IMG/VR virus record: IMGVR_UViG_3300027844_002282
Length of the DNA: 64,000 nt
Strand: one strand, 5' to 3'
Origin: a virus
Part shown: one piece after another, positions 1-64,000 of the stretch
Layout: the number at the start of each line of letters is the position of its first letter
Numbering within the stretch: position 1 is the first letter of the stretch
The notes under the pieces: model-generated
What the model saw: the letters and a program-made list of their open reading frames with translations, nothing else
The model's database searches: none
What the model was told of the DNA's origin: nothing
Made by a program: the position numbers and the translations under genes

Positions 1-44
1 GTGAAGACGGAAAAGACTCATCATCCAGATGGCTTAAATCTTGG

Positions 45-299
45 ATGAACAATAGAGAAAAACATAATTCATTAGAAGATTGGTATAATGCACTATATAG
101 TATTGTTTACAAAACCAAAAAGTCGCCGCCAAAATTCAAAACTAAAATATCCCTACACGCATCAAACCTTCTTTTAAATATGGCAAGGCTTAAGAAAGAG
201 GGGATGGGCGACGAGAAACACGACTATATGTGCGAAAAGATTTGCGATGTTATAATAGACGCAGAAGATTGGGAAAAAGAACATGATATAGAATCATAG
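45..299 (+). CDS. hypothetical protein
   Basis: 84-aa ORF, phage-like composition, no recognisable motif. Confidence 0.5.
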   Translation: MNNREKHNSLEDWYNALYSIVYKTKKSPPKFKTKISLHASNLLLNMARLKKEGMGDEKHDYMCEKICDVIIDAEDWEKEHDIES

Positions 300-360
300 T
301 GGGAATAAATGGTGACAACATGACAAAAAGAATCGTAGTAACGAACAAGAGATAATCATA

Positions 361-840
361 ATGCAATGGGACTCAGTATACATGCCAAACTCAGCTTATC
401 CCCCGCACGTTGGACATGCGGCAATGATCTTACACGCAAGAGCGAGCTTTCTCTACACAAAATTTTATTTAGAATCTTATAACACGCCTGGAATCGATCT
501 TAGATGGGGGGTCGTTCATGATGTTCGCTCAACACCAGAGTTTGAAAAAATGCAGGTTGATCTTATGAATTGGATGGGATACCCACCGGAATTTGAATTG
601 CGACTAAATGAATATGGGAATTTTCAAGCCGACGTGATGTGCATGTTGTTAAAGATGGAAATTCGAGAGGCCGATTTCAAAAGCCTTGAAATTGGGAAGT
701 TTATGGTTCTAAACTCAGTAAGAACTCACATAAGGGGGGTGGGACCTTGTTCCGTTAGAAAAAGTAGAGAGGCCATTGGCGGGCGCTTTTGGATTCGGCT
801 ACCCAACAATAAGATACGCCCCATTATTATTAGACAATAA
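361..840 (+). CDS. hypothetical protein
   Basis: 159-aa ATG ORF, no recognisable motif. Confidence 0.55.
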   Translation: MQWDSVYMPNSAYPPHVGHAAMILHARASFLYTKFYLESYNTPGIDLRWGVVHDVRSTPEFEKMQVDLMNWMGYPPEFELRLNEYGNFQADVMCMLLKMEIREADFKSLEIGKFMVLNSVRTHIRGVGPCSVRKSREAIGGRFWIRLPNNKIRPIIIRQ

Positions 841-1168
841 TGGCGAAAAGATATGCTCTAGTAAAAGCGAGCATAAAAAGTTTCAACTAACTCAAGTAAC
901 TATGGATTCAAATGGGCCAGACAGTCTGATTGAAAAGCTATTAAAATGCCACTGCCCTGACGCGGAACATGTGAGAGGCGAAGACCCTGACGAAATAGCG
1001 ATCAGATGGTGTAGAAAACTATGGACGCATTACCATGGATTAGCTTGTCTTGGACAGCCAATGACGCCAATAAAATTTAACTTATAAAATGCCGATGAAA
1101 CATTTATATGGATGATGTCCTGTCTTGTAAGCAGGTTAACTCGGATCGTTACCGAGCTTCGGCTCCAA

Positions 1169-1660
1169 TTACGTCTTCAAACCGCCAGGAGCGTTTTGTT
1201 GATCAAAGTATTGAGTGACAGCACCCTGGTCAAAGTACCCCAGTTCCCCAAGATACTTCTCAACATCCAGGGAAGGGGCGAATACGCTTTTGAAATAAGT
1301 GCGTAGTTTTGGAATCACCTCACTTGGCATAAAGAGCCCGCTTCTGTTCATATCAACAATGTGTATTTGAACCTGTTTGGTCCCTCTCGGATACAACGCT
1401 TCCCCTGCGTATGGGATAAGCCACATCTGAAGATACCCCAGACGAACATTCGTAGGGGCGAAAACCTGGATTTCAACAAGACTCCTGTCAGATCTATTTT
1501 CGACCCTTGATTTCACCTCAAGACCAAAAAACTCTTGAACTATATTAACAGCCCCGGCCTCTGCGGCCTGAACGTCTGCATCGTCCAAAGCCAATTTCTT
1601 GTCCAAAACAGATCTTACTTTCTGTTGAAGGGCATCATTATCGTCTGCATAAATTCTCAT
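1169..1660 (-). CDS. hypothetical protein
   Basis: 163-aa ORF preceded by an AGG-N19-GTA motif (1701-1725, minus strand). Confidence 0.65.
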   Translation of the reverse strand: MRIYADDNDALQQKVRSVLDKKLALDDADVQAAEAGAVNIVQEFFGLEVKSRVENRSDRSLVEIQVFAPTNVRLGYLQMWLIPYAGEALYPRGTKQVQIHIVDMNRSGLFMPSEVIPKLRTYFKSVFAPSLDVEKYLGELGYFDQGAVTQYFDQQNAPGGLKT

Positions 1661-1737
1661 GAAAATAACCTAATATGTAAAATTAACTTGTTTTTTCATA
1701 TACGCGGTTACATTGCAGATATCCTTTTTCAATCTAT

Positions 1738-1801
1738 ACATTGGTGGCGCAACAGGCTCTTAATCTGAAGGTTGCGGGTTCGATTACCGCCCGATGCACC
1801 A
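1738..1801 (+). pseudogene. degenerate tRNA-Lys(CUU), D-arm missing
   Basis: anticodon loop CTCTTAA, GGTTCGAT T-loop and 3' CCGATGC-A-CCA; 5' strand ACATTGG; D-arm collapsed to a single GCGC. Confidence 0.6.
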
Positions 1802-1802
1802 A

Positions 1803-2075
1803 TTACTCAAGGCCGAGCATCTCTTTTGCTCTCTCGTCAGTGATCAAGCCTGATTCAAAAGACTTAAAGATTTGCTCGAAAGAGAAACCGTCTTTGTAAA
1901 TACGGCCAATCTCGTAAGCCTCGTTCCCATGCGGAACGGTAATTACAGCAGTGGCAGCCTGGGCGGCACCTAATTGCTTTTCGACTCTGGCCTTTTCTGA
2001 CTCAAGGTCTTGGACGGAAGCGGGTGAATTTTGAGAGCCAACAGTAACGACAAATAATCTTTTACTCATAATCAA
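1803..2075 (-). CDS. hypothetical protein
   Basis: 90-aa ORF with an AGGAG RBS upstream. Confidence 0.6.
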   Translation of the reverse strand: MIMSKRLFVVTVGSQNSPASVQDLESEKARVEKQLGAAQAATAVITVPHGNEAYEIGRIYKDGFSFEQIFKSFESGLITDERAKEMLGLE

Positions 2076-2113
2076 ACTCCTGTGGTTAGGTTAAAATATA
2101 TTATACATCACAT

Positions 2114-2193
2114 GGACGCATAGCTTAGTCTGGCTAAAGCGCTTGTATGACACATGCAAGAGATCGTTGGTTCGAATCCAACTGTGTTCACCA
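2114..2193 (+). tRNA. tRNA-Val(GAC)-like with a 9-nt anticodon loop
   Basis: acceptor GGACGCA/TGTGTTC, D-arm GCTT..AAGC, stem CTTGT/GCAAG around ATGACACAT, T-arm GTTGG-TTCGAAT-CCAAC, encoded CCA. Confidence 0.75.
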
Positions 2194-2483
2194 AACTTAA
2201 AAATATTAATAGAAGGTCATATTATGGGTAAACATCACGAATGTAAAATTACAAAACTAAAAGACCAGGAATTTTTCAAGAAAGATAATCCACACTATGG
2301 AAGGTCTCGCAGAATTTATAAGCAAGAATTCCACAGCCTTTGACCCAGATGATAAGAAAAAGCTAAAGCTATGGGCGGAAGAAGAGTTCGCGAGGCAAGA
2401 AAGGGCGTTAACAACTTGATATCAATAAGTAGTTAAAAGGATCTTAGTTAAAATCTAAAGAAATAGCCTATGGAGGCTATAAA

Positions 2484-2780
2484 ATGGATGCTGACGAAAA
2501 AGATTTACAGAAAAGTCTTGGGATTGAAAACATAGATGAAGAAGATGAACTTCAGGACGTGATAGGGAGAGAGGGGAAGATCGTTGAGGCGGACTTCCTG
2601 ATTACGCAAATAATAATGCTACAATCCATCCTTAGAAGGGACTACTCTATCGACGAAAGAGAAATTAGGAAAAGGTCTTCCGTACTATGTAGAAGGTCCA
2701 ATTTCGAATATTTATCAGATATTGTTAGAGAAATTGAATCCTTAAGAATAAGACATGACAAGAAAAATACGGCGGGATAG
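2484..2780 (+). CDS. hypothetical protein
   Basis: GGAGG RBS and AGG-N19-GAA motif upstream; 3' end overlaps the tRNA at 2771. Confidence 0.65.
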   Translation: MDADEKDLQKSLGIENIDEEDELQDVIGREGKIVEADFLITQIIMLQSILRRDYSIDEREIRKRSSVLCRRSNFEYLSDIVREIESLRIRHDKKNTAG

Positions 2781-2838
2781 CTCAACTGGAAGAGCACTTG
2801 TTTCATACGCAAGAGGTTGGGGGGCGGTTCCGCCACCA
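2771..2838 (+). pseudogene. tRNA with CAU anticodon (Met/Ile2), T-arm largely missing
   Basis: acceptor GGCGGGA/TTCCGCC-A-CCA, D-arm GCTC..GAGC, CTTGT-TTCATAC-GCAAG; only GGGGGGCGG remains of the T-arm. Confidence 0.65.
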
Positions 2839-3336
2839 ATTTCCCACAACGACTTGAAAACAACGATAACAGTGCTATGTTATCTCATAACCTGCTTAAG
2901 GAAAAATCATGAATCATTACATCGAAGTGTTGATCAAACAAGAGATTGGGAAATTTGTCGAGGAAGAATTGAGAGGTAGATATAGAGATTACGTCTCAGA
3001 CATCTTCTTGACTTCAATCTTATTGAATCGTATGAATGACAGCCATCATCATGGCGGCATATCAAGAGGTTAGTACTTTTTCGAGGACGACCACAACGCC
3101 ACCGTTTTTTTACGAAGCATCTTGCTGTATCTTTGAATCGATCTTATAGTATGGTTGCAAAGTTGGCGGGAATGGCCATCACGTTGCCCAGAACTTTTAT
3201 TCATACATGAAGATAAGATTGCATGGAGTGACAAGGGAAATCGCTATTAAAAAGGGCGAGACTATAGAAAGGGGTTATAATTAGCGCTCTTGAAGGAGAA
3301 CTTAGTAAAAATCTCATAGAAGCCCGTGTCCCCCAT

Positions 3337-3543
3337 TTGGCTGCGGCGATAAGAGACATGGAAGGTTGCCCTAATGGAGATCTAAAGTGTTCAAGGTGCA
3401 AAGCTGAAGGTGCGTCAAACAACAGACAACGCACCGCATATGCAAATCCAGACAATATGGCAATTTATTGCCCATCATGTCAAGAAGAAGCGGACGCTTA
3501 TTGGAAAGAGCAATGGGATGAATATTACGGTGCAATATTATAA
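3337..3543 (+). CDS. small Cys-rich (Zn-ribbon-like) protein, start uncertain
   Basis: two CxxC pairs (CSRC, CPSC). Confidence 0.45.
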   Translation: MAAAIRDMEGCPNGDLKCSRCKAEGASNNRQRTAYANPDNMAIYCPSCQEEADAYWKEQWDEYYGAIL

Positions 3544-3563
3544 CTCGTAACCAGGAAGACATT

Positions 3564-3824
3564 ATGACAATTTATAGAAGAACAATGGAAATTTCTAACA
3601 AAGAGTTGAGCAATGGCCAATGGGAAATTTTTAACAAAAAGAATATTGAATTTATTGCTCTGGCGCTAAGGAGCGACAAGTGGACATCAATTGATAATTT
3701 ATCAAAAGACATTGGGCTCTATAGAAAAGCTCATAAAGAGCCAGAAATAACTCAAGAAGAGATCATCGTAGCGTTAGAAAGTTTAATATTGCACGACATG
3801 GCGGAGTGCAAAGAGTCCGAATAA
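3564..3824 (+). CDS. hypothetical protein
   Basis: 86-aa ORF with AGGAAG upstream. Confidence 0.55.
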   Translation: MTIYRRTMEISNKELSNGQWEIFNKKNIEFIALALRSDKWTSIDNLSKDIGLYRKAHKEPEITQEEIIVALESLILHDMAECKESE

Positions 3825-3841
3825 TACAACGAGAGGGAAGT

Positions 3842-4324
3842 ATGGAAGATATGAAATGGGAAATTGAGCCTCACAAACTAAGTCCGTGTCCTGGAGACTA
3901 TGGTGAAATAATAGGGAACGTTAACCAAATGGAATATAATGGTAAAGAAATCCCATGGATACAGGATGTTCATTTATTGGTTGGCCAGCTACCCACATTT
4001 GAAAAAGAGATGAAATACGCGGTATTTCATGATTGCGTAGTAAAGTTAGACCGGAACACGTGCAAAAGTAAGCTAATGCCAGTTTATGAGGTGATCTCCA
4101 AAAGAAGGCCCATAGACACAAACGGTGAGGGAAACGAGTCTACTTACAAAGAGATGGAGATATTTCTTATGTCATGTCATCTTGACGCAAGAAGGACCTT
4201 GGCCTGCAATGTTCTCAAAGAGCTTGGTTGTGATTATGTAACTATGATTAGAAGGTTGGGTCCAACAATGATCGGCCCGCCAAACGGCTTTATTTATGAA
4301 GAATTAGCAATCGTTGGTCAATAA
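3842..4324 (+). CDS. hypothetical protein
   Basis: ATG at 3842 after GAGGGAAG; same frame as the listed ORF 3806..4324. Confidence 0.55.
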   Translation: MEDMKWEIEPHKLSPCPGDYGEIIGNVNQMEYNGKEIPWIQDVHLLVGQLPTFEKEMKYAVFHDCVVKLDRNTCKSKLMPVYEVISKRRPIDTNGEGNESTYKEMEIFLMSCHLDARRTLACNVLKELGCDYVTMIRRLGPTMIGPPNGFIYEELAIVGQ

Positions 4325-4329
4325 TATAT

Positions 4330-4403
4330 GCTCTTGTGGTGAAAAGGAATCATTTCTCTTTCCTAAAGAGATGTTGCGGGTTCAAGTCCTGCCGGGAGTA
4401 CCA
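4330..4403 (+). tRNA. tRNA-Arg(CCU)
   Basis: GCTCTTG/CGGGAGT acceptor, TCTCT-TTCCTAA-AGAGA anticodon arm, GCGGG-TTCAAGT-CCTGC T-arm, CCA. Confidence 0.85.
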
Positions 4404-4813
4404 ATATAGTCCAAATATGATCCTCTCACCAATCTTGTTTATCAAAGATTATTTTGAAGGAATCGCATACGGACCTCCGAGAAAGTATAAAGCGAACATG
4501 AAATTAGTTTGTAATGACATCTATAGTTTAATAGGGGCCAGAGCATTTTCAATTTTATAGAACAGGTAAAAAGAACAAACAGCAGGTATAGGTATGAATA
4601 TCGAAAAAAATTTTTATATAACGATGTCCAATTCGGCGTAGAGGTCTTAGTACCAAGTTACCATACCATAGATAAAAACGCCATAAATAACGCGATAATA
4701 AAACTTGTAATGACTGGAGTGAAAAACATCAGTGTTGTAAAGTCTGGAGGCCAGGTCGGAATCATGGGATCAGAAAAAGAAATAACACCATGGTCTATAT
4801 TTGGGGGAAGGGA

Positions 4814-5326
4814 ATGAAAAAGAGTTCATTAATCCTGTTTATACTAATGACCATGGAGGCATTCTCATTTGAACCAAGGATGCAGGCCGAAGTCAGAACA
4901 TACACTCCAGAGCACCTGGTTCCAAAAAAAGCAACAATTGAGCTTCTCGATGGCACTAAGATAATCGGAACTATAGAAGACAAAGATGGGAAATACATTA
5001 TCAAATCCGAATCTGCCGGTGAAATAATCATAGAAAAAGACGAGGCGAAAATTATTGAATATAAGGAACGGGTTGTAAAGAAGAAAAGCGAGGGGAAAAA
5101 AACAATCAGTGATCTACAACAAATGATGCTTTCAGACCCAGACTTGATCAATGAAATCATTCTTAGGTTCGCCACTGATAAAGATTTTCTTGATGTTATA
5201 TCAGACCCAGAAGTAATAAAACATATCCAAGATTTTAATCTATTGGAGCTTCTTACAAATCCGAAAATACAGGCTCTTACCGAAAAGGAAAGCATTAAAG
5301 ATTTTACCAAAAAAGTCACTGAATAA
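4814..5326 (+). CDS. putative exported protein
   Basis: MKKSSLILFILMTMEAFS resembles a signal peptide. Confidence 0.6.
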   Translation: MKKSSLILFILMTMEAFSFEPRMQAEVRTYTPEHLVPKKATIELLDGTKIIGTIEDKDGKYIIKSESAGEIIIEKDEAKIIEYKERVVKKKSEGKKTISDLQQMMLSDPDLINEIILRFATDKDFLDVISDPEVIKHIQDFNLLELLTNPKIQALTEKESIKDFTKKVTE

Positions 5327-5328
5327 TT

Positions 5329-5721
5329 ATGGTCGAAGATGAAAAAGAATTACAAGGAATGATTGGACCTAACGGCGGGCCAGATATCCTATTTATAAGA
5401 AAATCTGAGACTCTTGATAGCATAGTCACAGAATACGAGTGGCCAAACGGATCTTCTTTCAGACTGGGATTCTCAGAACAGGGAGTCCGTGGGGATATTT
5501 ATTGCGCGGACAGAAGTGGCGGTGTTAAAATGGGAATAGTAGACGACTCAGGAGGGTTTACTGTCCCAACATACTATTGTCATAAAATAAATATGCCAGT
5601 AATAATTAACGAATTGGCTATGCGTAGCTGTCGTAATATTTACATACTTAGAAAGGGCTCAGAACTTGGCGTGTTTGGCGGAAACATAGAACTTGATCTT
5701 TCTAAACCAGACAGGGGCTAA
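5329..5721 (+). CDS. hypothetical protein
   Basis: 130-aa ORF tightly coupled to the upstream gene. Confidence 0.55.
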   Translation: MVEDEKELQGMIGPNGGPDILFIRKSETLDSIVTEYEWPNGSSFRLGFSEQGVRGDIYCADRSGGVKMGIVDDSGGFTVPTYYCHKINMPVIINELAMRSCRNIYILRKGSELGVFGGNIELDLSKPDRG

Positions 5722-5727
5722 AGACTA

Positions 5728-5925
5728 ATGCTAAGTAGAGAGTTCCTGTTAGATTTAGAAAAATGTTGTGGCAGCGGATGCTTTAACTGCCCATATGACC
5801 CAAGGCACACGAGAGGGTCAGAAAAAATTTCAAAAGACGCCCCTGTAGTTCAATCGGAAGAACAGTTGCCTTCGAAGCAATCGCGTCCGGGTTCGAATCC
5901 TGGCAGGGGTACCAATAACGATTAA
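5728..5925 (+). CDS. small Cys-rich protein (DUF5522-like)
   Basis: CCGSGCFNCPY motif; the ORF as read runs through the tRNA at 5839, so the true end is probably earlier. Confidence 0.55.
   Translation: MLSREFLLDLEKCCGSGCFNCPYDPRHTRGSEKISKDAPVVQSEEQLPSKQSRPGSNPGRGTNND
5839..5914 (+). tRNA. tRNA-Arg(UCG)
   Basis: GCCCCTG/CAGGGGT acceptor, GTTGC-CTTCGAA-GCAAT, CCGGG-TTCGAAT-CCTGG, CCA. Confidence 0.9.
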
Positions 5926-6034
5926 TCTGGATTAGGGAGCCAGTTGAATGCCAACTTCCCAAGGACGGGCGTTGAGGAATCCTCAATAGCTCTTACGAGA
6001 GCGAATCCTTGTTAAAAACACGTCGCCATTTTAC

Positions 6035-6299
6035 GTCGATGTAGGCGAGAGGAATAGCCATCGTAAACACGGAAATGAAGTCCCTAACGGGAGTATGAGA
6101 AGATATATCTCGGTAATATAGCTGCGTTGTGGCGTTCCCGGTATACGTCTTTTGGTATAAAGGTTGTAAATGAGCTTCTAAGGCGACCTGGAAAAGCGAA
6201 GAGTGGAACCAGGTGGGTATAAGTAACCTGCCTTATTGATGCCCGTGACCTAACAGTACCGTTCATACCACGTCGATTCAAGTCCGACCATCGACACCA
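6035..6299 (+). ncRNA. tRNA-shaped RNA with a 211-nt insert replacing the anticodon/variable arms
   Basis: perfect acceptor GTCGATG/CATCGAC plus A-CCA, D-arm GGC-GAGAGGAATA-GCC, T-arm GTCGA-TTCAAGT-CCGAC; 6061-6271 lies between them. Confidence 0.75.
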
Positions 6300-6329
6300 A
6301 TTATGTAGAACCAAAAACGTAGAGAATTT

Positions 6330-6416
6330 GCATCGGTGACCGAATTGGCTGAAGGTATCAGACTTTTAATCTGAAGAGCTAAGGCTCCACTGGGGGTTCG
6401 AATCCCTCCCGATGTA
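6330..6416 (+). tRNA. tRNA-Lys(UUU) with long variable arm, no encoded CCA
   Basis: GCATCGG/CCGATGT acceptor, TCAGA-CTTTTAA-TCTGA, variable hairpin GAGC-TAAG-GCTC, GGGGG-TTCGAAT-CCCTC. Confidence 0.85.
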
Positions 6417-6501
6417 AATGTGAAACCATAACCAATAAAGAACAACTAATAGATAACAATAAATAGAATAACATAATCATAACTCAAAAAAAGGGGGGCG
6501 C

Positions 6502-6900
6502 ATGAGTTGGTGGAAATTTTGGTCTAAGACCAAAAATTATAGGGTGTCGGGAGCGGAAGTGATTGAAGAAAAATGGCCAAGTGACAGGCTAATAATTATA
6601 AGAAAAAACAAGGGCGAATCAGTGATCTATTTGAAAGACACTAAGACCCCAGTAATAGCAAGAAACGATGATAATGATTACATTTTAATACCAAAATTTG
6701 AAGTGGGTAAACCATATCTAAAACTGAAAGATCTCGCATACAAAATAGCAAAATTCGGAATCTATACACACATACACATTTTCAACATAGACGGGAGTAC
6801 GGTAGCGGTGGTGGGAACCGTTAGAAAAATCGGGTTAGCTAAGGAGTTTTATAGCATAAGAGATAGCTCAAGCGCACATAATATTAACAAATATGTATAA
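6502..6900 (+). CDS. hypothetical protein
   Basis: 132-aa ORF with a G-rich RBS. Confidence 0.6.
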   Translation: MSWWKFWSKTKNYRVSGAEVIEEKWPSDRLIIIRKNKGESVIYLKDTKTPVIARNDDNDYILIPKFEVGKPYLKLKDLAYKIAKFGIYTHIHIFNIDGSTVAVVGTVRKIGLAKEFYSIRDSSSAHNINKYV

Positions 6901-6968
6901 AAGGGCTTGACTTTTCCCAATACCGAGCATATATTATCAACCAACGTACAATCAACAAGAGGTGAACC

Positions 6969-7496
6969 ATGAAGCTCCCGGTGTTATTAGTATTTTCAGC
7001 GTTCTTATCTGGATGTGCAACTTTACCAGTGGGGAAACAGTCTGCACCACCAATATACACCTGTGAAACAATGCTCCCACCACTTCTTGAGGATTTTTAC
7101 AGAATTTATCGAGAACCATACGTGGAAAACTTGTACGATTGTTCAAATAAATCTGCAAAATACACCCTCAAGTTGAGAGAAAATGGATTTGAGGCAAACA
7201 CGATCCTTATTGAACAAGTCGGCTATGTTGTTGGCGACTTTATACACGCGGTTGTTATTATAAAGATAGGGGACGATTGTGAGTTTTTCTGTGATATTAC
7301 AAATGGGACTTGGACTACCGATTTACCCACACTCGGAATTCCTTTAGCCTACGTCAACAGTATAGACTTGTTGACGAATTATGAATATGTTAACAATTTG
7401 CATTTGATCCCGTTTTTGGGAGAAGTGATAAAAGTGAGAGCTAATGGGGTCTTATACATAGACATAGCCGTTCCCGTTGTACTTGCACCAAAGTAG
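6969..7496 (+). CDS. putative lipoprotein with a transglutaminase/papain-like Cys-His-Asp arrangement
   Basis: lipobox FLSG-C; YDCSNKS ... IHAVV ... CDIT; GAGGTG RBS and TTGACT promoter-like element upstream. Confidence 0.55.
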   Translation: MKLPVLLVFSAFLSGCATLPVGKQSAPPIYTCETMLPPLLEDFYRIYREPYVENLYDCSNKSAKYTLKLRENGFEANTILIEQVGYVVGDFIHAVVIIKIGDDCEFFCDITNGTWTTDLPTLGIPLAYVNSIDLLTNYEYVNNLHLIPFLGEVIKVRANGVLYIDIAVPVVLAPK

Positions 7497-7554
7497 AGAT
7501 GGGAGTATAGCTCAGATAGGGTTTTTACAGTTAGTTGTTCTCAATTAAAGAAGG

Positions 7555-7794
7555 ATGTTTCAGGAAAAATGCGTGTTCGTATGTGAAACCTGCGGAACAA
7601 AACATCGAAAAGAAAAGACGGCCAAAGGGTGCTCGATACTTGACAAAAGGGAAGCTATCATTAAGAAGTGCAAAAATTACACTGTAATGTTTGACTCGGC
7701 GATCCATAGACATAATCCAAATGCAGATACAGCAGATAGGTTTTTGGCTGGATTTATCATAGACCAAGCCATTAACGATCCAGATTGGGAATGA
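7555..7794 (+). CDS. hypothetical protein
   Basis: 79-aa ORF with a CETCG motif. Confidence 0.5.
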   Translation: MFQEKCVFVCETCGTKHRKEKTAKGCSILDKREAIIKKCKNYTVMFDSAIHRHNPNADTADRFLAGFIIDQAINDPDWE

Positions 7795-7795
7795 C

Positions 7796-8008
7796 ATGAA
7801 AAATATTACCATATATGATGAAGAATGGAGATATTACCAAAAAGAAAATGGGGACACGATTTTATACTCCCCTCTATATCAGATATATGAAATCGGATTC
7901 GCCCACTGTAACAAGTTGATGCATACAGGATTCACCATAATAGATCCTGTAAAATTGAGTGAGTACATAAAGAGGTATATTTTGGAGACTAATCATGGGT
8001 CTAAGTAA
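7796..8008 (+). CDS. hypothetical protein
   Basis: ORF coupled to both neighbours. Confidence 0.5.
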   Translation: MKNITIYDEEWRYYQKENGDTILYSPLYQIYEIGFAHCNKLMHTGFTIIDPVKLSEYIKRYILETNHGSK

Positions 8009-8333
8009 CCATTGGAAATCTGACAAGGGAGTAAAATTCGATCACGAGTTAAGACTAATAAACAATGGAATAGGTGAAGGCGAAATGGTCTTCTTTGGTG
8101 GAAAATGCTATCACGACATGGTATTTGGAATCACCAATATATCATTAGGGCGAGATGAGATCAGCAATGAGGCAATAATCAGAATATCCGAAGTTCTTGA
8201 TGAGACTTCATACAAAGCGGCGAAAGAACATGCAGATCCGCAATGGGAGATGCAAGATTTTGAATATGATGATTTTAGACTCATGTTCAGGAAATACGCA
8301 GAGGCAGGAGCAACGTTAACTGGATCGTGGTAG
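7995..8333 (+). CDS. hypothetical protein
   Basis: 112-aa ORF with a GGAG RBS. Confidence 0.55.
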   Translation: MGLSNHWKSDKGVKFDHELRLINNGIGEGEMVFFGGKCYHDMVFGITNISLGRDEISNEAIIRISEVLDETSYKAAKEHADPQWEMQDFEYDDFRLMFRKYAEAGATLTGSW

Positions 8334-8351
8334 ATTCGAGGAATACAAACA

Positions 8352-8795
8352 ATGATATCAACAGAAAATCCGAAAGGAACAATCGTAATCACAAGCGGAT
8401 ATTTTGACCCTCTACATGTAGGACATATAGAGTATCTTGAGTTAGCAAAACACTGGGGCGACTATTTAATAGCGATAGTCAACAACAACAATCAAGCTCT
8501 CCTTAAAAGCGGCGGATTTTTAATGGATCAGTTCGATAGGTTGAAAATTGTTGGCTCATTGGGAATAGTTGATTCCGCACACCTTTCCATTGATAAGGGG
8601 CAATCAGTGAAGGACACAGTCGCTTACTTGCGACAGCAGTACCCAGACAACAAAATGATCTTCGCCAATGGCGGAGACAGGCCCTCTGAGGGGCTCGAAG
8701 AGACCCAAGTGTGTGCTGATGGCGGAATCGAGTTAATAGACGGCCTCGGTGATAAGATCAGATCTTCATCAGATTTTAGGAATTATTCTGTGTAG
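8352..8795 (+). CDS. cytidylyltransferase-family nucleotidyltransferase (HldC/RfaE2- or TagD-like)
   Basis: SGYFDPLHVGH (HxGH) motif, FANGGDR and C-terminal SSS. Confidence 0.85.
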   Translation: MISTENPKGTIVITSGYFDPLHVGHIEYLELAKHWGDYLIAIVNNNNQALLKSGGFLMDQFDRLKIVGSLGIVDSAHLSIDKGQSVKDTVAYLRQQYPDNKMIFANGGDRPSEGLEETQVCADGGIELIDGLGDKIRSSSDFRNYSV

Positions 8796-9267
8796 ATTGT
8801 AGCTCGTCCTTATACGATTGCAGCGCCGGGTTGTCAGCATCCCTTTGACGAACCCTCTTTTGAAAACCAGGATCGTCTTTCAACCAACCCTTTGCATCCC
8901 CCATCATGGTACTGATTCCAATACTTTTTGATTTTTCCTTAAGATATCTGTCCCAGGCACTAATCGTGTCATCTATTCCTGAGTCCATGCCTTTGACCAA
9001 GTCAAAAAACTTTCTCACCGCAAGATAGGCGGCATTTTTCTTTTCGTCATTACTATCGAGATTCAACACCGACAATATAGCGTGAGCTTCATTATAAGCA
9101 TTTTCAATCTGTAGCCTCTTCCTTGGATACATGACTTGAAGCCGATCCCTTACTGGCACATCGCCCGGCCCAGCTGTTATAGTCCAACCTCGACTCTTAG
9201 CCGTAGAAACCCAATCCTTTTTGCTTGTTTCGAGCACCTTGTTGCCATTTTTAGTTTTTATTATCAT
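8776..9267 (-). CDS. hypothetical protein with a basic/Trp N-terminal segment
   Basis: 163-aa ORF with GAGGG RBS; begins MIIKTKNG...SKKDW...GW. Confidence 0.65.
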   Translation of the reverse strand: MIIKTKNGNKVLETSKKDWVSTAKSRGWTITAGPGDVPVRDRLQVMYPRKRLQIENAYNEAHAILSVLNLDSNDEKKNAAYLAVRKFFDLVKGMDSGIDDTISAWDRYLKEKSKSIGISTMMGDAKGWLKDDPGFQKRVRQRDADNPALQSYKDELQSTQNNS

Positions 9268-9464
9268 TACGCCCTCTTATGATTGGGTTGTGTTTTGTTA
9301 TGTTGTGATTATGTTACTTATTTTTAGTAATACTCCTTCATAGAGCTTGCAAAACCAGTAATTAACGGTATAATATCACTGTTATGAACGCCATCCAGCC
9401 CGGAACGGCTGAGATGATAGGAAAAGCCCCGGACTGAACACTGGGGCATTTTCTATTTTAGGGC

Positions 9465-9492
9465 TTGACAAATGGGAAACACGAACTATTGT
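9465..9492 (+). promoter_or_regulatory. sigma70-like promoter of the RNase P RNA
   Basis: TTGACA-16 nt-TATTGT just upstream of the P1 helix. Confidence 0.55.
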
Positions 9493-9507
9493 TATGTATT
9501 AACAATT

Positions 9508-9703
9508 TCTTTTAGGCCGACTCGTCGCTGGTTAAACCAGAGGAAAGTCAGGACTACACTTCTTAAGGTAGGACGGAAAACCGGATAGCACTACCGAGGT
9601 AGCAACGCAAACAGGCTGAGTGTGTGAGAAGCACTGTGAAGCCGGGTAGCGGCAAAGATTAATGACGAGGTTGAAACAAAATCCTGCTTACGAGCCTAAA
9701 AGA
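9508..9703 (+). ncRNA. rnpB: minimal RNase P RNA
   Basis: P1 TCTTTTAGGC/GCCTAAAAGA, P2 CTCGTC/GACGAG, P3 CTGG/CCAG, conserved GAGGAAAGTCAGG and AACAAAATCCTGCTTA strands forming P4. Confidence 0.85.
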
Positions 9704-9721
9704 TTAATTATTGGTTAAAAA

Positions 9722-10060
9722 ATGGAATGTCTAAATCAAAATAAAACTCACAAACGAGGTGAAGAATTGGAGAAACCAAGCAAAGTGAAGATGGTCATAC
9801 GTTTCTTGATATTTTTTGCTATATCATTCCTTTTAATCGAAGGAATAGAGCATATTCTTCATGAGGTCTTCGATATACACATGCACGGCTGGTTTTCTTG
9901 GGGCGGACTTGGGGTTATCATCTTATTTGGATTTAAATTTCACATGATTTGTTGCGTCATTCCCTCAATCATCGCGGCAATCCTCTGCATTAAGAAGCGC
10001 CACAAACATTGCGACCATGATCATTGCAAGAATGGGGCCCAGGATGAAAAACAGCCATAA
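9722..10060 (+). CDS. small His-rich membrane protein
   Basis: 2-3 hydrophobic segments; HKHCDHDHC tail. Confidence 0.6.
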   Translation: MECLNQNKTHKRGEELEKPSKVKMVIRFLIFFAISFLLIEGIEHILHEVFDIHMHGWFSWGGLGVIILFGFKFHMICCVIPSIIAAILCIKKRHKHCDHDHCKNGAQDEKQP

Positions 10061-10475
10061 GACTGCGAAATCGAGAGATAAGGCCTCTGCCCCCGCACGA
10101 TGGCTCAATAGAAAGTATTTATTAGTTGATAGATGCTTAGACTATGGGTGCGGTGCGGTAAGGGCACAGACGCTGATGAATTGTCAATGCACCGATATGA
10201 TCCACATTTTTTCCCGACCTCACCAGAAGGTTTATATGACACGATTACATGCACTTATGTATTAAATGCAGTTAGCGAGGAAGAGGGGGGCGGAAATCAT
10301 CATCAAAATAAGAGGGCTCCTTAAGGATAGCGGTGTAGCATATATAACTGTCAGGAGAGACGTAAAAGAAGATGGTTGGACAAGAAGGAGTACATTTCAG
10401 AGGAATGTCATTTTGGATGAAGAATCATTAATTGACAATTCCAGTTTCTGCATTTACAAAATAAATAAGGAGTAG
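10044..10475 (+). pseudogene. class I SAM methyltransferase, frameshifted
   Basis: LDYGCG, YDPHFF, YDTITCTYVLN and AYITVRRD motifs spread over three reading frames. Confidence 0.7.
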
Positions 10476-10477
10476 AC

Positions 10478-11464
10478 ATGAACGGTGAACCTCTCGTATT
10501 TTCTGGGCGTTCCAACGAAAAGTTGGCAAAAAGCGTTGCGCGGTATTTATCGATTCCACTTGGCAACAGATTTATCAAGCTTTTTGAAAGCAATAGCAAC
10601 CGGGGGGAAATACATGTCGAATATAACTGTAACCTCCGAAAACGAGACATTGTCATAATCCAAACCATCTTCGATCCAGTGAACGATGACTTAATGGAAT
10701 TGCTCGTCATGATCGATTGTGCTAAGAGGGCAAAGGCAAAAAATATCACCGTAATTATTCCTTATATGGGATACTCAAGACAGGATCGCAAAGATAAGCC
10801 AAGAGTTCCCATCACATCAAAGTTGGTGGCTGGACTTATTGGGTATGCGGGGGCAGACGACGCTCTTCTCATAAACTTACATGCTCCACAAATCGAGGGG
10901 TTCTTCGATATTGGTGTCGATCACATTTCATGCACCAAGATTATGGTGGAAGAACTTCTTAAGACGATTGGCAAATGCCCCACAGAAGACATTGTAATGG
11001 TCGCTCCAGACGAAGGCGCTGGAAAGATTGCCAAAGAGTACAGAAAGTTCGTTCCAGGATCAAGATTGGCTGTAATATCAAAAACCAGACATAGCGGAAC
11101 AAACACGACATCTGACTTCATCATGGGAGAGGTTGACGGTAAGGTCTGTGTTCTTGTAGACGACTTGACCTCGACTGGTGGCACCTTGATCAATGGGGCG
11201 GAGTTGCTTATGAAAAAGGGGGCAACAAAAGTTTATGTTGCTGTCGCTCATGGCTGCTTTATCAACAATGGAAAAATCAAGAGCTATGAAAATATTGAAA
11301 ATAGTTGTATCGAAAAAGTTTTGGTGACAAACTCTATTGACGTAAAGAAAAGTCCAAAAATTAAAATCGTAAACCTTGGAAAATTAATCGGAGAGTGTGT
11401 CCTTAGAGCTAACGACGGAAGGTCGATTTCGGATCTCTTTTCTTCACCGGAGGACGACGAATGA
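10478..11464 (+). CDS. prs: ribose-phosphate pyrophosphokinase (PRPP synthetase)
   Basis: PYMGYSRQDRK, NLHAPQIEGFF, VAPDEG and LVDDLTSTGGT motifs. Confidence 0.95.
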   Translation: MNGEPLVFSGRSNEKLAKSVARYLSIPLGNRFIKLFESNSNRGEIHVEYNCNLRKRDIVIIQTIFDPVNDDLMELLVMIDCAKRAKAKNITVIIPYMGYSRQDRKDKPRVPITSKLVAGLIGYAGADDALLINLHAPQIEGFFDIGVDHISCTKIMVEELLKTIGKCPTEDIVMVAPDEGAGKIAKEYRKFVPGSRLAVISKTRHSGTNTTSDFIMGEVDGKVCVLVDDLTSTGGTLINGAELLMKKGATKVYVAVAHGCFINNGKIKSYENIENSCIEKVLVTNSIDVKKSPKIKIVNLGKLIGECVLRANDGRSISDLFSSPEDDE

Positions 11465-11889
11465 GCCTTAAAAGAAGTATACAGATAGCATACGAAAACA
11501 AGCTCGCTCGCGGGTGGGACAGAACTTATTGGGCTATCGACTTGCATGGAACAATATGCCCTGGGGGATATTATTTAAACGATTTGGAGAACCAATCATT
11601 TTATCCTATGGCAGAAGAGGCGTTGAAAACGTTGACAGCAGATCCCGAATTGATTTTAATCTTATGGACTTGCTCACACGAGCCTTACATAGAAGGGTAT
11701 TTGAAATGGTTTAAGAAACATGGAATCAAGTTTGATTTCATAAATTCTAATTTAGAATGTCTCCCAAATGAATTTCAAGATTTTAGCAAGAAGTTTTATT
11801 GCAATGTTATTCTTGATGATAAAGCCGGATTTAATCCGTTATCTGATTGGCAGACTGTTCTTGAAGGGTATATACAATACAAAGAATAA
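11461..11889 (+). CDS. HAD-superfamily hydrolase-like protein
   Basis: IDLHGTI, ILWTC and ILDDKAG motifs. Confidence 0.7.
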   Translation: MSLKRSIQIAYENKLARGWDRTYWAIDLHGTICPGGYYLNDLENQSFYPMAEEALKTLTADPELILILWTCSHEPYIEGYLKWFKKHGIKFDFINSNLECLPNEFQDFSKKFYCNVILDDKAGFNPLSDWQTVLEGYIQYKE

Positions 11890-12347
11890 TGGGTAATTGG
11901 TACAAAACAGCTAAGAATAAATCCGCTAAAATGCCAGAAAATTTTTAAGTTGTTGAGAAGGGTCCCGACAATGGTTATTCATTAGACTGGAAACTATGGG
12001 CAGGCGCAAATGACTGGGAGGCCGGAATCACTCTAATGGCAGTCCTATTTGGACGTGATACACCTGGTCAGAATAGAATCTGGGTTGAGATAGATAATAG
12101 CCAATTCCCAGATGGAAACAATAACGATAAAAAAGATGACGTTATTAATGAAATCAGAGAGTGGGGAGATCTCGCTATTAAGACTTGGATCGATGAAATG
12201 AAAGTCTCCGAGAAAGAAAAGGGCAAAGACTGGGAGAACCTACCACTTGACAATTTCATGGGTGCTTTAGATTCAGATAAAATGAAACCATTTATATCTG
12301 AATGGGGATTTGATTCCTTATTATGGAAACCTACTGGTAAAAATTAA
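11889..12347 (+). pseudogene. WYK-leader protein with one in-frame TAA
   Basis: MGNWYKTAK start is in frame with ORF 12036..12347, interrupted only by TAA at 11946-11948. Confidence 0.6.
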
Positions 12348-12443
12348 AGACGATCCTAATTTAACTTTAGCCCCTCATCACCTATTAGACTTTCAAATAG
12401 TTCCCACCAAGTGCCTTGAGAACGTTGTGGTACAGAACGGTTA

Positions 12444-13052
12444 TCAAGCGTAAGCTTTGGTCTTCTCTTCTGACGCATGAATGTAATCGATTGAAACTTT
12501 CGGCACCAACTTGGTGTAATCGAAAAATATCCATCTCTTCATGTCCTCAACCACTTCGTCTTCATTAACATGTCTGAGGTATTCATTTATTTCATCCCAG
12601 GTGCTAAACATGTGCTCATCCGGGATCATACCAAACATCCAGTCGGGAATTTCGCTCTTCCCCTGTTTGCAGTGTATGAGGACGGGGTTCTTCATCCTGT
12701 TGGCCCAACTAATCTCTTCATGGGTTCCACAAGTTGGTATTGAGGTATCGAGATTAACAATTAAGAAGTCGGCCATATCGACCATTCTAAGATCAACGAT
12801 TCTCACCTTTTTCATTTCACTGGCAATCGTTTTGTAATCCCCATCTTCTTTTAATTTAGTCCTATACTGAAGACACTCTATATCCAACCCGTCCTCAAGG
12901 TCAATGGGCTTGTCGCATGGGTTAAGAACAACAATCCCCATCTTTTCGAGTATATCACCTTCCCACACCCGCCATTCCGCGCCCTGATCGGGGGCCTTGT
13001 CCATCGCACCCGACAAGTAGCATCTCATTCCCCATAACCTGTGATTTTTCAT
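12444..13052 (-). CDS. nucleoside 2-deoxyribosyltransferase-like protein
   Basis: YLSGAMD, VLNP, DLRMVDMAD and GTHEE motifs. Confidence 0.75.
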   Translation of the reverse strand: MKNHRLWGMRCYLSGAMDKAPDQGAEWRVWEGDILEKMGIVVLNPCDKPIDLEDGLDIECLQYRTKLKEDGDYKTIASEMKKVRIVDLRMVDMADFLIVNLDTSIPTCGTHEEISWANRMKNPVLIHCKQGKSEIPDWMFGMIPDEHMFSTWDEINEYLRHVNEDEVVEDMKRWIFFDYTKLVPKVSIDYIHASEEKTKAYA

Positions 13053-13650
13053 ATTAACTCCAGTGTTGTGTTAAATAACATACTATACTCAAAATTTCTC
13101 GTAATACAAGCAGGAAGGAGCCAGATCGGTGAGCCAAGTAATAATAATAATAATGGAAGTTGATAGTCAAATCATTAGTTTATTTTTGATTGTCCATCTT
13201 TTCGATGGATGGGGTGGCAGCGAGTTAGTCGTTGATAAAGCAACAACGCTATCTCATGGGTTTGCAAAAACACAAGTATTCACCCTCAATCAAAAATCTA
13301 AAATCGGAATCGGCACTGTTACTATTTCGGAATTTGGAGAATATGATGGCGTAGTTAAAGGCAAAGTTGTTTTATGTATGCGGTCTATACTTGAACTCTT
13401 CTATAAAGAACACGATAAAAAATGTTTCTGAAGGAGGCGCACGAAGAGTTCTCCTACCAATGGATTGTGTTGTTATAAGCCAAGACGAAACATTGAAATA
13501 TTATTTTGAAAGGAGATTCCACAATGACGAAGAAAAACTTGTTGAATACCTAAACAAAAATATAGGGCCTGAAATTGACAGAAGACATGTAATGGTCGTG
13601 TCAGGCGGATACATTGCCATAGAATTTTATTAACGATGTAGAATGATAGT

Positions 13651-14163
13651 ATGAGGAAAAATATAACAATTTGGTTTACCGGAATCCCGTGCAGTGGGAA
13701 AACAACCTTGGCATTGTCTTTCAAGAGAGAGTTAGAGACTCTTGGCCACAAGATTGTCCATTTAGATGGAGATAAATTAAGAGAGGGTTTATGCAAGGGC
13801 CTGGGGTTTTCTAACGAAGGGAGAAAAGAAAATTTGAAAAGGGTAGCTCACGTTGCAGAGTTACTGAACCAGGAAAATATTATTGTATTAGCAAGCTATG
13901 TTTCCCCAACTGAGGAAATGAGAGATGTGGTTAGAGAGATCGTTTCAGATCTAAACCTAATCCATGTCGATTGTTCACCAGAAGAATGCGCCAATAGAGA
14001 CGTTAAAGGGATGTGGAAGAAGGCTAAAGATGGAGAAATCAAAGGATTCACTGGATACGATGCCCCGTTTGAGCAGCCAGTTGATGCCGAGTTAACAATA
14101 AATACAAACGACTTGACATTAACGGAATCTATCGGTATATTATTAAACCATTTTAACTCATGA
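13651..14163 (+). CDS. cysC: adenylyl-sulfate (APS) kinase
   Basis: WFTGIPCSGKTT P-loop, LDGD, RDVKGMW and FTGYDAPFE. Confidence 0.95.
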   Translation: MRKNITIWFTGIPCSGKTTLALSFKRELETLGHKIVHLDGDKLREGLCKGLGFSNEGRKENLKRVAHVAELLNQENIIVLASYVSPTEEMRDVVREIVSDLNLIHVDCSPEECANRDVKGMWKKAKDGEIKGFTGYDAPFEQPVDAELTINTNDLTLTESIGILLNHFNS

Positions 14164-14566
14164 AGGGAGGGGAATTATGACAGAAATCACAGAAAAACAA
14201 GAAAACACCACATAATCACAACACTTTAGCGGACCAAACAGAAGATTGGAAAGCTCAAATAATATATATTACAAAACAATGAGTTTGATTCTCCAGAAGA
14301 AGCGGCAGAATATATCGAACAATATGTCAAAGATGTTAAGGAGTTGAATCATTTGACGAAGAAGTTCAATATTCTCGGATATTCTCACGAAAGTGAAATG
14401 AGCGTGGGGCAACAAAAGGGTTTTGTAGGAAGTTTTGGCCCACTAATGGAGCAGTTGGCGGATATTGGCAGAAGAGAGTTGGAAAAGAAAGGAAGGAATA
14501 GCACCCCTATTTATTGAAAATATAACTATGTCTAATATGGCATAATTCAATAGGGGGGATAAAGTT

Positions 14567-14914
14567 ATGGCAACCAAAGCCACGAATTCCAGGAAAAAGA
14601 CTCCAACAAAATCGCGTACTCCAGCCAAGAAGCCCGCCGTGTCTGTAAAAGAAGACCCCAAGGTAAAAAAGACTGGTGTGTTTAGAGAGTCAAGGGTGAT
14701 TATTTCATTTTGCATCGTTGCAATCATGTTTATTATCATTGTTTTGCAAGGCAAAGAAATCAGTGGTATAAAAAACTCCACTGATATTAATAGAACGCTA
14801 ATTGCCCAAACGGATGACAAAGTCGCCGCAAACGTTAGTAAAATCCTAACGATATCAAGTGATATCGAGAAATTAAAGAAAAGATCCGCCTTCGCGGTAA
14901 AAAAAAAAGAGTGA
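14567..14914 (+). CDS. single-pass membrane protein with coiled-coil; may continue past an A-run frameshift
   Basis: basic N-terminus, one TM helix (VIISFCIVAIMFIIIVL), AGG-N19-GAA motif upstream. Confidence 0.6.
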   Translation: MATKATNSRKKTPTKSRTPAKKPAVSVKEDPKVKKTGVFRESRVIISFCIVAIMFIIIVLQGKEISGIKNSTDINRTLIAQTDDKVAANVSKILTISSDIEKLKKRSAFAVKKKE

Positions 14915-15159
14915 GGTAGTCACATCAGAATCTGTCCCAATACCGACCATAGACCCCAATGTGACATTAAAGGTATTCGAAGATGTCGAAAGCCTCGAAG
15001 AGTTCACGCTTGATGTCACGACAGTGGAGCCCGCCCCTCCGGTAGAGACATGGTACGTAGAAGATAAGCCAGCCCTACTGAAGCCACGTTCGTGGAGGTG
15101 TAAAGCCCCATGGAAATGGAAGATTTGGTAGAAAAGATGTAGAATCTTTGTGTAAGAGC

Positions 15160-15188
15160 TTGACATTGCCCTTTTGAGAGGCTATGTT
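15160..15188 (+). promoter_or_regulatory. sigma70-like promoter upstream of the ncRNA/tmRNA unit
   Basis: TTGACA-17 nt-TATGTT. Confidence 0.6.
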
Positions 15189-15349
15189 GTATCTCAGTTT
15201 GAAAATAGAATAGTTTGTGGTTTCCAGTTTCCGTAAAAACTGGTGGTGGAGGGTATAGCGATTCAAACCGTTTTTGCCCCTGGCTACAAGGAGTCGTTTT
15301 ATTGGGTTAAGCACCTTGTCAATGCTAACCCAGATTTTCCACATTTTGT

Positions 15350-16054
15350 GGGGACGTAACAGGTATTCGACTAGAATGGTAGAATATCAATTGCATGTCG
15401 AGGATGACTGTTGGCCTCGTTAAACATCAGTTAAAAAACATAAAAGCGAACAACGAAGAAATCCTTCAGTTCCCTGGTCTTGATGCAGGTTTTGCAGCAC
15501 CAGTAGAGGCTCCGGCCTTTGCAATCGCTGCCTAATTAGTTGACAGACTAACTCGGCCTTAATTGAGCCGAGCGCTTAACGGATGGACCCTTGATAAATC
15601 CGTAAGCGACAAAAATCGAGGAAAGCGCTTGATACTGACTCACCTGAGTTGAGAGTGAAAGTTTTAGGTGATCGTCATACTGCCAGTTGGTGTTAATACC
15701 TGCGAATGTAATACGGCACAGACTAAAAGATAGCAAAATTAACTATACATGTAGACGTTGATATAAAGTTGTTTTAGGACGCGGGTTCGATCAAATTGGT
15801 CGCCATGAGAAGTGATTCTCATTGGAAACTGAGAGCTTTCACGGTGAAAGCTAAGTTGAGTAATCAATATGCCAACGCCGTATGGTGAATCTGAAAAGAG
15901 GAAGCCATCTAGAGACTTATAGAGTCCTAAGGTATTTATACTATGGATCACTAGGATGGGTAAAACCATAACACGCTCTCCCCTGACTTGTCAGGTGAAG
16001 AAATAGTCCTTGCCAGGTGAAAGTCTGGGTGTACAAGCCCCGCCGTCTCCACCA
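15350..16054 (+). ncRNA. ssrA: tmRNA, intron-containing (exons 15350-15791 and 16038-16054)
   Basis: GGGGACG/CGTCTCC-A-CCA acceptor with G3:U70, GGTATTCGAC, tag ORF 15446-15535 (ANNEEILQFPGLDAGFAAPVEAPAFAIAA*); spliced T-arm GCGGG-TTCGATC-CCCGC. Confidence 0.93.
15792..16037 (+). mobile_element. group I intron in the tmRNA T-loop (246 nt, no ORF)
   Basis: 5' exon ends in U pairing with G in P1 (CGAUC/GGUCG); terminal G; P3 GAGAGC/GCTCTC; core elements AGAGACTTAT (15911) and GAAGAAATAGTCC (15997); P8 CCTGAC..TCAGG. Confidence 0.9.
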
Positions 16055-16059
16055 ATATG

Positions 16060-16097
16060 AAAAAGGCTGAGTGCCTATAAAGCACTCAGTCTTTTTT
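16060..16097 (+). terminator. intrinsic terminator after the tmRNA
   Basis: GGCTGAGTGC-CTATAAA-GCACTCAGTC hairpin followed by T6. Confidence 0.8.
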
Positions 16098-16171
16098 GTT
16101 TTCGAAGGGAATTGTTTTAATAAGAAGGCCCTTCGCCTCCACCTGTAGTATAATATGTTAGAGGTGATAAG

Positions 16172-16747
16172 ATGGCAAAAGAGAAAATAAAATGCGCTAA
16201 CCCAGCATGTGAAAAAATTTTTGAAAAAGAAAGGAAAGAAATAAATAGAAGCGAGAGACTTGGGAGGCTTCAATATTGTTGCTCTTCTTGTTATGGGAAC
16301 CACAGGGGGAAGAACGCCTTGAAGTTCGTGTCGGAAGAAAATATTAAAAGGAATCAAATAAATATTAAAAACTATTGTGGAAACAATAGAGATGGGTTTA
16401 CAAGGTTTAGATATTTTCTAAAAAATTATAGAACAAGGGGCAAAGAAAGGCCTCAGAAAAAAGGGGATATAGACCTGGAATTCTTAAAATCACTATGGGA
16501 GTCTCAGAAAGGCATTTGCCCTATTACTGGATGGAATATGGTTTTGCCAAACTCTATTGCCGGATGGGAAGACAAAGGTATGATGAGAGCGAGTCTTGAT
16601 AGAATCAACTCTAATTTTGGGTACTTTAAAAATAACGTCAGATTCGTTTGTTTTATTGCAAACATTGCCAAAAACAATTTTTCAGATAATGATTTATTAA
16701 AATTTTGCGAGGCCGCGACAAAATTTAACAAAAAGTCAGATTTATAA
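16172..16747 (+). CDS. free-standing HNH-type (His-Me finger) endonuclease, probable homing endonuclease
   Basis: N-terminal CANPAC..YCCSSC Zn module; QKGICPITG ... SLDRINSNFGYFKNNVRFVC...NIAK motif. Confidence 0.75.
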   Translation: MAKEKIKCANPACEKIFEKERKEINRSERLGRLQYCCSSCYGNHRGKNALKFVSEENIKRNQINIKNYCGNNRDGFTRFRYFLKNYRTRGKERPQKKGDIDLEFLKSLWESQKGICPITGWNMVLPNSIAGWEDKGMMRASLDRINSNFGYFKNNVRFVCFIANIAKNNFSDNDLLKFCEAATKFNKKSDL

Positions 16748-16803
16748 ATGTCTATCTTTTTGTTTCCACAATGTATAATCATATCAAATCTAAGGAGAGA
16801 CCT

Positions 16804-17598
16804 ATGCTATTAAGTAAAGATGGAAAGAGAAATATTATAGACAGAGTCACTGTTACTGGTGCAGATGACAATACAGACATTGACAATATGGTAGAGGTCT
16901 ACGATGAATACCCCTTTGTTGAATGGGGTATTTTGCTATCACGCGAACAAATTGATGGAAACAGATTCCCCAGCTTTGATTGGATGAGAGATCTTTATAA
17001 CATTTCTTCGCAAGAAGACCGATTCTTTAACATCGGTGGGTGGACTTGTAAAAAGCAATTCCCCCTGTCTGGGCACATTTGCGGAAGCTGGGTTGACCAG
17101 ATCCAAAAAGTTGGGTGGAAAAATTTCTTCAACTCCTTAGATAGAAATATGAAAAATATATTTGCGATGTTTTCAAGGCTCCAAATAAATCTTCATGGGG
17201 AAACCCCAAAAGTTACGGACGAGTTCTACAATGGGTTTTACGACCCGTCATTTGTAGGGAAACAAATAATCATACAAGAGAGCGGTGAAAGTAAAGACAT
17301 TGTTGAAAGGCTTAGGCTTCGGGGAGTTAACGCGACATTGCTATTTGATAACTCCCACGGTGCCGGAGTGTTACCTGGTGGTTGGCCAGACAGGAATGTT
17401 CCAGGATATATTGGATATGCTGGTGGCCTCGGACCAAAAAATGTCGCAGAAGAAATTCCAAAAATAGAAAAGTCATCGGGCGATGAGAAAATATGGATTG
17501 ATGCTGAAACAAAGGTAAGGGATGGCGTTGGAGATCTTGACATGAATTTGACAAGGGAATTATTAAAGAAATCAGAACCGTTTATTATAGGACGATAA
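16804..17598 (+). CDS. TIM-barrel protein, phosphoribosylanthranilate-isomerase-like
   Basis: TVTGAD, QINLHG, LFDNSHGAG, GYAGGLGPKNV and WIDAE; AGGAG RBS. Confidence 0.7.
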   Translation: MLLSKDGKRNIIDRVTVTGADDNTDIDNMVEVYDEYPFVEWGILLSREQIDGNRFPSFDWMRDLYNISSQEDRFFNIGGWTCKKQFPLSGHICGSWVDQIQKVGWKNFFNSLDRNMKNIFAMFSRLQINLHGETPKVTDEFYNGFYDPSFVGKQIIIQESGESKDIVERLRLRGVNATLLFDNSHGAGVLPGGWPDRNVPGYIGYAGGLGPKNVAEEIPKIEKSSGDEKIWIDAETKVRDGVGDLDMNLTRELLKKSEPFIIGR

Positions 17599-17600
17599 AT

Positions 17601-18620
17601 ATGTACGAGCATTTTAAGGGCAGATTTGCCAACACAAGAATTCTTGTGATTGGAGATCTAATGCTGGACAAATATATTGTTGGAGATGCAGTTCGGCTTT
17701 CTCCAGAGGCTCCAGTTCCGATTGTAATAATAAAATCTGAAAGATCAGTTCCAGGTGGAGCGGCTAACGTTGCAGCAAATCTTGCGACATTAGGATGCAA
17801 AGTTACGGCAATGGGAATTGTTGGATCAGATAACGATGGGACTGAACTATTCAATCTAATGCAAAAAATTGGTATTGAAACGAGCCGATCCTTAATAGCG
17901 TCTGGCTCCGAAGAGTATCGAGAGACAACTGTTAAGACAAGAGTTATTGCCAATGACCATCAAATCGTTAGGTACGATAAAGAAGAAGCGAAAAAAATAT
18001 GCGAAAGGATGGAAACCCTTCTAATAGGCCTTCTCACTGAGGATCTCTCAAAAGGCCTGTACGACGCAATAATAATTGAAGACTATGCGAAGGGCGTAAT
18101 CACTCAAAGAATCGTCACAGAGGTCATTTCTGCTTGTAAAAAGGCTAAAATACCAGTTGCCATTGATCCATGTATAAAAAACAAACTCGAAATGGCTGGG
18201 GTGACCATAATGACCCCAAATAGGCAAGAGGCATTTGAATTGGTTGGGATGCGGGATTATCACGAATGGGAAAACCCATTGGAGGATGAACAACTTGAAC
18301 TTGTGGCGAATTCTATCTTTAGTATTTTTAAGCCCGTCTTATTATTAATAACTCTCGGATCAGACGGGATGCTTTTGGTAGAAGGTAGAGGAGATTTCAA
18401 GCATATTCCCACCAAGGCAATAGAAGTTTTTGATGTATCAGGCGCTGGCGACACCGTAATAGCCTCATTAACAGCCAGTTATGCTGTTTGTGGAGACGCA
18501 GTTGAAGCGTCTTCATTCTCAAATAACGCAGCTGGGGTGGTGGTAGGTAAGCACGGTGCTGCAACAATAACTATTGATGAAATAGAAAGACATCAAAAAG
18601 AAACAGAACTTATAATATAA
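17601..18620 (+). CDS. rfaE1: D-glycero-beta-D-manno-heptose-7-phosphate kinase (HldA / RfaE domain I, PfkB family)
   Basis: VIGDLMLDKY, RLSPEAPVP, GGAANVA, DYAKG, TPN and DVSGAGDT. Confidence 0.93.
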   Translation: MYEHFKGRFANTRILVIGDLMLDKYIVGDAVRLSPEAPVPIVIIKSERSVPGGAANVAANLATLGCKVTAMGIVGSDNDGTELFNLMQKIGIETSRSLIASGSEEYRETTVKTRVIANDHQIVRYDKEEAKKICERMETLLIGLLTEDLSKGLYDAIIIEDYAKGVITQRIVTEVISACKKAKIPVAIDPCIKNKLEMAGVTIMTPNRQEAFELVGMRDYHEWENPLEDEQLELVANSIFSIFKPVLLLITLGSDGMLLVEGRGDFKHIPTKAIEVFDVSGAGDTVIASLTASYAVCGDAVEASSFSNNAAGVVVGKHGAATITIDEIERHQKETELII

Positions 18621-18645
18621 TCTAAACAAAAAGAGGGTTTTTACA

Positions 18646-19002
18646 ATGACAGAAGAAAATATTGATATAGAAGATAGTGAAGCAACCGAGTTGCCACCAG
18701 AGTATTACACATCAGAAGAGTATTTTGACAAAAACTCTGGGAAGCAAATTAAGGTTCTTTCGGAAATCACCCTATTGAGTGGTAATGAGGTGAGTAAAAC
18801 TGGAAAAAAGATCTTGATTGGATCGGCTATGGGGTACAATCAGACAGGGGAGCCGGTTCCTTTTACATTCCCATTCTCAGACGGGACGGATCTAAAAAGC
18901 GCTTTCGAATCCTTTGAAGAGGTAGCCAACGCAGCAATCGAATTGAGTAGAAATGAAGCGGAGAGCCAAATCTTAGTTCCCGGAAAAGACTTTAACGTAT
19001 AA
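18646..19002 (+). CDS. hypothetical protein
   Basis: 118-aa acidic ORF with a GAGGG RBS. Confidence 0.6.
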   Translation: MTEENIDIEDSEATELPPEYYTSEEYFDKNSGKQIKVLSEITLLSGNEVSKTGKKILIGSAMGYNQTGEPVPFTFPFSDGTDLKSAFESFEEVANAAIELSRNEAESQILVPGKDFNV

Positions 19003-19015
19003 ACAGTAGCGAGTC

Positions 19016-19414
19016 ATGAAAATAACATTAGATTTTATAGACGAGAACGAGGTTCCAAATTACCTTTTTGAGCAACATGCGACAGTCGGTAATTTAGAGT
19101 CTGGAAGAGCGTCAATGCCAACGATCAGTGGAGAGTTTTTTGAAGCTCCACTATATGAGGTCACAGATAAGGCATTAATAGCTCTCGGAGAACTGGTTAG
19201 GTCTAAGAGAAACTCTATTAAAGAGGCGGTCCTTGTCATTCAAAGCGCCTCAGTTGAGGATGGAGATGAGGACGACGATGAAGACGTTTTCGTTTTTGAA
19301 GACGAGGGCGAAGAATTCGATGAAGACGATTACGAATTTGAAGACGAAGAAGAAGACGAAGACAATGCCGATCAGCAAACTGGTGGTAAAATAGGGATAG
19401 TTTTTTATAAATAG
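19016..19414 (+). CDS. hypothetical protein with a long Asp/Glu tract
   Basis: about 40-aa D/E-rich C-terminal stretch. Confidence 0.6.
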   Translation: MKITLDFIDENEVPNYLFEQHATVGNLESGRASMPTISGEFFEAPLYEVTDKALIALGELVRSKRNSIKEAVLVIQSASVEDGDEDDDEDVFVFEDEGEEFDEDDYEFEDEEEDEDNADQQTGGKIGIVFYK

Positions 19415-19421
19415 GTGAATT

Positions 19422-19667
19422 ATGATAAAAATTAGCAGACAACTTAAAGCAATAAAGACGAGCGAAAACGAAGAAGACCCTGATGACGGTGAGGGTGTTA
19501 AATTTTCCCCTCAGGATGTTAAGGATTGCGAGATTATTTCACAGGCAGTAGAATCTGCATTGAGAGCGTACATAATTGGTGAAAACAAAAGAGTGAGAGA
19601 AGGGTTTAATGTCAATCTGAACATTAAGGGCTCAAAATCTGGCGAAATTTCTTTATCACTGTCTTAA
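19422..19667 (+). CDS. hypothetical protein
   Basis: AGGTG RBS, 81 aa. Confidence 0.55.
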   Translation: MIKISRQLKAIKTSENEEDPDDGEGVKFSPQDVKDCEIISQAVESALRAYIIGENKRVREGFNVNLNIKGSKSGEISLSLS

Positions 19668-19687
19668 ATCAAACCAAGGAGAGAGCC

Positions 19688-20551
19688 ATGCCGACTAAAA
19701 AGGAAGTCCCAGACATCAAGAAGATGCATGAAGAGATGCTTTACACATCTGTAAGAATAAGAGCCGATCAGGCCGGGGGGTCTGGAACGATATTATTCTC
19801 CAAGCCAGAATCTGCAAAAAAGAAGTTCTCAAAAACATTCGTTTTGACAAATCACCATGTTGTTGAAGATTTAATTTGTGTTTCTGAAGAATGGGACCCA
19901 AAGCTTGGGAGAAAGATTAAAAAAGAAAATAGGTCCATTGCCCAGGTTGAGTTGTTCAAGTACAACGATCTATCAAGAAACGTTGGGCAAACGTCTTTAG
20001 ACGCGGATATTGTAGCCTATGACGCTCAATTAGATTTGGCCCTACTTCAAGTTAGAGATACGACAAAAGCCGAACATGTAGCATTAATCATCCCCGAAGG
20101 CAGCACGGAAGATATTCATATTTATGATGAAATAATCGCAATTGGAGCACAGCTTGGCGTCCCACCGATTAGTACTTCTGGAAATGTGGTCTATATGGAT
20201 GCGGATATAAACAATGCCAGATATAATATGGGAACCTACAACTCTATTTATGGATCGTCTGGAGGATCGGTCTTTAGATACAGTTATGAGAGGGCTCAAT
20301 ATGAATTTGTTGGAGTCCCGGCCAGAGTTACGGTTAGACCAATGATGTTTGATGTCGAAACGATCACTCATATGAGCTATTTCATTCCAATCGAGAGTGT
20401 TATGGGATTTCTTGACGAATGGAGTTATGAATTCATCTACGATCAAAGTAAGACCATCGCCGAATGTGACGACAAGAGAGAAGAAAAACAATCGGCTGCA
20501 AGGAAGAATTTGGAAAGAATGTACGGAATGATAGAACCAGAAGGTGAATAA
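19688..20551 (+). CDS. trypsin-like serine protease
   Basis: GSGT, LTNHHVV (His), DLALL (Asp) and GSSGG (Ser). Confidence 0.85.
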   Translation: MPTKKEVPDIKKMHEEMLYTSVRIRADQAGGSGTILFSKPESAKKKFSKTFVLTNHHVVEDLICVSEEWDPKLGRKIKKENRSIAQVELFKYNDLSRNVGQTSLDADIVAYDAQLDLALLQVRDTTKAEHVALIIPEGSTEDIHIYDEIIAIGAQLGVPPISTSGNVVYMDADINNARYNMGTYNSIYGSSGGSVFRYSYERAQYEFVGVPARVTVRPMMFDVETITHMSYFIPIESVMGFLDEWSYEFIYDQSKTIAECDDKREEKQSAARKNLERMYGMIEPEGE

Positions 20552-20758
20552 CTCTCACTGAAGGGTATTACGTGGATCATTATAAAAAATTAGTAAGCGT
20601 AGGGGAAAATGACGACAATGGTGGGAAATGCACATATGACGGGCTAAAAACTTTAGCAAACGACCAAGACGACTTGCATTTCGAATTAGGCACGTTATAT
20701 ATAAGGGAACACTGCGATCCCGAATTTGAAAAACAACTAAGAGAGCAAATAAAATACT

Positions 20759-21385
20759 ATGAATGAATCATTGAATGACGGGCAGAAAATTGCTGACCCA
20801 CCTGAATTTTCTATCATAACGTTTCAACAAACCCCTAAAGTGACTCATTTAGACCCCGCCGACACACCCGATTGGATCAAGGGGAACTACGACCTTGTTG
20901 ACCGCTTTGTAAAGTTCTCGAACTCCATAGAAAACGCCCTTGGATTAGCAGCCAACCAAGTTGCCAGAAAAGGCAAGAGATTGGATTGTCCATTTTTCAT
21001 CTGGAGAAACGAGATGAATGCGACATGCCCTATCAATATTGCGATCAACCCTACCATAAACGAAAAATTTGGGAATCCAGTCAGTGAGATAGAGGGCTGT
21101 CTTAGTTGGCCAGGATTTAGAGTTCACGCCCAAAGACATCTCAGGGTAAATGTGTCATACTGGAATTTGAACGGGGACCACATAGAAAATCAAGACTTGG
21201 GAAGATTCCCATCACAAGTCTGGCAACATGAGATGGACCATCTTCTTGGTGTCGAAGAGATAATCAAGCAAGCAAAAGAAGCATTCGTTAGAGTTGAAAA
21301 GAAAGTCCAAAGAAATGACCCATGCCCCTGCGGCAAGGCGATAGATGGAAAACCGAAAAAGTATAAAAAATGCTGTGGTAGATAA
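20759..21385 (+). CDS. def: peptide deformylase with a C-terminal SEC-C motif
   Basis: GLAANQV, EGCLS and QHEMDH; RNDPCPCG...KYKKCCG. Confidence 0.92.
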   Translation: MNESLNDGQKIADPPEFSIITFQQTPKVTHLDPADTPDWIKGNYDLVDRFVKFSNSIENALGLAANQVARKGKRLDCPFFIWRNEMNATCPINIAINPTINEKFGNPVSEIEGCLSWPGFRVHAQRHLRVNVSYWNLNGDHIENQDLGRFPSQVWQHEMDHLLGVEEIIKQAKEAFVRVEKKVQRNDPCPCGKAIDGKPKKYKKCCGR

Positions 21386-21405
21386 CACAAATCAAGGAGT
21401 GCAGA

Positions 21406-22011
21406 TTGAATAAATTTCCAGAAATTCAAGAATGGGGTGATATGGCGATAACCGAAAAGGAGCGCCAAAGAATTACAACCCCAAAGTTTTACAACTACTA
21501 CAAAGAGAAGTTCGACTTTTGCACTGACGCGACCCTGCCAGACATTCCCCGAATTGTTGAGATTGGAGTCCGCTACGGATATTCAGCTTTCAGTTTTTTG
21601 AGAGCGCGACCAAACGCTACCTATCTTGGCATTGATATGATCAATGGTGGGCATGGCGGCGCAAAGAATGAAGACACTTTCCCAATTGTCAGAGAAATGC
21701 TCGATAGGAATTTTCCCGATGCAGATATTACATTGATGCATCAGAATACTTTTAAGTTAGATGAAATCCCAGGTGAATTTGACTTTTGCCACGTCGATGG
21801 AAACCACAGAAGAGCGAATTGCTTGCATGATCTTAAGATATGTTTTGAAGCATGTTCATCCGGCGGAACCATTCTCATTGACGATTACACATATATAGAA
21901 AGTGTAAAGTTGGGCGTCAATGATTTTATTGAAGAGTTTGGCCCAAGATTAAAGAATGTTGACATTCGAGAGAGTGGTCTTCGGGGAAATGTAATATTAA
22001 CGAAGGCATAA
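21406..22011 (+). CDS. class I SAM methyltransferase (Methyltransf_24-like)
   Basis: VEIGVRYGYS, HVDGNH and GGTILIDDY. Confidence 0.85.
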   Translation: MNKFPEIQEWGDMAITEKERQRITTPKFYNYYKEKFDFCTDATLPDIPRIVEIGVRYGYSAFSFLRARPNATYLGIDMINGGHGGAKNEDTFPIVREMLDRNFPDADITLMHQNTFKLDEIPGEFDFCHVDGNHRRANCLHDLKICFEACSSGGTILIDDYTYIESVKLGVNDFIEEFGPRLKNVDIRESGLRGNVILTKA

Positions 22012-22012
22012 T

Positions 22013-22699
22013 ATGTCAAAGAATATTTACATCGTGTGGTCATTAAAAAGAAGTGGCGCTCATGGTTTTGAAGAGTGGCTATTCCCGCACTTCTCAAATT
22101 ACGGCTTTGTCAATAATACCAACATAAGACAACCACTTAGCGGTGGCGCGTCCGCTGCCGACAAAGACAATATTATATTTGGCTTTGAAGACATAAAATT
22201 AGATGTCATACCTGGATTTAATAATGGCACCGATGGTATAATAAAACAGAATATCAGTGATTTCGATACCATTACAAATATTTTGTTTATCAGAGATCCA
22301 TATAACTTGTTCGCAAGTCGTCTTAGAAAAAATCAAGATGATAAAAGAATGTTTATGGATGAGTCCACAGTCCGCTTGTGGAAAGGCTACGCAAAAGAAG
22401 CGATAGGGGAAACCTCTTATTTGAGCAACAAGGTTGTTGTGAATTTTGGTAGGTGGTATACGATAAGAGAATACCGAAATCAAATATCTGAAAAATTAGG
22501 ATTGGAATTCACCGATGAGGGAATAAAAAAAGTTGGAATTAGAGGTAGTTCGTTTGATGGGAAGAAAATAAAGAACTCAAGAAATCTTGGCGTTCTTGAA
22601 AGGTGGACGGAATTCATAGGAAATGAGGAATACAATGATCTTATTAATGATGAAGAGTTAGCGTCTCTTTACAGACAAGTAAATGAAATAGGTATTTAA
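22013..22699 (+). CDS. sulfotransferase-like protein
   Basis: LKRSGAH (5'-PSB-like loop) and IRDPYNLFASR (3'-PB-like motif). Confidence 0.7.
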   Translation: MSKNIYIVWSLKRSGAHGFEEWLFPHFSNYGFVNNTNIRQPLSGGASAADKDNIIFGFEDIKLDVIPGFNNGTDGIIKQNISDFDTITNILFIRDPYNLFASRLRKNQDDKRMFMDESTVRLWKGYAKEAIGETSYLSNKVVVNFGRWYTIREYRNQISEKLGLEFTDEGIKKVGIRGSSFDGKKIKNSRNLGVLERWTEFIGNEEYNDLINDEELASLYRQVNEIGI

Positions 22700-23530
22700 A
22701 TGAAGAAACTACTATATGGATGGTTCGGAGAGTTCGGGTGGGAGATAATGACAGCCATACCCGAAGTAAACGAGCTACAAAAACATTTTGATGTCACCGT
22801 ATTGAGCTTTCCCTCTGTAGAGGGAATGTACTCAGACATGAATGTTAAATTCATATCCCACGGACTTGAAATGAGGGCGAGTGGGCTTGGGAAAGATTTC
22901 AAAAACTGCAACTTCAAAAATGCCGATTTAGAAAAGTACTCTTATGACCAATTGAAAATACATTATCATCCTCAGTCAATCCGAGGAATGGGAAAAAGAC
23001 CCAAGGAAATAAGAACAGATATCCCCAGAACAGTCAACAAGAAATTAATCCTTGTCCACGCCAGAGAGTTCCCCAGAACAAAGACGGGCAGAAACTGGCG
23101 AGACCAATATAACGCTCTTCTCGACTACTTAATTGACCGTGGATTTGAAATAGGATTCATTGGACTCCCCATGCATTCCGCATACGTTAAAGGAAAAGGG
23201 GCGGATTGGCGATCAGACGACATTAATGTCGCCATAACTAAAATAAAACAAGCGGCGCTTGTTCTTGGTCCGTCATCAGGAACCATGGTGTTGTCCCTTT
23301 GGTGTAAGACCCCAATATTTTCATGGAGTTGTGGAGACCAAAGATTGTTCCACGACAGAAAGAAAGGAAAAGCATGGAACCCATTCAAGATTTGTCATTA
23401 TCACCCGTGGTCCAACAGAGAGACACCGGAATTAATGAAACTCTACACCACATCCTCATACAAGCCCCCTCTTGCTGATTTGATAAGAGGGGTCGAGGTG
23501 GCTATTTCTTCAGAAAAGCTTGAATCCTAA
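22700..23530 (+). CDS. GT-B glycosyltransferase (family 9-like)
   Basis: GEFGWE N-terminus, RNW and LVLGPSSG motif. Confidence 0.6.
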   Translation: MKKLLYGWFGEFGWEIMTAIPEVNELQKHFDVTVLSFPSVEGMYSDMNVKFISHGLEMRASGLGKDFKNCNFKNADLEKYSYDQLKIHYHPQSIRGMGKRPKEIRTDIPRTVNKKLILVHAREFPRTKTGRNWRDQYNALLDYLIDRGFEIGFIGLPMHSAYVKGKGADWRSDDINVAITKIKQAALVLGPSSGTMVLSLWCKTPIFSWSCGDQRLFHDRKKGKAWNPFKICHYHPWSNRETPELMKLYTTSSYKPPLADLIRGVEVAISSEKLES

Positions 23531-23583
23531 GAACCCTGTGCTACATTTCCTCATAACTAATCAACAAAGTGCGAGGTTAAGTA

Positions 23584-23979
23584 ATGAGAGTTCTTCTTGG
23601 AGTGTCATCCAGCATATCTGTCTACAAAACCCCAAGCATAGTCAGCGGGCTCAATAGCACTGGCCATGAAGTCAAGGTCGTAATGACCGACAACGCCGCT
23701 TTCTTCGTTGGTAAATTGTGTTTCCAAGCAGAGTGCTTCGATGGTCAGTTTAATAACCCCTTGGAATCTTCCGTCGCCATTAAACACATCGATCTTGCAG
23801 ATTGGGCAGAGATATTTCTTATAGCCCCCGGAACAGCCAACATTATTGTGAAATTTGCAAATTGGATAGCAGACGATTTGTTGTCTACGGTAAACTTGGC
23901 AATGAATAATGATGCTGCTAAAGTCATGTATCCCGCGATGAATCCAAGGATGTTTGAATCATCCAGCGACACAGCGTAA
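23584..23979 (+). CDS. flavoprotein, CoaBC/HFCD decarboxylase-like, apparently frameshifted or truncated
   Basis: VLLGVSSSISVYK, HIDLADWA, APGTAN and PAMNPRM; a CoaB-like fragment (DLVIAND) follows in another frame. Confidence 0.8.
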   Translation: MRVLLGVSSSISVYKTPSIVSGLNSTGHEVKVVMTDNAAFFVGKLCFQAECFDGQFNNPLESSVAIKHIDLADWAEIFLIAPGTANIIVKFANWIADDLLSTVNLAMNNDAAKVMYPAMNPRMFESSSDTA

Positions 23980-24422
23980 TCTTGAAACCTTAGAAAAAGA
24001 TGGCTGGCGCATCAAAGGCACACAATCTGGGACACGAACACGTTCCTTGTTAGCTTAAAGTTTGAAGTCGATGCTGGGAATGAAGGATTGAAAGTGGCGG
24101 TTACAGCATCAAGGAACGCAGCCGATGGGGATCTCGTGATAGCGAATGATAAGTGGGAGATGAACAGAGAAAAAGAACACATTGCATACCTCTACTTCAA
24201 AGACGAGGAAAAGTTCGCTTCAGTGTACCATAAGGTTCACGGAAAAAATAGATAGCCAGAGCAATCGCATCAGCTATATTCCTCAACGAAGAAGAAGAAT
24301 TGAAAATAGTTAGAACTTGGTTGACAACCATACGTTCACATACTATGTTATTGGTGTTTTAGTAAGTAGTAGATAGTGTCAGATTGACACAAGCGGTAAC
24401 AACCAAACGAAAGGGTAACATT

Positions 24423-25304
24423 ATGTCCAAAATCGAAGGTCTCTGCATCGATCCCCAGTGGGATTTCTGCCACCCCGGTATGCCAGGGTATGACCCAACA
24501 AATCCAAACACGTGTGAATTCACAGCGGAAATAGAGAAGCCCGGCGCGCTCTACGTCCCCGGCGCTGAGAAAGGGTGCTACAACATCGCGAACATGATCA
24601 CCAAGAGCAAGAAGAAGTTTGATGGCCTCAGCGTCAGCTTGGACTCCCACAGATCTGTCCATGTTGCACATGCCGACTACTACCGCGACAACGACGGAAA
24701 CATGCCCAACCCATTTGACATCATCACGCTCGACGACTTCACGGGGCCGAATGCCAAATGGAAGACGTACTGTCCGAAGTCCCAAGACTGGATTGAGAAA
24801 AGCTATCTTCCAGGTCTCCGAGATAGGAACAGAAACCCGCTTTGTATTTGGCCAAAGCATTGCATCATCGGAGAAAATGGTTGGCGCGTCTACCCTCCCG
24901 TTTCGAGAGCAATCCGGGAATGGTGCGAAGGCAACTGGTCCGCCATCAACTGGAAGTTGAAGGGGCAGAACACTCGTACTGAGTGGTACTCGGCAGTAGG
25001 GGCTGATTTTGAAGACCCGGCAGACCGCCAGACCTGGATTGACACCGACTTCATTGCAAGATTCGACAAGGCCGATCTCTTCGTCCTCTTCGGATTCGCA
25101 AGAACACACTGCCTCCGTTGGACCTTCTCCGATATCATCAACCACTTCGGGGACAAGTTCCTCAAGAAGACTTTGTTGGTGGAAGACTGCACGGCAGACG
25201 TTCCGATCCCCGAAGTCGTTACCGCGACCGATGAGTTCTTTGCGGAATGCAAGCGAAACGGTATGCAGACCTGCACAGCCGAACAGTTCGTCTCTGACGT
25301 TTAA
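24423..25304 (+). CDS. nicotinamidase / isochorismatase-family cysteine hydrolase (PncA-like)
   Basis: IDPQWDFC, GALYVPGA, SLDSH, WPKHC, KG and GFARTHC; TTGACA promoter-like element near 24321. Confidence 0.85.
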   Translation: MSKIEGLCIDPQWDFCHPGMPGYDPTNPNTCEFTAEIEKPGALYVPGAEKGCYNIANMITKSKKKFDGLSVSLDSHRSVHVAHADYYRDNDGNMPNPFDIITLDDFTGPNAKWKTYCPKSQDWIEKSYLPGLRDRNRNPLCIWPKHCIIGENGWRVYPPVSRAIREWCEGNWSAINWKLKGQNTRTEWYSAVGADFEDPADRQTWIDTDFIARFDKADLFVLFGFARTHCLRWTFSDIINHFGDKFLKKTLLVEDCTADVPIPEVVTATDEFFAECKRNGMQTCTAEQFVSDV

Positions 25305-25627
25305 TCATCAAGTAACCATATAACAAAACGGAGAATTACACATGTCAGATCCAATTAACCCAGATCCAACCCCTTAAAACAAGGGGCTCAAAAGTTGCAA
25401 GCAAGGAATAGTCATCAAATTCTTGGAAAAGATATTCAGACGCCATCATCATTCGTTATTTACTGGTCGCCAGGAATGGGTGGTACGGAACAGGCTTTTG
25501 AGGATTTCCGACGACAAGAAAATTATAGTCATCAACCTTGAAAACCTTCCAGATGGTGTTACAATACTCTCTGTGTTAAGTAAAATACAGGGAGTTATGC
25601 CTAATAACGCACCGAGGTTCTGGAAAA

Positions 25628-26287
25628 ATGGAATACCCACACCCCCCCCACTTGACGTGGTCTCCCAACCGGAAGAGTGACAAGGAAGACAGAATCCTTG
25701 AAACTGAAGATTGTTTCATTGGCAAGGAAGTTGTTTATCTTGAGAAACTCGACGGCGAGAATACCGTTATGTCTCTTGACCGAGTTCACGCAAGATCGGT
25801 AGACAGTCCCAGTACGAAATGGAGAACCCTTGTTTCCACAATGTATGGCATGATCAAGCATTCGATCCCCAGATCCATGTATATTTACGGCGAGAACATG
25901 TATGCTACGCATTCTATCGAGTATGGAGGGTTACCGAGTGCGTTTTTCGTCTTCGCCGTTTTATATGACAAAGAATGGTTTTCCTGGGGAGACACGGTTG
26001 AGGTCGCCAAGCACTTTGGGTTTGACACAGTTCCGACTATTTATAAAAATAGTAAAAAATTGGAGAAGCACCCGATCCCAATCGAATCCGAATTCGGAGG
26101 GGCTTGCGAAGGATACGTTGTCAGAAACAAAGAGGCTTTCTCAAACAAGTTCTTCAGTGATAACATAGCAAAGTGCGTTCGACATGACCATGTCCAAACA
26201 GATGAGATATGGTATAAAAGCTGGACCAAAGCCAACTTCACTGATGATCCCATAGAGAGAGTGTGCAGGATACAAAGTGAAGAATGA
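25628..26287 (+). CDS. RNA ligase family protein
   Basis: YPHPPHL, EKLDGEN (motif I), YGEN, EGYVVR and AKCVR. Confidence 0.85.
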   Translation: MEYPHPPHLTWSPNRKSDKEDRILETEDCFIGKEVVYLEKLDGENTVMSLDRVHARSVDSPSTKWRTLVSTMYGMIKHSIPRSMYIYGENMYATHSIEYGGLPSAFFVFAVLYDKEWFSWGDTVEVAKHFGFDTVPTIYKNSKKLEKHPIPIESEFGGACEGYVVRNKEAFSNKFFSDNIAKCVRHDHVQTDEIWYKSWTKANFTDDPIERVCRIQSEE

Positions 26288-26318
26288 AGAATTATTATAA
26301 ACCACCGGAGTATTAAAC

Positions 26319-27026
26319 GTGAAAAAAAGATTCATTTTGCAATGGACAATGAAAAGGGCGGGATCTCACGCAATAGTTGAATGGATAAAAGGGCACATAA
26401 AACCGGGTCCATTTTGTTTTTTCAATCAAAGGCAGATAAATTGCCTAGTTGGACCCAAGCGGAATCATTTGATATCGGAAGATCATGAAATTTTTATGTT
26501 TAATCTTGAAGACGGGAAGATAGTAGAGAATAAAGTTGTAGATCAAAGAATTAAAGATTTAGGTCTATCAAATCAAATTGAAAAAAGAATAAACATAATA
26601 CTTCTAAGAGACCCATTTAACATTTTCGCGAGCAGAATGAGAGGGTGGAGTTTAAAATTCGCAGAAAACAGCGTTAAATTATGGAAAGAGTACGCGAAAG
26701 AGTTTCTCAGAGAAACTCAAAAGCTTGACAATGTCCTACCATTAAATTTTAACTCATGGTTTTCAAATGAAGATTACAGAAAACAGTTATCTATCGACCT
26801 GGACTTAGAGTTTTCAGACTCTGGAAAAAACAATCTTGGATATTGGGGAAGTTCTTTCGATGGTAAAGAGTATAAATCCAATGCAAATGAGATGGACGTT
26901 ATAAATAGATGGCGAAATTATGTTGACGATGAAAACTATATTAATCTTTTTGACGAAGAAATAATTAGCTTATCAAAAAGGATTTTTAATTTTTGTCCAG
27001 AAGAAATAATAAAACAAATAAAGTAA
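26319..27026 (+). CDS. sulfotransferase-like protein, paralog of 22013..22699
   Basis: MKRAGSH, LRDPFNIFASR, LWKEYAKE and GSSFDG shared with the first copy. Confidence 0.7.
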   Translation: MKKRFILQWTMKRAGSHAIVEWIKGHIKPGPFCFFNQRQINCLVGPKRNHLISEDHEIFMFNLEDGKIVENKVVDQRIKDLGLSNQIEKRINIILLRDPFNIFASRMRGWSLKFAENSVKLWKEYAKEFLRETQKLDNVLPLNFNSWFSNEDYRKQLSIDLDLEFSDSGKNNLGYWGSSFDGKEYKSNANEMDVINRWRNYVDDENYINLFDEEIISLSKRIFNFCPEEIIKQIK

Positions 27027-27038
27027 GAGACTTCTATT

Positions 27039-27308
27039 ATGAGTTGGTATCAAATATCTTCATTTAACAAAAAGGACCTGTCGGACCAGGATTTGATGAA
27101 AATCCTCGACGGTCTCCCTAATGACTTGGGTAAATTAGCTGAAGAAATAGGTCTATCAGAAACTCCAAATAAAGACTCTGAAGAATTCGAAACATGGAGA
27201 GACAGAGCCATGGATTTCGTAAATATGATCTCAGAGACCGAAACAAAAACCGCAAATGATCATGAAACCCCTGAGTACTGGGGCGTTAAGCAAGATCTAT
27301 TGGAGTAA
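27039..27308 (+). CDS. hypothetical protein with a WY leader
   Basis: begins MSWYQIS. Confidence 0.6.
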   Translation: MSWYQISSFNKKDLSDQDLMKILDGLPNDLGKLAEEIGLSETPNKDSEEFETWRDRAMDFVNMISETETKTANDHETPEYWGVKQDLLE

Positions 27309-27840
27309 ACCCCTCCAACATCGTTCTAATATCCTTTGATACGGAAACCATCTCTCTGGCAATCGCCTCGACCTCTTCCAAAAAAGAAAACATGGTTTCG
27401 TCAACATCAAATGGATTTGACCTGCCAGCCTCTCTCTTATTGAATTTTTCAATCCACTTTTTATGATCGCTCGATAGATATTGTAAATATTCAAGACGCT
27501 CCTTCAATGGCTTGACCTTATTAATTCCTTTGGGGATTTTCTTTTGACAATTGGCGCAATATCCTAAAACAAGAAGCATTGATGAAACAATACCGTCCGC
27601 ATCGTCGTCGTTGGTATCCATACTGAATGAATCGCTGGGGCCAATTGTCAATGGATACAAACCATTATTGACTAATCCTATCTTTCTTATTTCATTTATG
27701 TCAACATTGCTTTCGCTTACAAACGTGACACCAGTCTTATAGTCTATACCTTTGACCCCTTCATCATCGATAGAGTTGAAAAACCTTTTTTGCTCTGTCG
27801 GATTATCATAATTTAGAACTGCTACATATCTCATATTCAA
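27286..27840 (-). CDS. hypothetical protein
   Basis: 184-aa ORF with an AAGGTG RBS. Confidence 0.6.
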   Translation of the reverse strand: MNMRYVAVLNYDNPTEQKRFFNSIDDEGVKGIDYKTGVTFVSESNVDINEIRKIGLVNNGLYPLTIGPSDSFSMDTNDDDADGIVSSMLLVLGYCANCQKKIPKGINKVKPLKERLEYLQYLSSDHKKWIEKFNKREAGRSNPFDVDETMFSFLEEVEAIAREMVSVSKDIRTMLEGFTPIDLA

Positions 27841-27898
27841 ACACCTTTGTGTAATTGGTTACTTAACACAGTACAATATATCGGCATTCTGTCATTTT

Positions 27899-28360
27899 TC
27901 AAGTGGGTAAATTAAACATTTTATTTCGCGTAAGAACATTGTCCCCAAGAACTTCGCAATCATTTGATATTCTTATTATGTTTTCCCGCTCTTTTTTATC
28001 TGTTATCATATAACTGTTTTCAACTCTGTAGGAATCCTCATCAAAATGCTCTGTTGACACCTCAATTATTTTCGAAGACTCATCCAATCCTGTAAAACGG
28101 TGTTTAGTGTCGGTAGGGATGGTCACTGTTCCACCAGGGATCATTCTAAACATGTGGTCTTCTATTTCCATCATAATGTGACCAGATAATAAGAAAAACG
28201 TCTCTGTTTTTTTCTTATGAAAATGAATACTACATCGACCACTGCCTACAACTTCTAAAATCTTTCCACAATAAAGAGACGTGTTAGCCATCCAGTACTC
28301 TCTTCCCCAGACTTTGTCGTAAACTTTAGTGTGAGAAACCAAGCCATGAAAATTTTCCAT
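27899..28360 (-). CDS. cupin, mannose-6-phosphate/D-lyxose-isomerase-like
   Basis: KVWGRE, CSIHFHKKKTETF, HRF and IEVST. Confidence 0.8.
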   Translation of the reverse strand: MENFHGLVSHTKVYDKVWGREYWMANTSLYCGKILEVVGSGRCSIHFHKKKTETFFLLSGHIMMEIEDHMFRMIPGGTVTIPTDTKHRFTGLDESSKIIEVSTEHFDEDSYRVENSYMITDKKERENIIRISNDCEVLGDNVLTRNKMFNLPT

Positions 28361-28453
28361 AAACCCCTCCGATTGTTTGTAACGTCTATTGTATAATACA
28401 TCTAAGATACCGATGTATAATTTAAAAACCGATTAATATTAAGAGAGGACTCT

Positions 28454-29071
28454 ATGAGCAGAAACATAATTCGGATAAATAGTGACATAAAGCCAGAAAG
28501 TGGTCTATTATGCCATAGTGGAAAAGTATATTACGGAAAAGAAGAGGTGGCATTAGAAGAAGAGCCATCGGTATACCTTCAACAATGGCCGAGCATGAAG
28601 CTGATGAAGGTCAACAGAGACTGTAACTATTTCATGATCCCATTCACTGAGTTGTTGACTGAAACCGCATTACCTTTTGAAGAAGTAGAGAAAATGTGTG
28701 AGTATTTGGGATGGTCCAGCGAAGACGTTCTATCTCATATGGTCAATGTTGGGCAGCTAAATATGTATGAGAAGATGAAGAAAATAGAGTCGAGTTTTCC
28801 AGAAAACTGTACGATTGTAGAGCTTTTCACCCTCAAAAACTCCATATGCACCCAAAGCGAAGAAGAAAAGGCGGTTTCCGACAAAGAAAAAATTTACAAG
28901 AGAAATTTGGCTACAAGGGTTGCAATATTCACAATCGGTAGTCCATTGACCCCTGTTGTAGATGAATCAACGATTAAAAACAGCGCCGAACAAACAGAAG
29001 AGGGCATCGAACATGAGCGATCCGAAAAAGAGTCAGCCAAAGGACTCAATCCTTTGGGGGTGGAAGAATGA
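28454..29071 (+). CDS. hypothetical protein
   Basis: 205-aa ORF with a GAGGA RBS. Confidence 0.6.
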   Translation: MSRNIIRINSDIKPESGLLCHSGKVYYGKEEVALEEEPSVYLQQWPSMKLMKVNRDCNYFMIPFTELLTETALPFEEVEKMCEYLGWSSEDVLSHMVNVGQLNMYEKMKKIESSFPENCTIVELFTLKNSICTQSEEEKAVSDKEKIYKRNLATRVAIFTIGSPLTPVVDESTIKNSAEQTEEGIEHERSEKESAKGLNPLGVEE

Positions 29072-29474
29072 AAAAGTTCCTGACAGCGGCTTTGTTGTCA
29101 ACGGCATTGATACCACTCACTTTGAGCTTTTTGATTGTAAGTCGAAAGAGAAAGCGTCGTTTGTGCGTCCCATGTCGAAAACGTCCGCTCACTTTAAGGG
29201 ACTTTCAGAAATTAAGGAAGTTCTTATAGAGCTTCTCGCCAAAAGGCTCGTCCATGATTTATACGCTGTTAATGGATTACTTCAATCCGCTGGTCTCGGA
29301 GACGGATTAATCCCGTCAGACATTCTCGAAATAATCAAAATCGCCGAGGACGAAGAGGCGGATGAAGATTACGATAAAGAAACTCATGATTTGATGTCAA
29401 CTTTAACAATCGTTGAGGATAATCTCAATGAAGATGGTGAAACGACAGATTCCCCACCAGACGATGTGGCTTAG
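29013..29474 (+). CDS. hypothetical protein
   Basis: probable start MSDPKK after GAGGG. Confidence 0.55.
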   Translation: MSDPKKSQPKDSILWGWKNEKVPDSGFVVNGIDTTHFELFDCKSKEKASFVRPMSKTSAHFKGLSEIKEVLIELLAKRLVHDLYAVNGLLQSAGLGDGLIPSDILEIIKIAEDEEADEDYDKETHDLMSTLTIVEDNLNEDGETTDSPPDDVA

Positions 29475-29935
29475 ATAGCGGGCTCAGCAAAGGAATTTTG
29501 CCAGTCCTTAATTATGCTAAGTCTTGCATAATATCTTTTTGTGGATTCTGAATTTATAACTGAGAACCCAATCTGCAACTTGAGGGGACTATCAGAATTA
29601 TAGATTGACCACTTGTTAGCCCTGGCATGATCATAATGTGACCTCAACTCGCCAATATTATCGACTTCAATTTCTTCATCAACCGATCCGAATACAGGGA
29701 CCTCCAATAAAAAATCCCTGTCAGAATTCCCATTCTCAAATATCACAAATCCCATATTTCCAGAGACACTATCCCACGCTGGTAACACTTCAGGATTGAT
29801 CCCGCTTTTAACGAAAACATCAATGATGTTTTTTAACTTCTCCGCCGATGCGATTCCCTCAGTTTGCTGACCACCCTCATAGTCTCCCCTTTTTATGAAC
29901 TCATCAAAAGTTACCGTTCTACCTATTTGTTTCAC
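29471..29935 (-). CDS. hypothetical protein
   Basis: 154-aa ORF with a GGAG RBS. Confidence 0.55.
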   Translation of the reverse strand: MKQIGRTVTFDEFIKRGDYEGGQQTEGIASAEKLKNIIDVFVKSGINPEVLPAWDSVSGNMGFVIFENGNSDRDFLLEVPVFGSVDEEIEVDNIGELRSHYDHARANKWSIYNSDSPLKLQIGFSVINSESTKRYYARLSIIKDWQNSFAEPAI

Positions 29936-30000
29936 TATTCTTACTCCGACTTGAATTTTAGTTATACCATGGTATGGTACACCTTAACGAAGAGAATTAT

Positions 30001-30846
30001 ATGAATGTGACCTGGGCAATAGAGGAAGAGATATGGAATGACAACAGTGTCGCCCTCTTGAGCGATGCTCTTGACGGGTTAGGAATACCATACTTCAAAG
30101 TTTCACAACAGGCACACTGGGATCACGTTTCCGGGAAACCATTCCTTCCAGAATACGACAAAGAAGATTGCATAATTTTCTACGGGTCACTTCAAGTGGC
30201 AAAGGATATTATGAAAACGAAACCTTGGATACCGGGGGCTTCTATACCCCGGAGAACTATAGATGTTCAAAATATTATCCAAAACTTGGATCGACTCTCA
30301 CCAACTCAGAATATATAATGTTGCCAATTGGAGAGTTGAACAGGAGAAAAGAATTTCTCTTGAAGACACTCGGTAAAGAAAACACATTGTTCATCAGACC
30401 TGACGACGAGGCAAAATTATTCACGGGACAAACCATTGAGTTGGAAAGGTGGGACAAGGACTTCGTCAAATTACAGCATATGGAGTTGACGATAGTGAGA
30501 TCGTAATTGTTGCGCCACCAAAAAATATAGAGAAAGAATGGCGATTCATAGTTTGTGAAGGGAAGGTTTTAACAGGGAGCCTTTATAAAAGTGGGGGGGG
30601 GTAAATCCGTTAGAATAGAAGGCGCTCCTAAAGAATCTTATGATTTGGCACAGTCAACAGCTGATAGATATTGTCCTGACAGAGTTTGGGTTTGTGACAT
30701 CTGTCAAACCAGGTTAAAAATATTATTATGTTTTAGAGATCGGATGTTTTAGTTGTGCTGGATTATATGCAGCAGACATGGACATCGTCGCTAAAGAAGT
30801 TTCGAATGCAGCGTATAATGAATACAAAGAAATAATGGAGATATAA
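30001..30846 (+). pseudogene. ATP-grasp (DUF4343/R2K-like) protein, multiply frameshifted
   Basis: FYGSL, LFIRPDD..KLFTG, EWRFIV, VCDI and EIGCFSCAGLY motifs in successive frames. Confidence 0.7.
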
Positions 30847-30847
30847 A

Positions 30848-31444
30848 ATGAGGGCTTGGTTCACAGCAGACTGGCATCTTGGACAGAAAAATCCAGAGAT
30901 CATGCATCGTCCATTCGAGGGGCCGGATGAGATGGCAGATTTCATGTCAAATAGACACAATACCTTTGTAAATGAAGATGATACGGTATATGTCGTCGGC
31001 GACGTGTGCCACTCAACTTCCCCAGAGGCGCTCCCTCAAGTGGCCAAGTTCAACGGGAGGAAAGTCCTTATCAGAGGAAATCACGACAGAGTTTTCTCAG
31101 ATGATGAGTTGAGACCGTATTTTGATGTCATTGTCGCAGAGGGTGAGGGTGTAGAAATGGGTATCAACGGATTACCATGTTATGTCACTCACTACCCAAC
31201 TTGTGGCGTTGCAAACAGATTCAATATAGTAGGCCATGTTCATAGTGTTTGGCGTCTCCAACTTAATATGATAAATATTGGAGTTGACGCCAATCATTTT
31301 ACGCCGACAAGTGCTGACAATATACCTAAAGAGTTGGACTCAATTAGAACTTTCTATGATGATGACGCCTGGGTTGCATACAATGAAACAAATTCAATGT
31401 TTTACGGAAAGAGGGGGTTGCAGGAAACACGGTTTCCTGAATAA
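30848..31444 (+). CDS. calcineurin-like metallophosphoesterase
   Basis: ADWHLG, VGD, GNHD, THYP, GHVH and NIGVD. Confidence 0.9.
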   Translation: MRAWFTADWHLGQKNPEIMHRPFEGPDEMADFMSNRHNTFVNEDDTVYVVGDVCHSTSPEALPQVAKFNGRKVLIRGNHDRVFSDDELRPYFDVIVAEGEGVEMGINGLPCYVTHYPTCGVANRFNIVGHVHSVWRLQLNMINIGVDANHFTPTSADNIPKELDSIRTFYDDDAWVAYNETNSMFYGKRGLQETRFPE

Positions 31445-31446
31445 TT

Positions 31447-31985
31447 ATGAACACAACAGTTGTTAATTTTTTTCGGTGGTCCAGGTTCAAGGAAGAGCAC
31501 GATATCAACAAATTTATTTGCAGAATTGAAGGCTAAATGTGAATTGCGAGTTGGTATCTGAATACGCAAAAGACCTTGTTTGGGAGGGCTCCATGGGAGT
31601 CTTAGACGATCAAGTACACATGTTCGGAGAACAGTACCATAGATTGTTCAGGGTGCTCGGCAAGGTCGAGTTAGTGATCTCAGACTCTCCAATAATATTG
31701 CCGGTGTTGTATGACAAGACCAAATCCCCATCTTTGGCAGCATTAGGTTTGGAAAAGCATTTGGAATTAGATAACATCAACTTCTTTGTCAACAGAATAG
31801 AGCGATACGACGGGTCCGGTAGATATCAAGATGAGCGAGGCGCTGATGAAATGACGAAGAAAATAAAGACCTTCTTAAATGATTCTGGAATCAAATACGT
31901 CGATATTAACGGTGATCGAGCGGCTGTAATATACACCCTTCAATACCTTTTGGCAGAGAAAGAAGGACTCTTTCAAGGGAAATAG
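31447..31985 (+). pseudogene. P-loop kinase/ATPase (NadR/AAA_28-like), frameshifted near the 5' end
   Basis: VVNFFGGPGS..KST P-loop broken by indels; SEYAKDLVW and ISDSP in ORF 31539..31985. Confidence 0.7.
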
Positions 31986-32029
31986 CCCACTCTTGCGGTA
32001 AACTATAATAACATACAGAGTGGTTTATT

Positions 32030-32389
32030 ATGGGAAAATTTAAGATAATTGGACATGAAGAATACAATTATAAAGGAAGAAAGTATATTGTATTTTACAG
32101 ACAAGACGAAAATGGTGTTCAAATAAAACAGATGTCTAAAAATCCAGTCATGAGCTACGATCCAAATGATATTATAGGATTGTTCTCAAGACTTTTTAAA
32201 AAGAAAGAGATAGTTATTCTTTCAAAGACGGATGCGTATCAGATCGCGGACAAATACGAAGACAGTCTTAATGTGATCATAGAAAATAAACGTCAGGAAG
32301 ATTTGGAAAGAGAGCCGCCAGCGACAACTGAGCAGGTTGAAGAGATTCTCAATCGTATGAGAGAGAGATTCGCATCACAATCGTATTAG
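32030..32389 (+). CDS. hypothetical protein
   Basis: 119-aa ORF with an AGG-N19-GTA motif upstream. Confidence 0.6.
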   Translation: MGKFKIIGHEEYNYKGRKYIVFYRQDENGVQIKQMSKNPVMSYDPNDIIGLFSRLFKKKEIVILSKTDAYQIADKYEDSLNVIIENKRQEDLEREPPATTEQVEEILNRMRERFASQSY

Positions 32390-32416
32390 CCCTGCGCCAG
32401 ATAACTGGCGCAGGGT
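32389..32416. terminator. GC-rich hairpin between convergent genes
   Basis: CCCTGCGCCAG-ATAA-CTGGCGCAGGG. Confidence 0.65.
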
Positions 32417-32491
32417 CAACACTTAATCTTTATTCTTCAAATCCATAAGCAAACAACTGCTCAAGGCTTAACTTGCACGTTCTCCCGGCGC

Positions 32492-33307
32492 TTATGTTGT
32501 TCCCCACGATACTAAGACATCTCCTTTCGTTCTCAAGTCTCTCAATCTTTTCTTGATCTCTTGAAATGTGATTTTGTACATGGATATCTTTCTGGCCATA
32601 TCATTATGAAGATTTCTCCAGTTAAATTTGGACCTGACATCATCAGATTCAAAATTTTCCCACATCTGCATCGAAGCATAATCCAATCCGTTAGTGGTGG
32701 TCACATGATAAGCAGAGGCTGTCTTAGCCGCCTTTCTCCCATCACTTGAACACGATGAAGATGAATGCCCCATCACTCTACTGGATGAAGATGAAGACGG
32801 CTTACTTTCTACGACGGGAAGCTCCCATTCGTCAGATATGTCAATATTCGCCTTCTCAATAACTTCAATGATATCATCCCACCCGTCATTAAAATTCTTG
32901 AATGGTTTTGCAAAGAACTTATTCGATTGCTCGTTGAATACATCAACAGAATCATCTTTGTCGCCATCAAGATCATCTACCTTCTTAAGCAGGGCCTTTC
33001 TCTTTTTTACTAATGGGGAGAGATTTACCTTAAGCTCTTTTTCCTTACCGCGCTGAAGCTCTTTGATACTCTCAAGTTCAGCATCCTTTGACTCAAGGAA
33101 ACCTTTGATGGGGGTTATCATGGCTACGAGGGTGTCTATTTCCCCGTTAATGTTTGCTATTTTACTTCCGATAGCATCGCGAATTTCAGATCCAGTTTTT
33201 TCAAATAGAATTCCAACTACGGTTCCATCAAGCGATGAAGCTGAAAAATTGGGTTCTTTGGATCTACAATAATTTTGTGTGAATAAATAATATTCCCCTG
33301 TTGGCAT
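32492..33307 (-). CDS. coiled-coil protein with Ser-rich linker; 3' end probably frameshifted
   Basis: 271-aa ORF with a PSSSSSS..HSSSSCSS tract. Confidence 0.6.
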   Translation of the reverse strand: MPTGEYYLFTQNYCRSKEPNFSASSLDGTVVGILFEKTGSEIRDAIGSKIANINGEIDTLVAMITPIKGFLESKDAELESIKELQRGKEKELKVNLSPLVKKRKALLKKVDDLDGDKDDSVDVFNEQSNKFFAKPFKNFNDGWDDIIEVIEKANIDISDEWELPVVESKPSSSSSSRVMGHSSSSCSSDGRKAAKTASAYHVTTTNGLDYASMQMWENFESDDVRSKFNWRNLHNDMARKISMYKITFQEIKKRLRDLRTKGDVLVSWGTT

Positions 33308-33593
33308 TTAATTATATTATGGATGCCAATATTTTCTGTGTCTATCCACATTGTCATTATAATTTAAGAATACAGGAATCACAATAACTGGTTAGGAAAG
33401 CTATAGTGTTATAATAAACTTCAAGAGGGCGAGGGAATGACCAATTATAGTACTATTTATAGACGACCCAAAACAGGCTTTCGTTTTATTGTATTATCTG
33501 GGTTTGTCTCAATGGTTAGATCAAACAAGGTGCCATTAATAGAAAAAGAAAATCTTCCTAAGTATATTGCAGACTTATTAAACATAGAATACA

Positions 33594-34274
33594 ATGAATT
33601 GGTATAAAAAAGCAACAAGAGACCGAAACTCTAAAATACTATATTATGTGGGACCTGGCCCTGCACAGCCAAACCCACCAAAACATGGTGGATGGAGTAG
33701 ACGAGATAAGGAGTACGGAAAACAAGAGAAGGTATTCTTCTTAACCCCAGACTATTGCACCGTATGGACAAACCATGGAAGAAGGGGAAACGTTTACATA
33801 TATGAAGTCCCCAATTGGGTTATAAAGGAAAGTGGAGGCGTTCAACGATATGATAATGCTGCCGAAGTTATAATTCCAGCGTCTCTTTTTGTAGAGGTAA
33901 AAATGATTGGGAGTATTGATGAGCAAAAGGTCAATGACAAATGCCGACACAGATTGAATAACTACGTAAAAAGGATGGATCTATTTGATAAAAGCGAGCC
34001 AGAAGAAAAAGTAGATGTTGGGTCATTTGTACATTGGATGAATGCATCTGAAAAGGGGATGCCAAAAGAAACCATATTTAAAGTTGACAATATAAAAGGA
34101 GGAATGATTGAAATATCAGTCGTTGGGGCGCTTCAGTTCTCTTATAGATATGATGACAATGGAAGAATGATGAGGAAATGGAACATACAGAAAGGCGAAG
34201 GGAAATACACCTCTAAGCAACAATCAGTATACCCTATAAGCAAAAAAACCCAGTCTCAACTGGCGGAAGTATAG
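33594..34274 (+). CDS. WYK-leader protein, possible ADP-ribosyltransferase-like N-domain
   Basis: MNWYKKA leader; LYYVG ... VFFLT ... GNVYIYEV ... AEVII pattern. Confidence 0.6.
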   Translation: MNWYKKATRDRNSKILYYVGPGPAQPNPPKHGGWSRRDKEYGKQEKVFFLTPDYCTVWTNHGRRGNVYIYEVPNWVIKESGGVQRYDNAAEVIIPASLFVEVKMIGSIDEQKVNDKCRHRLNNYVKRMDLFDKSEPEEKVDVGSFVHWMNASEKGMPKETIFKVDNIKGGMIEISVVGALQFSYRYDDNGRMMRKWNIQKGEGKYTSKQQSVYPISKKTQSQLAEV

Positions 34275-34275
34275 A

Positions 34276-34617
34276 CTAAGTTCTTACCACTTGCTCTTCT
34301 GTCAATTGCAATCTTCCTGGGTTTGCCACAATACCTACCAAATTCTCATACTTTAAAATGTACCCAAAAGACCCCTCTTCAGACATCTCTTCTATTTGCT
34401 CAAGATATGGTGACAAGTGATCATCAGTTACGACGCCATCCGTTGTCCTTGCTGATAATACGGTAGCGCCACTCTCTTTTCTGAAGGTAAAAAATGGGAC
34501 GACGACAGTTACGCCATCTTCCATTCTCATTTTTGCCCCAAGCGGAATTCCACCCTGTTTTATAATATATGCATCGTTTACAATGTTTATAGTTTCAAAA
34601 TCCATTATTCTCTCCAA
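34276..34617 (-). CDS. hypothetical protein
   Basis: 113-aa ORF. Confidence 0.55.
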   Translation of the reverse strand: MERIMDFETINIVNDAYIIKQGGIPLGAKMRMEDGVTVVVPFFTFRKESGATVLSARTTDGVVTDDHLSPYLEQIEEMSEEGSFGYILKYENLVGIVANPGRLQLTEEQVVRT

Positions 34618-34651
34618 TAGTTTAATGATCCACTTGGATTAGACACTATTT

Positions 34652-35344
34652 TTAAATACTTGGTATCTCACCGCGAACTATATCTTTCAATCGGTACTCG
34701 TATAGCTCTATAATCTTGCTATAACTTTCATGGATTGTCATGCCATTTCTAAGAACGTGGTCATCGCCAAAATAAATCTCTATAGCAATTTCACTCATGT
34801 TTGGGAAGAAAAACCATTTAACCGTCTCTCTAACTAAATCATTGGCATCACGACCAGACTTCTTCGCCTTCATCAACAAACCCCTTAAAAAAGCATCCGT
34901 TTCATGATTTTGTAGCATATATTTGGTATAATCGTTTACGCGGGATCTTATATTGGAATGCTGTTTGTAGTTATCAATCATTTTGGGCGCGTAAACGACT
35001 GGTTTAATTTGATCTGAATGTTCAATCTCATGCCTTATAATCTCTATTAAATCCATATACATATCATTCCAATGGTGACTGTTATATAGATTGCTATAAT
35101 CAAACTTGATATTAATATGGTTTTCTTCTGCAAATCCAGAAAGAAGATATGGGCTTTGCATAACTTTTGATTGGATATCAACCGTAAGATATTCAATTCC
35201 CTGCTCAATTATAGCCGGGAATGGCTTCAGAGAAATGTTCAACACCCTATCACCCAAGTCTAAAGACCTAAGCCTGGCACTGATTATTTCAGCGATTTGA
35301 TTTGATAGCGTGTCTAATTTGTTTCTAAATGATTGTTTATCCAT
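34652..35344 (-). CDS. putative zincin-like metallopeptidase
   Basis: IRHEIEHSDQ (HExxH) and downstream HETDAF; GAGGTG RBS; AGG-N19-GTA motif. Confidence 0.65.
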   Translation of the reverse strand: MDKQSFRNKLDTLSNQIAEIISARLRSLDLGDRVLNISLKPFPAIIEQGIEYLTVDIQSKVMQSPYLLSGFAEENHINIKFDYSNLYNSHHWNDMYMDLIEIIRHEIEHSDQIKPVVYAPKMIDNYKQHSNIRSRVNDYTKYMLQNHETDAFLRGLLMKAKKSGRDANDLVRETVKWFFFPNMSEIAIEIYFGDDHVLRNGMTIHESYSKIIELYEYRLKDIVRGEIPSI

Positions 35345-35430
35345 AATGCACCTCTATATGATTATACAAAATAGGAGCAATTAATCCCTATCCAAGAGGA
35401 CATAAGCTATAAAAAACTGAAATAATGGTT

Positions 35431-35733
35431 ATGAACTGGTACAAAATATCCGCAATAGAGAGATACTCACTAAACGGGGCTGTTTTTTCAATAAAAACAT
35501 CTCATGGGGAATTTATTGTCTCAATCACCAAGCCAGCAGTTTTAATATCTGGAGAAAGCATCCTTACTAAAACAAAGAAGCTAACAGATAAGACATCAAA
35601 CACAAGGGCAGAAGCGATATCTATCCTTAAAGAGCATGGATATGACGGGATAATCCAACTCGGAGAAGAAAAGCCGTCAATAGAGCCGTTCTTCAAGAAT
35701 CAAGTTAAAAGAATTTCTATTCGAAATCTATAA
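35431..35733 (+). CDS. WYK-leader protein
   Basis: MNWYKIS leader; GYDGII motif. Confidence 0.6.
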   Translation: MNWYKISAIERYSLNGAVFSIKTSHGEFIVSITKPAVLISGESILTKTKKLTDKTSNTRAEAISILKEHGYDGIIQLGEEKPSIEPFFKNQVKRISIRNL

Positions 35734-35865
35734 CGTGTAAGGCGGCTTCTTATTAGGGAATATTTGAGTGTCTAACTTCCCACTTGGTGGAATCTTCGGC
35801 TGCTTTTTCTTCTTTTTCTTCTTTTTCTTCTTCCCAGCTTCAATGTATTTTTTGTACCAATCCAT
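35728..35865 (-). CDS. 45-aa Lys-rich WYK-leader microprotein (below the ORF-track cutoff)
   Basis: MDWYKKYIEAG-K10-QPKIPPSGKLDTQIFPNKKPPYTL*; AGGAGG RBS and AGG-N19-GAA motif upstream. Confidence 0.65.
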   Translation of the reverse strand: MDWYKKYIEAGKKKKKKKKKKQPKIPPSGKLDTQIFPNKKPPYTL

Positions 35866-35912
35866 AAGGCCTCCTATATAGACTCTTTCAACAGAGGATG
35901 GCACCATTCCTG

Positions 35913-36560
35913 TTAGTCCGCAAACATTGAGGCGAAAATATCGTCGTCATCATCAGCGTCATTTACTACAGTTTCTTCGACACTTATAAGATAACCCTTG
36001 CCGTTCTTATCAATAACCCCAGAGATGTATTTTGGGTCAATGAAATCCGTTAACCAAACATCATTATCCGCCAAGAATAAGTTAACACCGTCATCCCGCA
36101 TCGCTTTCGTATCTATTCGCAATATAACAGGTGTGCCATGGCGCTGCCCGACACTCGTTGCTGTTGGGATATCCGCAGATATGTGAACATACTGACGCTT
36201 CCCCTTGCTTACACCAGAACCCATAATTGGAAACAACACCTCAAGGCTTGTCCCATGGAATAATTCATCTGGCGGAGCAGTTGGTGACAAATTGAGATCG
36301 ACATCTATTGAATGTCCCTGGTTCGCCCTAACTCTTTGACCATCGTCACTGACCGCAAATCTCTTCTTATTGTTAGTGTCAACAACGTTGTCGAATTGGG
36401 CTCTCGTAACATCGGTTGCCCCGGCTTTCTTAACCTGATTGATTCTATTGATAAGATAATCAATACTTGTCCAGCCTTCTCCATCAAGTTTGATCCCCAT
36501 CGCTTCCGGCTTGTGTCTCAAGACCAAGCTCAATATTTTACTCAAATTGTAATCTTTCAT
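35913..36560 (-). CDS. kptA: RNA 2'-phosphotransferase (KptA/Tpt1)
   Basis: LSLVLRHKP, KKRF, RANQGHS, LFHGT, RQYVHIS, GQRHG and NDVWL. Confidence 0.93.
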   Translation of the reverse strand: MKDYNLSKILSLVLRHKPEAMGIKLDGEGWTSIDYLINRINQVKKAGATDVTRAQFDNVVDTNNKKRFAVSDDGQRVRANQGHSIDVDLNLSPTAPPDELFHGTSLEVLFPIMGSGVSKGKRQYVHISADIPTATSVGQRHGTPVILRIDTKAMRDDGVNLFLADNDVWLTDFIDPKYISGVIDKNGKGYLISVEETVVNDADDDDDIFASMFAD

Positions 36561-36704
36561 AGTAGTTTCATTTTTAGTATTTACGAAGACAATATAGCAC
36601 ACGTAATGGCCATTACAAGCGGGTTGGCGGGATTTGTCAAATAGTATACTATAATGGCCATTATCCCGCCATTATGGCGGGAAAAATGGCACTTTAGTGA
36701 CTTA

Positions 36705-38303
36705 TTACACTTGTGAGCTAACAAGTGACTGCACAACTTCCTGGAATCTCGGATCTGCCTCTAAGGCTGATCGTACATTCGCTTTCGTGACTTCAAGATC
36801 TTCATCGATCAAAGACGGATTATCAAGAATAATGTCTTCCTGAACTTCTTTGATGATTCCAATATGACGCCCCGGCTTGATATCAGGAACTCTGGCTCTC
36901 AACATATTCATGATCTCATGCCCATCAATAATGTCCTTCCCCTTTTCAGGGAGCTTCTCCATCATTAACTCAGGCATCCTGTTCTTTATCAACGCACTAT
37001 TGTTCTTCAGCTCACCTTCTGCGGGAATTGAAGAGACTTCATCCGCGACGAGAAGAGCAAGAACGTCATCAAAAGCATCGTCCATATCTCTGTAATAGCG
37101 TCTAAAGGCCTTGTCACCCCATTCTCCGGCGCTGTGTCCTCTCATATGATTATCAACAAGCTTAACAGTTTTATCGACAACGTCATTGGGATACTTCAAA
37201 GCCTTCATTCTCTCTTTAATCATATCTCCAGAATGCTTCTCGTGCTTGTAGAAATGGATTCTATCATCGACCCTCTCTTGAGTGACTGCCTTCCCCCAAT
37301 CGTGAGAGATAGCCGCCCAAGTAAGATGGATTCCAGCATCGGGGTTCTCATTTTCCAAAGCCTCAATAACTTTCAAGGTATGGACGTATGCATCCCCTTC
37401 ACTGTGATGGACAGTATCCTGTTCAACTCCAATCAAAGCATGCATCTCAGGGAGAATGGGCTCAAGGAGATCAAGCTCTTCCATCAACGGAATAGCTTCA
37501 TGCATCTTACCGTACCCAGCAATTTTGTCAATTTCACCACGAAATCTTTCTGCTGAAGTATTGGAGAGATTGTGAATATTATTCCTGATCGCCTCTTTCA
37601 CTTCGTCAGTCATAGTCCATCCATGCTTAACAGCAAATCTGACACCCCTAAGCATTCTAAGAGCATCGTCCTCAAAGATCGGATTGGGATCGCTCGGAGT
37701 CCTGATAATTCCATCTTCAATATCCTTCAAGCCCATTCCGGTCAAATCCACAATGTCGCCATTAGATATTTTTTCTGCAAGAACATCGGGGGAAATAACA
37801 GGTCCAGCCTCCATCTTCTTCAAAAGAGAGTTAACAGTAAAATCCCGTCTCATAACATCATCTTGAAGAGTCCCAAAGGCAACCTCCGGTTTACGACTTC
37901 CGGTCCTGTACTGCTCCTTTCTGGTTTGAACGGCTTCGATCTCAATGCCATCGACATTGTATGTCTGTCCTTTGTATATCAAATCTTTCAATATGACAGC
38001 GTAAACACCGTATCCCTTATCAATAGGGGGCTTCAAGCCAAGAATCGATGTGACGTAATCGCCAAACACCAAGCCACCATCGGGATATTCGATTACAGCA
38101 TCGATATCCTTGGGGATAATTCCAAGCATCTCATCTCTGACAGTTCCGCCAACGATGTAAGACTTTCCTTTGAGAACATGCCCATTGGGAATGTTCTTTG
38201 CCACTTCCGACAAAAGAATCTGCGCCTGAACAAAAGGGGCGTCGGAATTATCCGCATCAGCAGTCAAGTATTTTTCTAAATAAGTTTTTTTGTACCAGTC
38301 CAT
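36705..38303 (-). CDS. cca: CCA-adding tRNA nucleotidyltransferase (class II) with an HD domain and WYK leader
   Basis: VGGTVRD, KDID, RRDFTVN, DDALRMLRGVRF, HHSEGDAYVHT and HDWGK. Confidence 0.9.
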   Translation of the reverse strand: MDWYKKTYLEKYLTADADNSDAPFVQAQILLSEVAKNIPNGHVLKGKSYIVGGTVRDEMLGIIPKDIDAVIEYPDGGLVFGDYVTSILGLKPPIDKGYGVYAVILKDLIYKGQTYNVDGIEIEAVQTRKEQYRTGSRKPEVAFGTLQDDVMRRDFTVNSLLKKMEAGPVISPDVLAEKISNGDIVDLTGMGLKDIEDGIIRTPSDPNPIFEDDALRMLRGVRFAVKHGWTMTDEVKEAIRNNIHNLSNTSAERFRGEIDKIAGYGKMHEAIPLMEELDLLEPILPEMHALIGVEQDTVHHSEGDAYVHTLKVIEALENENPDAGIHLTWAAISHDWGKAVTQERVDDRIHFYKHEKHSGDMIKERMKALKYPNDVVDKTVKLVDNHMRGHSAGEWGDKAFRRYYRDMDDAFDDVLALLVADEVSSIPAEGELKNNSALIKNRMPELMMEKLPEKGKDIIDGHEIMNMLRARVPDIKPGRHIGIIKEVQEDIILDNPSLIDEDLEVTKANVRSALEADPRFQEVVQSLVSSQV

Positions 38304-38352
38304 AATTAACCAAGTTTCAAGTAATTATACAAATTCGCTCAAGGACCCACCT

Positions 38353-38547
38353 TCAACAATATCCCTTGTGGAGCAAAATATCACTTCTGGAAGATCGTTT
38401 ATTGGGAAGAACTTCCATTCTTCGTACTTGTCCTTTTCCATTATCTTTGGGGGCCTGTCTCGTGTCCCATTTAGCGATGAAGAACAATGTTACATAATGC
38501 AATCCCTCGTCCTCCATTATATTATTTGTGAAACGAACTTGTTCCAC
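38353..38547 (-). pseudogene. Nudix hydrolase fragment
   Basis: TNNIM...HYVTLF segment typical of NUDT15-like proteins; flanking frames broken. Confidence 0.45.
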
Positions 38548-38925
38548 ACTATCTATTGTAACACCAGACTCTTCTTTAACTTATCGTTCGCAACATTCAA
38601 AGAACCCCTCTCCAATATCTATATGACCGCCGTCACAAAGAGCTTGAAAGACAACAGAGACGCTGCTTTCACCCATAAAGTCAATAAACTTTTTTTCACC
38701 ATCAAGAATTATTCTCATATGCTCGAAAAAATGTTCGGGACATGAGATCAACCCAAGTATTGCGTTGGTCGCCTTCATATTATCAATAAAGTTGCAAAGA
38801 TAACCACGGCTTCTTCCAATATAAGAAGATAAATTTTTCAATGCATAATCATCAATCTCCGAAAAGATGATTATGCGTCAACATTGAATTCGTTCCATTA
38901 ACAATAATATTGACTGATTCCTTGC

Positions 38926-39237
38926 TCATTTCTTTTTCCTCTTTGGTTTTTCGTCTTTATTTAATTGTTTGTAATCAGCGAAATCTACGTCAGGGAGATC
39001 GAAGCTCATCTCTTTCTCATCAAGAGATTGGAGAGCTTCTATCAACTCCTTAGGATAAAAATGTGTCAAGTGAAGCTCACCTTTGTTGAGATCCTTGAGT
39101 ATGTATAAGCTAAAACTATTTCGAGGTGCTTTGTGAGAGTGGTTTTTGATTAAGACCCAATACTCTCGTGGATTTTTGGCGCTCGAAACTATTTTTATTA
39201 CTGTGCCGTAATAGAGGCGCTGACCTTCAGTTATCAT
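38926..39237 (-). CDS. hypothetical protein
   Basis: 103-aa ORF coupled to the upstream ORF. Confidence 0.55.
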   Translation of the reverse strand: MITEGQRLYYGTVIKIVSSAKNPREYWVLIKNHSHKAPRNSFSLYILKDLNKGELHLTHFYPKELIEALQSLDEKEMSFDLPDVDFADYKQLNKDEKPKRKKK

Positions 39238-39475
39238 CTTTTTCTACAACACTTATCCAGTGCCCTACGGAGTATGCAGAAAAGATCTTTCCACGGGTGT
39301 CAAAAAAATCCAAGACTCCAGCGCGGATTTCAAAACGATCCGCAGATATCGTTGCAGAGGAACGATCCGTGTGGTGCCCTCCTGGCATACCAGGGCTCAA
39401 TGTTCCTACTATGTATGTCATATAACGCCTCATAAGTTAAGTTATTTTTGTTAGCTGGTGAGGTACTATAGCTCG

Positions 39476-39880
39476 CTAATCCAGGATATCAACAGTATGC
39501 GCCCGTTTTTTTCTATGTTTTCTCCAGGCACACCAGCCACCGGCCCTGCACCCGAACCACATTAGGAGTCTCAGGTAGGTTTTGGTCCCCGAAGATTTCA
39601 TAGCGCGACGAAAAATACCGTCAGCATCTTTTCTCGACACAATTCCTGTAGCGTATAGGTAATCGTGAAGAACCGCAGCGGCGGCATAAGTCCCCGTTGG
39701 TGGAATGAGATTCCAGAAAATTCTTGGAATAGAAGCAAAATCTGTAATTGTCCCCTTAGGAACCGTAAATGTTTCACGATTACCTTTGTAGCGAAGAATG
39801 TTTTCGGTCTTCCAATATCTACTGTTATGTTGTCGTACAACTACATCATCTAAAAAATTATTACCCACTTGATACCTCAA
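39476..39880 (-). CDS. DUF1353-like protein
   Basis: VPKGTITDFASIPR, AAVLHDYLY and RKDADGIF. Confidence 0.8.
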   Translation of the reverse strand: MRYQVGNNFLDDVVVRQHNSRYWKTENILRYKGNRETFTVPKGTITDFASIPRIFWNLIPPTGTYAAAAVLHDYLYATGIVSRKDADGIFRRAMKSSGTKTYLRLLMWFGCRAGGWCAWRKHRKKRAHTVDILD

Positions 39881-39883
39881 GGT

Positions 39884-40639
39884 TTAATAGGAGTCGCCAG
39901 AAACCCAATTGGGATCTGGAGTCCAAGGATCAGGTTTGATAACCGTCACACACTCCGAGGGGATCATCCCAAAGAAAACCAAAGTATCATCCGAAAGCAT
40001 ATCACCATCTATTTGTTCATCGTAATAATTTTCAACCCCTATCATATGGGCAAGGGCTTCTTTTTTATGGTACCCTTCGAGCGGATCTTCGCCGCCGACC
40101 TCTGGCACGGCACCCATCGATTTCATTTTCCCAACATCGATTTCTACAATAGCATCATAGTCTCTGTCGGCAGTTTCGTAATCTGGAGAGGTGAAGACCC
40201 CACTTGGAGTCCATTTATTACTGAGCCCCCTACTTTCACTTCTTGGCTCTATCCCCTCATGGACGAGAGAATTTAATCGGTCAGAAGTAGTCCCGTGGTA
40301 GACTTTGTAATTATCGCCGACAGTGTCCCAAAACGGATCTTCTTCAGGGCTTGCTATATAACTATATATCTCCAGATCTGAAATATCACTAAGCCATTCA
40401 TTTGTGTCCTTTATTGAAACACCAAATCCCTGTAGGCTACCATCCTTATTGAAGTCGTCAATTAACTGATCGTTGTCAAATACCAGAACAGGAGATGCTT
40501 CATGGAATTTAACTATTTCAAAAGTCTTCCCATAGTGATTCAAGATATTGATAATCCTTTGAGTACTTTCCGACTCTTCAATATCATCGTCAAAATATCC
40601 AGAAAAAGTCTCTTCTTGTGCTGATTTATACCAATCCAT
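39884..40639 (-). CDS. WYK-leader protein with an ADP-ribosyltransferase-like domain
   Basis: likely start MDWYKSAQ at 40639; VYHGT..GIEP..GVFTS pattern. Confidence 0.7.
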   Translation of the reverse strand: MDWYKSAQEETFSGYFDDDIEESESTQRIINILNHYGKTFEIVKFHEASPVLVFDNDQLIDDFNKDGSLQGFGVSIKDTNEWLSDISDLEIYSYIASPEEDPFWDTVGDNYKVYHGTTSDRLNSLVHEGIEPRSESRGLSNKWTPSGVFTSPDYETADRDYDAIVEIDVGKMKSMGAVPEVGGEDPLEGYHKKEALAHMIGVENYYDEQIDGDMLSDDTLVFFGMIPSECVTVIKPDPWTPDPNWVSGDSY

Positions 40640-40640
40640 A

Positions 40641-40895
40641 TTAATAACTCTCAATAGATATTGACCACTCAGTCTCAATAGATTCGATTTCTGAGATAGT
40701 CTTGTCGATATTTTCCGGCGGCATTTCGCTGGGGTTGAAAAAAACAATAGCGGACTTATTCATCTTGTTAAAATGAGGAAACCCATCTCCGCCAAATCTT
40801 CGAAAAGAAGACACGATTGAATTCAATTGTAGAGTTAGATTGTCTTTGGAATCATTTTCCTGAATACTCTTCGCCTTTTTATACCAATCCATCAT
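40641..40895 (-). CDS. WYK-leader hypothetical protein
   Basis: MMDWYKKAK; AGGG RBS and AGG-N19-GTA motif upstream. Confidence 0.65.
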   Translation of the reverse strand: MMDWYKKAKSIQENDSKDNLTLQLNSIVSSFRRFGGDGFPHFNKMNKSAIVFFNPSEMPPENIDKTISEIESIETEWSISIESY

Positions 40896-40943
40896 GTAAC
40901 CCCTTGTATTGTTATAAATACAAAACAAGACTTAAAAGACCCT

Positions 40944-41318
40944 TCAAGATGGCCATGGCCAGTTCCTCAATCCCTTTCTGTTGGCGATAGTGATGTGGAA
41001 TTTCTTGAATCTGTCAAAATGGGCCGTGAGGCCCAACTCGGCGCGAATAGCCATAATTTCTTCGGAGTATACACTGAGCCAGAAATACGTCCTGTCCTCA
41101 TTGATATATGTTGAATAATCAAAAGAAAAACGTTTTCCAGCATACTTTCCCCACGCTTCCAAGTTCGTTGGAGTCTCGTATTTACCCCTAACGACGGTGA
41201 TATGAGGACGATACATGGGTTGTTGAACCTTGATCCAGTAAGGGATGAAAGCCCTGTAATATCGGGAAATTTCCGGGTCGATGTCAATGGCCGCACGATA
41301 ACTGTTGCCATATCTCAA
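40944..41318 (-). CDS. 2H phosphoesterase family protein
   Basis: two HxT motifs (PHITVV, FHITIA). Confidence 0.7.
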   Translation of the reverse strand: MRYGNSYRAAIDIDPEISRYYRAFIPYWIKVQQPMYRPHITVVRGKYETPTNLEAWGKYAGKRFSFDYSTYINEDRTYFWLSVYSEEIMAIRAELGLTAHFDRFKKFHITIANRKGLRNWPWPS

Positions 41319-41520
41319 GATCCCATCAGATTTGAAAAGTGTTTCTTGGATATTTTCCTCCTAACCGGTTAACATGCATCTGTTACGCTAAATATCAAGA
41401 CCCAGAGGATAAACTGAGAATAATGAGGTAAAATTATGGTATGGCGGTAAAAACTACAAATCATCTGGTTTCACCCACATTCCTTGATATAACAATAATA
41501 ATCCTATGTAAAGGGAAGAA

Positions 41521-41979
41521 ATGGACAAATTCTTCAAATCAGTTCATTGCACGAGCAGATCGCATTGCAAAGCATGTAGAACCGATCTTCAATTCAGACA
41601 ATCTATAGTTAGAACCTTTGATGGGGATGACGATAATTTCGAGTGTCCGTTTGGCAAAACAAGTGAAAACCTTGACGAAAATAAACCGAAGGAAAAAAAT
41701 AAAGCGGCGGCAAGTCCAAAAAAAGAGAAGAAGCCAGAAGAAGCAAAGATGCCATCCAAAATTACTCAGGCAAAAAATGCGGCTGTGGCAGCGAGTAAGC
41801 TTGCCAAGCAGGTTGTCTCTCTGAAGAAAGTCAAAGTTTCAGACGAAGAGTATAATAGAAGGATGGAGATCTGTAAAGGGTGTGATAAGTTTAAGAAAAA
41901 TAGATGCACAGTTTGCGGATGTGTCAGCAAATGGAAAAACAAACTTCAAACGGAAACATGTCCAATTGGAAAATGGTAA
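41521..41979 (+). CDS. Cys-rich protein (DUF6171-like C-terminus)
   Basis: R..ICKGC...C.VCGC...K....CPIGKW. Confidence 0.7.
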   Translation: MDKFFKSVHCTSRSHCKACRTDLQFRQSIVRTFDGDDDNFECPFGKTSENLDENKPKEKNKAAASPKKEKKPEEAKMPSKITQAKNAAVAASKLAKQVVSLKKVKVSDEEYNRRMEICKGCDKFKKNRCTVCGCVSKWKNKLQTETCPIGKW

Positions 41980-42223
41980 AAAAAAATTCCCCTCATTAAT
42001 AAAGCAGGGAACAAACCTGGCCACAGCCGTGGGCAGAGTGATCGCCACGCTTGCGGACGGGGATGATGTGTTTGTCGATTCTGAAACAAAAGATATGAGG
42101 ACAAGTATCTGTTCATCCTGTGACAGATTAGACAAAGAATCAATGCGTTGTTATGAATGTGGGTGTAGAATTCCCAATAAGATCCCTTTTGATACAGAAG
42201 GGTGCCCAATAGGTAAATGGTAA
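41973..42223 (+). CDS. second Cys-rich paralog; start probably frameshifted in an A-run
   Basis: R..ICSSC...CYECGC...K....CPIGKW. Confidence 0.6.
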
Positions 42224-42243
42224 TACAACTTAGGTAGAACTTA

Positions 42244-43875
42244 ATGAACGACAATCTCAAAGAAAAGACCCCGAAGGTGGAGATCCTGTCAAACAGGCCA
42301 AGCCCATCAACCCTACTCTCTCCTTCAAATCTCAATGAGGGAATACTTCAAAAGATAAAGGAAAAGCCAAACCTTGGTAAATATTTCAAAAATTCTTTTC
42401 AGAAATGGGCCGATCTATCAGCGGATATTGAAAAAGAAAATAGCGACCCATGTAAGGCCAACTCCAAAGGTCGCCCACTTTTGAAGACCTTTGTCTGCGA
42501 GTTAAAAAAGGCCCCCAAGAAAGCGCAAAATCAAGTTTTTGAAATTCTTGGTAGAAAGAAGATCGTGGCTATTAGTAAGAAATGGATAAATCTTGAGTCA
42601 AATGAAATGACTCCTTTCAAGTATAAGAACTTAATGGCCGAGAAAGCCCCTGAGTCTAACAAACAAATAGTCAGGGGGGCTGTGCCCCAAAGGAAGTCTC
42701 TACCAACCGAGAAAATAGAAAAGAAAGGCCCTGAGGCTCCTATAGATAATTCCGAGAAGTATGCTCACTTAATAAAAAAAGAAAAGCACATATTTAAGAA
42801 CCATCAAGGACCTGGCGATATTGTGATGCTAACAGCGGCGGTCAGAGATTTGATGGCGTGTTACCCAGATAAATACATAATTGACGTTGACACGACATCA
42901 ATGAGTATTTGGGAAGGAAACCCAAATGTTCAATTCGGAAAACAATTTTATGATAAGGATATAGAAAGACTTAATCCTGATGACCCGGACGTAACAGTAC
43001 ACCAGTTTGGGTACGATCTTATTCAGCAGTCTAATCAAGGCCCGTATCATTTTACTGAAGCGTTCACGGAAGAAATAGAACGCGCCTTGGGGGTGAGTAT
43101 AAAAAACAGACTTGGAAAGGGTGATATTCATATCAGACCACAAGAAGATATCTACGCCTGGACCGAAAGAACAACATGGTTCAAGGAATATGGATTAGAC
43201 CCTAACGCGCCATTTTGGGTTATTGATGCGGGACACAAGTTGGATTTCACTGCGAAGTTCTGGGGGAGCGGGAAATTCCAGGCGGTAGTTGATCATTTTA
43301 AGGGGAAGATAAATTTTGTTCAAATTGGACACGAAGATCATATCCACCCAAAACTTAATGGCGTAATCGATCTTATTGGAAAAACAGATGATAGAAAATT
43401 GATTAGATTGGTTTGGGCTTCAAGTGGTGTGTTAACGCCAGTTAGCTATCCGATGGTGCTGGCAGCAGCGATTCCGGTTAAACCCGGAACGTGCAATGGT
43501 CAAATGGAAAGACCGTGCGTTATTGTTGCTGGGGGAAGGGAGCCATCTGGATGGCAGGCACACACAAACCATCAGTTTGTACACACATGCGGAGCGTTAC
43601 CTTGTTGTCAAATCGGCGGATGCTGGAAGAGCAGAACGGTCCCCATTGGGGATGGGGACGAAAAAGACTCTTCAAACTTGTGTCACAATGTCACCGTTGA
43701 TGATTACAAAGAAGTGGTCCCTTATTGTATGCACATTATAACTCCAGAAGACATTATCAGGAGAATAGAATTGTATAACATTTTTTATGATGATGATCGA
43801 AAGAGATATTCGTATGACCCGGAAGTAAATAAAACCGCGCCAAAAGACACGCAGGTTGTCTCGTTGGCAAAATAA
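42244..43875 (+). CDS. family 9-like (heptosyltransferase-like) glycosyltransferase with a Cys-rich C-terminus
   Basis: GPGDIVML, DFTAKFW, FVQIG, DLIGKT, VAGGREP and CGALPCC..GGCWKSR. Confidence 0.8.
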   Translation: MNDNLKEKTPKVEILSNRPSPSTLLSPSNLNEGILQKIKEKPNLGKYFKNSFQKWADLSADIEKENSDPCKANSKGRPLLKTFVCELKKAPKKAQNQVFEILGRKKIVAISKKWINLESNEMTPFKYKNLMAEKAPESNKQIVRGAVPQRKSLPTEKIEKKGPEAPIDNSEKYAHLIKKEKHIFKNHQGPGDIVMLTAAVRDLMACYPDKYIIDVDTTSMSIWEGNPNVQFGKQFYDKDIERLNPDDPDVTVHQFGYDLIQQSNQGPYHFTEAFTEEIERALGVSIKNRLGKGDIHIRPQEDIYAWTERTTWFKEYGLDPNAPFWVIDAGHKLDFTAKFWGSGKFQAVVDHFKGKINFVQIGHEDHIHPKLNGVIDLIGKTDDRKLIRLVWASSGVLTPVSYPMVLAAAIPVKPGTCNGQMERPCVIVAGGREPSGWQAHTNHQFVHTCGALPCCQIGGCWKSRTVPIGDGDEKDSSNLCHNVTVDDYKEVVPYCMHIITPEDIIRRIELYNIFYDDDRKRYSYDPEVNKTAPKDTQVVSLAK

Positions 43876-43889
43876 AAGGATAAAAACAG

Positions 43890-45023
43890 ATGAAACCATA
43901 TGCTATTTTTCTTAGTTTAACCGAAAACTATGCGCATCTATTTAACGCACTCTATAACAGCGCCGAATTATTTGGCGTTGGGAAATATGCAGAATTTGTA
44001 GTAATGCATTTTGACTTGCCACCGGAATATGTAAAGATGATGGAAGAGAAAACAAAAGACCTTCAGACTAAGGTTAGATTTGTGACCATTGAGCCCCTCG
44101 AAGAGGACAAGAATGCCGGTAAGGTTATGACAGTTAAATACTATAGATATAAAATAATGTCTGAGATCGGAAAAGAATATAGATCAATCTGTTTTATTGA
44201 CACTGATATTTTCTTAGCGTCTGGTATCAAGGAGTATTTTGAGATCGCAGCAGCTACCGATTTGATCATTGGAACAAATGACAACGTCGTTAGAAATTAC
44301 AAGACTGATGTAACCCAAGGCACGGCCCCAGCATATGCTGATGAAAAGACCGGTGAAAAGTCTCCGGTGTTTGAGGAATGTACGTTTGATGGAAAATTCA
44401 TTTGTAATGTCCCAACATTTATCGACATGAAGAAATATGACTACTTATTTATGGATATTTTTAATCATAGGGGAAAAATGGGGATGGACAACACTTGGCC
44501 ATTCACGGGCGACCTTGAGACAATGAATATAGTTTTCTTGAAGAACAAGATCAAGCATAGGTTGATGGTTCTACCATCTCAATTATGGACCGGTGTTCAC
44601 CAGTCAATTTACAGAAGTAACACGGCTATGAAAAGGTGGAGACCACCAGAGAACTTTGTAACGTCTGATGAGAAAAGCTTCAATATAAAATATTTGTTCA
44701 TGTCCGAAACTTGTGAGCACGTCAGAGCATTCCATGGTAGAGATTGGACATCTGAAAAAAGCGAACGCGCATTGAAAGACAGATCGATGCCAAAGCTACT
44801 TTCCCAAATGGAAGGGGATTTTGAAGGCGAAACTCATCGCAGGGCATTGGAGAAAAGGGCAGAGATTTTTGACACAATTCAAGCCTACTTTTTGTTTCTA
44901 CAATTTCACGGAGCAGTGAGCCTTCACGATGTCCACAAGGTGAACAAAATTCAACAGGGCCGGTATGAATATATGAAAAAGAGATTTGCCGAACTTAAGA
45001 ACAAGATTGAAACTTTTAAATAA
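43890..45023 (+). CDS. GT-A glycosyltransferase (family 8-like)
   Basis: ENYAHL..LYNS, YYRY, FIDTD (DxD) and GDLETMN. Confidence 0.65.
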   Translation: MKPYAIFLSLTENYAHLFNALYNSAELFGVGKYAEFVVMHFDLPPEYVKMMEEKTKDLQTKVRFVTIEPLEEDKNAGKVMTVKYYRYKIMSEIGKEYRSICFIDTDIFLASGIKEYFEIAAATDLIIGTNDNVVRNYKTDVTQGTAPAYADEKTGEKSPVFEECTFDGKFICNVPTFIDMKKYDYLFMDIFNHRGKMGMDNTWPFTGDLETMNIVFLKNKIKHRLMVLPSQLWTGVHQSIYRSNTAMKRWRPPENFVTSDEKSFNIKYLFMSETCEHVRAFHGRDWTSEKSERALKDRSMPKLLSQMEGDFEGETHRRALEKRAEIFDTIQAYFLFLQFHGAVSLHDVHKVNKIQQGRYEYMKKRFAELKNKIETFK

Positions 45024-45033
45024 TGGAGAGATA

Positions 45034-45678
45034 ATGAAAAACCTACCTAAAGAATACGAAATTGACAATAGTGGTTTTCTTCATCAAAAAGGACATCATA
45101 AGTACGAGTACACAGTCGAGTATAGAAAAAAACAAAGCACAAATGAAGCAATGTCATACTTAAGATTAGGCTGGTTGTCCGCATCATTGTCCTATGAAGA
45201 AATGAAAAGTATGAAGATGGTTGATATTGGTTGTGGATCTGGAGAATTCGTAAAACACTGCCAAGGTAAGTTTTCATACGCTTGCGGATACGATGTCGTC
45301 GGAGACAGTATTTCAGAAGAAGAGCTTACAGAAACGGAATGGGATGTTATTTACCTGTCAGATGTTCTGGAGCACTATGAGAATGTCGAGGACCTTTTTA
45401 AGCTTAAATGGAAGTATGCGGTCATTTCATTTCCAGAGACACCCAAGGTCGAGGACTTCAATGAATTGAAAACCTGGAGGCACTACAAGCCAAATGAGCA
45501 CCTATATTACATGAACATAGACACCTTTGAGAATTGGATTAGCGATAAAGACGATTGCTGGGTTTATAAGCGCGGGCATTTCGAAGACTTAATAAGGGCG
45601 AGATGGGACGAGTCAAAGCCAAACATCGCCACTTTCTTGTTGGCAAGACTAAAGGACCCATCTAAGGAGAAAATTTGA
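45034..45678 (+). CDS. class I SAM methyltransferase
   Basis: VDIGCGSG, DVLEH and WRHYKPNEH. Confidence 0.85.
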   Translation: MKNLPKEYEIDNSGFLHQKGHHKYEYTVEYRKKQSTNEAMSYLRLGWLSASLSYEEMKSMKMVDIGCGSGEFVKHCQGKFSYACGYDVVGDSISEEELTETEWDVIYLSDVLEHYENVEDLFKLKWKYAVISFPETPKVEDFNELKTWRHYKPNEHLYYMNIDTFENWISDKDDCWVYKRGHFEDLIRARWDESKPNIATFLLARLKDPSKEKI

Positions 45679-46601
45679 AGTGTTTGTCAATAGTAATACC
45701 ATTCTTAAATGATGGTGAAAGCCTTGTACATACATTAGAAAATATCTCCGAAACCTCAAAAATACAAGACCTGGATATAATTGTCGTAGACGACCATTCT
45801 AACACACTCACATTTGATGAGACTAAAAAGTTTAATATCAGATATATGAGAAATCGTGAAAGGATGGGAGTGGCGTATTCTCGTGATATTGGATCGCACG
45901 TAACGCAAAGCGACAATATACTATTTTTAGATGCCCATATGAGATTCAAAGAATCGGGGTGGGTTGAGAAGATAACCAGCGCAATCAACCGATCCCCAAA
46001 TACCCTGTTTTGCTCGACATGTATCCCAATGTCCTCAGAACATGACGACTTATCTACTATTTCAGACAGGTATTATGGCGCAACAATAGAACTCACCACT
46101 AACCAAAAAGGCCTGGCGAGAGAGATAATCGAGCCAAAATGGATCACAGAACACGATTCAGACACAATTCCATGCGTTCTTGGAGCATGCTACGCCTTTA
46201 ATAAGGCCAAATACCACTCTTTACGCGGTCTTGAAGGCCTAAAAGGCTGGGGAGGCGACGAAATATATTTGAGCATGAAATATTGGCTATCTGGGGGGAG
46301 TTGTGAATTACTGTCAGATTTGGAAGTCGGACACCTATTCAGAGATAAAGCTCCGTATAAAACCGATATCCCCCTTTTGATACTCAACAAAATATTCATT
46401 TGCTCCGTATTATTTCCAGAAAACATCTCATCTTTATTGATAGATAAGCTGCCAAGGGACCCGGATTTTGAAGAGGCGACCATGGAATTCAGAAGGAATT
46501 TGGAGCAAATAATTGAATACAGAAAATACTATAAAGAAGCGATGGAAGAAGATTTCTCCAGTGTTTGCCAACTTCTAAATATACACGTGCCAGATGTTTA
46601 A
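45675..46601 (+). CDS. GT2 glycosyltransferase (ppGalNAc-T-like motifs)
   Basis: SIVIP, VVDDHS, FLDAH, WGGDE and VGHLFR. Confidence 0.85.
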   Translation: MKCLSIVIPFLNDGESLVHTLENISETSKIQDLDIIVVDDHSNTLTFDETKKFNIRYMRNRERMGVAYSRDIGSHVTQSDNILFLDAHMRFKESGWVEKITSAINRSPNTLFCSTCIPMSSEHDDLSTISDRYYGATIELTTNQKGLAREIIEPKWITEHDSDTIPCVLGACYAFNKAKYHSLRGLEGLKGWGGDEIYLSMKYWLSGGSCELLSDLEVGHLFRDKAPYKTDIPLLILNKIFICSVLFPENISSLLIDKLPRDPDFEEATMEFRRNLEQIIEYRKYYKEAMEEDFSSVCQLLNIHVPDV

Positions 46602-49600
46602 TTACATAGATCAATTATCAATATTAGATACTCCAGAAAATATCGTTTCACTAATAATGAAAATAGATGACTCTGACCGCCCTGTCGTGTCTTGGTTACG
46701 AAACGCTTCTGGATCAACTATTCTAAGATGCTTCAGGAATGACGGGTCATCATGGGTATTTAATGATTTGATGCTCAATGTGGCTCAAGATCTTAACCAC
46801 TTTGACTTCGTCGAAGCACCTAACTTTCTTCATTTTGTACACACGAACCTGGAAGAGTCCGGGGTAAATGTAGAAGTAAGGCATTCAAGATATTCAATTT
46901 CAGACAATGAATTTAATCTAACCCAGATAGTAGATTCTGGGGACATAGATTTCGCAATACCAATAGTCCACAACGGACTCGTCTATTTCGTATTGAGGAA
47001 AGACGGATCATTAATAGCAGAGAATGAAGTCGGCGCTGTTGATTTCACGAAACTCAGTCAACTTAATTTCGCGTCAACAACCACTAAGATCAGAGCAGCC
47101 TACAGTAAAAGGCATTTCTTTATCGTTTGGAGCGAAGAGGACGCAACTGATGCGGTAATAAAATCCGCCATGTATAACCTCATAACAAACAAGTGGCTAC
47201 CAACGCAAACAATAGCAACAGTAGATAAAACGAGTTATGAAATAGTATGCACAAAAAATAAGATTGGAGATTCCCCGTCCCCAGACCCACAATACAAACC
47301 GTTCTATTGCGCCATATCATATCGAGAAAGCAAGACAATAAATTATCTGTTTATCGAACACGGGCTCAGCGGTGGAGATACTTCGACAACAATATTCTCA
47401 AAGTCTTATGCCGGAGAAGTTCAGGACTTCACAGCGATTCCAAAGCTATCAATGTCTGTGGCTGGTCAAAAGGCTATCGTCGCCTCAGTAGCAGAAGAGT
47501 TCTATATCCTCAAAGCGACAGATATAGATATTGGGTTTACTCAAATAACGTCACCTGGACATAAAGTCTCAAATGATATGTCGTCATTTGTTCCAGTAAT
47601 AGATGGAGATACGATACACTATGCTTATGAGTCTGACAACATTGTATACGCCAATGCGCCGTTTCAATACTCAACAACAAGAGCGGAAAGATCTTTCTTC
47701 ACCAGTGATGGATCATCGGCTTATCTAAAGAAAACAAAGATCCCAGGTCTTGAGTTGTACTCAATCGAAGACATTATATTTGACAAGAATTTTGATCCTC
47801 CGTTTGTCTGGGTGACAAAGACAGGGACAAATACCGTCTTCCTATACGACACGAACAAAAAGACATTCTTGACAGACTTTGACTTCAGCGTAACAAAGCT
47901 ACCGACATTTCTGACCTTTGATAAAAAACTTCATAGAATTTTATATCTAATAGACGACACGCTTCATTACTATGATATTGAAGACCAATCAACCGAGAGT
48001 TTCACAACGTTTAATCTTATAGCCATGGATGGCCCAAAGCATATATCAATTGGCGGGAAAGAAATATTTATATCCGACTCTAACAACGACCGGGTTATAG
48101 CGATTGACAGATCCACTCTCGGTTTCTTAAGAAGCATAAGCAACAACTCAATGATAAAACCCTATTTCACACAGATCATATCAAGTGGGGGAATAATTGT
48201 TAAATGTATCGATAATATTTCGGTTTCAACAATCTATGAGTTCAATAAAATCGGAGATCTTTTAGCAAGCTACCCGTCCTATACCGTGACACCAGATGAT
48301 GAGCCATGGTATTTCTCAGCATTCTCAACGGCCTCAGATCAGTTCGCAACGACGTTTGACGGGTCGAGTAGTCTTCTTTGCATAGACACCTCTGATCATT
48401 CATTTTGGGTCACGACGTTTTCTGGATACACAATTAAGGGAATAGATATTGATCATGATACTGGACAAATTTTCGTCTCTGCAATAAACACCTCAAGTGA
48501 AAATGTAATCCTCGAAGTCGAGGGGCTCACTGGACAACTGGTTAGAGAGGTCCCCCAAACAGTCTCTGGGTTTGTTAGAATTCTTGACAAGAGCACGAAA
48601 AGTATCGATGTTGTTTCAAACTTGGTTGATGCAGAACATAGCGTTTCCGGGGCAATGACCTCAACATTCACTTCTGTAGAAATAGGCGGAACGCCAGTAA
48701 AGATCCCTGACCATACAATAACAGTATCAAGTGACACGACCTCTTATGAGCACCCAAAACAAAACGACAAGCATGTATACGACAAAATAGCCAAAGCCGA
48801 CATTTGGCATTTCAGACATACTGGATTGCAAGGGGCGAAAATATCTGTTAATCCCTTCTTGACATTCGACTACGACGACACTGGCACTGTGAGAAGAGTG
48901 CCAGTATTTTCATGGGCATATGATGAAGAAGATTATGTCGATACATATTTTATAAGCGATGGAAATGAAATTCAAAAGATGGCCATTTGGTACAATGACG
49001 ATGGTCCAAATACAGATTTTGTAAAGGTCGTGACAGAAAACAACACTGTCACTTCAATATTTACATACGACGGTAAACTCGCCGTGTCTGCTGGTGGGTA
49101 CCTATCAATATATTCTTATGACACCATGAACAGAATTACCTCTTGCTATTTCTCAGAAGATGTAATTGTTTATGATCATAAGTTTGACAAACTATACGCT
49201 GGATCGAAGTCAAGGGGAATCATATGGGAGATTGATCCAGATCTGATTTCATCATATGTAGAGCATGACGCGGAAGACGCAATCTCTGGAATTACCTGGT
49301 CTGACCATTACAAAAAATACATTGTTCAATGTGACAACTCAATAAAACTTTTTGACAAAGACACGGGCACGATAGAAACCATATTTGACACCAACGACTA
49401 TTTGATAAAGAGCGTCTCAATATTTGGCGAAGATATTTCTATAGGGCTTAAGAGCTACGAATTGATACCAGTAAATGGGGATTTCGACACTGATGACGAT
49501 TTTAATGCCGCTGTTGCAAATAGAAAAACAGATAGGGCAGTAGTCTTGAGAAAAGACTCTGTTAAATACATCTTCTCAAAAGACTTTGACTATGACTTCG

Positions 49601-58453: not shown

Positions 58454-58801
58454 TTACTTCTTACCCCCAACAGTATTCCTGACAATGTCATCCTCTCGTA
58501 ACTCAACCCAATAAATTTCCAAAACCTCAGAATCTTCCAAAGCCTCGAAATCATGGAACTCCCCAGGCTTGACAATCGTTATGTCGCCAGGACCTAACTC
58601 AGTGTAATCGATAAGATCATAATCATTCTTCCACACATTGATAAATATCCAGCCACTCAATACGTAAAATTGATTGAACTTACTCTCGTGCTTGTGAACT
58701 GAACACTTGAAGCCCTCTTTGCAACTGATGTGCTTTAAAGAAACATCGCTCTTCTCAAAGATGTCCCTCGTCTCGCCCCATACTTTTCCATATTTAATCA
58801 T
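58454..58801 (-). CDS. cupin, paralog of 27899..28360
   Basis: GKVWGET, CSVHKHESK, GEFHDF and LEIYW; GGAGGGG RBS before MIKYG. Confidence 0.8.
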   Translation of the reverse strand: MIKYGKVWGETRDIFEKSDVSLKHISCKEGFKCSVHKHESKFNQFYVLSGWIFINVWKNDYDLIDYTELGPGDITIVKPGEFHDFEALEDSEVLEIYWVELREDDIVRNTVGGKK

Positions 58802-58838
58802 CTTGGTCCCCCTCCGGTATGATGAGAATTTCACCACC

Positions 58839-59186
58839 TCATAAACAACAAGCCTTCATCCCTAAATCAAGCTTCTTAGCCCAATCAGGAAGAGCACTGT
58901 TACCCTCTCTGGTAGACTCCCAAGCAATCCTGACAGTGTCCTCAGTCTTGCCAGTAGAATGCTGGTTGGCTGAAAGTATCGTGCGAAAAATGTCATCGTC
59001 AGCTAAAGCACCATGTGCCGCCTCTTTGGCAACCTGAGAATCAAAACACTCCCCAGGAGCTGATAAATGAAAGCCAGTCTCAACACTCGTTAGACCACCA
59101 TGAGGCTCGTTGACCCTACAAGCAAACGTCACAATGCCAGAAATCCCAGCTAAATCATTGCTAAAATGAAAATATTCCATAAACAA
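58839..59186 (-). CDS. hypothetical protein
   Basis: 115-aa ORF with an AGGAG RBS. Confidence 0.55.
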   Translation of the reverse strand: MFMEYFHFSNDLAGISGIVTFACRVNEPHGGLTSVETGFHLSAPGECFDSQVAKEAAHGALADDDIFRTILSANQHSTGKTEDTVRIAWESTREGNSALPDWAKKLDLGMKACCL

Positions 59187-59613
59187 ACTCCTAATTGATA
59201 GATAATATATTGGATATTATACAGGAAAAAGATAGACTTGACAAGGCTATTGATCAGCAATATTTATATACTTTAACGGATTCTTAGACAGAACCGCAGT
59301 AATTAAATGATGCTGACCATCTAAAACAGTCTCGTTGATGATCACAATAATACGATTGAAATCAAAATTTCGAGCCTTGTCTATGATCAATCGCTTCTGG
59401 TCAGGTGAAGCAAGATCATTGTAAAACAGAAAAAACAGTGGATTCGTCTGTCGGCATCTTCAAACTCTTCGCCAACTCATAAGACATAGTGCGAATAGGA
59501 AAATCTATCTCCAAATCATCAGGCTCAAAAAAAATCGCCCATGAACTCACTACGGTCTGATAACTCATACTCTTCATACATCTCTGTAAGCTTTATAGAA
59601 ATCTTATACCAAT

Positions 59614-60063
59614 TCATAAAATATATCCAAATAGTGTAGGATAACTCTTACGAAAAGTAGCAGCGTCATCATCATTTTCCTTGTAAAGAGAAATAACATC
59701 AGGCTTATCTGTAGACATAAAAATTTCCGCTGTCCATAAACGCCCGCATAAACGTAATGTTCGTATATCCTTGAGCGCGGAGGCGCGGAGATCGCCCCCT
59801 GAAGGCGATTTAAGCATGAGTAAGCGCATTAATGACCAGCATTGAGGGTCAATTATGATTGTGCCAACTAAATCGCCCTTAGACTCAATACAAAGGAAAA
59901 GACCAGCCCAAAATCCCTGAGCCCTGAAACGATTTATATTAATAACCGACTCTTGATCAGCAATCTCAGTATCAGTAGGAATCGGTAATAAAAAATTTAT
60001 GAAATCTTCATTAGTAGTGCTTGTCATAAAAATATGACTCCAAGATTTTAGTATCGTTGACAA
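59614..60063 (-). CDS. hypothetical protein, start uncertain
   Basis: 149-aa ORF. Confidence 0.45.
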   Translation of the reverse strand: MSTILKSWSHIFMTSTTNEDFINFLLPIPTDTEIADQESVININRFRAQGFWAGLFLCIESKGDLVGTIIIDPQCWSLMRLLMLKSPSGGDLRASALKDIRTLRLCGRLWTAEIFMSTDKPDVISLYKENDDDAATFRKSYPTLFGYIL

Positions 60064-60125
60064 GCAATATACAGGCAGTAGAGTATAATAATGGCAGTAA
60101 ACACTTCAACATGAGGAAATAAATC

Positions 60126-60356
60126 ATGCAATATATCGAATCATTTGAAATAAAAGAGACAGATCTTAAAAATAATAAATATGGATTGATCGCCAAAATG
60201 TTTGCCATGGTACAAGAAAAATTCATAAAAAGCGGCCATAGTGGAAAACCATATTTGAAATTCAAAGGGCGAGACGGAGAATTGCCGGTCTTTGAATTAT
60301 TCCAAACTGTTACCCCAAGAGAATGGGTGGGACTACCTGACGATATGTGGGAATGA
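60126..60356 (+). CDS. hypothetical protein
   Basis: GAGG RBS; TTGACA element at about 60057. Confidence 0.5.
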   Translation: MQYIESFEIKETDLKNNKYGLIAKMFAMVQEKFIKSGHSGKPYLKFKGRDGELPVFELFQTVTPREWVGLPDDMWE

Positions 60357-61031
60357 TCAATTAACAATAGAACGACCCTTTAAAAAAATCAACCCACTCA
60401 TCTTGGTAGTCGTCTTGCCAGTCCCATTGTACCAATAATATTCATTATGGAAAGACCAACGGGACCTTTGCATCGCACATTGAAAACAGGCGGCTGATTC
60501 CAAATTTCTTACAAAATCAACAGTCTTTGACCTAAGATGCCTGTGTTCTAAAATAAAATTCGCAATTAACATGGTTTCATGATCAAAATTAGACAAAAAC
60601 ATTAATATCTTAGAAAAATAACTTGCAGCATGCTTGGGCATGAGAAGCATGTCAACATTTATAATAGCTGGCTTAAACTCATTTGAATTAGAGTACTCAA
60701 CCATTGTTTCGTAAAAATCTCCAAGATGCCAATTCACCCCGTTGTTAACCTTTCTATTACACTCAAATATCTCCGGATCAATTTCAACGCCATGCATCTG
60801 ATCAAAAGAAGCTATTCCAGAGGCGGCGACTTGATCTAACTCACAGTTCTGCTCCAAAATACCATCTTCGTAAGAACATCTTCCACATATCGTCCAGTAT
60901 TGTGAGTCGCCTGGAATCTGATCCCTACCGTAGTGACTCTCGTAGGCACCAATGATCGTTTGATTGCGAGCCTCGATCTTTTTGGGGCAATCCCCATAAT
61001 GCATGCTAAATTGTGAAGGTGATGATTTCAT
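60357..61031 (-). CDS. hypothetical protein, possibly a SAM-binding fold
   Basis: HGVEID and LGDF segments; 4-nt overlap with the helicase gene. Confidence 0.6.
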   Translation of the reverse strand: MKSSPSQFSMHYGDCPKKIEARNQTIIGAYESHYGRDQIPGDSQYWTICGRCSYEDGILEQNCELDQVAASGIASFDQMHGVEIDPEIFECNRKVNNGVNWHLGDFYETMVEYSNSNEFKPAIINVDMLLMPKHAASYFSKILMFLSNFDHETMLIANFILEHRHLRSKTVDFVRNLESAACFQCAMQRSRWSFHNEYYWYNGTGKTTTKMSGLIFLKGRSIVN

Positions 61032-63805
61032 TTTTTATTCTTCTTGCTCCAAGACCATCCGGGGACTGATTCTAACTTGAGTTTCCTATCATTAGTCATC
61101 TTGCCCATCTTATTTTTCCTTCTTTGTTCATGAACCCATCTGGCAATTTGTACCCCCTTAAAAAGTCCTGTTTTTTTAGGGATTTGGTTTTTTATTTTTA
61201 CATATTCAAGTAAAATATCAAACCTTTCATCCCACGTTTTATTGCCCATATTTAACCATCCAGGAACTGATTCTAACTTGAGTCTTCTGTCCTGAGATAT
61301 TTTCCCCCCTCTTATCTTTTGATTATAAGCCCACCTTCCAATACTCGAATGTACTGTAGGGATTTGTTTTTTTGTCTTTACATATTCAAGTAAAGTATTA
61401 AAATTTTTCTCCCACTTTTCATCGTTAGTATAAAACCAATCTGGCACCAATCTCCTAATCTCATCGTCAAACTCTTTGTCATAACAACCGCTGTCAGGAT
61501 TAGTATAGCTCTTTAAGCTCTCCCCCAATTCATGTGTTTTTGAGTTCGGCCTACCATCTCCTCTTCTAGCCATTTCCAAAAGCCTTTTTTTCTTCTCATT
61601 GGCTAATTCACTTTGATTTACAAACCAATCGGGTCTTAATCTCCGAATCTCATCGTCAAACTCTTTGTCATAACAATCGTGGTCAGGATTAGTGTAACGC
61701 TGTAAAGCCGTTCCCAACTCATGTTTCCTTCCACTTGGTCTATCCTCATTATTTCTAGCCATTTCCAAAAGACTTTTTTTCTTCTCATTGGCTAATTCAT
61801 TTTGATTTACAAACCAATCGGGTCTTAATCTCCGAATCTCATCGTCAAACTCTTTGTCATAACTCGCAGTTCTTGGGTTAGTGTAACGCCCCAAAGCCGC
61901 CCCCAATTCATGTTTCCTTCCACTTGGCCTATCATCCCCATTTCGAGCCATCTTTAAAAGCCTTTCTTTCTTTAACGCACTCGAACTTTCAAACGAATCC
62001 CTAAACTTCTTAAATGTATCCAAACCACACACTTCTGAATAATAAAGAATAAAACTCAAAGGATTCACTTCCCCACAACTCATGATGTCAAAATCTATAG
62101 CAGAGACATCGATCCCCTTGACCTTGCCTATAGACTCCTTCATCCACTTTTTATAAATGTAGTCCCCAATCTCCTTGTGATGTTCTTCAACACCATTATC
62201 ATTAAGAACTGAAGAAACCACATCATAAAACTTATCCTGAGATTCTTCATTGTTTTTACCAAAATCTACAGTGCCATTTGTTTGAAGACGAATGCAGTCT
62301 TCCAAAATGTCATTTAAAATCTCAACTCTTTTATTATGATCGTGAACTTGATCAGTAAAATAATCCGACGTTCTGACAGCCGTGTCGTTTGAACCCGCAC
62401 CGCCAGAATTTTTAATTGGAACCCTAATCGGATATATAGCATCCTCATAAAGCATTGTCGAGAACAAAACCTTGATGTAGTTGTTGACATCTTCTCTGTA
62501 AGATTCTTTGTCAAGCTGATCAAAAGAAAATTGAATAAACTCGTATACACTCAAATGCTCCTTGTTTGGCGCATCCCTGAAACCACGGCCAGGAATTTGC
62601 TGCCTGTCAACCAAGGAGCCCCTATTGCCAATTATCATGATGTCCTCTGCCCACTTCCAATTGCCGCCCTCCTTGAACATGTTCAAGGCAATTACAACGT
62701 CAACCATACTGTTGTCCACATGGTTGTGAGCATCATGAATAAGATCCTTACGCTTTTTTCTAAGAGCTAAGTCTGAATCATCTACCAAATTTACGACTTT
62801 TATCCAGGACCCGTCACTCCTTTTGATGAGAGTAATTCCAGATGGCTCTTCTACTATCTCCGGGTCTTCCACATTAGAAATAGCCTCGTAAACTTTGCGA
62901 ACATCAATGGTCTTGTCGCCATATGAACATCTTTTACTGTTGACGGGGGGAATATAAATAATCGCCTTCCGGCCTGGATTGTAAATTTGCTCCAACGCCT
63001 CTTTCCATTTGTGGCTATACATGACAAAATTATAATCAAAACTCCTTAACCAATAACAGTCAGTCAAATATTCATCCATAGGATAATGAAAACGAGCAAA
63101 CTTATCTGAGTGCTCTTCTGGAATCACAGACAAACGGTCGCCCCTAAACATGGTCGCAGTAGATAATAACAAATTTATATCGCTGTCTTCGTTGACGATG
63201 CAATGTCTAACTAAATCACCTATTTGATTGTGATAGTCAGTGAATAATTCATTATCGTCTTCTGTACATGAAAAATGAATATGGTGCGCCTCATCAATGC
63301 AAACTACTACATTATGGAGTAATTCGGGGAACTGCTGATAAGCACTCACAATGGTAGAGTGCGAACAAACAAGTATCCTGTCGTTTATGTCTTTTGCATT
63401 ACCCTGGCGAGAAAGAAATTGCTTTATTCTATAAATATTGCTGTTTTTGTCCCCGTCAAACAGGTAATGCATTGGAGACCAGTCAAAAGCACCGTCTTCA
63501 TGCGTCTCTAATTTTAATTTGAAATACCCTTTAAAGCCACTTCCAATAATTGTTTGAGGCACCGTAATAATCGCTTTCTTCGTGGGGTTTTTCTGAAGAA
63601 GATTAGCAATAAGCCAACACATAAGCAACGCCTTACCTGACGCAGTCGGAGCATTCACAACGGCATGGGTAGCGTCGGACAACTCTTGATATCCCATAGC
63701 TTGCATCGGGCGCATTGAATACTCGTCAGGCTCTACCAAAGATGGCATTTCCCCAATAGGCTCCCAAGACGCAGTAATTCTGGGTTTAATTTCTGTCTTA
63801 GACAT
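61028..63805 (-). CDS. SF2 (DEAH-type) helicase-like protein with C-terminal repeats and helicase-associated domains
   Basis: RPMQ, APTASGK, IDEAHH, TAT, MFKEG and GRGFR. Confidence 0.85.
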   Translation of the reverse strand: MSKTEIKPRITASWEPIGEMPSLVEPDEYSMRPMQAMGYQELSDATHAVVNAPTASGKALLMCWLIANLLQKNPTKKAIITVPQTIIGSGFKGYFKLKLETHEDGAFDWSPMHYLFDGDKNSNIYRIKQFLSRQGNAKDINDRILVCSHSTIVSAYQQFPELLHNVVVCIDEAHHIHFSCTEDDNELFTDYHNQIGDLVRHCIVNEDSDINLLLSTATMFRGDRLSVIPEEHSDKFARFHYPMDEYLTDCYWLRSFDYNFVMYSHKWKEALEQIYNPGRKAIIYIPPVNSKRCSYGDKTIDVRKVYEAISNVEDPEIVEEPSGITLIKRSDGSWIKVVNLVDDSDLALRKKRKDLIHDAHNHVDNSMVDVVIALNMFKEGGNWKWAEDIMIIGNRGSLVDRQQIPGRGFRDAPNKEHLSVYEFIQFSFDQLDKESYREDVNNYIKVLFSTMLYEDAIYPIRVPIKNSGGAGSNDTAVRTSDYFTDQVHDHNKRVEILNDILEDCIRLQTNGTVDFGKNNEESQDKFYDVVSSVLNDNGVEEHHKEIGDYIYKKWMKESIGKVKGIDVSAIDFDIMSCGEVNPLSFILYYSEVCGLDTFKKFRDSFESSSALKKERLLKMARNGDDRPSGRKHELGAALGRYTNPRTASYDKEFDDEIRRLRPDWFVNQNELANEKKKSLLEMARNNEDRPSGRKHELGTALQRYTNPDHDCYDKEFDDEIRRLRPDWFVNQSELANEKKKRLLEMARRGDGRPNSKTHELGESLKSYTNPDSGCYDKEFDDEIRRLVPDWFYTNDEKWEKNFNTLLEYVKTKKQIPTVHSSIGRWAYNQKIRGGKISQDRRLKLESVPGWLNMGNKTWDERFDILLEYVKIKNQIPKKTGLFKGVQIARWVHEQRRKNKMGKMTNDRKLKLESVPGWSWSKKNKK
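61434..61975 (-). repeat. three tandem 189-nt (63-aa) repeats in the helicase C-terminus
   Basis: CTCATCGTCAAACTCTTTGTCATAAC at 61460, 61649 and 61838. Confidence 0.9.
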
Positions 63806-64000
63806 AATTAAAATAATTAACTCCTTTGTGAAATATTTACCACTATGTGGAAAAGCAAGATACTATGAAGATGAGTGTATGTCAAGTCTTTTTGATTTAT
63901 AAGGCAAGGAAAAACCTCATGACTATTTATTTTTTTATATGACCCCACTTTAGGGTACCCCCGGCATTTACCCCCCCCCCTATAAAAAATACCCCCCCCC

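What the first reader, a model, noticed from the sequence alone, without database searches (positions are those of the whole stretch)
6035..6299. 265-nt tRNA-shaped RNA whose anticodon arm is replaced by a 211-nt structured domain
Seen: a perfect 7-bp acceptor stem (GTCGATG/CATCGAC), discriminator A and encoded CCA, U8-A9, a D-arm with GG in the loop and a TTCAAGT T-loop. Between D and T lie 211 nt with long-range complementarities (CACGG 6068/CCGTG 6243; GTATGA 6093/TCATAC 6263, alternatively TCGTA 6061; GTTCC/GGAAC; AGGTTG/CGACCT; CAGGT/ACCTG; TCCC/GGGA). I see no group I core like the one in the tmRNA intron, no splice that restores a normal anticodon arm, no G3:U70 and no tag ending in Ala-Ala. 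Inference: a possibly undescribed tRNA-elbow ncRNA class, matured by RNase P/CCA like tmRNA but with a different payload (decoy, ribosome or synthetase ligand, or an unusual intron).
Basis: partly seen in the sequence, partly recalled or inferred. Interest (0 to 1): 0.88.

Follow-up and report, generated by a model that had tools for sequence, protein, structure and literature searches.

The report
Giant tRNA-like RNA gene in phage
A phage tRNA gene cluster holds a 265-base gene with the ends and elbow of a tRNA but 212 unexplained bases where the anticodon arm should be; it is not a known intron or RNA family, and with no relatives its function cannot yet be shown.

Summary
The tRNA-like frame at 6035-6299 is real: a 7-bp acceptor stem, U8-A9, a D arm with GG, a TTCAAGT T loop, discriminator A and an encoded CCA. 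It lies on the same strand as its two tRNA neighbours. A frame of this kind is expected 0.025 times per shuffled window.

The folding z-score is -1.1, and known RNAs of the same phage score no better, so that test has no power.

No Rfam family matches at E<=10. Two group I controls do match: the intron in this phage's own tmRNA (22.9 bits) and a 205-nt tRNA-Leu intron in huge phage LR756501 (56.6 bits). No single excision restores a good tRNA. The best, Val(AAC), passes ARAGORN at 105% only. Shuffled inserts do as well, and true interrupted phage tRNAs reach 118%.

So it is probably neither an intron-bearing tRNA nor a tmRNA. My best reading (about 0.45) is an anticodon-less, CCA-ended tRNA-like stable RNA made from the tRNA operon. 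A rearranged dead tRNA gene remains a serious rival.

No homologue turned up; the only other copies, four contigs of the same phage, are identical. Other first-stage readers flagged this same stretch; none saw it on other DNA.

The parts
6035..6041 (+). 5' strand of the acceptor stem (GTCGATG)
   Evidence: 7/7 Watson-Crick pairs with 6289-6295. It forms in the unconstrained minimum-energy fold.
6042..6059 (+). U8-A9 and the D arm (GGCG / AGAGGAAT / AGCC)
   Evidence: Read: A14 and G18-G19 are present, with 3 Watson-Crick pairs plus G13.A22. The ARAGORN drawing agrees.
6060..6271 (+). 212-nt insert where the anticodon and variable arms should be; non-coding and of unknown fold
   Evidence: No Rfam match at E<=10. 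No tag ORF. GC is 45.5% against 40.3% for the window and 29.8% for a true spacer. The constrained fold gives two 3-4 bp hairpins (6062-6071, 6081-6092) and a Y-shaped domain closed by GTATGA 6093-98 / TCATAC 6263-68, three nt before the T stem. Helix content is at chance level.
6272..6288 (+). T arm: GTCG(A) TTCAAGT (C)CGAC
   Evidence: Read: T54 T55 C56 A58, with an A53.C61 mismatch. The same sequence occurs in the tRNA-Met(CAT) at L010:1856-1931.
6289..6299 (+). 3' strand of the acceptor stem (CATCGAC), discriminator A and encoded CCA
   Evidence: Read. Most tRNAs of this island also encode CCA.
5839..5914 (+). Upstream neighbour: tRNA-Arg(TCG), same strand, 120 nt before the gene
   Evidence: ARAGORN; Rfam 64.2 bits.
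5915..6034 (+). 120-nt spacer or leader, GC 45%, of unknown nature
   Evidence: No Rfam match at E<=10. z-score about -1.2. GC.
6329..6417 (+). Downstream neighbour: tRNA-Lys(TTT) with a long variable arm, 30 nt after the CCA
   Evidence: ARAGORN; Rfam 58.2 bits.
9509..9706 (+). Phage-encoded minimal RNase P RNA (198 nt), a candidate 5'-end maturase for the island
   Evidence: Rfam RF00010, 63.9 bits, E 2.9e-19. P1-P4 and the conserved CR-I and CR-V regions align; most of the specificity domain is absent.
36705..38303 (-). Phage CCA-adding enzyme (PolyA_pol head + RNA-binding + HD domains)
   Evidence: Pfam PF01743, PF12627 and PF01966.

Best explanation
The gene makes a 265-nt, tRNA-derived but non-decoding stable RNA.

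It is transcribed with the co-oriented tRNA genes around it. RNase P cuts before G6035; this could be the host enzyme or the phage's own minimal RNase P RNA at 9509-9706. The RNA ends at its encoded ACCA, which the phage CCA-adding enzyme can repair.

Only the 'top half' of a tRNA is kept: the acceptor/T-arm minihelix, the D arm, and the G18G19/T-loop elbow. The anticodon and variable region is replaced by 212 nt. These most likely form a branched domain seated next to the T arm, in the position of a class II variable arm.

The tRNA half would act as the handle that tRNA-processing enzymes recognise, and possibly an anticodon-independent synthetase or the ribosome as well. The insert would be the payload.

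Shown: the anatomy, the context, the lack of an anticodon arm, and the absence of any known intron, ribozyme or tmRNA signature.

Inferred: transcription, processing, stability, the fold of the insert and any function.
For: - The frame is non-random: the only hit in the window, against 0.025 per shuffled window.
- It sits in phase in a same-strand tRNA operon, 120 nt after tRNA-Arg and 30 nt before tRNA-Lys.
- It ends in ACCA, as most tRNAs of this island do.
- The canonical U8, A14, G18G19, T54-T55-C56 and A58 are all intact.
- The T arm is identical to that of a real phage tRNA-Met.
- The tRNA-like frame costs only 0.3 kcal/mol relative to the unconstrained minimum-energy fold.
- The acceptor, D and T parts are flawless, yet no excision gives a good anticodon arm. 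That is the pattern expected if only the top half is under selection.
- Insert GC is 45.5%, like the phage's tmRNA (44%) and its intron (43%), and unlike the AT-rich spacer at 30%.
- The phage encodes an RNase P RNA and a CCA-adding enzyme.
- Five independent assemblies (the window and L001-L004) carry the identical sequence, so it is not a misassembly.
Against: - There is no homologue anywhere, so no covariation and no evidence of conservation. The other four copies compared come from one 99.9%-identical population and are uninformative.
- The insert has no excess of helices. Its z-score of -1.1 falls within the range of coding controls, +0.8 to -1.3.
- Competing local hairpins exist at both ends.
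- Other huge-phage tRNA islands examined hold no comparable gene.
Confidence: 0.45

Rival explanations
1. It is a dead or rearranged tRNA gene. Foreign or scrambled DNA replaced the anticodon arm recently. The intact acceptor, D and T parts and the CCA are simply inherited and are not under selection; the transcript, if made, has no function.
For: - No conservation can be shown beyond one population.
- The insert's helix content and folding energy are at chance level.
- The island holds other odd tRNA-like genes, for example a 142-nt 'double' tRNA at L001:1850-1991. This suggests frequent rearrangement.
- The repeated TCGA motifs could be rearrangement scars.
Against: - All tRNA top-half features are perfect, while the anticodon arm is wholly absent rather than merely interrupted.
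- Insert GC is that of the phage's structured RNAs, not of its spacers.
- The gene keeps operon spacing and the CCA.
- No terminal repeats or target duplication of a mobile element were seen on reading the sequence.
Confidence: 0.27
2. It is an intron-bearing tRNA. A divergent group I intron or an unknown kind of intron is excised to give a decoding tRNA. ARAGORN's solution is Val(AAC) after removal of 6066-6249. The U(-1)/omega-G-compatible variant would give an 8-nt anticodon loop.
For: - The insert size of 184-212 nt is that of minimal tRNA group I introns.
- A huge phage has exactly such a gene: LR756501 tRNA-Leu(UAA) with a 205-nt group I intron.
- This phage's own tmRNA carries a group I intron.
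- ARAGORN in intron mode gives tRNA-Val(AAC) with loop CTAACAG (U33, A37).
- The phage has another tRNA with an expanded 9-nt anticodon loop.
Against: - No RF00028 signal at E<=10. The same kind of search gives 56.6 bits for the LR756501 intron and 22.9 bits for the tmRNA intron.
- By inspection there is no P7/P3 pseudoknot, and no GACU partner for the single AGUCC.
- No U(-1)/omega-G pair gives a 7-nt anticodon loop.
- The best excision has a C.C mismatch and a 10-nt variable loop, and passes ARAGORN at 105% only. Of 60 shuffled inserts, 60 give a typed tRNA at 100% and 50 at 105%. Three true interrupted tRNAs reach 118%.
- RtcB or a splicing endonuclease was not found among the 26 ORFs scanned. 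That scan was not exhaustive.
Confidence: 0.1
3. It is a second, degenerate tmRNA-like ribosome-rescue RNA.
For: - It has a tRNA-like domain plus a large internal domain, and is of tmRNA-like size.
- The phage already invests in trans-translation, with a tmRNA at 15349-16053.
Against: - C3:G70, not G3:U70.
- It has a real D stem.
- No tag ORF ending in a hydrophobic tail and a stop codon.
- ARAGORN tmRNA mode finds nothing, and Rfam tmRNA models give nothing at E<=10.
Confidence: 0.03

Closest known systems
tmRNA (SsrA; Rfam RF00023)
   Same: The 5' and 3' ends form an acceptor/T-arm tRNA-like domain with CCA. A domain of about 200-300 nt replaces the anticodon arm. It is encoded in phage tRNA regions, and this phage has one 9 kb downstream.
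   Different: No G3:U70, no tag reading frame and no recognisable pseudoknots. It keeps a paired D stem. There is no model match.
tRNA genes interrupted by small group I introns (cyanobacterial tRNA-Leu(UAA), Azoarcus tRNA-Ile; here LR756501 tRNA-Leu(UAA), L043:7244-7534)
   Same: A tRNA frame of 265-290 nt with about 200 nt between the D and T arms, lying in a huge-phage tRNA island.
   Different: No group I core by RF00028, although both positive controls are detected. The exons do not rebuild a good tRNA.
T4 RNAC and RNAD
   Same: Phage-encoded small RNAs whose function is still unknown (PMC9697503). From my own knowledge, they lie in the T4 tRNA gene region and are processed together with the tRNAs.
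   Different: They are much shorter, about 120-140 nt from my knowledge. Whether they share the elbow architecture was not tested.
Class II tRNAs and phage tRNAs with long variable arms (for example tRNA-Lys 6329-6417 of this phage)
   Same: In the minimum-energy model the large domain is closed by a 6-bp stem three nt before the T stem, which is the place of a class II variable arm.
   Different: The arm would be about 170 nt instead of 10-25 nt. No 5-bp, 7-nt-loop anticodon arm precedes it.
Small non-group-I insertions in LR756501 tRNA-Met and tRNA-Arg (L042:7819-7958, L044:7096-7214)
   Same: An insertion begins right after the first three nucleotides of the anticodon stem. The 8-mer CGTAAACA at this junction is shared with the LR756501 tRNA-Met.
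   Different: Those insertions are 45-68 nt long and homologous to each other. Their removal restores perfect tRNAs, passing ARAGORN at 118%. The similarity to the giant RNA is not significant: 39% of shuffles score as well.

Membership tests
tRNA (RF00005) | Acceptor stem, D arm, T arm and discriminator (+CCA) | tested here: met
   Read; scanner. The T stem has an A53.C61 mismatch, also seen in a real tRNA-Met.
tRNA (RF00005) | Anticodon arm (5-bp stem, 7-nt loop with U33 and R37) and an overall length of about 70-95 nt | tested here: not met
   It is 265 nt long. Default ARAGORN and Rfam tRNA miss it. No arm lies between 6060 and 6092 on reading the sequence.
tRNA interrupted by a group I intron | Group I catalytic core (P3-P9) detectable by RF00028 | tested here: not met
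   No hit at E<=10. Controls score 56.6 bits and 22.9 bits.
tRNA interrupted by a group I intron | U(-1) and omega-G splice sites whose ligation gives a canonical tRNA | tested here: not met
   Of 6375 excisions the best is Val(AAC) at 105% with a C.C mismatch, and it is not bounded by U and G. The U/G-compatible excision gives an 8-nt loop. The shuffle control is as good. True cases reach 118%.
tmRNA (RF00023) | G3:U70 alanine identity pair | tested here: not met
   The pair is C6037:G6293.
tmRNA (RF00023) | Internal tag reading frame ending in a stop codon, flanked by pseudoknots | tested here: not met
   The three-frame translation shows no tag-like frame. ARAGORN -m and the Rfam models are negative.
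Self-cleaving ribozymes (HDV-like/theta, hammerhead, twister and others in Rfam 15) | Match to a family covariance model | tested here: not met
   Nothing at E<=10 in 5905-6330. A theta-like ribozyme elsewhere in the same phage is detected at 33.8 bits.
Class II (long-variable-arm) tRNA | A stem-loop between the anticodon arm and the T arm, ending 1-3 nt before the T stem | tested here: inconclusive
   In the minimum-energy model GTATGA/TCATAC closes 3 nt before the T stem, with mean pair probability 0.65. Alternative folds lie within 4-5 kcal/mol. There is no covariation.
RNase P substrate / CCA-ended stable RNA | Precise 5' cleavage at G6035 and a 3' CCA-OH end in vivo | not testable with these tools
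   No read data were available.
T4 RNAC/RNAD-type RNAs | Sequence or structure similarity to T4 RNAC/RNAD | not tested
   blastn against all phage records, T4 included, found nothing. No structural comparison was made.

The most novel reading that the evidence does not exclude
This is the first member of an undescribed kind of phage RNA. It would be an anticodon-less 'tRNA top half' (acceptor/T minihelix, D arm, elbow and encoded CCA) carrying a ~210-nt branched payload. It would be matured by the phage's own tRNA-processing machinery: the minimal RNase P RNA and the CCA-adding enzyme. It would use tRNA mimicry to reach a synthetase, the ribosome or a host tRNA-targeting defence. That makes it a tmRNA-sized RNA with no messenger part.
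Probability: 0.3. Interest if true: 0.8.

Novelty: new variant of a known kind. Interest (0 to 1): 0.5.

Why it matters
Very few RNAs keep the tRNA acceptor/T-arm/elbow module while replacing the anticodon arm; tmRNA is the classic case. Each known example has revealed how cells or viruses exploit the tRNA-handling machinery.

This phage invests unusually in RNA-based tRNA biology. It has more than 20 tRNAs, a tmRNA with an intron, a theta-like ribozyme, a 198-nt RNase P RNA and a CCA-adding enzyme. A new CCA-ended tRNA mimic there could be a decoy, a scaffold or an acyl carrier.

If it is instead a wrecked tRNA gene, it is a useful warning. A perfect tRNA frame alone does not prove function.

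The controls built here give a reusable way to tell intron-bearing tRNAs from such frames: excision scans with shuffles, and true phage intron-tRNAs as positives.

Tried and rejected
Search for homologues, all empty or uninformative:
- blastn and megablast against 50,697 phage records.
- Exact and degenerate patterns for the T arm, D arm and 3' end in IMG/VR, in metagenome contigs (the only hit is an unrelated tRNA-Met with the same T arm) and in GTDB genomes (two chance hits in coding DNA).
- Neighbouring ORFs as synteny anchors. ORFs 5329-5721 and 4790-5326 have no relatives except the same phage. ORF 6502-6900 and the PRPP synthetase have none in IMG/VR. Distant relatives of ORF 6969-7496 lie in unrelated contexts.
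- Contigs carrying the identical cytidylyltransferase are all the same phage, at 99.9% identity with the RNA 100% identical.
- nhmmer and blastn of the RNA against the rest of the window, the upstream island and all fetched phage loci found no paralogue.
- The frame scanner run on four IMG/VR phages rich in tRNAs (G001-G004) and on the LR756501 tRNA islands found no comparable gene.

Other attempts:
- tmRNA reading: rejected.
- A mobile element with terminal repeats or a target duplication: only the 5-bp CACGG/CCGTG and an 8-mer repeat ACGTCGAT that does not delimit a sensible pre-insertion tRNA. Rejected on reading the sequence.
- The insert as a trans-acting RNase P specificity domain: no local RF00010 match.
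- Bulge-helix-bulge motif at ARAGORN's junctions: absent on reading the sequence.
- Thermodynamic z-scores: no discriminating power.
- Relation to the small LR756501 tRNA insertions: not significant.

Full report
**What is there.** Positions 6035-6299 (+) read as a tRNA frame:
- GTCGATG (6035-41) pairs perfectly with CATCGAC (6289-95).
- These are followed by A6296 and CCA.
- T6042-A6043 are U8-A9.
- 6044-6059 is a D arm: GGC/GCC plus G13.A22, with loop AGAGGAAT holding A14 and G18G19.
- 6272-6288 is a T arm with loop TTCAAGT.

- The T stem has four pairs and an A53.C61 mismatch.
- The repeated TCGA cores allow two competing local hairpins, 6037-41/6059-63 and 6272-77/6290-95.

A 19-nt stretch holding the T arm and its mismatch recurs in a normal tRNA-Met(CAT) of an unrelated phage-like contig (L010). 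It is therefore a natural T-arm variant.

**Is the frame chance?** I wrote a scanner that asks for a 7-bp acceptor, an adjacent T arm, U8, a D arm with GG and a CCA end, at total lengths of 100-600 nt. It returns this locus as the only full hit on either strand of the window. Forty locally shuffled windows gave 0.025 such hits each.

The gene lies in a same-strand tRNA operon. It starts 120 nt after tRNA-Arg(TCG) and ends 30 nt before tRNA-Lys(TTT). Like most tRNAs of the island, it encodes CCA.

The same sequence, base for base, is present in four other assemblies from JGI and ENA (L001-L004). The phage occurs in at least 24 contigs of up to 153 kb. It is therefore not a misassembly. These copies are 99.9% identical overall, so they say nothing about constraint.

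**The insert.** The 212 nt at 6060-6271 are non-coding: every frame has many stops and there is no tmRNA-like tag.

| Helix length | Observed | Shuffles |
|---|---|---|
| 5 bp or more | 26 | 19.8 +/- 5.4 (p 0.14) |
| 6 bp or more | 4 | 4.9 |
| 7 bp or more | 0 | 1.3 |

The minimum-energy z-score is -1.1. That test has no power here:

| Sequence | z-score |
|---|---|
| This RNA | -1.1 |
| The phage's RNase P RNA | -1.17 |
| Its tRNAs | -1.2 to -1.6 |
| The tmRNA intron | -2.7 |
| Four coding controls | +0.8 to -1.3 |

Insert GC is 45.5%. That matches the tmRNA (44%) and its intron (43%). The window average is 40.3%, and the true spacer after tRNA-Lys is 29.8%.

With the tRNA frame imposed, the fold loses only 0.3 kcal/mol. 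It shows two small hairpins (6062-71, 6081-92) and a Y-shaped domain closed by GTATGA/TCATAC three nt before the T stem. Folds that instead use CACGG/CCGTG lie within 4-5 kcal/mol. None of these folds can be validated.

**Known families.** Rfam 15 gives no match at all at E<=10 for 5905-6330. ARAGORN's tRNA and tmRNA modes are negative at default settings.

Two positive controls show that the negative result for group I introns means something:
- The T-loop intron of this phage's own tmRNA scores 22.9 bits with RF00028.
- A 290-nt tRNA-Leu(UAA) frame that my scanner found in the 735-kb phage LR756501 carries a 205-nt intron scoring 56.6 bits, E 7.7e-14.

By inspection I found no P3/P7 pseudoknot, and no GACU partner for the single AGUCC.

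**Does any excision give a tRNA?** ARAGORN in intron mode, at a lowered threshold, proposes tRNA-Val(AAC) after removal of 6066-6249. That solution has a C.C mismatch in the anticodon stem and a 10-nt variable loop.

I tested all 6375 single excisions. This is the best one, and it passes at 105% of the default threshold but not at 110%. Splice sites compatible with U(-1) and omega-G give an 8-nt loop.

Two controls settle the point:
- With the insert shuffled, 60 of 60 sequences give a typed tRNA at 100% and 50 of 60 at 105%. The Val solution is therefore worth nothing as evidence.
- Under the same scan, three truly interrupted tRNAs of LR756501 (Met, Arg, Leu) still give solutions at 118%.

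The exons of the giant RNA therefore do not rebuild a proper tRNA. The anticodon arm is missing, not merely interrupted.

**Context.** The phage carries tRNA-handling functions:
- A 198-nt RNase P RNA (RF00010, 63.9 bits, E 2.9e-19) lacking most of the specificity domain.
- A CCA-adding enzyme.
- A tmRNA.
- A theta/HDV-like ribozyme after a tRNA in the upstream part of the island.

RtcB or a splicing endonuclease did not appear among the 26 ORFs I scanned.

**Relatives.** None were found. The searches were:
- blastn against phage records.
- Seven IMG/VR pattern scans, one metagenome scan and one GTDB scan.
- Neighbour proteins as synteny anchors.
- The frame scanner on four tRNA-rich IMG/VR phages and on the LR756501 tRNA islands.

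Other first-stage readers flagged this same stretch in overlapping windows (e1-5791291, e1-5791296). None reported it on other DNA.

**Reading.** The pattern is a flawless acceptor, D arm, T arm, elbow and CCA, with no anticodon arm recoverable by any excision. It fits best a tRNA-derived RNA in which only the top half is kept. Such an RNA would be a CCA-ended tRNA mimic carrying a payload, made and processed with the tRNAs (confidence 0.45).

The main rival is a rearranged, functionless tRNA gene (0.27). An intron-bearing tRNA is now unlikely (0.10), and a tmRNA-like RNA is nearly excluded (0.03).

Function is open. Because the anticodon is absent, any charging would have to come from an anticodon-independent synthetase. 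The discriminator is A73 and the large arm sits in the class II position, so LeuRS is the first candidate to test. That is inference only.

**Novelty.** It resembles tmRNA in layout and the T4 RNAC/RNAD RNAs in being a phage RNA of unknown function (PMC9697503), but it belongs to neither family. With one sequence and no covariation or expression data, I rate it a new variant of a known kind (tRNA-derived phage RNAs), with interest 0.5. I put the chance that it founds a new RNA class at 0.3.

Noticed in passing
window 9509-9706 (+); also L024:483-672 (-), L021:112-539 (+), L025 about 1193-1620 (-): There is a 198-nt RNase P RNA (RF00010, 63.9 bits, E 2.9e-19) with most of the specificity domain missing. 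The CR-I variant GAGGAAAGTCAGGACT also occurs inside the tRNA islands of three IMG/VR phage contigs. One of these sits in a gap of only 190 nt and reads by eye as another minimal RNase P RNA; it was not checked with a model. Phage-encoded mini RNase P RNAs may therefore be a recurrent feature.
   Followed up: partly
LR756501.1: L042:7819-7958 (-), L044:7096-7214 (-): tRNA-Met(CAT) and tRNA-Arg(TCT) of the 735-kb phage carry homologous insertions of 68 and 45 nt. Each has the hairpin GTAATTTG...CAAATTAC followed by CACAGCAA.ACAAA. They sit inside the 5' strand of the anticodon stem, between positions 29 and 30 (ACG|...|GC). Removal restores perfect tRNAs. They do not look like group I introns (not checked against Rfam), and I know of no description of them.
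   Followed up: partly
LR756501.1: L043:7244-7534 (-): tRNA-Leu(UAA) is interrupted by a 205-nt group I intron (RF00028, 56.6 bits). The huge-phage paper (PMC7162821) does not mention introns.
   Followed up: yes
L001:1850-1991 (+), same phage, about 2.7 kb upstream of the window start: A 142-nt tRNA-like gene has one acceptor stem (GATAATG/CATTATC) and one D arm, but two T arms and two anticodon-like hairpins with the same loop CTGTAATAG. It looks like a 'double' tRNA.
   Followed up: no
L001:2368-2437 (+), same phage, upstream of the window: An HDV-like (theta-type) ribozyme match (RF02682, 33.8 bits, E 0.0033) starts directly after a CCA-less tRNA(CAT) at 2297-2366.
   Followed up: no
window 15349-16053 (+): The tmRNA has a long tag (ANNEEILQ...AFAIAA). 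Its T loop is interrupted by an ORF-less intron of about 246 nt with a weak group I match (RF00028, 22.9 bits) and U(-1)/omega-G boundaries.
   Followed up: partly
window 2114-2193 (+): A tRNA that ARAGORN calls Cys(ACA) has a 9-nt anticodon loop ATGACACAT between CTTGT and GCAAG. It could be an expanded-loop or frameshifting tRNA.
   Followed up: no
window 6329-6417 (+); L009:2653-2839: tRNA-Lys(TTT) has a class II-type long variable arm. An IMG/VR phage (UViG_3300015608_002795, 48 tRNAs in 47 kb) has two such Lys tRNAs, one of them 82.6% identical.
   Followed up: partly
window 5915-6034 (+): The 120-nt spacer between tRNA-Arg and the giant RNA has GC 45%, against 30% for the true spacer at 6418-6501. 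It matches no Rfam family at E<=10. It could be a leader or a separate element.
   Followed up: partly
G001 (IMGVR_UViG_3300015608_002795) 33860-33990 (+): This is a 129-nt tRNA-like frame (TGTATTA/TAATACA with good D and T arms). ARAGORN reads it as tRNA-Trp(CCA) with a 35-nt insertion.
   Followed up: no
window 361-1087 (+): Another reader called this region a GluRS-like paralogue. Its two ORF pieces (361-840, 776-1087) gave no Pfam family at E<=0.001.
   Followed up: partly

What the first reader, a model, noticed from the sequence alone, without database searches (positions are those of the whole stretch)
9508..9703. Phage-encoded, ultra-short (~196 nt) RNase P RNA
Seen: P1, P2, P3 and both conserved P4 strands are present, with a compensatory change relative to the usual consensus (AGUCAGG/CCUGCUU versus AGUCCGG/CCGGCUU), but only about 110 nt lie between the 5' P4 strand and the 3' strand of P2. 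Knowledge: typical bacterial RNase P RNAs are roughly 350-400 nt with a specificity domain that reads the tRNA T-loop. Inference: a catalytic-domain-only ribozyme, probably borrowing host RnpA, that may have relaxed specificity suited to this phage's atypical tRNA-like substrates.
Basis: partly seen in the sequence, partly recalled or inferred. Interest (0 to 1): 0.8.

Follow-up and report, generated by a model that had tools for sequence, protein, structure and literature searches.

The report
Phage-encoded miniature RNase P ribozyme
A large uncultured phage carries a 196-base, half-sized copy of RNase P RNA (the ribozyme that trims new tRNAs) that keeps the whole catalytic half and has lost the half that reads the tRNA shape. 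It belongs to a widespread phage RNA family that standard annotation misses and that I could not find described in print.

Summary
Window 9508-9703 (+) matches Rfam bacterial class A RNase P RNA end to end (63.9 bits, E 3e-19; below the curated cut-off of 100) with the specificity-domain positions skipped.

It is not an artefact or a relic. I collected over 100 homologues of 182-271 nt from IMG/VR, JGI metagenomes and both of the largest published phage genomes I checked (642 and 735 kb). Testing a lead from earlier notes of this scan, I also found one in the cultured Stenotrophomonas phage DLP6. Base pairing is kept through compensatory changes in P1-P7 and P15-P17, including a 7-bp P6 pseudoknot. 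About 95% of cells pair, against 26-46% in slid controls.

P8-P14 and P18 are absent. The P4 bulged U, J5/15 GCAA, L15 GGU, CR-I, CR-IV and CR-V are invariant or nearly so. Most members sit inside phage tRNA arrays; this one stands alone behind its own promoter-like site, near tRNAs, a tmRNA and a CCA-adding enzyme gene.

It is most likely an active, catalytic-domain-only RNase P RNA that uses the host RnpA. Six of seven large or complete carrier genomes lack rnpA, and one encodes it. Activity, protein partner and relaxed specificity are untested.

This scan has noted the same kind of RNA on at least ten other phage genomes. I found no paper describing it.

The parts
9508..9703 (+). Miniature RNase P RNA gene, 196 nt measured from P1 to P1
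   Evidence: RF00010 global match at 63.9 bits, E 3.1e-19; family model R1 165.4 bits; ends set by the 10-bp P1
9465..9492 (+). Promoter-like site TTGACA-16-TATTGT. A start about 10 nt before P1 is inferred, not shown
   Evidence: 10 of 12 consensus matches; only a consensus match
9426..9447 (+). Terminator-like hairpin plus T-run that closes the upstream unit, making the RNA gene a separate transcription start
9508..9517 (+). P1 5' strand (pairs with 9694-9703)
   Evidence: P1 is present with a different sequence in every member
9521..9526 (+). P2 5' strand CUCGUC (pairs with GACGAG 9666-9671)
   Evidence: 95.5% paired in an independent set, not enforced by the model
9528..9540 (+). P3 hairpin, 5 bp with a 3-nt loop
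9540..9552 (+). CR-I / J3-4 and P4 5' strand GAGGAAAGUCAGG, with bulged U9548
   Evidence: the U is invariant in 22 of 22 members
9554..9557 (+). P5 5' strand (pairs with 9599-9602)
   Evidence: 99.7-100% paired, compensatory changes
9559..9565 (+). P6 pseudoknot 5' strand CUUCUUA (pairs with UGAGAAG 9625-9631 in the P17 loop)
9567..9595 (+). P7 stub that replaces the whole specificity domain. It has a 5-bp stem (9567-9571/9591-9595), a conserved asymmetric internal loop, and a 3-bp cap hairpin (9574-9576/9581-9583)
9602..9605 (+). J5/15 GCAA, invariant. By the Rfam alignment it corresponds to the E. coli segment that holds A248
9606..9651 (+). P15-P16-P17 arm: P15 9606-9608/9649-9651, P16 9614-9617/9640-9643, P17 9620-9622/9632-9634
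9645..9647 (+). L15 GGU, invariant; the site that pairs with tRNA 3'-CCA in bacterial type A RNA
   Evidence: invariant; the role is taken from the literature (PMC11143913 figure legend)
9656..9665 (+). CR-IV / J15-2 AGAUUAAUGA. No P18 hairpin precedes it (0 nt where the Rfam model has 24)
9677..9690 (+). CR-V: J2/4 ACAAAAU plus P4 3' strand CCUGCUU and A
1091..6417 (+). Context: cluster of phage tRNA genes on the same strand, the likely substrates. Four of six ARAGORN tRNAs encode CCA
15360..16054 (+). Context: tmRNA gene (another classical RNase P substrate), apparently interrupted by a group I-like intron
36705..38303 (-). Context: tRNA nucleotidyltransferase (CCA-adding enzyme) gene
   Evidence: phrog_2244, 201.7 bits

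Best explanation
Window 9508-9703 encodes a functional, virus-borne RNase P RNA reduced to the catalytic domain of the bacterial type A ribozyme. It has P1-P5, a lengthened P6 pseudoknot, P15-P17 with the L15 GGU, and CR-I, CR-IV and CR-V. P7 is capped by a small stem-loop in place of P8-P14, and P18 is absent.

I infer that during infection it is transcribed from its own promoter and folds into the P4-centred active site. I also infer that it cuts the 5' leaders off the phage's pre-tRNAs and pre-tmRNA, most likely as a hybrid holoenzyme with the host's RnpA protein. Without the T-loop-reading domain, substrate binding would rest on the acceptor stem and the -1 nucleotide, on the 3' end docking in L15, and on the protein gripping the leader.

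Shown: homology, architecture, purifying selection on structure and on active-site nucleotides, and linkage to phage tRNA genes. Inferred: catalysis in vivo, the substrates and the protein partner.
For: (1) Homology: RF00010 matches globally, 63.9 bits, E 3e-19.

(2) Family: 28 of 48 IMG/VR pattern hits, 80 of 80 fetched metagenome loci, the 642-kb and 735-kb phages and cultured phage DLP6 score 71-191 bits with model R1. Non-members score 17 bits or less. There is one copy per large genome.

(3) Covariation on a structure-blind MAFFT alignment: 94.8% of cells pair against 26-46% when slid; 22 of 33 pairs have changes on both sides; 0 of 500 shuffles reach any measure. It was replicated on 75 independent sequences: 95.7% against 30-46%. 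The helices the model did not enforce also hold (P2 95.5%, P6 core 99.3%, P15 88%). RNAalifold recovers P3, P4, P5, P7, P16 and P17 without guidance.

(4) Active-site and substrate-binding nucleotides are invariant: the bulged U in P4, GAGGAA, GCAAC, GGU, AGA..AUG and ACA.AA.

(5) Context: 15 of 20 loci have tRNA arrays on the same strand, often abutting the RNA. This window adds a tmRNA and a CCA-adding enzyme.

(6) Bench precedent: the E. coli C-domain alone is active. It needs a P6-like pairing and P15-17, and does not need P18 once the S-domain is gone (PMC5839562). That is exactly what this family keeps and drops.

(7) One carrier (LR756502) encodes an RnpA with the RNR motif.
Against: An engineered E. 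coli C-domain is about 120-fold slower and about 500-fold less efficient than the full RNA, so usefulness in vivo is not self-evident.

Only 14% of tRNA genes next to family members encode CCA, so the invariant GGU is not simply explained by RCCA pairing.

No rnpA lies in the window, and the rest of this genome could not be searched. The single-sequence fold is not unusually stable (z -1.49). The promoter is only a consensus match, and no terminator follows the RNA.
Confidence: 0.7

Rival explanations
1. RnpA decoy or regulator: the mini RNA binds the host RNase P protein and so throttles or redirects host tRNA maturation, without itself needing to be an efficient enzyme.
For: It keeps the regions that bind the protein in bacterial holoenzymes (P2-P3, CR-IV, CR-V). 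Six of seven large or complete carrier genomes lack their own rnpA. A lone C-domain is a poor catalyst in vitro.
Against: A decoy would not need the invariant bulged U in P4, J5/15 GCAA, L15 GGU, or a covarying P6 and P15-17 arm. Placement inside the phage's own tRNA arrays suggests it serves those tRNAs. LR756502 supplies its own RnpA, which is the opposite of titrating it.
Confidence: 0.1
2. A ribozyme retargeted to other substrates: freed of the T-loop-reading domain, it mainly cuts non-tRNA or atypical targets. Candidates are the odd 6035-6299 RNA, intron-bearing tmRNA, phage or host mRNAs and leaders.
For: Loss of the S-domain removes the tRNA-elbow check. The window holds unusual RNAs (earlier notes of this scan). 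In this window, LR756502, L026, L033 and L056, the RNA is not embedded in a tRNA array.
Against: Across the family the dominant neighbours are ordinary tRNAs. No alternative substrate was identified. The two readings are not exclusive.
Confidence: 0.12
3. A decaying relic of a captured host rnpB gene, with no present function.
For: It scores below Rfam's threshold and lacks half of the molecule.
Against: More than 100 homologues keep the same truncated architecture, with compensatory changes in every helix and invariant core nucleotides. There is one copy per genome in distantly related phages.
Confidence: 0.02
4. An assembly or deletion artefact of a normal-length gene.
For: None beyond the short length.
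Against: The same architecture appears in many independent assemblies from different projects. These include two manually curated complete genomes and a cultured, Sanger/Illumina-finished phage. No full-length RNase P RNA is present in five large carrier genomes.
Confidence: 0.01

Closest known systems
Bacterial type A RNase P RNA (Rfam RF00010; E. coli M1 RNA/rnpB, 377 nt; Thermotoga maritima P RNA)
   Same: It has the same catalytic-domain layout and sequence signatures. These are P1-P5, the P6 pseudoknot between J5/7 and L17, P15-P16-P17 with GGU in L15, the bulged U in P4, a 6-bp P2, a 3-nt J5/15 linker within GCAA, and CR-I, CR-IV and CR-V. RF00010 is the best Rfam match and it is global.
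   Different: It has no specificity domain (P8-P14, CR-II, CR-III), no P18, a very short P3, and P6 lengthened to 7-8 bp. The P7 stem is capped by a family-specific stem-loop. It is 196 nt rather than about 350-400, it is encoded by viruses, and it scores below the curated threshold (63.9 against 100 bits). In most members, though not this one, the near-universal A-G of the P4 5' strand is replaced by other covarying pairs.
Engineered catalytic-domain constructs of bacterial P RNA (Eco CP RPR; Mao et al. 2018, PMC5839562, and work cited there)
   Same: This is the same idea realised by nature: the C-domain alone. The bench results say P15-17 and a P6-like pairing are required and that P18 is dispensable once the S-domain is absent. 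The phage family keeps the first two and drops P18.
   Different: The constructs are laboratory truncations with about 120-fold lower rate and about 500-fold lower efficiency. The phage RNAs are natural, are under selection, and carry extra features (long P6, conserved P7-stub loop) that may compensate. Their activity has not been measured.
Archaeal type T RNase P RNA of Thermoproteaceae (Rfam RF02357; Pyrobaculum, about 200 nt)
   Same: It is a natural RNase P RNA of similar size that keeps the C-domain, lacks most of the S-domain and lacks P18.
   Different: Type T is archaeal and works with several archaeal proteins. It is defined by a 3-bp P2, a 2-nt P5/P15 linker and a shortened P15. The phage RNA has a 6-bp P2 and a 3-nt CAA linker. 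RF02357 finds nothing in five carrier genomes. The resemblance is convergent reduction, not membership.

Membership tests
RNase P RNA superfamily (Rfam clan CL00002) | P4 helix formed by CR-I (GAGGAAAGUC...) and CR-V (ACANAA...GGCUUA-like) with a bulged U | tested here: met
   Window 9540-9552 / 9677-9690, 7 of 7 pairs, U9548 bulged. 99% paired with compensatory changes across the family
RNase P RNA superfamily (Rfam clan CL00002) | Endonucleolytic removal of pre-tRNA 5' leaders | not testable with these tools
Bacterial type A RNase P RNA (RF00010) | Score at or above Rfam's gathering threshold (100 bits) | tested here: not met
   63.9 bits; not reported in the default scan; relatives are missed in whole-genome scans
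Bacterial type A RNase P RNA (RF00010) | Type A catalytic domain: P6 pseudoknot, P15-P16-P17, GGU in L15 | tested here: met
   P6 7 of 7 pairs in the window and 92-99% in the family; P15, P16 and P17 covary; GGU invariant
Bacterial type A RNase P RNA (RF00010) | Specificity domain (P8-P14 with CR-II and CR-III) that binds the tRNA T-loop | tested here: not met
   Only 29 nt (9567-9595) lie between the P6 5' strand and the P5 3' strand, forming one capped stem. The Rfam alignment skips the corresponding model positions
Bacterial type A RNase P RNA (RF00010) | P18 hairpin between P15 and P2 | tested here: not met
   0 nt where the model has 24. P18 is absent in most members, although DLP6 keeps an insert there
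Archaeal type T RNase P RNA (RF02357) | 3-bp P2 and 2-nt P5/P15 linker (PMC3579882) | tested here: not met
   P2 is 6 bp. The linker is CAA, 3 nt, in the invariant GCAAC.
Archaeal type T RNase P RNA (RF02357) | Match to the Rfam type T model | tested here: not met
   No match at E<=1 in five carrier genomes. For the window itself the best clan member is RF00010; the type T score on the window was not shown separately
Bacterial RNase P holoenzyme (P RNA + RnpA, PF00825) | A cognate RnpA protein encoded by the same genome | tested here: inconclusive
   None in the 64-kb window, and the rest of the genome is not held. Among relatives, LR756502 has one (52 bits). LR756501, DLP6 and four large IMG/VR contigs have none

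The most novel reading that the evidence does not exclude
This is a true virus-encoded trans-acting ribozyme and a new natural structural class of RNase P RNA (bacterial type A reduced to its catalytic domain). It assembles with the host's RnpA and gives large phages their own control of tRNA 5' maturation. It would show that the specificity domain is dispensable in vivo for a bacterial-type enzyme. With the conserved long P6 and the P7-stub loop, it would also show how nature compensates for the loss.
Probability: 0.6. Interest if true: 0.85.

Novelty: new variant of a known kind. Interest (0 to 1): 0.8.

Why it matters
RNase P RNA is one of the two ribozymes shared by all cellular life. To my knowledge, and in the papers I could search, it has been known only from cells and organelles.

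A compact version carried by many large phages would add tRNA 5' processing to the list of translation functions that huge phages bring with them. It would provide a natural minimal bacterial-type ribozyme of about 200 nt for structural and mechanistic work. It would also give an in-vivo answer to a question so far addressed only with engineered truncations: what the specificity domain and P18 are needed for.

The family is invisible to routine annotation because it scores below Rfam thresholds, so phage genomes are systematically missing this gene. A copy in the cultured phage DLP6 makes the questions directly testable.

Tried and rejected
- **First probe:** the most conserved local block (CACTTCTTAAGNTAGGA) gave eight IMG/VR hits, and all were chance matches.
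- **Second probe:** a pattern on the P17 loop plus L15 found nothing.
- **Similarity searches of deposited phages:** megablast of window 1-20000 found nothing. blastn with three members' RNAs found only LR756502, so sequence similarity alone misses DLP6 and LR756501.
- **Single-sequence folding:** uninformative (z -1.49), and the MFE misses the real long-range helices.
- **Whole-genome search of the window's genome:** no genome is held.
- **Rfam scans of five large carrier genomes:** RF00010 and RF02357 found neither the mini RNAs nor any full-length RNase P RNA.
- **RnpA next to the RNA:** two further phage RnpA loci (L068, L069) have no mini RNA nearby, but both are fragments, so this is inconclusive.
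- **L15 and CCA:** I expected tRNAs near family members to encode CCA. Only 14% do, so I dropped this as general support.
- **Downstream ORF 9722-10060:** it has no Pfam or PHROG match and is not RnpA-like.
- **Type T membership:** considered and rejected.
- **Literature:** six full-text searches and targeted reading found no report of a phage or viral RNase P RNA.

Full report
**Observation.** The stretch 9508-9703 (+) was read directly. The default Rfam scan of the window reports six tRNAs and a tmRNA but no RNase P. A permissive scan of 9350-9850 gives one strong hit: RF00010, bacterial class A RNase P RNA, at 9509-9706, 63.9 bits, E 3.1e-19. The match is global over model positions 1-367, with the blocks for P7-P14 and P18 skipped.

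- P1 is 9508-9517/9694-9703.
- P2 is 9521-9526/9666-9671.
- P3 is 9528-9540.
- P4 is AAGUCAGG/CCUGCUU with U9548 bulged.

The one C-G to A-U exchange relative to the bacterial consensus is as described.

**Is it real, or a relic or artefact?** blastn found a weak relative in LR756502, the 642-kb 'uncultured phage' of Al-Shayeb et al.. Its 205-nt copy again matches an RNase P model globally with the S-domain skipped. Its P4 and P5 differ from the window's on both strands.

A structure-aware pattern (P4 5' strand ... GAGG..GCAAC) pulled 48 IMG/VR loci. Of these, 23 passed the test that a strand complementary to their own P4 5' strand follows ACARAA some 145-205 nt downstream. The covariance model later validated five more.

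I wrote my proposed structure onto a structure-blind MAFFT alignment of 21 distinct members. It comprised P4, P5, the P6 pseudoknot, P7, P15, P16 and P17, 33 pairs in all.
- 94.8% of cells pair, against 26-46% when the partners are slid by 1-3 columns.
- 22 pairs show changes on both sides.
- There are 146 compensated cells, against 15-29 in the slid controls.
- No shuffle out of 500 reaches any measure.

RNAalifold, run blind, recovers P3, P4, P5, P7, the cap hairpin, P16 and P17. P1 (6-19 bp) has a different sequence in every member, and P2 and P3 are present throughout.

A covariance model built from 22 members (R1) separates members (71-191 bits) from everything else (17 bits or less). It finds exactly one copy in the window (165.4 bits) and one per large phage genome.

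On these 75 distinct, independent sequences the structure pairs in 95.7% of cells, against 30-46% slid. This includes helices the model did not enforce: P2 95.5%, P6 core 99.3%, P15 88%.

A decaying relic or an assembly artefact is therefore excluded. These include two curated complete genomes and a cultured phage.

**Anatomy.** The RNA is the catalytic domain of a type A RNase P RNA.
- Kept: P1, a 6-bp P2, a very short P3, P4 with the invariant bulged U, and P5.
- Kept: a P6 pseudoknot lengthened to 7-8 bp (window CUUCUUA 9559-9565 with UGAGAAG 9625-9631 in the P17 loop).
- Kept: P15-P16-P17 with an invariant GGU in L15 (9645-9647), and the invariant J5/15 GCAA.
- Kept: CR-I (GAGGAAAGUC), CR-IV (AGAUUAAUGA) and CR-V (ACAAAAU-CCUGCUUA).
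- Missing: P8-P14 with CR-II and CR-III, and P18.

In place of the S-domain, P7 (9567-9571/9591-9595) is closed by a 3-bp hairpin. The hairpin sits beyond a conserved asymmetric internal loop whose role I cannot assign. Family members span 182-271 nt.

**Context.** In 15 of 20 loci the RNA lies in a same-strand tRNA array, often abutting tRNAs on both sides and sometimes near a tmRNA. In such cases its ends would be set by tRNA processing.

The window's copy is different. It follows a terminator-like hairpin (9426-9447) and a promoter-like TTGACA-16-TATTGT (9465-9492). No terminator separates it from the next ORF at 9722. It lies 3 kb downstream of a tRNA cluster (1091-6417) and 5.6 kb upstream of a tmRNA. 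The window also encodes a CCA-adding enzyme (36705-38303).

That enzyme's nearest deposited relative is in the 735-kb phage LR756501 (37.7% identity). LR756501 also carries one mini RNA (149 bits). Al-Shayeb et al. place the genomes above 634 kb in their Mahaphage clade with predicted Bacteroidetes hosts, and they do not mention RNase P. The window's own host is unknown.

In cellular genome collections the pattern occurs only on MAG contigs. One is a 425,361-bp contig binned as an archaeon, with the same length as an IMG/VR phage contig.

**Mechanism.** The conserved nucleotides are those that build the active site and hold the substrate's cleavage site and 3' end, not merely those that bind protein.

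Published bench work on the E. coli C-domain fits closely (PMC5839562). The C-domain alone cleaves, about 120-fold slower and about 500-fold less efficiently than the full RNA. It needs P15-17 and a P6-like pairing. It does not need P18 once the S-domain is absent. The phage family keeps and strengthens P6, keeps P15-17 and drops P18.

I therefore favour an active, C-domain-only RNase P that matures the phage's tRNAs and tmRNA.

On the protein partner:
- Carriers without a PF00825 gene: LR756501 and DLP6 (both complete), and IMG/VR contigs estimated at 100%, 97%, 80% and 77% complete.
- Carrier with its own RnpA: LR756502, with the RNR motif.
- The window: none found.

Use of the host RnpA is thus plausible for most carriers but is not shown.

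**Caveats.**
- No activity or expression data could be obtained.
- Only 14% of tRNA genes beside family members encode CCA. The window (4 of 6) and DLP6 (12 of 12) are exceptions, so the invariance of GGU is not explained simply by RCCA pairing.
- In most members, though not in the window, the near-universal A-G of the P4 5' strand is replaced by other covarying pairs.

**Rivals.** The first two remain possible at low odds. The last two are refuted by the covariation and recurrence above.

**Comparison with known families.** The closest family is bacterial type A (RF00010). The C-domain criteria are met. The S-domain, P18 and the curated score are not. This is a homologue and a new structural variant, not a canonical member.

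Archaeal type T is similar in size and in what it lacks. However, it is defined by a 3-bp P2 and a 2-nt P5/P15 linker, which are not met here. Its Rfam model also finds nothing in carrier genomes.

**Novelty.** Six full-text searches and targeted reading found no report of an RNase P RNA in a phage or virus. Rfam 15 has no family that captures it at threshold.

This scan has already noted and followed up the same kind of RNA on at least ten other phage genomes, so it is not new to the scan. I tested one of those leads with my own model. The cultured Stenotrophomonas phage DLP6 has an unannotated 254-nt copy (72.9 bits, E 8e-19). It lies between a hypothetical CDS and tRNA-Arg in its tRNA array. 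The Microbacterium-phage lead was not tested.

**Verdict.** The finding is real and conserved, and very probably functional. It is a new variant of a known ribozyme in a new kind of host genome, and it can now be tested at the bench.

Noticed in passing
window 15360-16054: The tmRNA gene (RF00023, 91.9 bits) lacks its 3' acceptor and T-arm half in the contiguous match. A weak group I intron signal (RF00028, 22.9 bits, below the threshold of 50, E 0.0017) lies at 15829-16029. This is consistent with an intron interrupting the T-loop, as other first-stage notes propose.
   Followed up: partly
window 6035-6299: A 265-nt stretch that other notes describe as tRNA-shaped (7-bp acceptor stem, encoded ACCA) has no Rfam match at E<=0.1. 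ARAGORN does not call it. Its identity is open.
   Followed up: partly
window 36705-38303 (-): A phage-encoded tRNA nucleotidyltransferase (CCA-adding enzyme; phrog_2244, 201.7 bits). Its closest deposited relative is in the 735-kb phage LR756501 (37.7% identity).
   Followed up: partly
L058 1498-1800 (LR756502.1 about 525186-525488): The 642-kb phage encodes its own 101-aa RnpA-family protein (PF00825, 52 bits, RNR motif RNRVKRLMRE), about 90 kb from its mini RNase P RNA. Two related phage RnpA genes exist in IMG/VR fragments (L068, L069).
   Followed up: partly
L064 (JBBACR010000001.1, 425,361 bp) and L047 (IMGVR_UViG_3300035208_004923, 425,361 bp): A contig deposited as part of a 'Candidatus Pacearchaeota archaeon' MAG has the same length as a huge-phage contig in IMG/VR and an identical mini RNA with identical flanks. 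It is probably a phage genome misbinned into an archaeal MAG.
   Followed up: partly
L027 10630-10985 and L029, L057, L066 (DLP6): Some members carry large insertions. L027 is 356 nt. L029, L057 and DLP6 have a hairpin-forming insert where P18 would be. The loss of P18 is therefore not universal in the family.
   Followed up: no
L031 3246-3318 and L068 13506-13577: ARAGORN calls tRNAs with a CUA anticodon ('Pyl', that is amber suppressor-like) on two viral contigs. This may hint at stop-codon recoding in those phages.
   Followed up: no
window 10478-11464 (+): A ribose-phosphate pyrophosphokinase (PRPP synthetase) gene lies just downstream of the RNA (Pfam PF13793, 134.8 bits), and a cytidylyltransferase-like gene at 8352-8795 lies upstream. 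These are nucleotide and sugar metabolism genes, not RNA-processing partners.
   Followed up: no

What the first reader, a model, noticed from the sequence alone, without database searches (positions are those of the whole stretch)
15350..16054. Phage tmRNA interrupted in the T-loop by a self-splicing group I intron
Seen: removing 15792-16037 restores GCGGG-TTCGATC-CCCGC-CGTCTCC-A-CCA. The intron has the P1 U-G splice-site pair, P3, P7 core strands, P8, P9 and a terminal G, and no ORF. Knowledge: group I introns in the tmRNA T-loop are known but rare (reported in clostridia); I am not aware of how common they are in phage tmRNAs. Automatic tools would likely miss or truncate this gene. Inference: splicing gates ribosome-rescue activity, and the intron also disrupts a 3'-end sequence commonly targeted by integrases and nucleases.
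Basis: partly seen in the sequence, partly recalled or inferred. Interest (0 to 1): 0.8.

Follow-up and report, generated by a model that had tools for sequence, protein, structure and literature searches.

The report
Intron-split tmRNA gene in giant phage
A phage-like contig carries its own ribosome-rescue RNA (tmRNA) gene, split in the T-loop by a 246-base self-splicing-type intron; this gene form is well catalogued in bacteria, so the find is real but ordinary, apart from sitting on a phage and being missed by standard annotation tools.

Summary
Rfam finds a tmRNA at 15360-15793 (91.9 bits) that stops in the T-loop. ARAGORN calls a tmRNA only after 15792-16037 is deleted. The deletion restores the T-arm, a 7-bp acceptor stem with G3·U70, and ACCA.

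The 246-nt insert is a group I intron. It has U·G at the 5' splice site, a terminal G, and P1-P9 with P7.1/P7.2. The Rfam group I model scores only 22.9 bits (cut-off 50). A profile built from 15 other tmRNA T-loop introns hits it at 79.6 bits (E 5e-24). My structure is 84.7% paired across 16 homologues, with compensatory changes in 39 of 59 pairs.

The kind is known. The 2025 tmRNA database lists 883 unique intron-form tmRNAs in 21 bacterial phyla, most at this same loop subsite ("position 7"). I found no paper describing the form in phages. I did find the same site split on at least six other distinct IMG/VR viral contigs, and this scan had already noted phage cases on other DNA (e1-5732325, e1-5881463, e1-5929595).

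One new point: the free-standing endonuclease downstream (16172-16747) has a homologue encoded inside another phage's tmRNA intron.

Splicing itself is inferred, not shown. Verdict: a new member of a known kind, of modest interest.

The parts
15160..15188 (+). Sigma-70-like promoter candidate (TTGACA-17-TATGTT), about 160 nt upstream of the tmRNA 5' end
   Evidence: Consensus scan, 10 of 12 matches. This is a pattern match only.
15350..15791 (+). tmRNA exon 1. It holds the 5' acceptor strand GGGGACG, pseudoknots, the mRNA-like domain, helix 2, the T-stem 5' strand GCGGG and T-loop nucleotides 1-6 (UUCGAU).
   Evidence: RF00023 at 91.9 bits over 15360-15793, spanning the full model. ARAGORN calls the tmRNA after in-silico splicing.
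15446..15535 (+). Tag reading frame. The resume codon GCG aligns with the Rfam consensus resume codon. The frame encodes 29 aa, ANNEEILQFPGLDAGFAAPVEAPAFAIAA, followed by TAA.
   Evidence: Rfam alignment and translation. ARAGORN picks a later start in the same frame.
15792..16037 (+). Group I intron, 246 nt, ORF-less, IA-like architecture with P7.1 and P7.2. It lies between T-loop nucleotides 6 and 7.
   Evidence: RF00028 at 22.9 bits, E 0.0018. nhmmer profile of 15 other tmRNA introns: 79.6 bits, E 4.7e-24. Covariation on alignment A1. The MFE fold recovers P2-P6 and P7.2.
15788..15802 (+). P1. Exon CGAU (15788-15791) pairs with the internal guide GUCG (15799-15802), and U15791·G15799 sits at the 5' splice site.
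   Evidence: Direct reading. All four pairs are paired in 16 of 16 homologues (helix 1).
15805..15822 (+). P2 hairpin: 7 bp closed by a GUGA tetraloop
   Evidence: All 7 pairs show compensatory changes and 99% of cells are paired (helix 2). Also present in the MFE fold.
15831..15836 (+). P3 5' strand GAGAGC, which pairs with 15975-15980 (GCUCUC)
   Evidence: 4 of 6 pairs carry compensatory changes and 94% of cells are paired (helix 3). Also in the MFE fold.
15841..15908 (+). P4-P6 domain. P4 is 15841-46 with 15876-81. P5 is 15850-51 with 15871-72, and carries a GCUAAG...UAUGC motif that resembles the 11-nt GAAA-tetraloop receptor. P5a is 15856-59 with 15864-67 (GUAA loop). P6 is 15882-85 with 15905-08. 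P6a is 15890-92 with 15897-99 (GAAA loop).
   Evidence: Covariation for helices 4-9 and the MFE fold. The receptor assignment is my inference from general knowledge of group I introns.
15912..15917 (+). P7 5' strand (G-[A bulge]-GACU), which pairs with 16005-16009 (AGUCC). This is the presumed guanosine-binding helix.
   Evidence: Invariant and 100% paired in 16 of 16 sequences (helix 10). The J8/7-P7 stretch matches the RF00028 consensus UgAAGAUAUAGUC.
15924..15968 (+). Peripheral helices between P7 and P3. P7.1 is 15924-27 with 15945-48. The invariant ACUAGGAU follows. P7.2 is minimal, 15957-59 with 15966-68. In longer relatives P7.2 is where homing-endonuclease ORFs sit.
   Evidence: P7.1: 4 of 4 pairs compensatory (helix 11). 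P7.2 counts are weak because of length differences between homologues.
15975..16004 (+). P3 3' strand (15975-80), P8 hairpin (15982-86 with 15991-95) and J8/7 (15996-16004)
   Evidence: helices 3 and 13. The alignment shows the conserved UGAAGnnAUAGUCC.
16013..16037 (+). P9 hairpin with an invariant GAAA loop (16019-16022), a 3' tail, and the terminal guanosine G16037
   Evidence: helix 14. A G at the intron's 3' end in 26 of 26 mapped homologues.
16038..16054 (+). tmRNA exon 2: T-loop nucleotide 7 (C), T-stem 3' strand CCCGC, acceptor 3' strand CGUCUCC, discriminator A and an encoded CCA
   Evidence: Direct reading. ARAGORN on the spliced sequence.
16060..16100 (+). Intrinsic-terminator-like hairpin (CUGAGUGC...GCACUCAG) followed by UCUUUUUUGUUUU
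   Evidence: Direct reading. The scan lists the same hairpin on the minus strand.
16172..16747 (+). Free-standing endonuclease gene (191 aa), 118 nt downstream of the tmRNA. It is a possible mobility partner of the intron.
   Evidence: PHROG endonuclease, HNH and endonuclease VII families: phrog_3322 at E 5.9e-19. It is 32% identical (E 6e-26) to an ORF inside the tmRNA intron of L073. Homologues lie beside tmRNA genes in L103, L105, L106 and L107.

Best explanation
This is an intron-form tmRNA (ssrA) gene on a giant-phage-like contig. The precursor is probably transcribed from a promoter near 15160-15188 and ends at the hairpin at 16060-16100.

The 246-nt insert folds as a group I ribozyme. 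Its internal guide GUCG pairs with the T-loop bases CGAU to form P1. An external guanosine attacks after U15791. The freed 3' OH of exon 1 then attacks after the terminal G16037.

Exon ligation restores the T-loop UUCGAUC and lets the T-stem (GCGGG/CCCGC) and the acceptor stem (GGGGACG/CGUCUCC, with G3·U70, A, CCA) form. The 459-nt product can then be charged with alanine and, with SmpB, add the 29-residue tag ANNEEILQFPGLDAGFAAPVEAPAFAIAA to stalled nascent chains.

The intron belongs to the same family as the 'position 7' T-loop introns of bacterial tmRNA genes, especially those of Gammaproteobacteria. It has no endonuclease ORF of its own.

What is shown here: the gene anatomy, homology to the intron family, and a covariation-supported ribozyme fold. 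What is inferred: transcription, self-splicing, aminoacylation and tagging.
For: tmRNA identity:
- RF00023 at 91.9 bits, truncated exactly in the T-loop.
- ARAGORN finds the gene only after removal of 15792-16037.
- The tag frame is open from the consensus resume position.

Intron identity:
- RF00028 hit with the J8/7-P7 consensus, E 0.0018. It lies above the 20-bit working threshold used by the tFind pipeline.
- A profile built without the window hits 15796-16029 at E 4.7e-24, and there is no other hit in the 64 kb.
- 26 of 26 mapped homologues have U at -1 and G at the intron end, at the same loop subsite.
- 84.7% of cells are paired, against 34-43% for slid controls. 39 of 59 pairs carry compensatory changes. 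None of 500 shuffles reached the observed values.
- The MFE fold independently gives P2-P6 and P7.2, z-score -2.3.

The family is known:
- PMC11915505.

Phage context:
- No cellular genome is held for this window.
- The window has a tRNA island and PHROG matches to tRNA nucleotidyltransferase, RNA ligase, peptide deformylase, helicase and endonuclease.
- The same split site occurs on IMG/VR contigs L045, L055/L071, L064, L073, L077/L080 and L078.
Against: No RNA data and no splicing assay are available. The curated Rfam group I model scores below its gathering cut-off (22.9 against 50 bits). P1 is only 4 bp, P10 is at most 1 bp, and P7.2 is reduced to 3 bp. The first two of these are also true of the bacterial relatives.

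The homologues used for covariation were found with a motif taken from the window, so 21 aligned bases match by construction. P1 and P7 never vary, so comparison neither supports nor contradicts them.

No intron-less allele of this particular tmRNA was found. No virion gene was identified within the window, so 'phage' rests on context and on earlier unchecked notes.
Confidence: 0.88

Rival explanations
1. The intron and the neighbouring free-standing endonuclease (16172-16747) work as a collaborative homing pair. The endonuclease cuts the conserved T-arm DNA of intron-less tmRNA genes in co-infecting phages. The intron splits that site and so protects its carrier, and it is copied into the cut allele together with the endonuclease gene. 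On this reading, tmRNA function is merely preserved by splicing; the intron's reason for being there is immunity and spread. This adds to the best explanation rather than replacing it.
For: The endonuclease gene lies 118 nt from the tmRNA 3' end. A homologue (32% identity, E 6e-26) is encoded inside the tmRNA T-loop intron of viral contig L073. Homologues sit directly beside tmRNA genes in L103, L105, L106 and L107. Two of those tmRNAs have aberrant T-loops (L103 GGGCAGT, L106 TCTCGGA). Earlier notes e1-5791320 and e1-5732325 report the same association on more loci, but those notes are unchecked.
Against: The cleavage site is unknown. L105 and L107 carry the endonuclease next to tmRNAs with ordinary, uninterrupted T-loops, so the intron is not needed for coexistence. 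In 7 of the 11 homologue loci no adjacent tmRNA was detected at Rfam gathering level. The closest intron relatives carry LAGLIDADG enzymes, not this family.
Confidence: 0.3
2. The intron is a decayed, splicing-dead insertion, and the gene is a tmRNA pseudogene.
For: Low RF00028 score. P7.2 is minimal and P1 is short. The intron has no homing-endonuclease ORF, which fits the late stage of an intron life cycle.
Against: Every core helix and every invariant joining segment of the family is intact in the window: 79 invariant columns are shared, including J8/7, P7, ACUAGGAU and the L9 GAAA loop. Both exons are intact, with perfect acceptor and T-stems, an open tag frame and an encoded CCA. Other ORF-less members of similar size (206-301 nt) are the norm; only 4% carry an endonuclease gene.
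Confidence: 0.08
3. The insert is not an intron but a scar of site-specific integration into the tmRNA 3' end, that is, a duplicated att fragment flanking a remnant of a mobile element.
For: tmRNA T-loops are frequent integrase targets (PMC11915505 introduction).
Against: There is no duplicated 3' fragment: exon 2 is the only copy of the T-stem 3' strand and the acceptor strand. The insert is homologous along its full length to group I introns. There is no integrase nearby.
Confidence: 0.01

Closest known systems
Intron-form tmRNA genes of bacteria: a group I intron in the TψC loop. First described by Williams 2002 (NAR 30:179, cited in PMC11915505); 883 unique sequences in the 2025 tmRNA database.
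   Same: The same host gene and the same loop subsite (between loop nucleotides 6 and 7, 'position 7'). U at -1 and a terminal G. P7.1/P7.2 architecture. Usually ORF-less and about 290 nt. Missed by ARAGORN and by the standard tmRNA model.
   Different: It is carried on a phage-like contig rather than a bacterial chromosome. The database table lists only bacterial and archaeal phyla, and the paper's text does not mention phage intron forms. At 246 nt the intron is at the short end. The exons are unusually long (459 nt mature, 29-aa tag).
tmRNA T-loop introns of Gammaproteobacteria MAGs (loci L082-L101: Thiotrichaceae, Methylococcaceae, Steroidobacteraceae, Ca. Marithrix, Ca. Competibacter and others)
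   Same: Sequence homology across the whole ribozyme at 52-65% identity. They share invariant blocks: GGUCGC guide, CGGUGAA, GCCAAYRCCG, UAGAGACUUAUAG, ACUAGGAU, UGAAGGnAUAGUCC and GAAA in L9.
   Different: The window's tmRNA exons are no closer to these bacteria (53-58%) than to any other tmRNA. So co-inheritance of exon and intron from such a host is not indicated. P6, P7.2 and P8 are shorter in the window.
Phage group I introns with free-standing homing endonucleases, for example the cyanophage S-PM2 psbA intron with the adjacent F-CphI, and T4-type seg/mob genes (from my own knowledge of the literature)
   Same: An ORF-less group I intron in a conserved phage gene, with an endonuclease gene next door. 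The core of the L073 tmRNA intron is 86% identical over 77 nt to the S-PM2 psbA intron.
   Different: The target here is a structured RNA gene, not a protein gene. No cleavage data exist. The endonuclease family is different and has no Pfam model.
[quoted passage not shown]
   Same: A self-splicing intron inside a tRNA-shaped RNA, with its guide sequence pairing to a conserved loop. The Rfam model detects it only weakly.
   Different: The insertion is in the T-loop, not the anticodon loop, and the host is tmRNA.

Membership tests
tmRNA (Rfam RF00023) | Score at or above the curated gathering threshold over the full model | tested here: met
   91.9 bits against 47, model positions 1-374. The last 15 model positions (T-stem 3' strand and acceptor 3' strand) are skipped in the native sequence.
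tmRNA (Rfam RF00023) | tRNA-like domain: 7-bp acceptor stem with G3·U70, T-arm, discriminator A and CCA | tested here: met
   Met only after removal of 15792-16037: GGGGACG/CGUCUCC, GCGGG-UUCGAUC-CCCGC, ACCA.
tmRNA (Rfam RF00023) | mRNA-like domain with a resume codon and an in-frame stop, and a tag ending in hydrophobic-Ala-Ala | tested here: met
   GCG at 15446 aligns with the consensus resume codon. The tag is 29 aa, ends ...FAIAA, and is followed by TAA.
tmRNA (Rfam RF00023) | Alanylation, SmpB binding and trans-translation activity | not testable with these tools
   Needs biochemistry. No whole genome is held in which to look for a phage SmpB.
Group I intron (Rfam RF00028) | Score at or above the curated gathering threshold | tested here: not met
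   22.9 bits against 50, with E 0.0018 in an 851-nt search. The Rfam seed holds no bacterial introns, and 20 bits is used as the working cut-off for tRNA and tmRNA contexts.
Group I intron (Rfam RF00028) | U·G wobble closing P1 at the 5' splice site, and a terminal guanosine at the 3' splice site | tested here: met
   U15791·G15799 and G16037. The same holds in 26 of 26 homologues.
Group I intron (Rfam RF00028) | Conserved core: P3-P7 pseudoknot, P4-P6 domain, P8, J8/7 and P9 | tested here: met
   All are present. Compensatory changes occur in P2, P3, P4, P5, P6, P7.1, P8 and P9. P7 and J8/7 are invariant.
Group I intron (Rfam RF00028) | Guanosine-dependent self-splicing | not testable with these tools
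   Needs an in vitro splicing assay or RNA sequencing.
Intron-form tmRNA genes (tmRNA_intron model of PMC11915505) | Intron lies within the TψC loop at one of the four described subsites and splicing restores the loop | tested here: met
   It lies between loop nucleotides 6 and 7, which is position 7, the main subsite.
Intron-form tmRNA genes (tmRNA_intron model of PMC11915505) | Sequence homology of the intron to other tmRNA T-loop introns | tested here: met
   nhmmer profile of 15 other members: 79.6 bits, E 4.7e-24, covering 15796-16029.
Intron-form tmRNA genes (tmRNA_intron model of PMC11915505) | At least 150 bits with the published tmRNA_intron covariance model | not testable with these tools
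   The model is a supplementary file, is not in Rfam, and is not on hand.
Collaborative homing (ORF-less intron plus free-standing endonuclease) | Free-standing endonuclease gene adjacent to the intron-bearing gene | tested here: met
   16172-16747, with PHROG endonuclease/HNH matches.
Collaborative homing (ORF-less intron plus free-standing endonuclease) | The endonuclease cleaves the intron-less allele at or near the intron insertion site and spares the intron-bearing allele | not testable with these tools
   No cleavage data. The only indirect support is a homologue inside a tmRNA intron and homologues beside tmRNA genes.

The most novel reading that the evidence does not exclude
The ORF-less T-loop intron and the adjacent endonuclease form a two-part selfish system aimed at the tmRNA genes of rival giant phages. 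The enzyme cuts the conserved T-arm DNA of intron-less alleles. The intron makes its carrier immune and is copied across during repair. The same enzyme family has also moved into a tmRNA intron (L073). Together these would show a free-standing nuclease and an intron in the course of merging.
Probability: 0.3. Interest if true: 0.55.

Novelty: new member of a known kind. Interest (0 to 1): 0.3.

Why it matters
For annotation: phage tmRNA genes of this form are invisible to ARAGORN and are truncated by the Rfam tmRNA model. Counts of translation-related genes in giant phages therefore undercount them.

For biology: it extends a well-catalogued bacterial gene form to phages. It shows that the same intron family circulates between Gammaproteobacteria and large phages. 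Through the neighbouring endonuclease and its intron-encoded homologue, it also offers a tractable system for asking how homing endonucleases and ORF-less introns team up on an RNA gene.

It does not change what is known about tmRNA or about group I catalysis.

Tried and rejected
(1) blastn of 15300-16100 against 50,697 GenBank phage records gave no match. L055's tmRNA plus intron also gave none.

(2) The exact 16-mer GGTGAAGAAATAGTCC in IMG/VR gave 44 loci. None resembles the window beyond the 16-mer, so they are about what chance would give.

(3) The search for related loci with the window's endonuclease in IMG/VR found no relative.

I therefore could not inspect the 13 contigs that encode the identical endonuclease for intron-less alleles.

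(5) The single metagenome scan, with a 21-mer from helix 2 of this tmRNA, returned 4 loci that are chance matches only. No close relative or intron-less allele of this tmRNA was found.

(6) No whole genome is held, so I could not search for SmpB, virion genes or further introns outside the window.

(7) The 76-codon antisense frame 15739-15969 was considered as a remnant homing-endonuclease gene. I rejected this: it has no Pfam hit and no LAGLIDADG motif, and it simply reads through the ribozyme core.

(8) A perfect hairpin AGCUUUCA-CGG-UGAAAGCU (15834-15852) was considered as P4/P5. I rejected it in favour of the comparative P3/P4/P5 pairing, which covaries.

(9) A sample of 80 IMG/VR loci holding the T-arm 15-mer contained 1 interrupted and about 68 uninterrupted T-arms.

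(10) Williams 2002 (PMC99078) is not held. The IA3 subgroup label is from memory, and I claim only 'IA-like'.

Full report
OBSERVATION

GGGGACG at 15350 opens a tmRNA. Rfam RF00023 aligns 15360-15793 at 91.9 bits (E 1.8e-34) across the whole model. The alignment stops at GGACGCGGGUUCGAU, and the T-stem 3' strand and acceptor 3' strand are missing.

ARAGORN reports six tRNAs in the window and no tmRNA. When 15792-16037 is removed in silico, ARAGORN calls a 459-nt tmRNA with both tRNA-like halves. On the native sequence it finds nothing.

Exon 2 (16038-16054, CCCCGCCGUCUCCACCA) supplies several parts. These are T-loop base 7, a 5-bp T-stem partner, a 7-bp acceptor partner that includes the G3·U70 alanine identity pair, the discriminator A and an encoded CCA.

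The tag frame starts at the codon that aligns with the Rfam consensus resume codon. It encodes ANNEEILQFPGLDAGFAAPVEAPAFAIAA followed by a stop. A hairpin followed by a U-run lies at 16060-16100.

IS THE INSERT A GROUP I INTRON?

The curated Rfam model gives only 22.9 bits against a cut-off of 50, with E 0.0018 in an 851-nt search. It does align the J8/7-P7 signature UGAAGAAAUAGUCC and a P9 hairpin. The Rfam seed contains no bacterial introns, and the group that curates tmRNA genes uses 20 bits as its working threshold. I therefore looked for relatives directly.

Pattern scans found the same T-loop split on IMG/VR viral contigs:
- L045: 236-nt intron.
- L055 and L071: identical 672-nt introns on two contigs.
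- L064: cut by the contig end.
- L073: 777-nt intron.
- L077 and L080: identical 663-nt introns on two contigs.
- L078: 422-nt intron.

A motif scan of one genome per prokaryote species gave 21 loci. Eighteen of them are tmRNA genes split at the same place, nearly all in Gammaproteobacteria MAGs. In all 26 mapped cases the 5' exon ends in U, the insert ends in G, and exon 2 restores the T-arm.

STRUCTURE

Sixteen ORF-less members, including the window, align with 79 invariant columns. I derived a model from the window and mapped it onto this alignment. The model comprises P1, P2, P3, P4, P5/P5a, P6/P6a, P7 (a pseudoknot with P3), P7.1, P7.2, P8 and P9. The counts on the alignment are:
- 84.7% of cells are paired, against 34-43% when the 3' partners are slid by 1-3 columns.
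- 39 of 59 pairs carry changes on both sides.
- None of 500 shuffles reached the observed values.

P2, P3, P6 and P7.1 covary most clearly. P1 and P7 are invariant, so they are uninformative. The counts for P5a, P6a, P7.2, P8 and P9 are lowered by length differences between homologues.

An unconstrained MFE fold of the intron alone reproduces P2, P3, P4, P5, P5a, P6, P6a and P7.2 (z-score -2.3).

A profile HMM built from the other 15 sequences hits the window once, at 15796-16029, with 79.6 bits and E 4.7e-24. One caveat applies: the relatives were recruited with a 21-base motif taken from the window.

The extra helices between P7 and P3 give the intron an IA-like architecture. The L9 GAAA loop and the GCUAAG...UAUGC motif in P5 resemble the classical tetraloop-receptor pair. 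That last point is my inference from general knowledge.

WHAT IS KNOWN

Intron-form tmRNA is one of three recognised tmRNA gene forms. The 2025 tmRNA database reports 883 unique intron-form sequences in 21 phyla. All have the intron in the TψC loop, and most have it at 'position 7', which is the site used here. Mean intron length is 293 nt, and only 4% carry homing-endonuclease genes. The phylum table lists 1,658 position-7 instances, 159 of them in Pseudomonadota.

That survey included RefSeq viruses, but it reports no phage intron forms in its text or its table. Four full-text searches found no paper on a phage case. This scan had already noted phage intron-form tmRNAs on other DNA (e1-5732325, e1-5881463, e1-5929595). 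Those notes are unchecked.

CONTEXT

No cellular genome is held for the window. The window carries the following:
- a tRNA island;
- tRNA nucleotidyltransferase, RNA ligase, peptide deformylase and a helicase, all by PHROG matches;
- PRPP synthetase, APS kinase and a PfkB kinase.
This fits a giant phage, but I saw no virion gene in these 64 kb.

The window's tmRNA exons are 52-60% identical to every other tmRNA examined, while its intron is 52-65% identical to other family members. There is no sign that exon and intron were taken together from a particular host.

MOBILITY

The window's intron has no endonuclease ORF. Longer relatives carry 135-157-aa single-motif LAGLIDADG genes in P7.2, on the strand antisense to the intron.

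The gene 118 nt downstream of the tmRNA (16172-16747) matches PHROG endonuclease/HNH families. It is 32% identical (E 6e-26) to a 184-aa ORF that lies, antisense, inside the tmRNA intron of L073. Homologues lie directly beside tmRNA genes in L103, L105, L106 and L107. In L103 and L106 those tmRNAs have aberrant T-loops, and in L105 and L107 they have ordinary ones.

This makes a T-arm-directed homing system plausible. It also shows that the intron is not required for the enzyme to coexist with a tmRNA gene. I put that reading at about 0.3.

VERDICT

Splicing, charging and tagging are inferred. The feature is a new, phage-borne member of a well-described kind.

These are regulatory gating by splicing and shielding of an integrase or nuclease target. 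The nuclease-target idea has indirect support.

Noticed in passing
L079:3100-3720 (minus strand), IMG/VR contig 3300013121_000008: An intron with the same family core (UAGAGACUUAUAG...ACUAGGAU) sits after T-loop nucleotide 1: exon ...ACGGGU | intron ...AAAUUG | UCGAGUCCCGUUAUCUCCACCA. This is 'position 2' of PMC11915505, reported there only for Anaerolineae and one Myxococcota. It suggests one intron family was retargeted within the loop. The 5' part of the host RNA lies outside the stored locus, so its identity as a tmRNA is unverified.
   Followed up: partly
L055:1036-1470, L077, L080, L087, L088, L095, L096 (within their tmRNA introns): The homing-endonuclease genes of the long family members are single-motif LAGLIDADG ORFs on the strand antisense to the intron, inserted in P7.2. 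Their start codon is the complement of the conserved CAU just before the P3 3' strand. Their Shine-Dalgarno sequence (GGAG) is the complement of the P3 3' strand itself.
   Followed up: partly
L073:609-1385 (intron), ORF L073:776-1330 (minus strand): This phage tmRNA intron has a core 86% identical over 77 nt to the cyanophage S-PM2 psbA intron. In P8 it carries, antisense, a homologue of the window's free-standing endonuclease.
   Followed up: yes
L103:2340-3160: An endonuclease homologue is flanked upstream by a tmRNA 3' end (with an odd T-loop, GGGCAGU, and CCA) and downstream by a tmRNA 5' end. Rfam's permuted-tmRNA model spans the whole unit at 61.8 bits.
   Followed up: no
L106:3405-3458: A standard-form tmRNA immediately downstream of an endonuclease homologue has a non-canonical T-loop (UCUCGGA instead of UUCRANY). 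This may be a target-site change.
   Followed up: no
L045:4217-4796: An intron-form tmRNA on a 164-kb viral contig is short (327 nt mature) and lacks an encoded CCA (...CAUCUCCAUUA). The Rfam tmRNA model did not report it at E up to 0.01.
   Followed up: partly
L078:9784-9860: A Twister-P5 ribozyme match (38.0 bits, cut-off 37.6) lies about 500 nt upstream of an intron-form phage tmRNA.
   Followed up: no
window 15739-15969 (minus strand): A 76-codon ATG frame lies antisense to the ribozyme core and starts at the same CAU used by the endonuclease genes of relatives. It has no Pfam hit and no LAGLIDADG motif. It is most likely a by-product of the conserved RNA sequence.
   Followed up: yes
window 20759-21385, 25628-26287, 36705-38303, 10478-11464, 13651-14163: A module of translation and RNA-repair genes and metabolic genes surrounds the tRNA/tmRNA island: peptide deformylase, RNA ligase, tRNA nucleotidyltransferase, PRPP synthetase and APS kinase.
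   Followed up: partly
window 15350-16054: The mature tmRNA (459 nt) and its 29-residue tag are long compared with the 351-428 nt of the other intron-form tmRNAs examined.
   Followed up: partly

What the first reader, a model, noticed from the sequence alone, without database searches (positions are those of the whole stretch)
16121..16747. Free-standing HNH endonuclease next to an ORF-less intron: collaborative homing candidate
Seen: the endonuclease gene starts 118 nt after the tmRNA CCA, beyond the terminator, with its own AGG-N19-GTATAAT motif. The spacer of that motif (GCCCTTCGCCTCCACC) loosely resembles the tmRNA 3' end (GCCCCGCCGTCTCCACC). Knowledge: in collaborative homing, a free-standing phage endonuclease cuts intron-less alleles of a neighbouring gene while the intron protects its own allele. 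Inference: this nuclease targets the intact ssrA T-arm of competing phages, and possibly the host ssrA; the look-alike may be an insertion scar.
Basis: inference. Interest (0 to 1): 0.7.

Follow-up and report, generated by a model that had tools for sequence, protein, structure and literature searches.

The report
Phage tmRNA-linked homing endonuclease gene
This phage gene encodes a selfish DNA-cutting enzyme from a family that sits almost always within about 100 bases of the 3' end of phage tmRNA (ribosome-rescue RNA) genes, nearly all without an intron, so the intron next door is more likely a fellow traveller than a required partner.

Summary
An intact 191-aa ORF (16172-16747) starts 118 nt after the CCA of a tmRNA gene whose T-loop is split by a 246-nt ORF-less group I intron. 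A terminator, a TATAAT box and a 12/15 look-alike of the tmRNA 3' end lie between them.

The protein is not a classic HNH. It has an N-terminal zinc ribbon and a PacI-type His-Me finger, with the catalytic His replaced (invariant D-R...G-Y...N...N).

Of its 80 best IMG/VR relatives, 71 lie beside a tmRNA gene and none of those has an intron. Most follow the 3' end, some are convergent on it, and some sit just before a permuted tmRNA. Closely related phages differ in having the gene. Some cassettes are flanked by 12-20-nt direct repeats of the tmRNA 3' end that start in the T-loop.

So this is a free-standing homing endonuclease family aimed at tmRNA genes. Passive hitchhiking by the intron, and protection by it, remain possible but untested.

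The look-alike is a conserved 5' arm of a hairpin that hides the nuclease's ribosome-binding site, not a local scar.

The scan has noted this family before on other DNA. I found no paper describing it.

The parts
15160..15188 (+). Sigma-70-like promoter (TTGACA-17-TATGTT) upstream of the tmRNA, about 160 nt before its 5' end
   Evidence: Consensus scan, 10 of 12 matches. Context only.
15350..15791 (+). tmRNA exon 1: 5' acceptor strand, tag reading frame, pseudoknots, T-stem 5' strand and T-loop nucleotides 1-6 (ends UUCGAU)
   Evidence: RF00023, 91.9 bits. ARAGORN calls a 459-nt tmRNA after in-silico splicing.
15792..16037 (+). ORF-less group I intron, 246 nt, at T-loop position 7. It follows U15791 and ends in G16037.
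   Evidence: Removing it restores a canonical T-arm and acceptor. Weak RF00028 hit, 22.9 bits, local E 0.0023. No + strand ORF of 40 aa or more. Position 7 is the main known tmRNA intron site (PMC11915505).
16038..16054 (+). tmRNA exon 2: last T-loop nucleotide, T-stem 3' strand, acceptor 3' strand, discriminator A and an encoded CCA
   Evidence: The spliced 30-mer is identical to 43 intron-less ssrA 3' ends in metagenomes.
16057..16099 (+). Intrinsic terminator hairpin (18-bp stem) with a U tract, directly after the tmRNA
   Evidence: RNA fold of 16055-16185: -47.7 kcal/mol, z -5.8. The terminator scan flags the same stem.
16129..16143 (+). Look-alike of the tmRNA 3' end (12 of 15). Its 3' part is the 5' arm of the hairpin that hides the ribosome-binding site.
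   Evidence: 0.28 such matches expected per window. Searches show an equivalent element across the family.
16135..16176 (+). Predicted hairpin pairing 16135-16144 with the Shine-Dalgarno sequence (16162-16166) and the start-codon region (16171-16176). The -10 box lies inside the loop.
   Evidence: The layout matches that described for I-TevI, segB and mobE (PMC2988022).
16149..16154 (+). TATAAT -10 box of the nuclease's own promoter. A transcript started about 7 nt downstream would lack the inhibitory 5' arm.
   Evidence: Relatives carry TGTGTATAAT-type boxes at the same relative place. Promoter activity is inferred, not shown.
16172..16747 (+). Free-standing homing-endonuclease gene, 191 aa. 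Zinc ribbon (residues 1-50; Cys 8, 13, 36/37, 40), flexible linker (about 51-75) and a PacI-like His-Me finger nuclease domain (about 76-191; D143, R144, Y151, N155, N164).
   Evidence: ORF; PHROG 3322, 5.9e-19; invariant residues; PacI profile hit, E 0.011; MYM zinc finger, E 0.0045; AF2 model, pLDDT 86.5; PacI is the top structural match, Z 6.7, rmsd 6.4 A, 112 residues aligned.

Best explanation
The ORF encodes a free-standing homing endonuclease. It has a zinc-ribbon DNA-binding module and a PacI-type His-Me finger nuclease, in which a conserved tyrosine would stand in for the missing catalytic histidine. It belongs to a phage family specialised on tmRNA genes.

Inferred mechanism: in a mixed infection the enzyme recognises the conserved last 20-30 bp of a tmRNA gene (T-loop to CCA) in a genome that lacks the cassette and cuts there. 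Break repair then copies the nuclease gene, with its own 5' UTR, in next to the tmRNA 3' end.

Expression appears to be held down as in T4 homing endonuclease genes. Read-through RNA from the tmRNA must first pass a terminator. It then folds a hairpin in which the look-alike (16135-16144) pairs with the Shine-Dalgarno sequence and start codon. A TATAAT box inside that hairpin would give a shorter transcript with a free ribosome-binding site.

The group I intron in the T-loop is a second, separate mobile element at the known tmRNA intron site. It lies 17 nt from the gene's end and about 135 nt upstream of the nuclease gene's start, so any nuclease-triggered gene conversion would probably carry it along. 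By splitting the T-arm DNA it may also protect this allele. The nuclease family does not depend on it.

Shown here: family membership, tmRNA linkage, absence of introns in relatives, presence/absence among close relatives, direct repeats, and predicted hairpins. Inferred: cleavage, target site, homing, regulation, and intron hitchhiking.
For: 1. Linkage. Of the 80 best IMG/VR relatives (35-50% identity), 48 have an ARAGORN tmRNA ending 8-218 nt upstream on the same strand. Rfam adds 9 more upstream, 2 convergent and 6 with a permuted tmRNA starting at the nuclease's stop. ARAGORN finds 3 more convergent cases, and blastn adds 3 more permuted cases. The total is 71 of 80. The four homologues looked up in other assemblies give the same picture in unrelated gene neighbourhoods. 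In every layout the nuclease is close to the T-arm and acceptor 3' part of the gene.

2. No intron. ARAGORN calls these tmRNAs intact, and no RF00028 hit reached threshold in the 37 relative loci scanned with Rfam (8 fetched from other assemblies, and 29 IMG/VR loci).

3. Mobility. L103 and L109 carry the gene. L108, about 80-86% identical in DNA, carries instead a different 128-aa HNH ORF 5 nt after the same tmRNA. Homology breaks 4 nt after the tmRNA end. L102 has the same tmRNA 3' 29-mer and no nuclease.

4. Direct repeats of the tmRNA 3' end flank the cassette. These are 12 nt in L021, at least 16 nt starting in the T-loop in L031, L032 and L033, and 20 nt in L160. Copies after the nuclease match their own tmRNA better than other loci's tmRNAs (permutation p = 0.006).

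5. Enzyme. D143, R144, Y151 and N155 are invariant. The profile aligns D-R, G-Y and N with PacI, and PacI is the top structural match. PacI lacks the catalytic His and uses a Tyr (PMC5714182).

6. Regulation. The Shine-Dalgarno region pairs with an upstream arm in 24 of 27 distinct loci, median z -3.4. The window's own fold agrees. T4 precedents are in PMC2988022.

7. The subfamily is largely phage-borne: 290 relatives in IMG/VR against 4 in 185,579 species genomes. Two of those 4 follow an ssrA gene.
Against: No cleavage, target site or homing event has been shown for any member.

In this phage's own lineage there is no nuclease-minus or intron-minus allele to compare.

Nuclease-plus relatives keep intact, mostly canonical T-arms. 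How they avoid cutting themselves is unexplained, which weakens the claim that the T-arm alone is the target.

Only about 5 lineages keep a flanking direct repeat, and the window does not (7 of 14 matches, chance level).

Arg replaces the catalytic His. Activity therefore rests on analogy with PacI, at low sequence similarity (E 0.011) and modest structural similarity (Z 6.7, rmsd 6.4 A).

Nine of the 80 relatives showed no adjacent tmRNA gene: L063 has one 918 nt upstream, L065 a 69-nt tmRNA-like element, L071 and L072 adjacent tRNAs, L069 starts at its contig end, and L042, L047, L073 and L078 showed none. The crAss-like homologues are not at tmRNA genes.
Confidence: 0.68

Rival explanations
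1. True collaborative homing. The nuclease cuts the intron-less T-loop at or near position 7, the intron is what makes this phage's own allele immune, and intron, 3' exon and nuclease gene move as one co-adapted unit.
For: The ORF-less intron and a free-standing nuclease gene lie about 135 nt apart. In L031-L033 and L160 the cassette's repeat boundary falls in the T-loop, the same few nucleotides that introns use (PMC11915505). This puts the likely break site at the intron site. Precedents exist: MobE with the defunct I-TevIII intron (PMC2790892) and the reviews listed. This allele encodes CCA and an otherwise perfect target-like 30-mer once spliced, so here the intron is the only visible disruption. 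Earlier scan notes report other phages with both elements (not verified by me).
Against: None of the 71 tmRNA-adjacent relatives has an intron, so the family spreads and protects itself without one. The intron gave no relatives in IMG/VR or in deposited phage genomes. Co-occurrence therefore cannot be shown, and no intron-minus allele of this phage exists in the data.
Confidence: 0.22
2. The protein is not a selfish element but a working partner of the phage tmRNA. It might process or protect the tmRNA transcript, or act as a DNA-binding regulator of the locus that has lost nuclease activity.
For: The gene order with tmRNA is very consistent (71 of 80). The catalytic His is missing. A sequence resembling the tmRNA 3' end overlaps its own promoter. 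That could be a binding site; I-TevI shows that a homing endonuclease can also act as a repressor.
Against: Orientation varies (same strand, convergent, or upstream of permuted genes), so co-transcription is not conserved. Close relatives lack the gene or carry an unrelated HNH in its place. Flanking direct repeats are typical of insertion. The PacI-type catalytic residues are invariant. More distant homologues sit at a group I intron and at other non-coding RNAs in crAss-like phages.
Confidence: 0.06
3. The nuclease is mainly an anti-host weapon. It cuts the host chromosome's ssrA gene to disable host trans-translation, while the phage's own intron-split copy is spared. This is compatible with the homing explanations rather than exclusive of them.
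For: The spliced T-arm and acceptor 30-mer of the phage tmRNA is identical to intron-less ssrA 3' ends on 43 marine and sediment metagenome contigs with ANDENYALAA-type tags. Two genome-collection hits of the family follow tmRNA genes of MAGs, one on a 1.25-Mb Chloroflexia contig.
Against: None of the 43 contigs carries the nuclease or any sign of invasion. The host of this phage is unknown. Intron-less relatives would face the same self-targeting problem. Nothing links the family to host shut-off.
Confidence: 0.04

Closest known systems
Free-standing homing endonucleases of T4-like phages (SegB in the tRNA gene cluster; MobE between nrdA and nrdB)
   Same: A small nuclease gene sits in an intergenic spot next to a conserved gene. 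It is sporadically present among related phages. It has its own promoter placed inside a hairpin that sequesters the ribosome-binding site (PMC2988022).
   Different: The catalytic domain is PacI-type (Tyr in place of His) with an N-terminal zinc ribbon, not GIY-YIG or classic HNH. The associated gene is tmRNA. Some cassettes are flanked by direct repeats of the gene's 3' end. No activity has been shown.
Collaborative or trans homing: MobE with the I-TevIII-less nrdB intron (PMC2790892); F-CphI with the cyanophage psbA intron (recalled from memory, not read here)
   Same: An ORF-less group I intron in a conserved gene has a free-standing endonuclease gene right beside it. Co-conversion of the intron is plausible from distance alone.
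   Different: In those systems the pairing defines the system and cleavage at the intron site was shown. Here all 71 tmRNA-adjacent relatives lack an intron, and neither cleavage nor immunity has been tested.
PacI restriction endonuclease (PDB 3ldy, 3m7k); His-Me finger group 20 (PMC5714182)
   Same: A beta-beta-alpha-metal fold with D-R in place of D-H and a conserved G-Y tyrosine. PacI is the best profile hit and the best structural hit. Group 20 is described as mainly viral.
   Different: PacI is a bacterial rare-cutting restriction enzyme with two zinc motifs. This protein has a separate N-terminal zinc ribbon and linker and sits in a mobile-element context. Similarity is weak (E 0.011; Z 6.7, rmsd 6.4 A).
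Intron-form tmRNA genes (group I intron in the T-psi-C loop; tmRNA database 2025, PMC11915505)
   Same: The intron is at T-loop position 7, follows a U and ends in G. Most such introns lack an ORF.
   Different: The catalogued cases are bacterial, and the 23 endonuclease genes found in them are LAGLIDADG genes inside the intron. This one is in a phage, with a PacI-like nuclease gene outside the gene.
I-TevI autorepression through an operator that mimics its homing site (PMC2988022)
   Same: A sequence resembling the presumed target (12 of 15 here; 15 of 20 for I-TevI) overlaps the nuclease's own promoter.
   Different: Binding is untested. Much of the resemblance could arise simply because the anti-Shine-Dalgarno sequence CCUCC is also the end of the tmRNA acceptor strand.

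Membership tests
Free-standing homing endonuclease gene (T4 seg/mob type) | Encodes a nuclease domain with its catalytic residues intact | tested here: met
   PacI-type D143, R144, Y151 and N155 are invariant in 22 homologues. The fold is HNH-like.
Free-standing homing endonuclease gene (T4 seg/mob type) | Presence/absence polymorphism among closely related genomes at the same site | tested here: met
   Met for the family: L103 and L109 carry the gene; L108 (80-86% DNA identity) and L102 do not. It could not be tested in the window's own lineage, which is identical in all contigs.
Free-standing homing endonuclease gene (T4 seg/mob type) | Cleaves the endonuclease-lacking allele near the insertion site and is then copied in | not testable with these tools
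   Needs enzyme assays and phage crosses.
Free-standing homing endonuclease gene (T4 seg/mob type) | Tight expression control (RBS-sequestering hairpin with an internal promoter) | tested here: met
   In silico only. The Shine-Dalgarno region is paired in 24 of 27 loci, including the window. -10 boxes lie in the loops.
Collaborative homing pair (ORF-less intron plus neighbouring free-standing endonuclease) | An ORF-less group I intron in a conserved gene with an adjacent free-standing endonuclease gene | tested here: met
Collaborative homing pair (ORF-less intron plus neighbouring free-standing endonuclease) | Intron and endonuclease co-occur across relatives | tested here: not met
   None of the 71 tmRNA-adjacent relatives has an intron.
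Collaborative homing pair (ORF-less intron plus neighbouring free-standing endonuclease) | The endonuclease cuts the intron-less allele at the intron insertion site, and the intron-plus allele is immune | not testable with these tools
   There is only indirect positional evidence: repeat boundaries in the T-loop in L031-L033 and L160.
PacI-like His-Me finger nucleases (group 20 of PMC5714182) | A beta-beta-alpha-metal fold most similar to PacI | tested here: met
   PacI 3m7k is the top of 48,161 chains (Z 6.7, rmsd 6.4 A, 112 residues aligned). The profile hit to 3ldy has E 0.011. The similarity is modest.
PacI-like His-Me finger nucleases (group 20 of PMC5714182) | Catalytic His absent and a conserved Tyr in the omega loop | tested here: met
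   S-L-D-R-I and G-Y are invariant and align with PacI's D-R and G-Y. The role of the Tyr is taken from PMC5714182.
Pfam HNH families (PF01844 and relatives) | Significant match to a curated HNH model | tested here: not met
   No Pfam family matches at E up to 0.1.
Intron-form tmRNA gene | Removing the insert restores a canonical tmRNA; the insert follows a U, ends in G and lies in the T-loop | tested here: met
   The site is position 7 as defined in PMC11915505.
Intron-form tmRNA gene | The insert has a group I catalytic core | tested here: inconclusive
   RF00028 scores 22.9 bits against a gathering score of 50, with local E 0.0023. The dedicated tmRNA_intron model is not in Rfam.

The most novel reading that the evidence does not exclude
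Intron, spare 3' exon, terminator and nuclease gene form one composite mobile unit aimed at the T-loop of any tmRNA gene. The targets would include the host's ssrA, whose last 30 bp are identical to the phage's spliced gene. The phage would then break or overwrite competing and host ribosome-rescue genes while its own intron-split copy stays uncuttable. The promoter-overlapping look-alike would serve as an operator through which the enzyme represses itself.
Probability: 0.1. Interest if true: 0.85.

Novelty: new variant of a known kind. Interest (0 to 1): 0.58.

Why it matters
Homing endonucleases are known for protein-coding genes, rRNA, tRNA clusters and introns. I could not find a published family that specialises on the tmRNA gene, nor one that uses the unusual PacI-type tyrosine active site.

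Such a family would help explain how tmRNA genes and their neighbourhoods are shuffled between unrelated large phages. It would explain why the 3' end of phage tmRNA genes collects several kinds of nuclease gene, and why introns, spare gene ends and permuted forms cluster at the T-arm.

It would also offer a compact, modular and probably long-site DNA enzyme for study.

For this window, it turns an attractive story (intron and nuclease as obligate partners) into a testable and more modest one: neighbours sharing one hot spot.

Tried and rejected
1. Loss of the encoded CCA as the way nuclease-plus alleles escape cutting. Among distinct loci about 14 encode CCA and about 21 do not, so there is no rule.

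2. The look-alike as a copy of the neighbouring tmRNA's own end. The match to the locus's own tmRNA averages 4.8 of 10, against 4.5 for other loci's tmRNAs (permutation p = 0.14).

3. A second ghost of the tmRNA end after the nuclease's stop codon in the window (TTTGTTTCCACAATG). It matches 7 of 14, which is chance level.

4. CCAC followed by TATAAT as a general promoter motif of this phage. Only the two sites flanking the nuclease, and one other of 38 + strand TATAAT boxes, show it. No conclusion was drawn.

5. Relatives of the intron. There was no DNA match in deposited phage genomes. A 16-nt P7 core pattern hit 44 IMG/VR loci, but none resembles this intron by blastn.

6. Alleles of this phage without the intron or the nuclease. 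Look-ups by the nuclease and by the upstream 115-aa protein each read 24 contigs, all with the same layout. Eight fetched contigs are 100% identical. The downstream protein has no relative above 45% identity and none in IMG/VR.

7. No whole genome is held for this window.

8. Foldseek against the PDB gave no significant match (best E 0.12), although the weak hits are mostly HNH nucleases.

9. The full 22-sequence alignment was too variable for the genome-collection scan. A 9-sequence subset worked.

10. No complex prediction was run, because the report makes no claim that needs one.
Full report
**What is at the locus.** The window looks like part of a large marine phage genome. It carries tRNA genes and neighbouring genes for an APS kinase and a PfkB-type kinase.

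Rfam finds a tmRNA at 15360-15793 (91.9 bits). Reading the sequence extends it to 15350-16054. The 5' strand GGGGACG pairs with CGUCUCC (16044-16050), including a G3-U pair, and ACCA follows. ARAGORN misses the gene as it stands. After in-silico removal of 15792-16037 it calls a 459-nt tmRNA with tag end APAFAIAA.

The insert follows U15791, ends in G16037, has no + strand ORF and gives a weak group I hit (22.9 bits). It lies between T-loop nucleotides 6 and 7. That is 'position 7', the main site of the 883 known intron-form tmRNA genes (PMC11915505).

Downstream lie, in order:
- a strong terminator hairpin at 16057-16099;
- a second hairpin;
- the look-alike at 16129-16143;
- a TATAAT box at 16149-16154;
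- GAGGTG at 16161-16166;
- the ORF at 16172-16747.

**What the protein is.** Pfam finds nothing. PHROGs give 'endonuclease' 3322 (5.9e-19), an HNH family and an endonuclease VII family.

An alignment of 22 homologues shows four N-terminal cysteines and an invariant core: Q112, C116, S-L-D-R-I (141-145), Y151 and N155, with N164 nearly invariant. The usual D-H of HNH enzymes is D-R here.

A profile of the alignment hits the restriction enzyme PacI (E 0.011), aligning D-R, G-Y and the asparagines. It also hits a MYM-type zinc finger for the N-terminus.

The AlphaFold model (pLDDT 86.5) has three parts: a confident zinc ribbon (residues 1-50), a low-confidence linker, and a C-terminal domain. The best match of that domain among 48,161 chains is PacI (Z 6.7, rmsd 6.4 A, 112 residues). 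Several of the next-ranked matches are Cas9 HNH domains, Gme HNH and McrA. Foldseek alone gave only weak hits, mostly HNH nucleases.

According to PMC5714182, PacI lacks the catalytic histidine and a tyrosine in the omega loop takes its place. PacI's group is described there as mainly viral. The protein is therefore best called a PacI-like His-Me finger nuclease with a separate zinc-ribbon module. Modular homing endonucleases have a comparable layout.

**The decisive comparison.** Homologues of 38-44% identity, fetched from other assemblies, sit in quite different gene neighbourhoods. Each nevertheless lies 54-75 nt after an intact, intron-less tmRNA.

A scan of IMG/VR with the alignment found 290 relatives, and the best 80 were fetched. 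Their contexts are:

| Context | Loci |
|---|---|
| ARAGORN tmRNA ending 8-218 nt upstream, same strand (mostly 40-85 nt) | 48 |
| Further upstream tmRNA found by Rfam (five of them cut by a contig end) | 9 |
| tmRNA convergent on the nuclease, the two 3' ends about 20-60 nt apart | 5 |
| Circularly permuted (two-piece) tmRNA whose acceptor piece, with T-arm and CCA, starts just after the nuclease's stop | 9 |
| **Total adjacent to a tmRNA gene** | **71 of 80** |

None of the 71 shows an intron.

The constant feature is closeness to the T-arm and acceptor 3' part of the gene. Strand and transcription order both vary.

More distant homologues in crAss-like phages are not at tmRNA genes. They lie among RAGATH RNAs and a Hatchet ribozyme, and one abuts a group I intron. 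In the species-genome collection the subfamily is nearly absent (4 hits). Two of those hits follow an ssrA gene.

**Evidence that it is mobile.** Ten IMG/VR contigs share one exact 29-nt tmRNA 3' end. Seven carry the nuclease, and an eighth is cut off inside the gene. L102 has none. L108 has a different classic HNH ORF (128 aa) starting 5 nt after the tmRNA.

L108 is 80-86% identical in DNA to the nuclease-bearing L103 and L109 on both sides. Homology breaks 4 nt after the tmRNA end and resumes at the DNA ligase gene. The spot is therefore a hot spot for nuclease genes of more than one family.

In several lineages the cassette is flanked by direct repeats of the tmRNA 3' end:
- 12 nt in L021;
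- at least 16 nt in L031, L032 and L033, where the nuclease's stop codon TAG occupies the place of TCG in the T-loop and, in L032, the downstream copy keeps the CCA that the functional copy lacks;
- 20 nt, from the first T-loop nucleotide to the discriminator, in L160.

Across loci the copy after the nuclease matches its own tmRNA better than other loci's tmRNAs (p = 0.006). This signal comes from those few lineages. The window itself has no such copy (7 of 14 matches).

These repeats place the insertion boundary in or next to the T-loop. They fit a cassette that brings a replacement gene end. Earlier notes of this scan described that layout on other DNA, and I used those notes as leads and tested them only on my own loci.

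**The look-alike.** It is real: 12 of 15 matches, with 0.28 such matches expected per window. It is not particular to this locus, however.

Nearly every relative has a C-rich CTCCA-type element 10-25 nt after the tmRNA end. A TGTGTATAAT-type -10 box follows, and then a GGAG-type Shine-Dalgarno sequence. Folding shows that the element, or the bases just after it, pairs with the Shine-Dalgarno region in 24 of 27 distinct loci (median z -3.4).

In the window, 16135-16144 pairs with 16162-16166 and with the start-codon region. The element is present even where the tmRNA lies downstream of the nuclease (L076). It does not co-vary with the neighbouring tmRNA (p = 0.14). It therefore travels with the nuclease gene.

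T4 uses the same design for I-TevI, I-TevII, I-TevIII, segB and Aeh1 mobE. Long transcripts hide the ribosome-binding site, while a promoter inside the structure gives translatable RNA (PMC2988022). The same review describes operators that mimic the homing site and overlap the endonuclease promoter. That is a possible second role here.

Part of the resemblance to the tmRNA end may be trivial, because the anti-Shine-Dalgarno sequence CCUCC is also the end of the acceptor strand. An origin as an old tmRNA end cannot be excluded; L029 shows three tandem ends.

**What this means for the intron.** Nuclease-plus relatives keep uninterrupted, mostly canonical T-loops. How they avoid self-cleavage is open. 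Loss of the encoded CCA is not the answer, because CCA status is mixed.

Two weaker forms of the idea survive:
- The intron lies 17 nt from the gene's end and about 135 nt upstream of the nuclease gene's start. Repair of a nuclease-made break would probably carry it along.
- If the enzyme reads the T-arm, the intron splits that site.

Neither could be tested. All 24 contigs read in each of two look-ups have the same layout. Eight fetched contigs are 100% identical over 14567-17598. The flanking protein has no relative above 45% identity. The intron has no detectable relatives.

The exact intron-less 30-mer does exist in nature, on 43 metagenome contigs. On the 29 where ARAGORN calls the tmRNA, the tag is ANDENYALAA-like on all but two (gammaproteobacterial type). 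None of the 43 carries the nuclease. This hints at the host group and makes a host target conceivable, nothing more.

**Verdict.** This is an intact member of a phage-borne, tmRNA-linked, PacI-like homing-endonuclease family with T4-style expression control, next to an independent T-loop intron.

The kind of element is known. New relative to the papers I could search are the enzyme family in this role, the tmRNA gene as its home, and the repeat-flanked cassettes. The scan itself has noted the same family several times on other genomes.

My confidence in the homing-endonuclease reading is about 0.7, and in obligate collaborative homing about 0.2.

Noticed in passing
L017 2450-3031, L018 2501-2986, L019 2453-3055 (crAss-like phages cr56_1, scaffold_242, cr6_1): Homologues of the nuclease at 32-39% identity lie on the opposite strand to their neighbours. 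They sit among RAGATH-9, RAGATH-20 and RAGATH-7-assoc RNAs and a Hatchet ribozyme. In L019 the gene's 3' end overlaps a strong group I intron hit on the other strand (96.7 bits). No tmRNA was detected there.
   Followed up: partly
L108 2334-2720; L103 3577-3969: A different 128-aa classic HNH ORF starts 5 nt after the same tmRNA in a phage about 85% identical to nuclease-bearing ones. L103 also carries an endonuclease VII-like 130-aa ORF in the same inserted block. The tmRNA 3' flank collects nuclease genes of several families.
   Followed up: partly
L065 3521-3589: A 69-nt element that matches only the tRNA-like part of the tmRNA model (57.7 bits) lies directly after the nuclease gene. It could be a coding-region-less mini-tmRNA.
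   Followed up: no
L025, L035, L063, L076 (T-arms of nuclease-linked tmRNAs): Some nuclease-adjacent tmRNAs have non-canonical T-loops (GTGCAAG-type, ATCATTC, GGCAGCA). Most keep TTCGANT. There was no control set to show whether these are enriched.
   Followed up: no
L164-L206 (metagenome contigs): The 30 nt of the window's spliced T-arm and acceptor are identical to ssrA 3' ends on these contigs, whose called tags are mostly ANDENYALAA, ANDDNYALAA or ANDNNYAIAA. The tmRNA bodies are unrelated. This may indicate a marine gammaproteobacterial host.
   Followed up: partly
L162 2398-3030 (Chloroflexia MAG, 1.25-Mb contig): A family member follows a chromosomal tmRNA gene, but its zinc-ribbon part is in another reading frame. 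It is probably a decaying copy in a bacterial chromosome.
   Followed up: no
window 15189-15349: About 160 nt lie between the promoter-like site (15160-15188) and the tmRNA 5' end, which is long for a leader. Another first-stage note treats it as a possible structured RNA.
   Followed up: no
L036 1235-1924; L049 6350-6423: ARAGORN calls two tRNA-SeC(tca) genes and one tRNA-Pyl(cta) gene near nuclease-linked tmRNAs in large phage contigs. These would be stop-codon suppressor-type tRNAs.
   Followed up: no
window 16760-16779: The gene after the nuclease has TTTCCACAATGTATAAT in front of it, loosely echoing the CCTCCACCTGTAGTATAAT in front of the nuclease. Only 3 of 38 + strand TATAAT boxes in the window have a CCAC just upstream. 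The meaning is unclear.
   Followed up: partly
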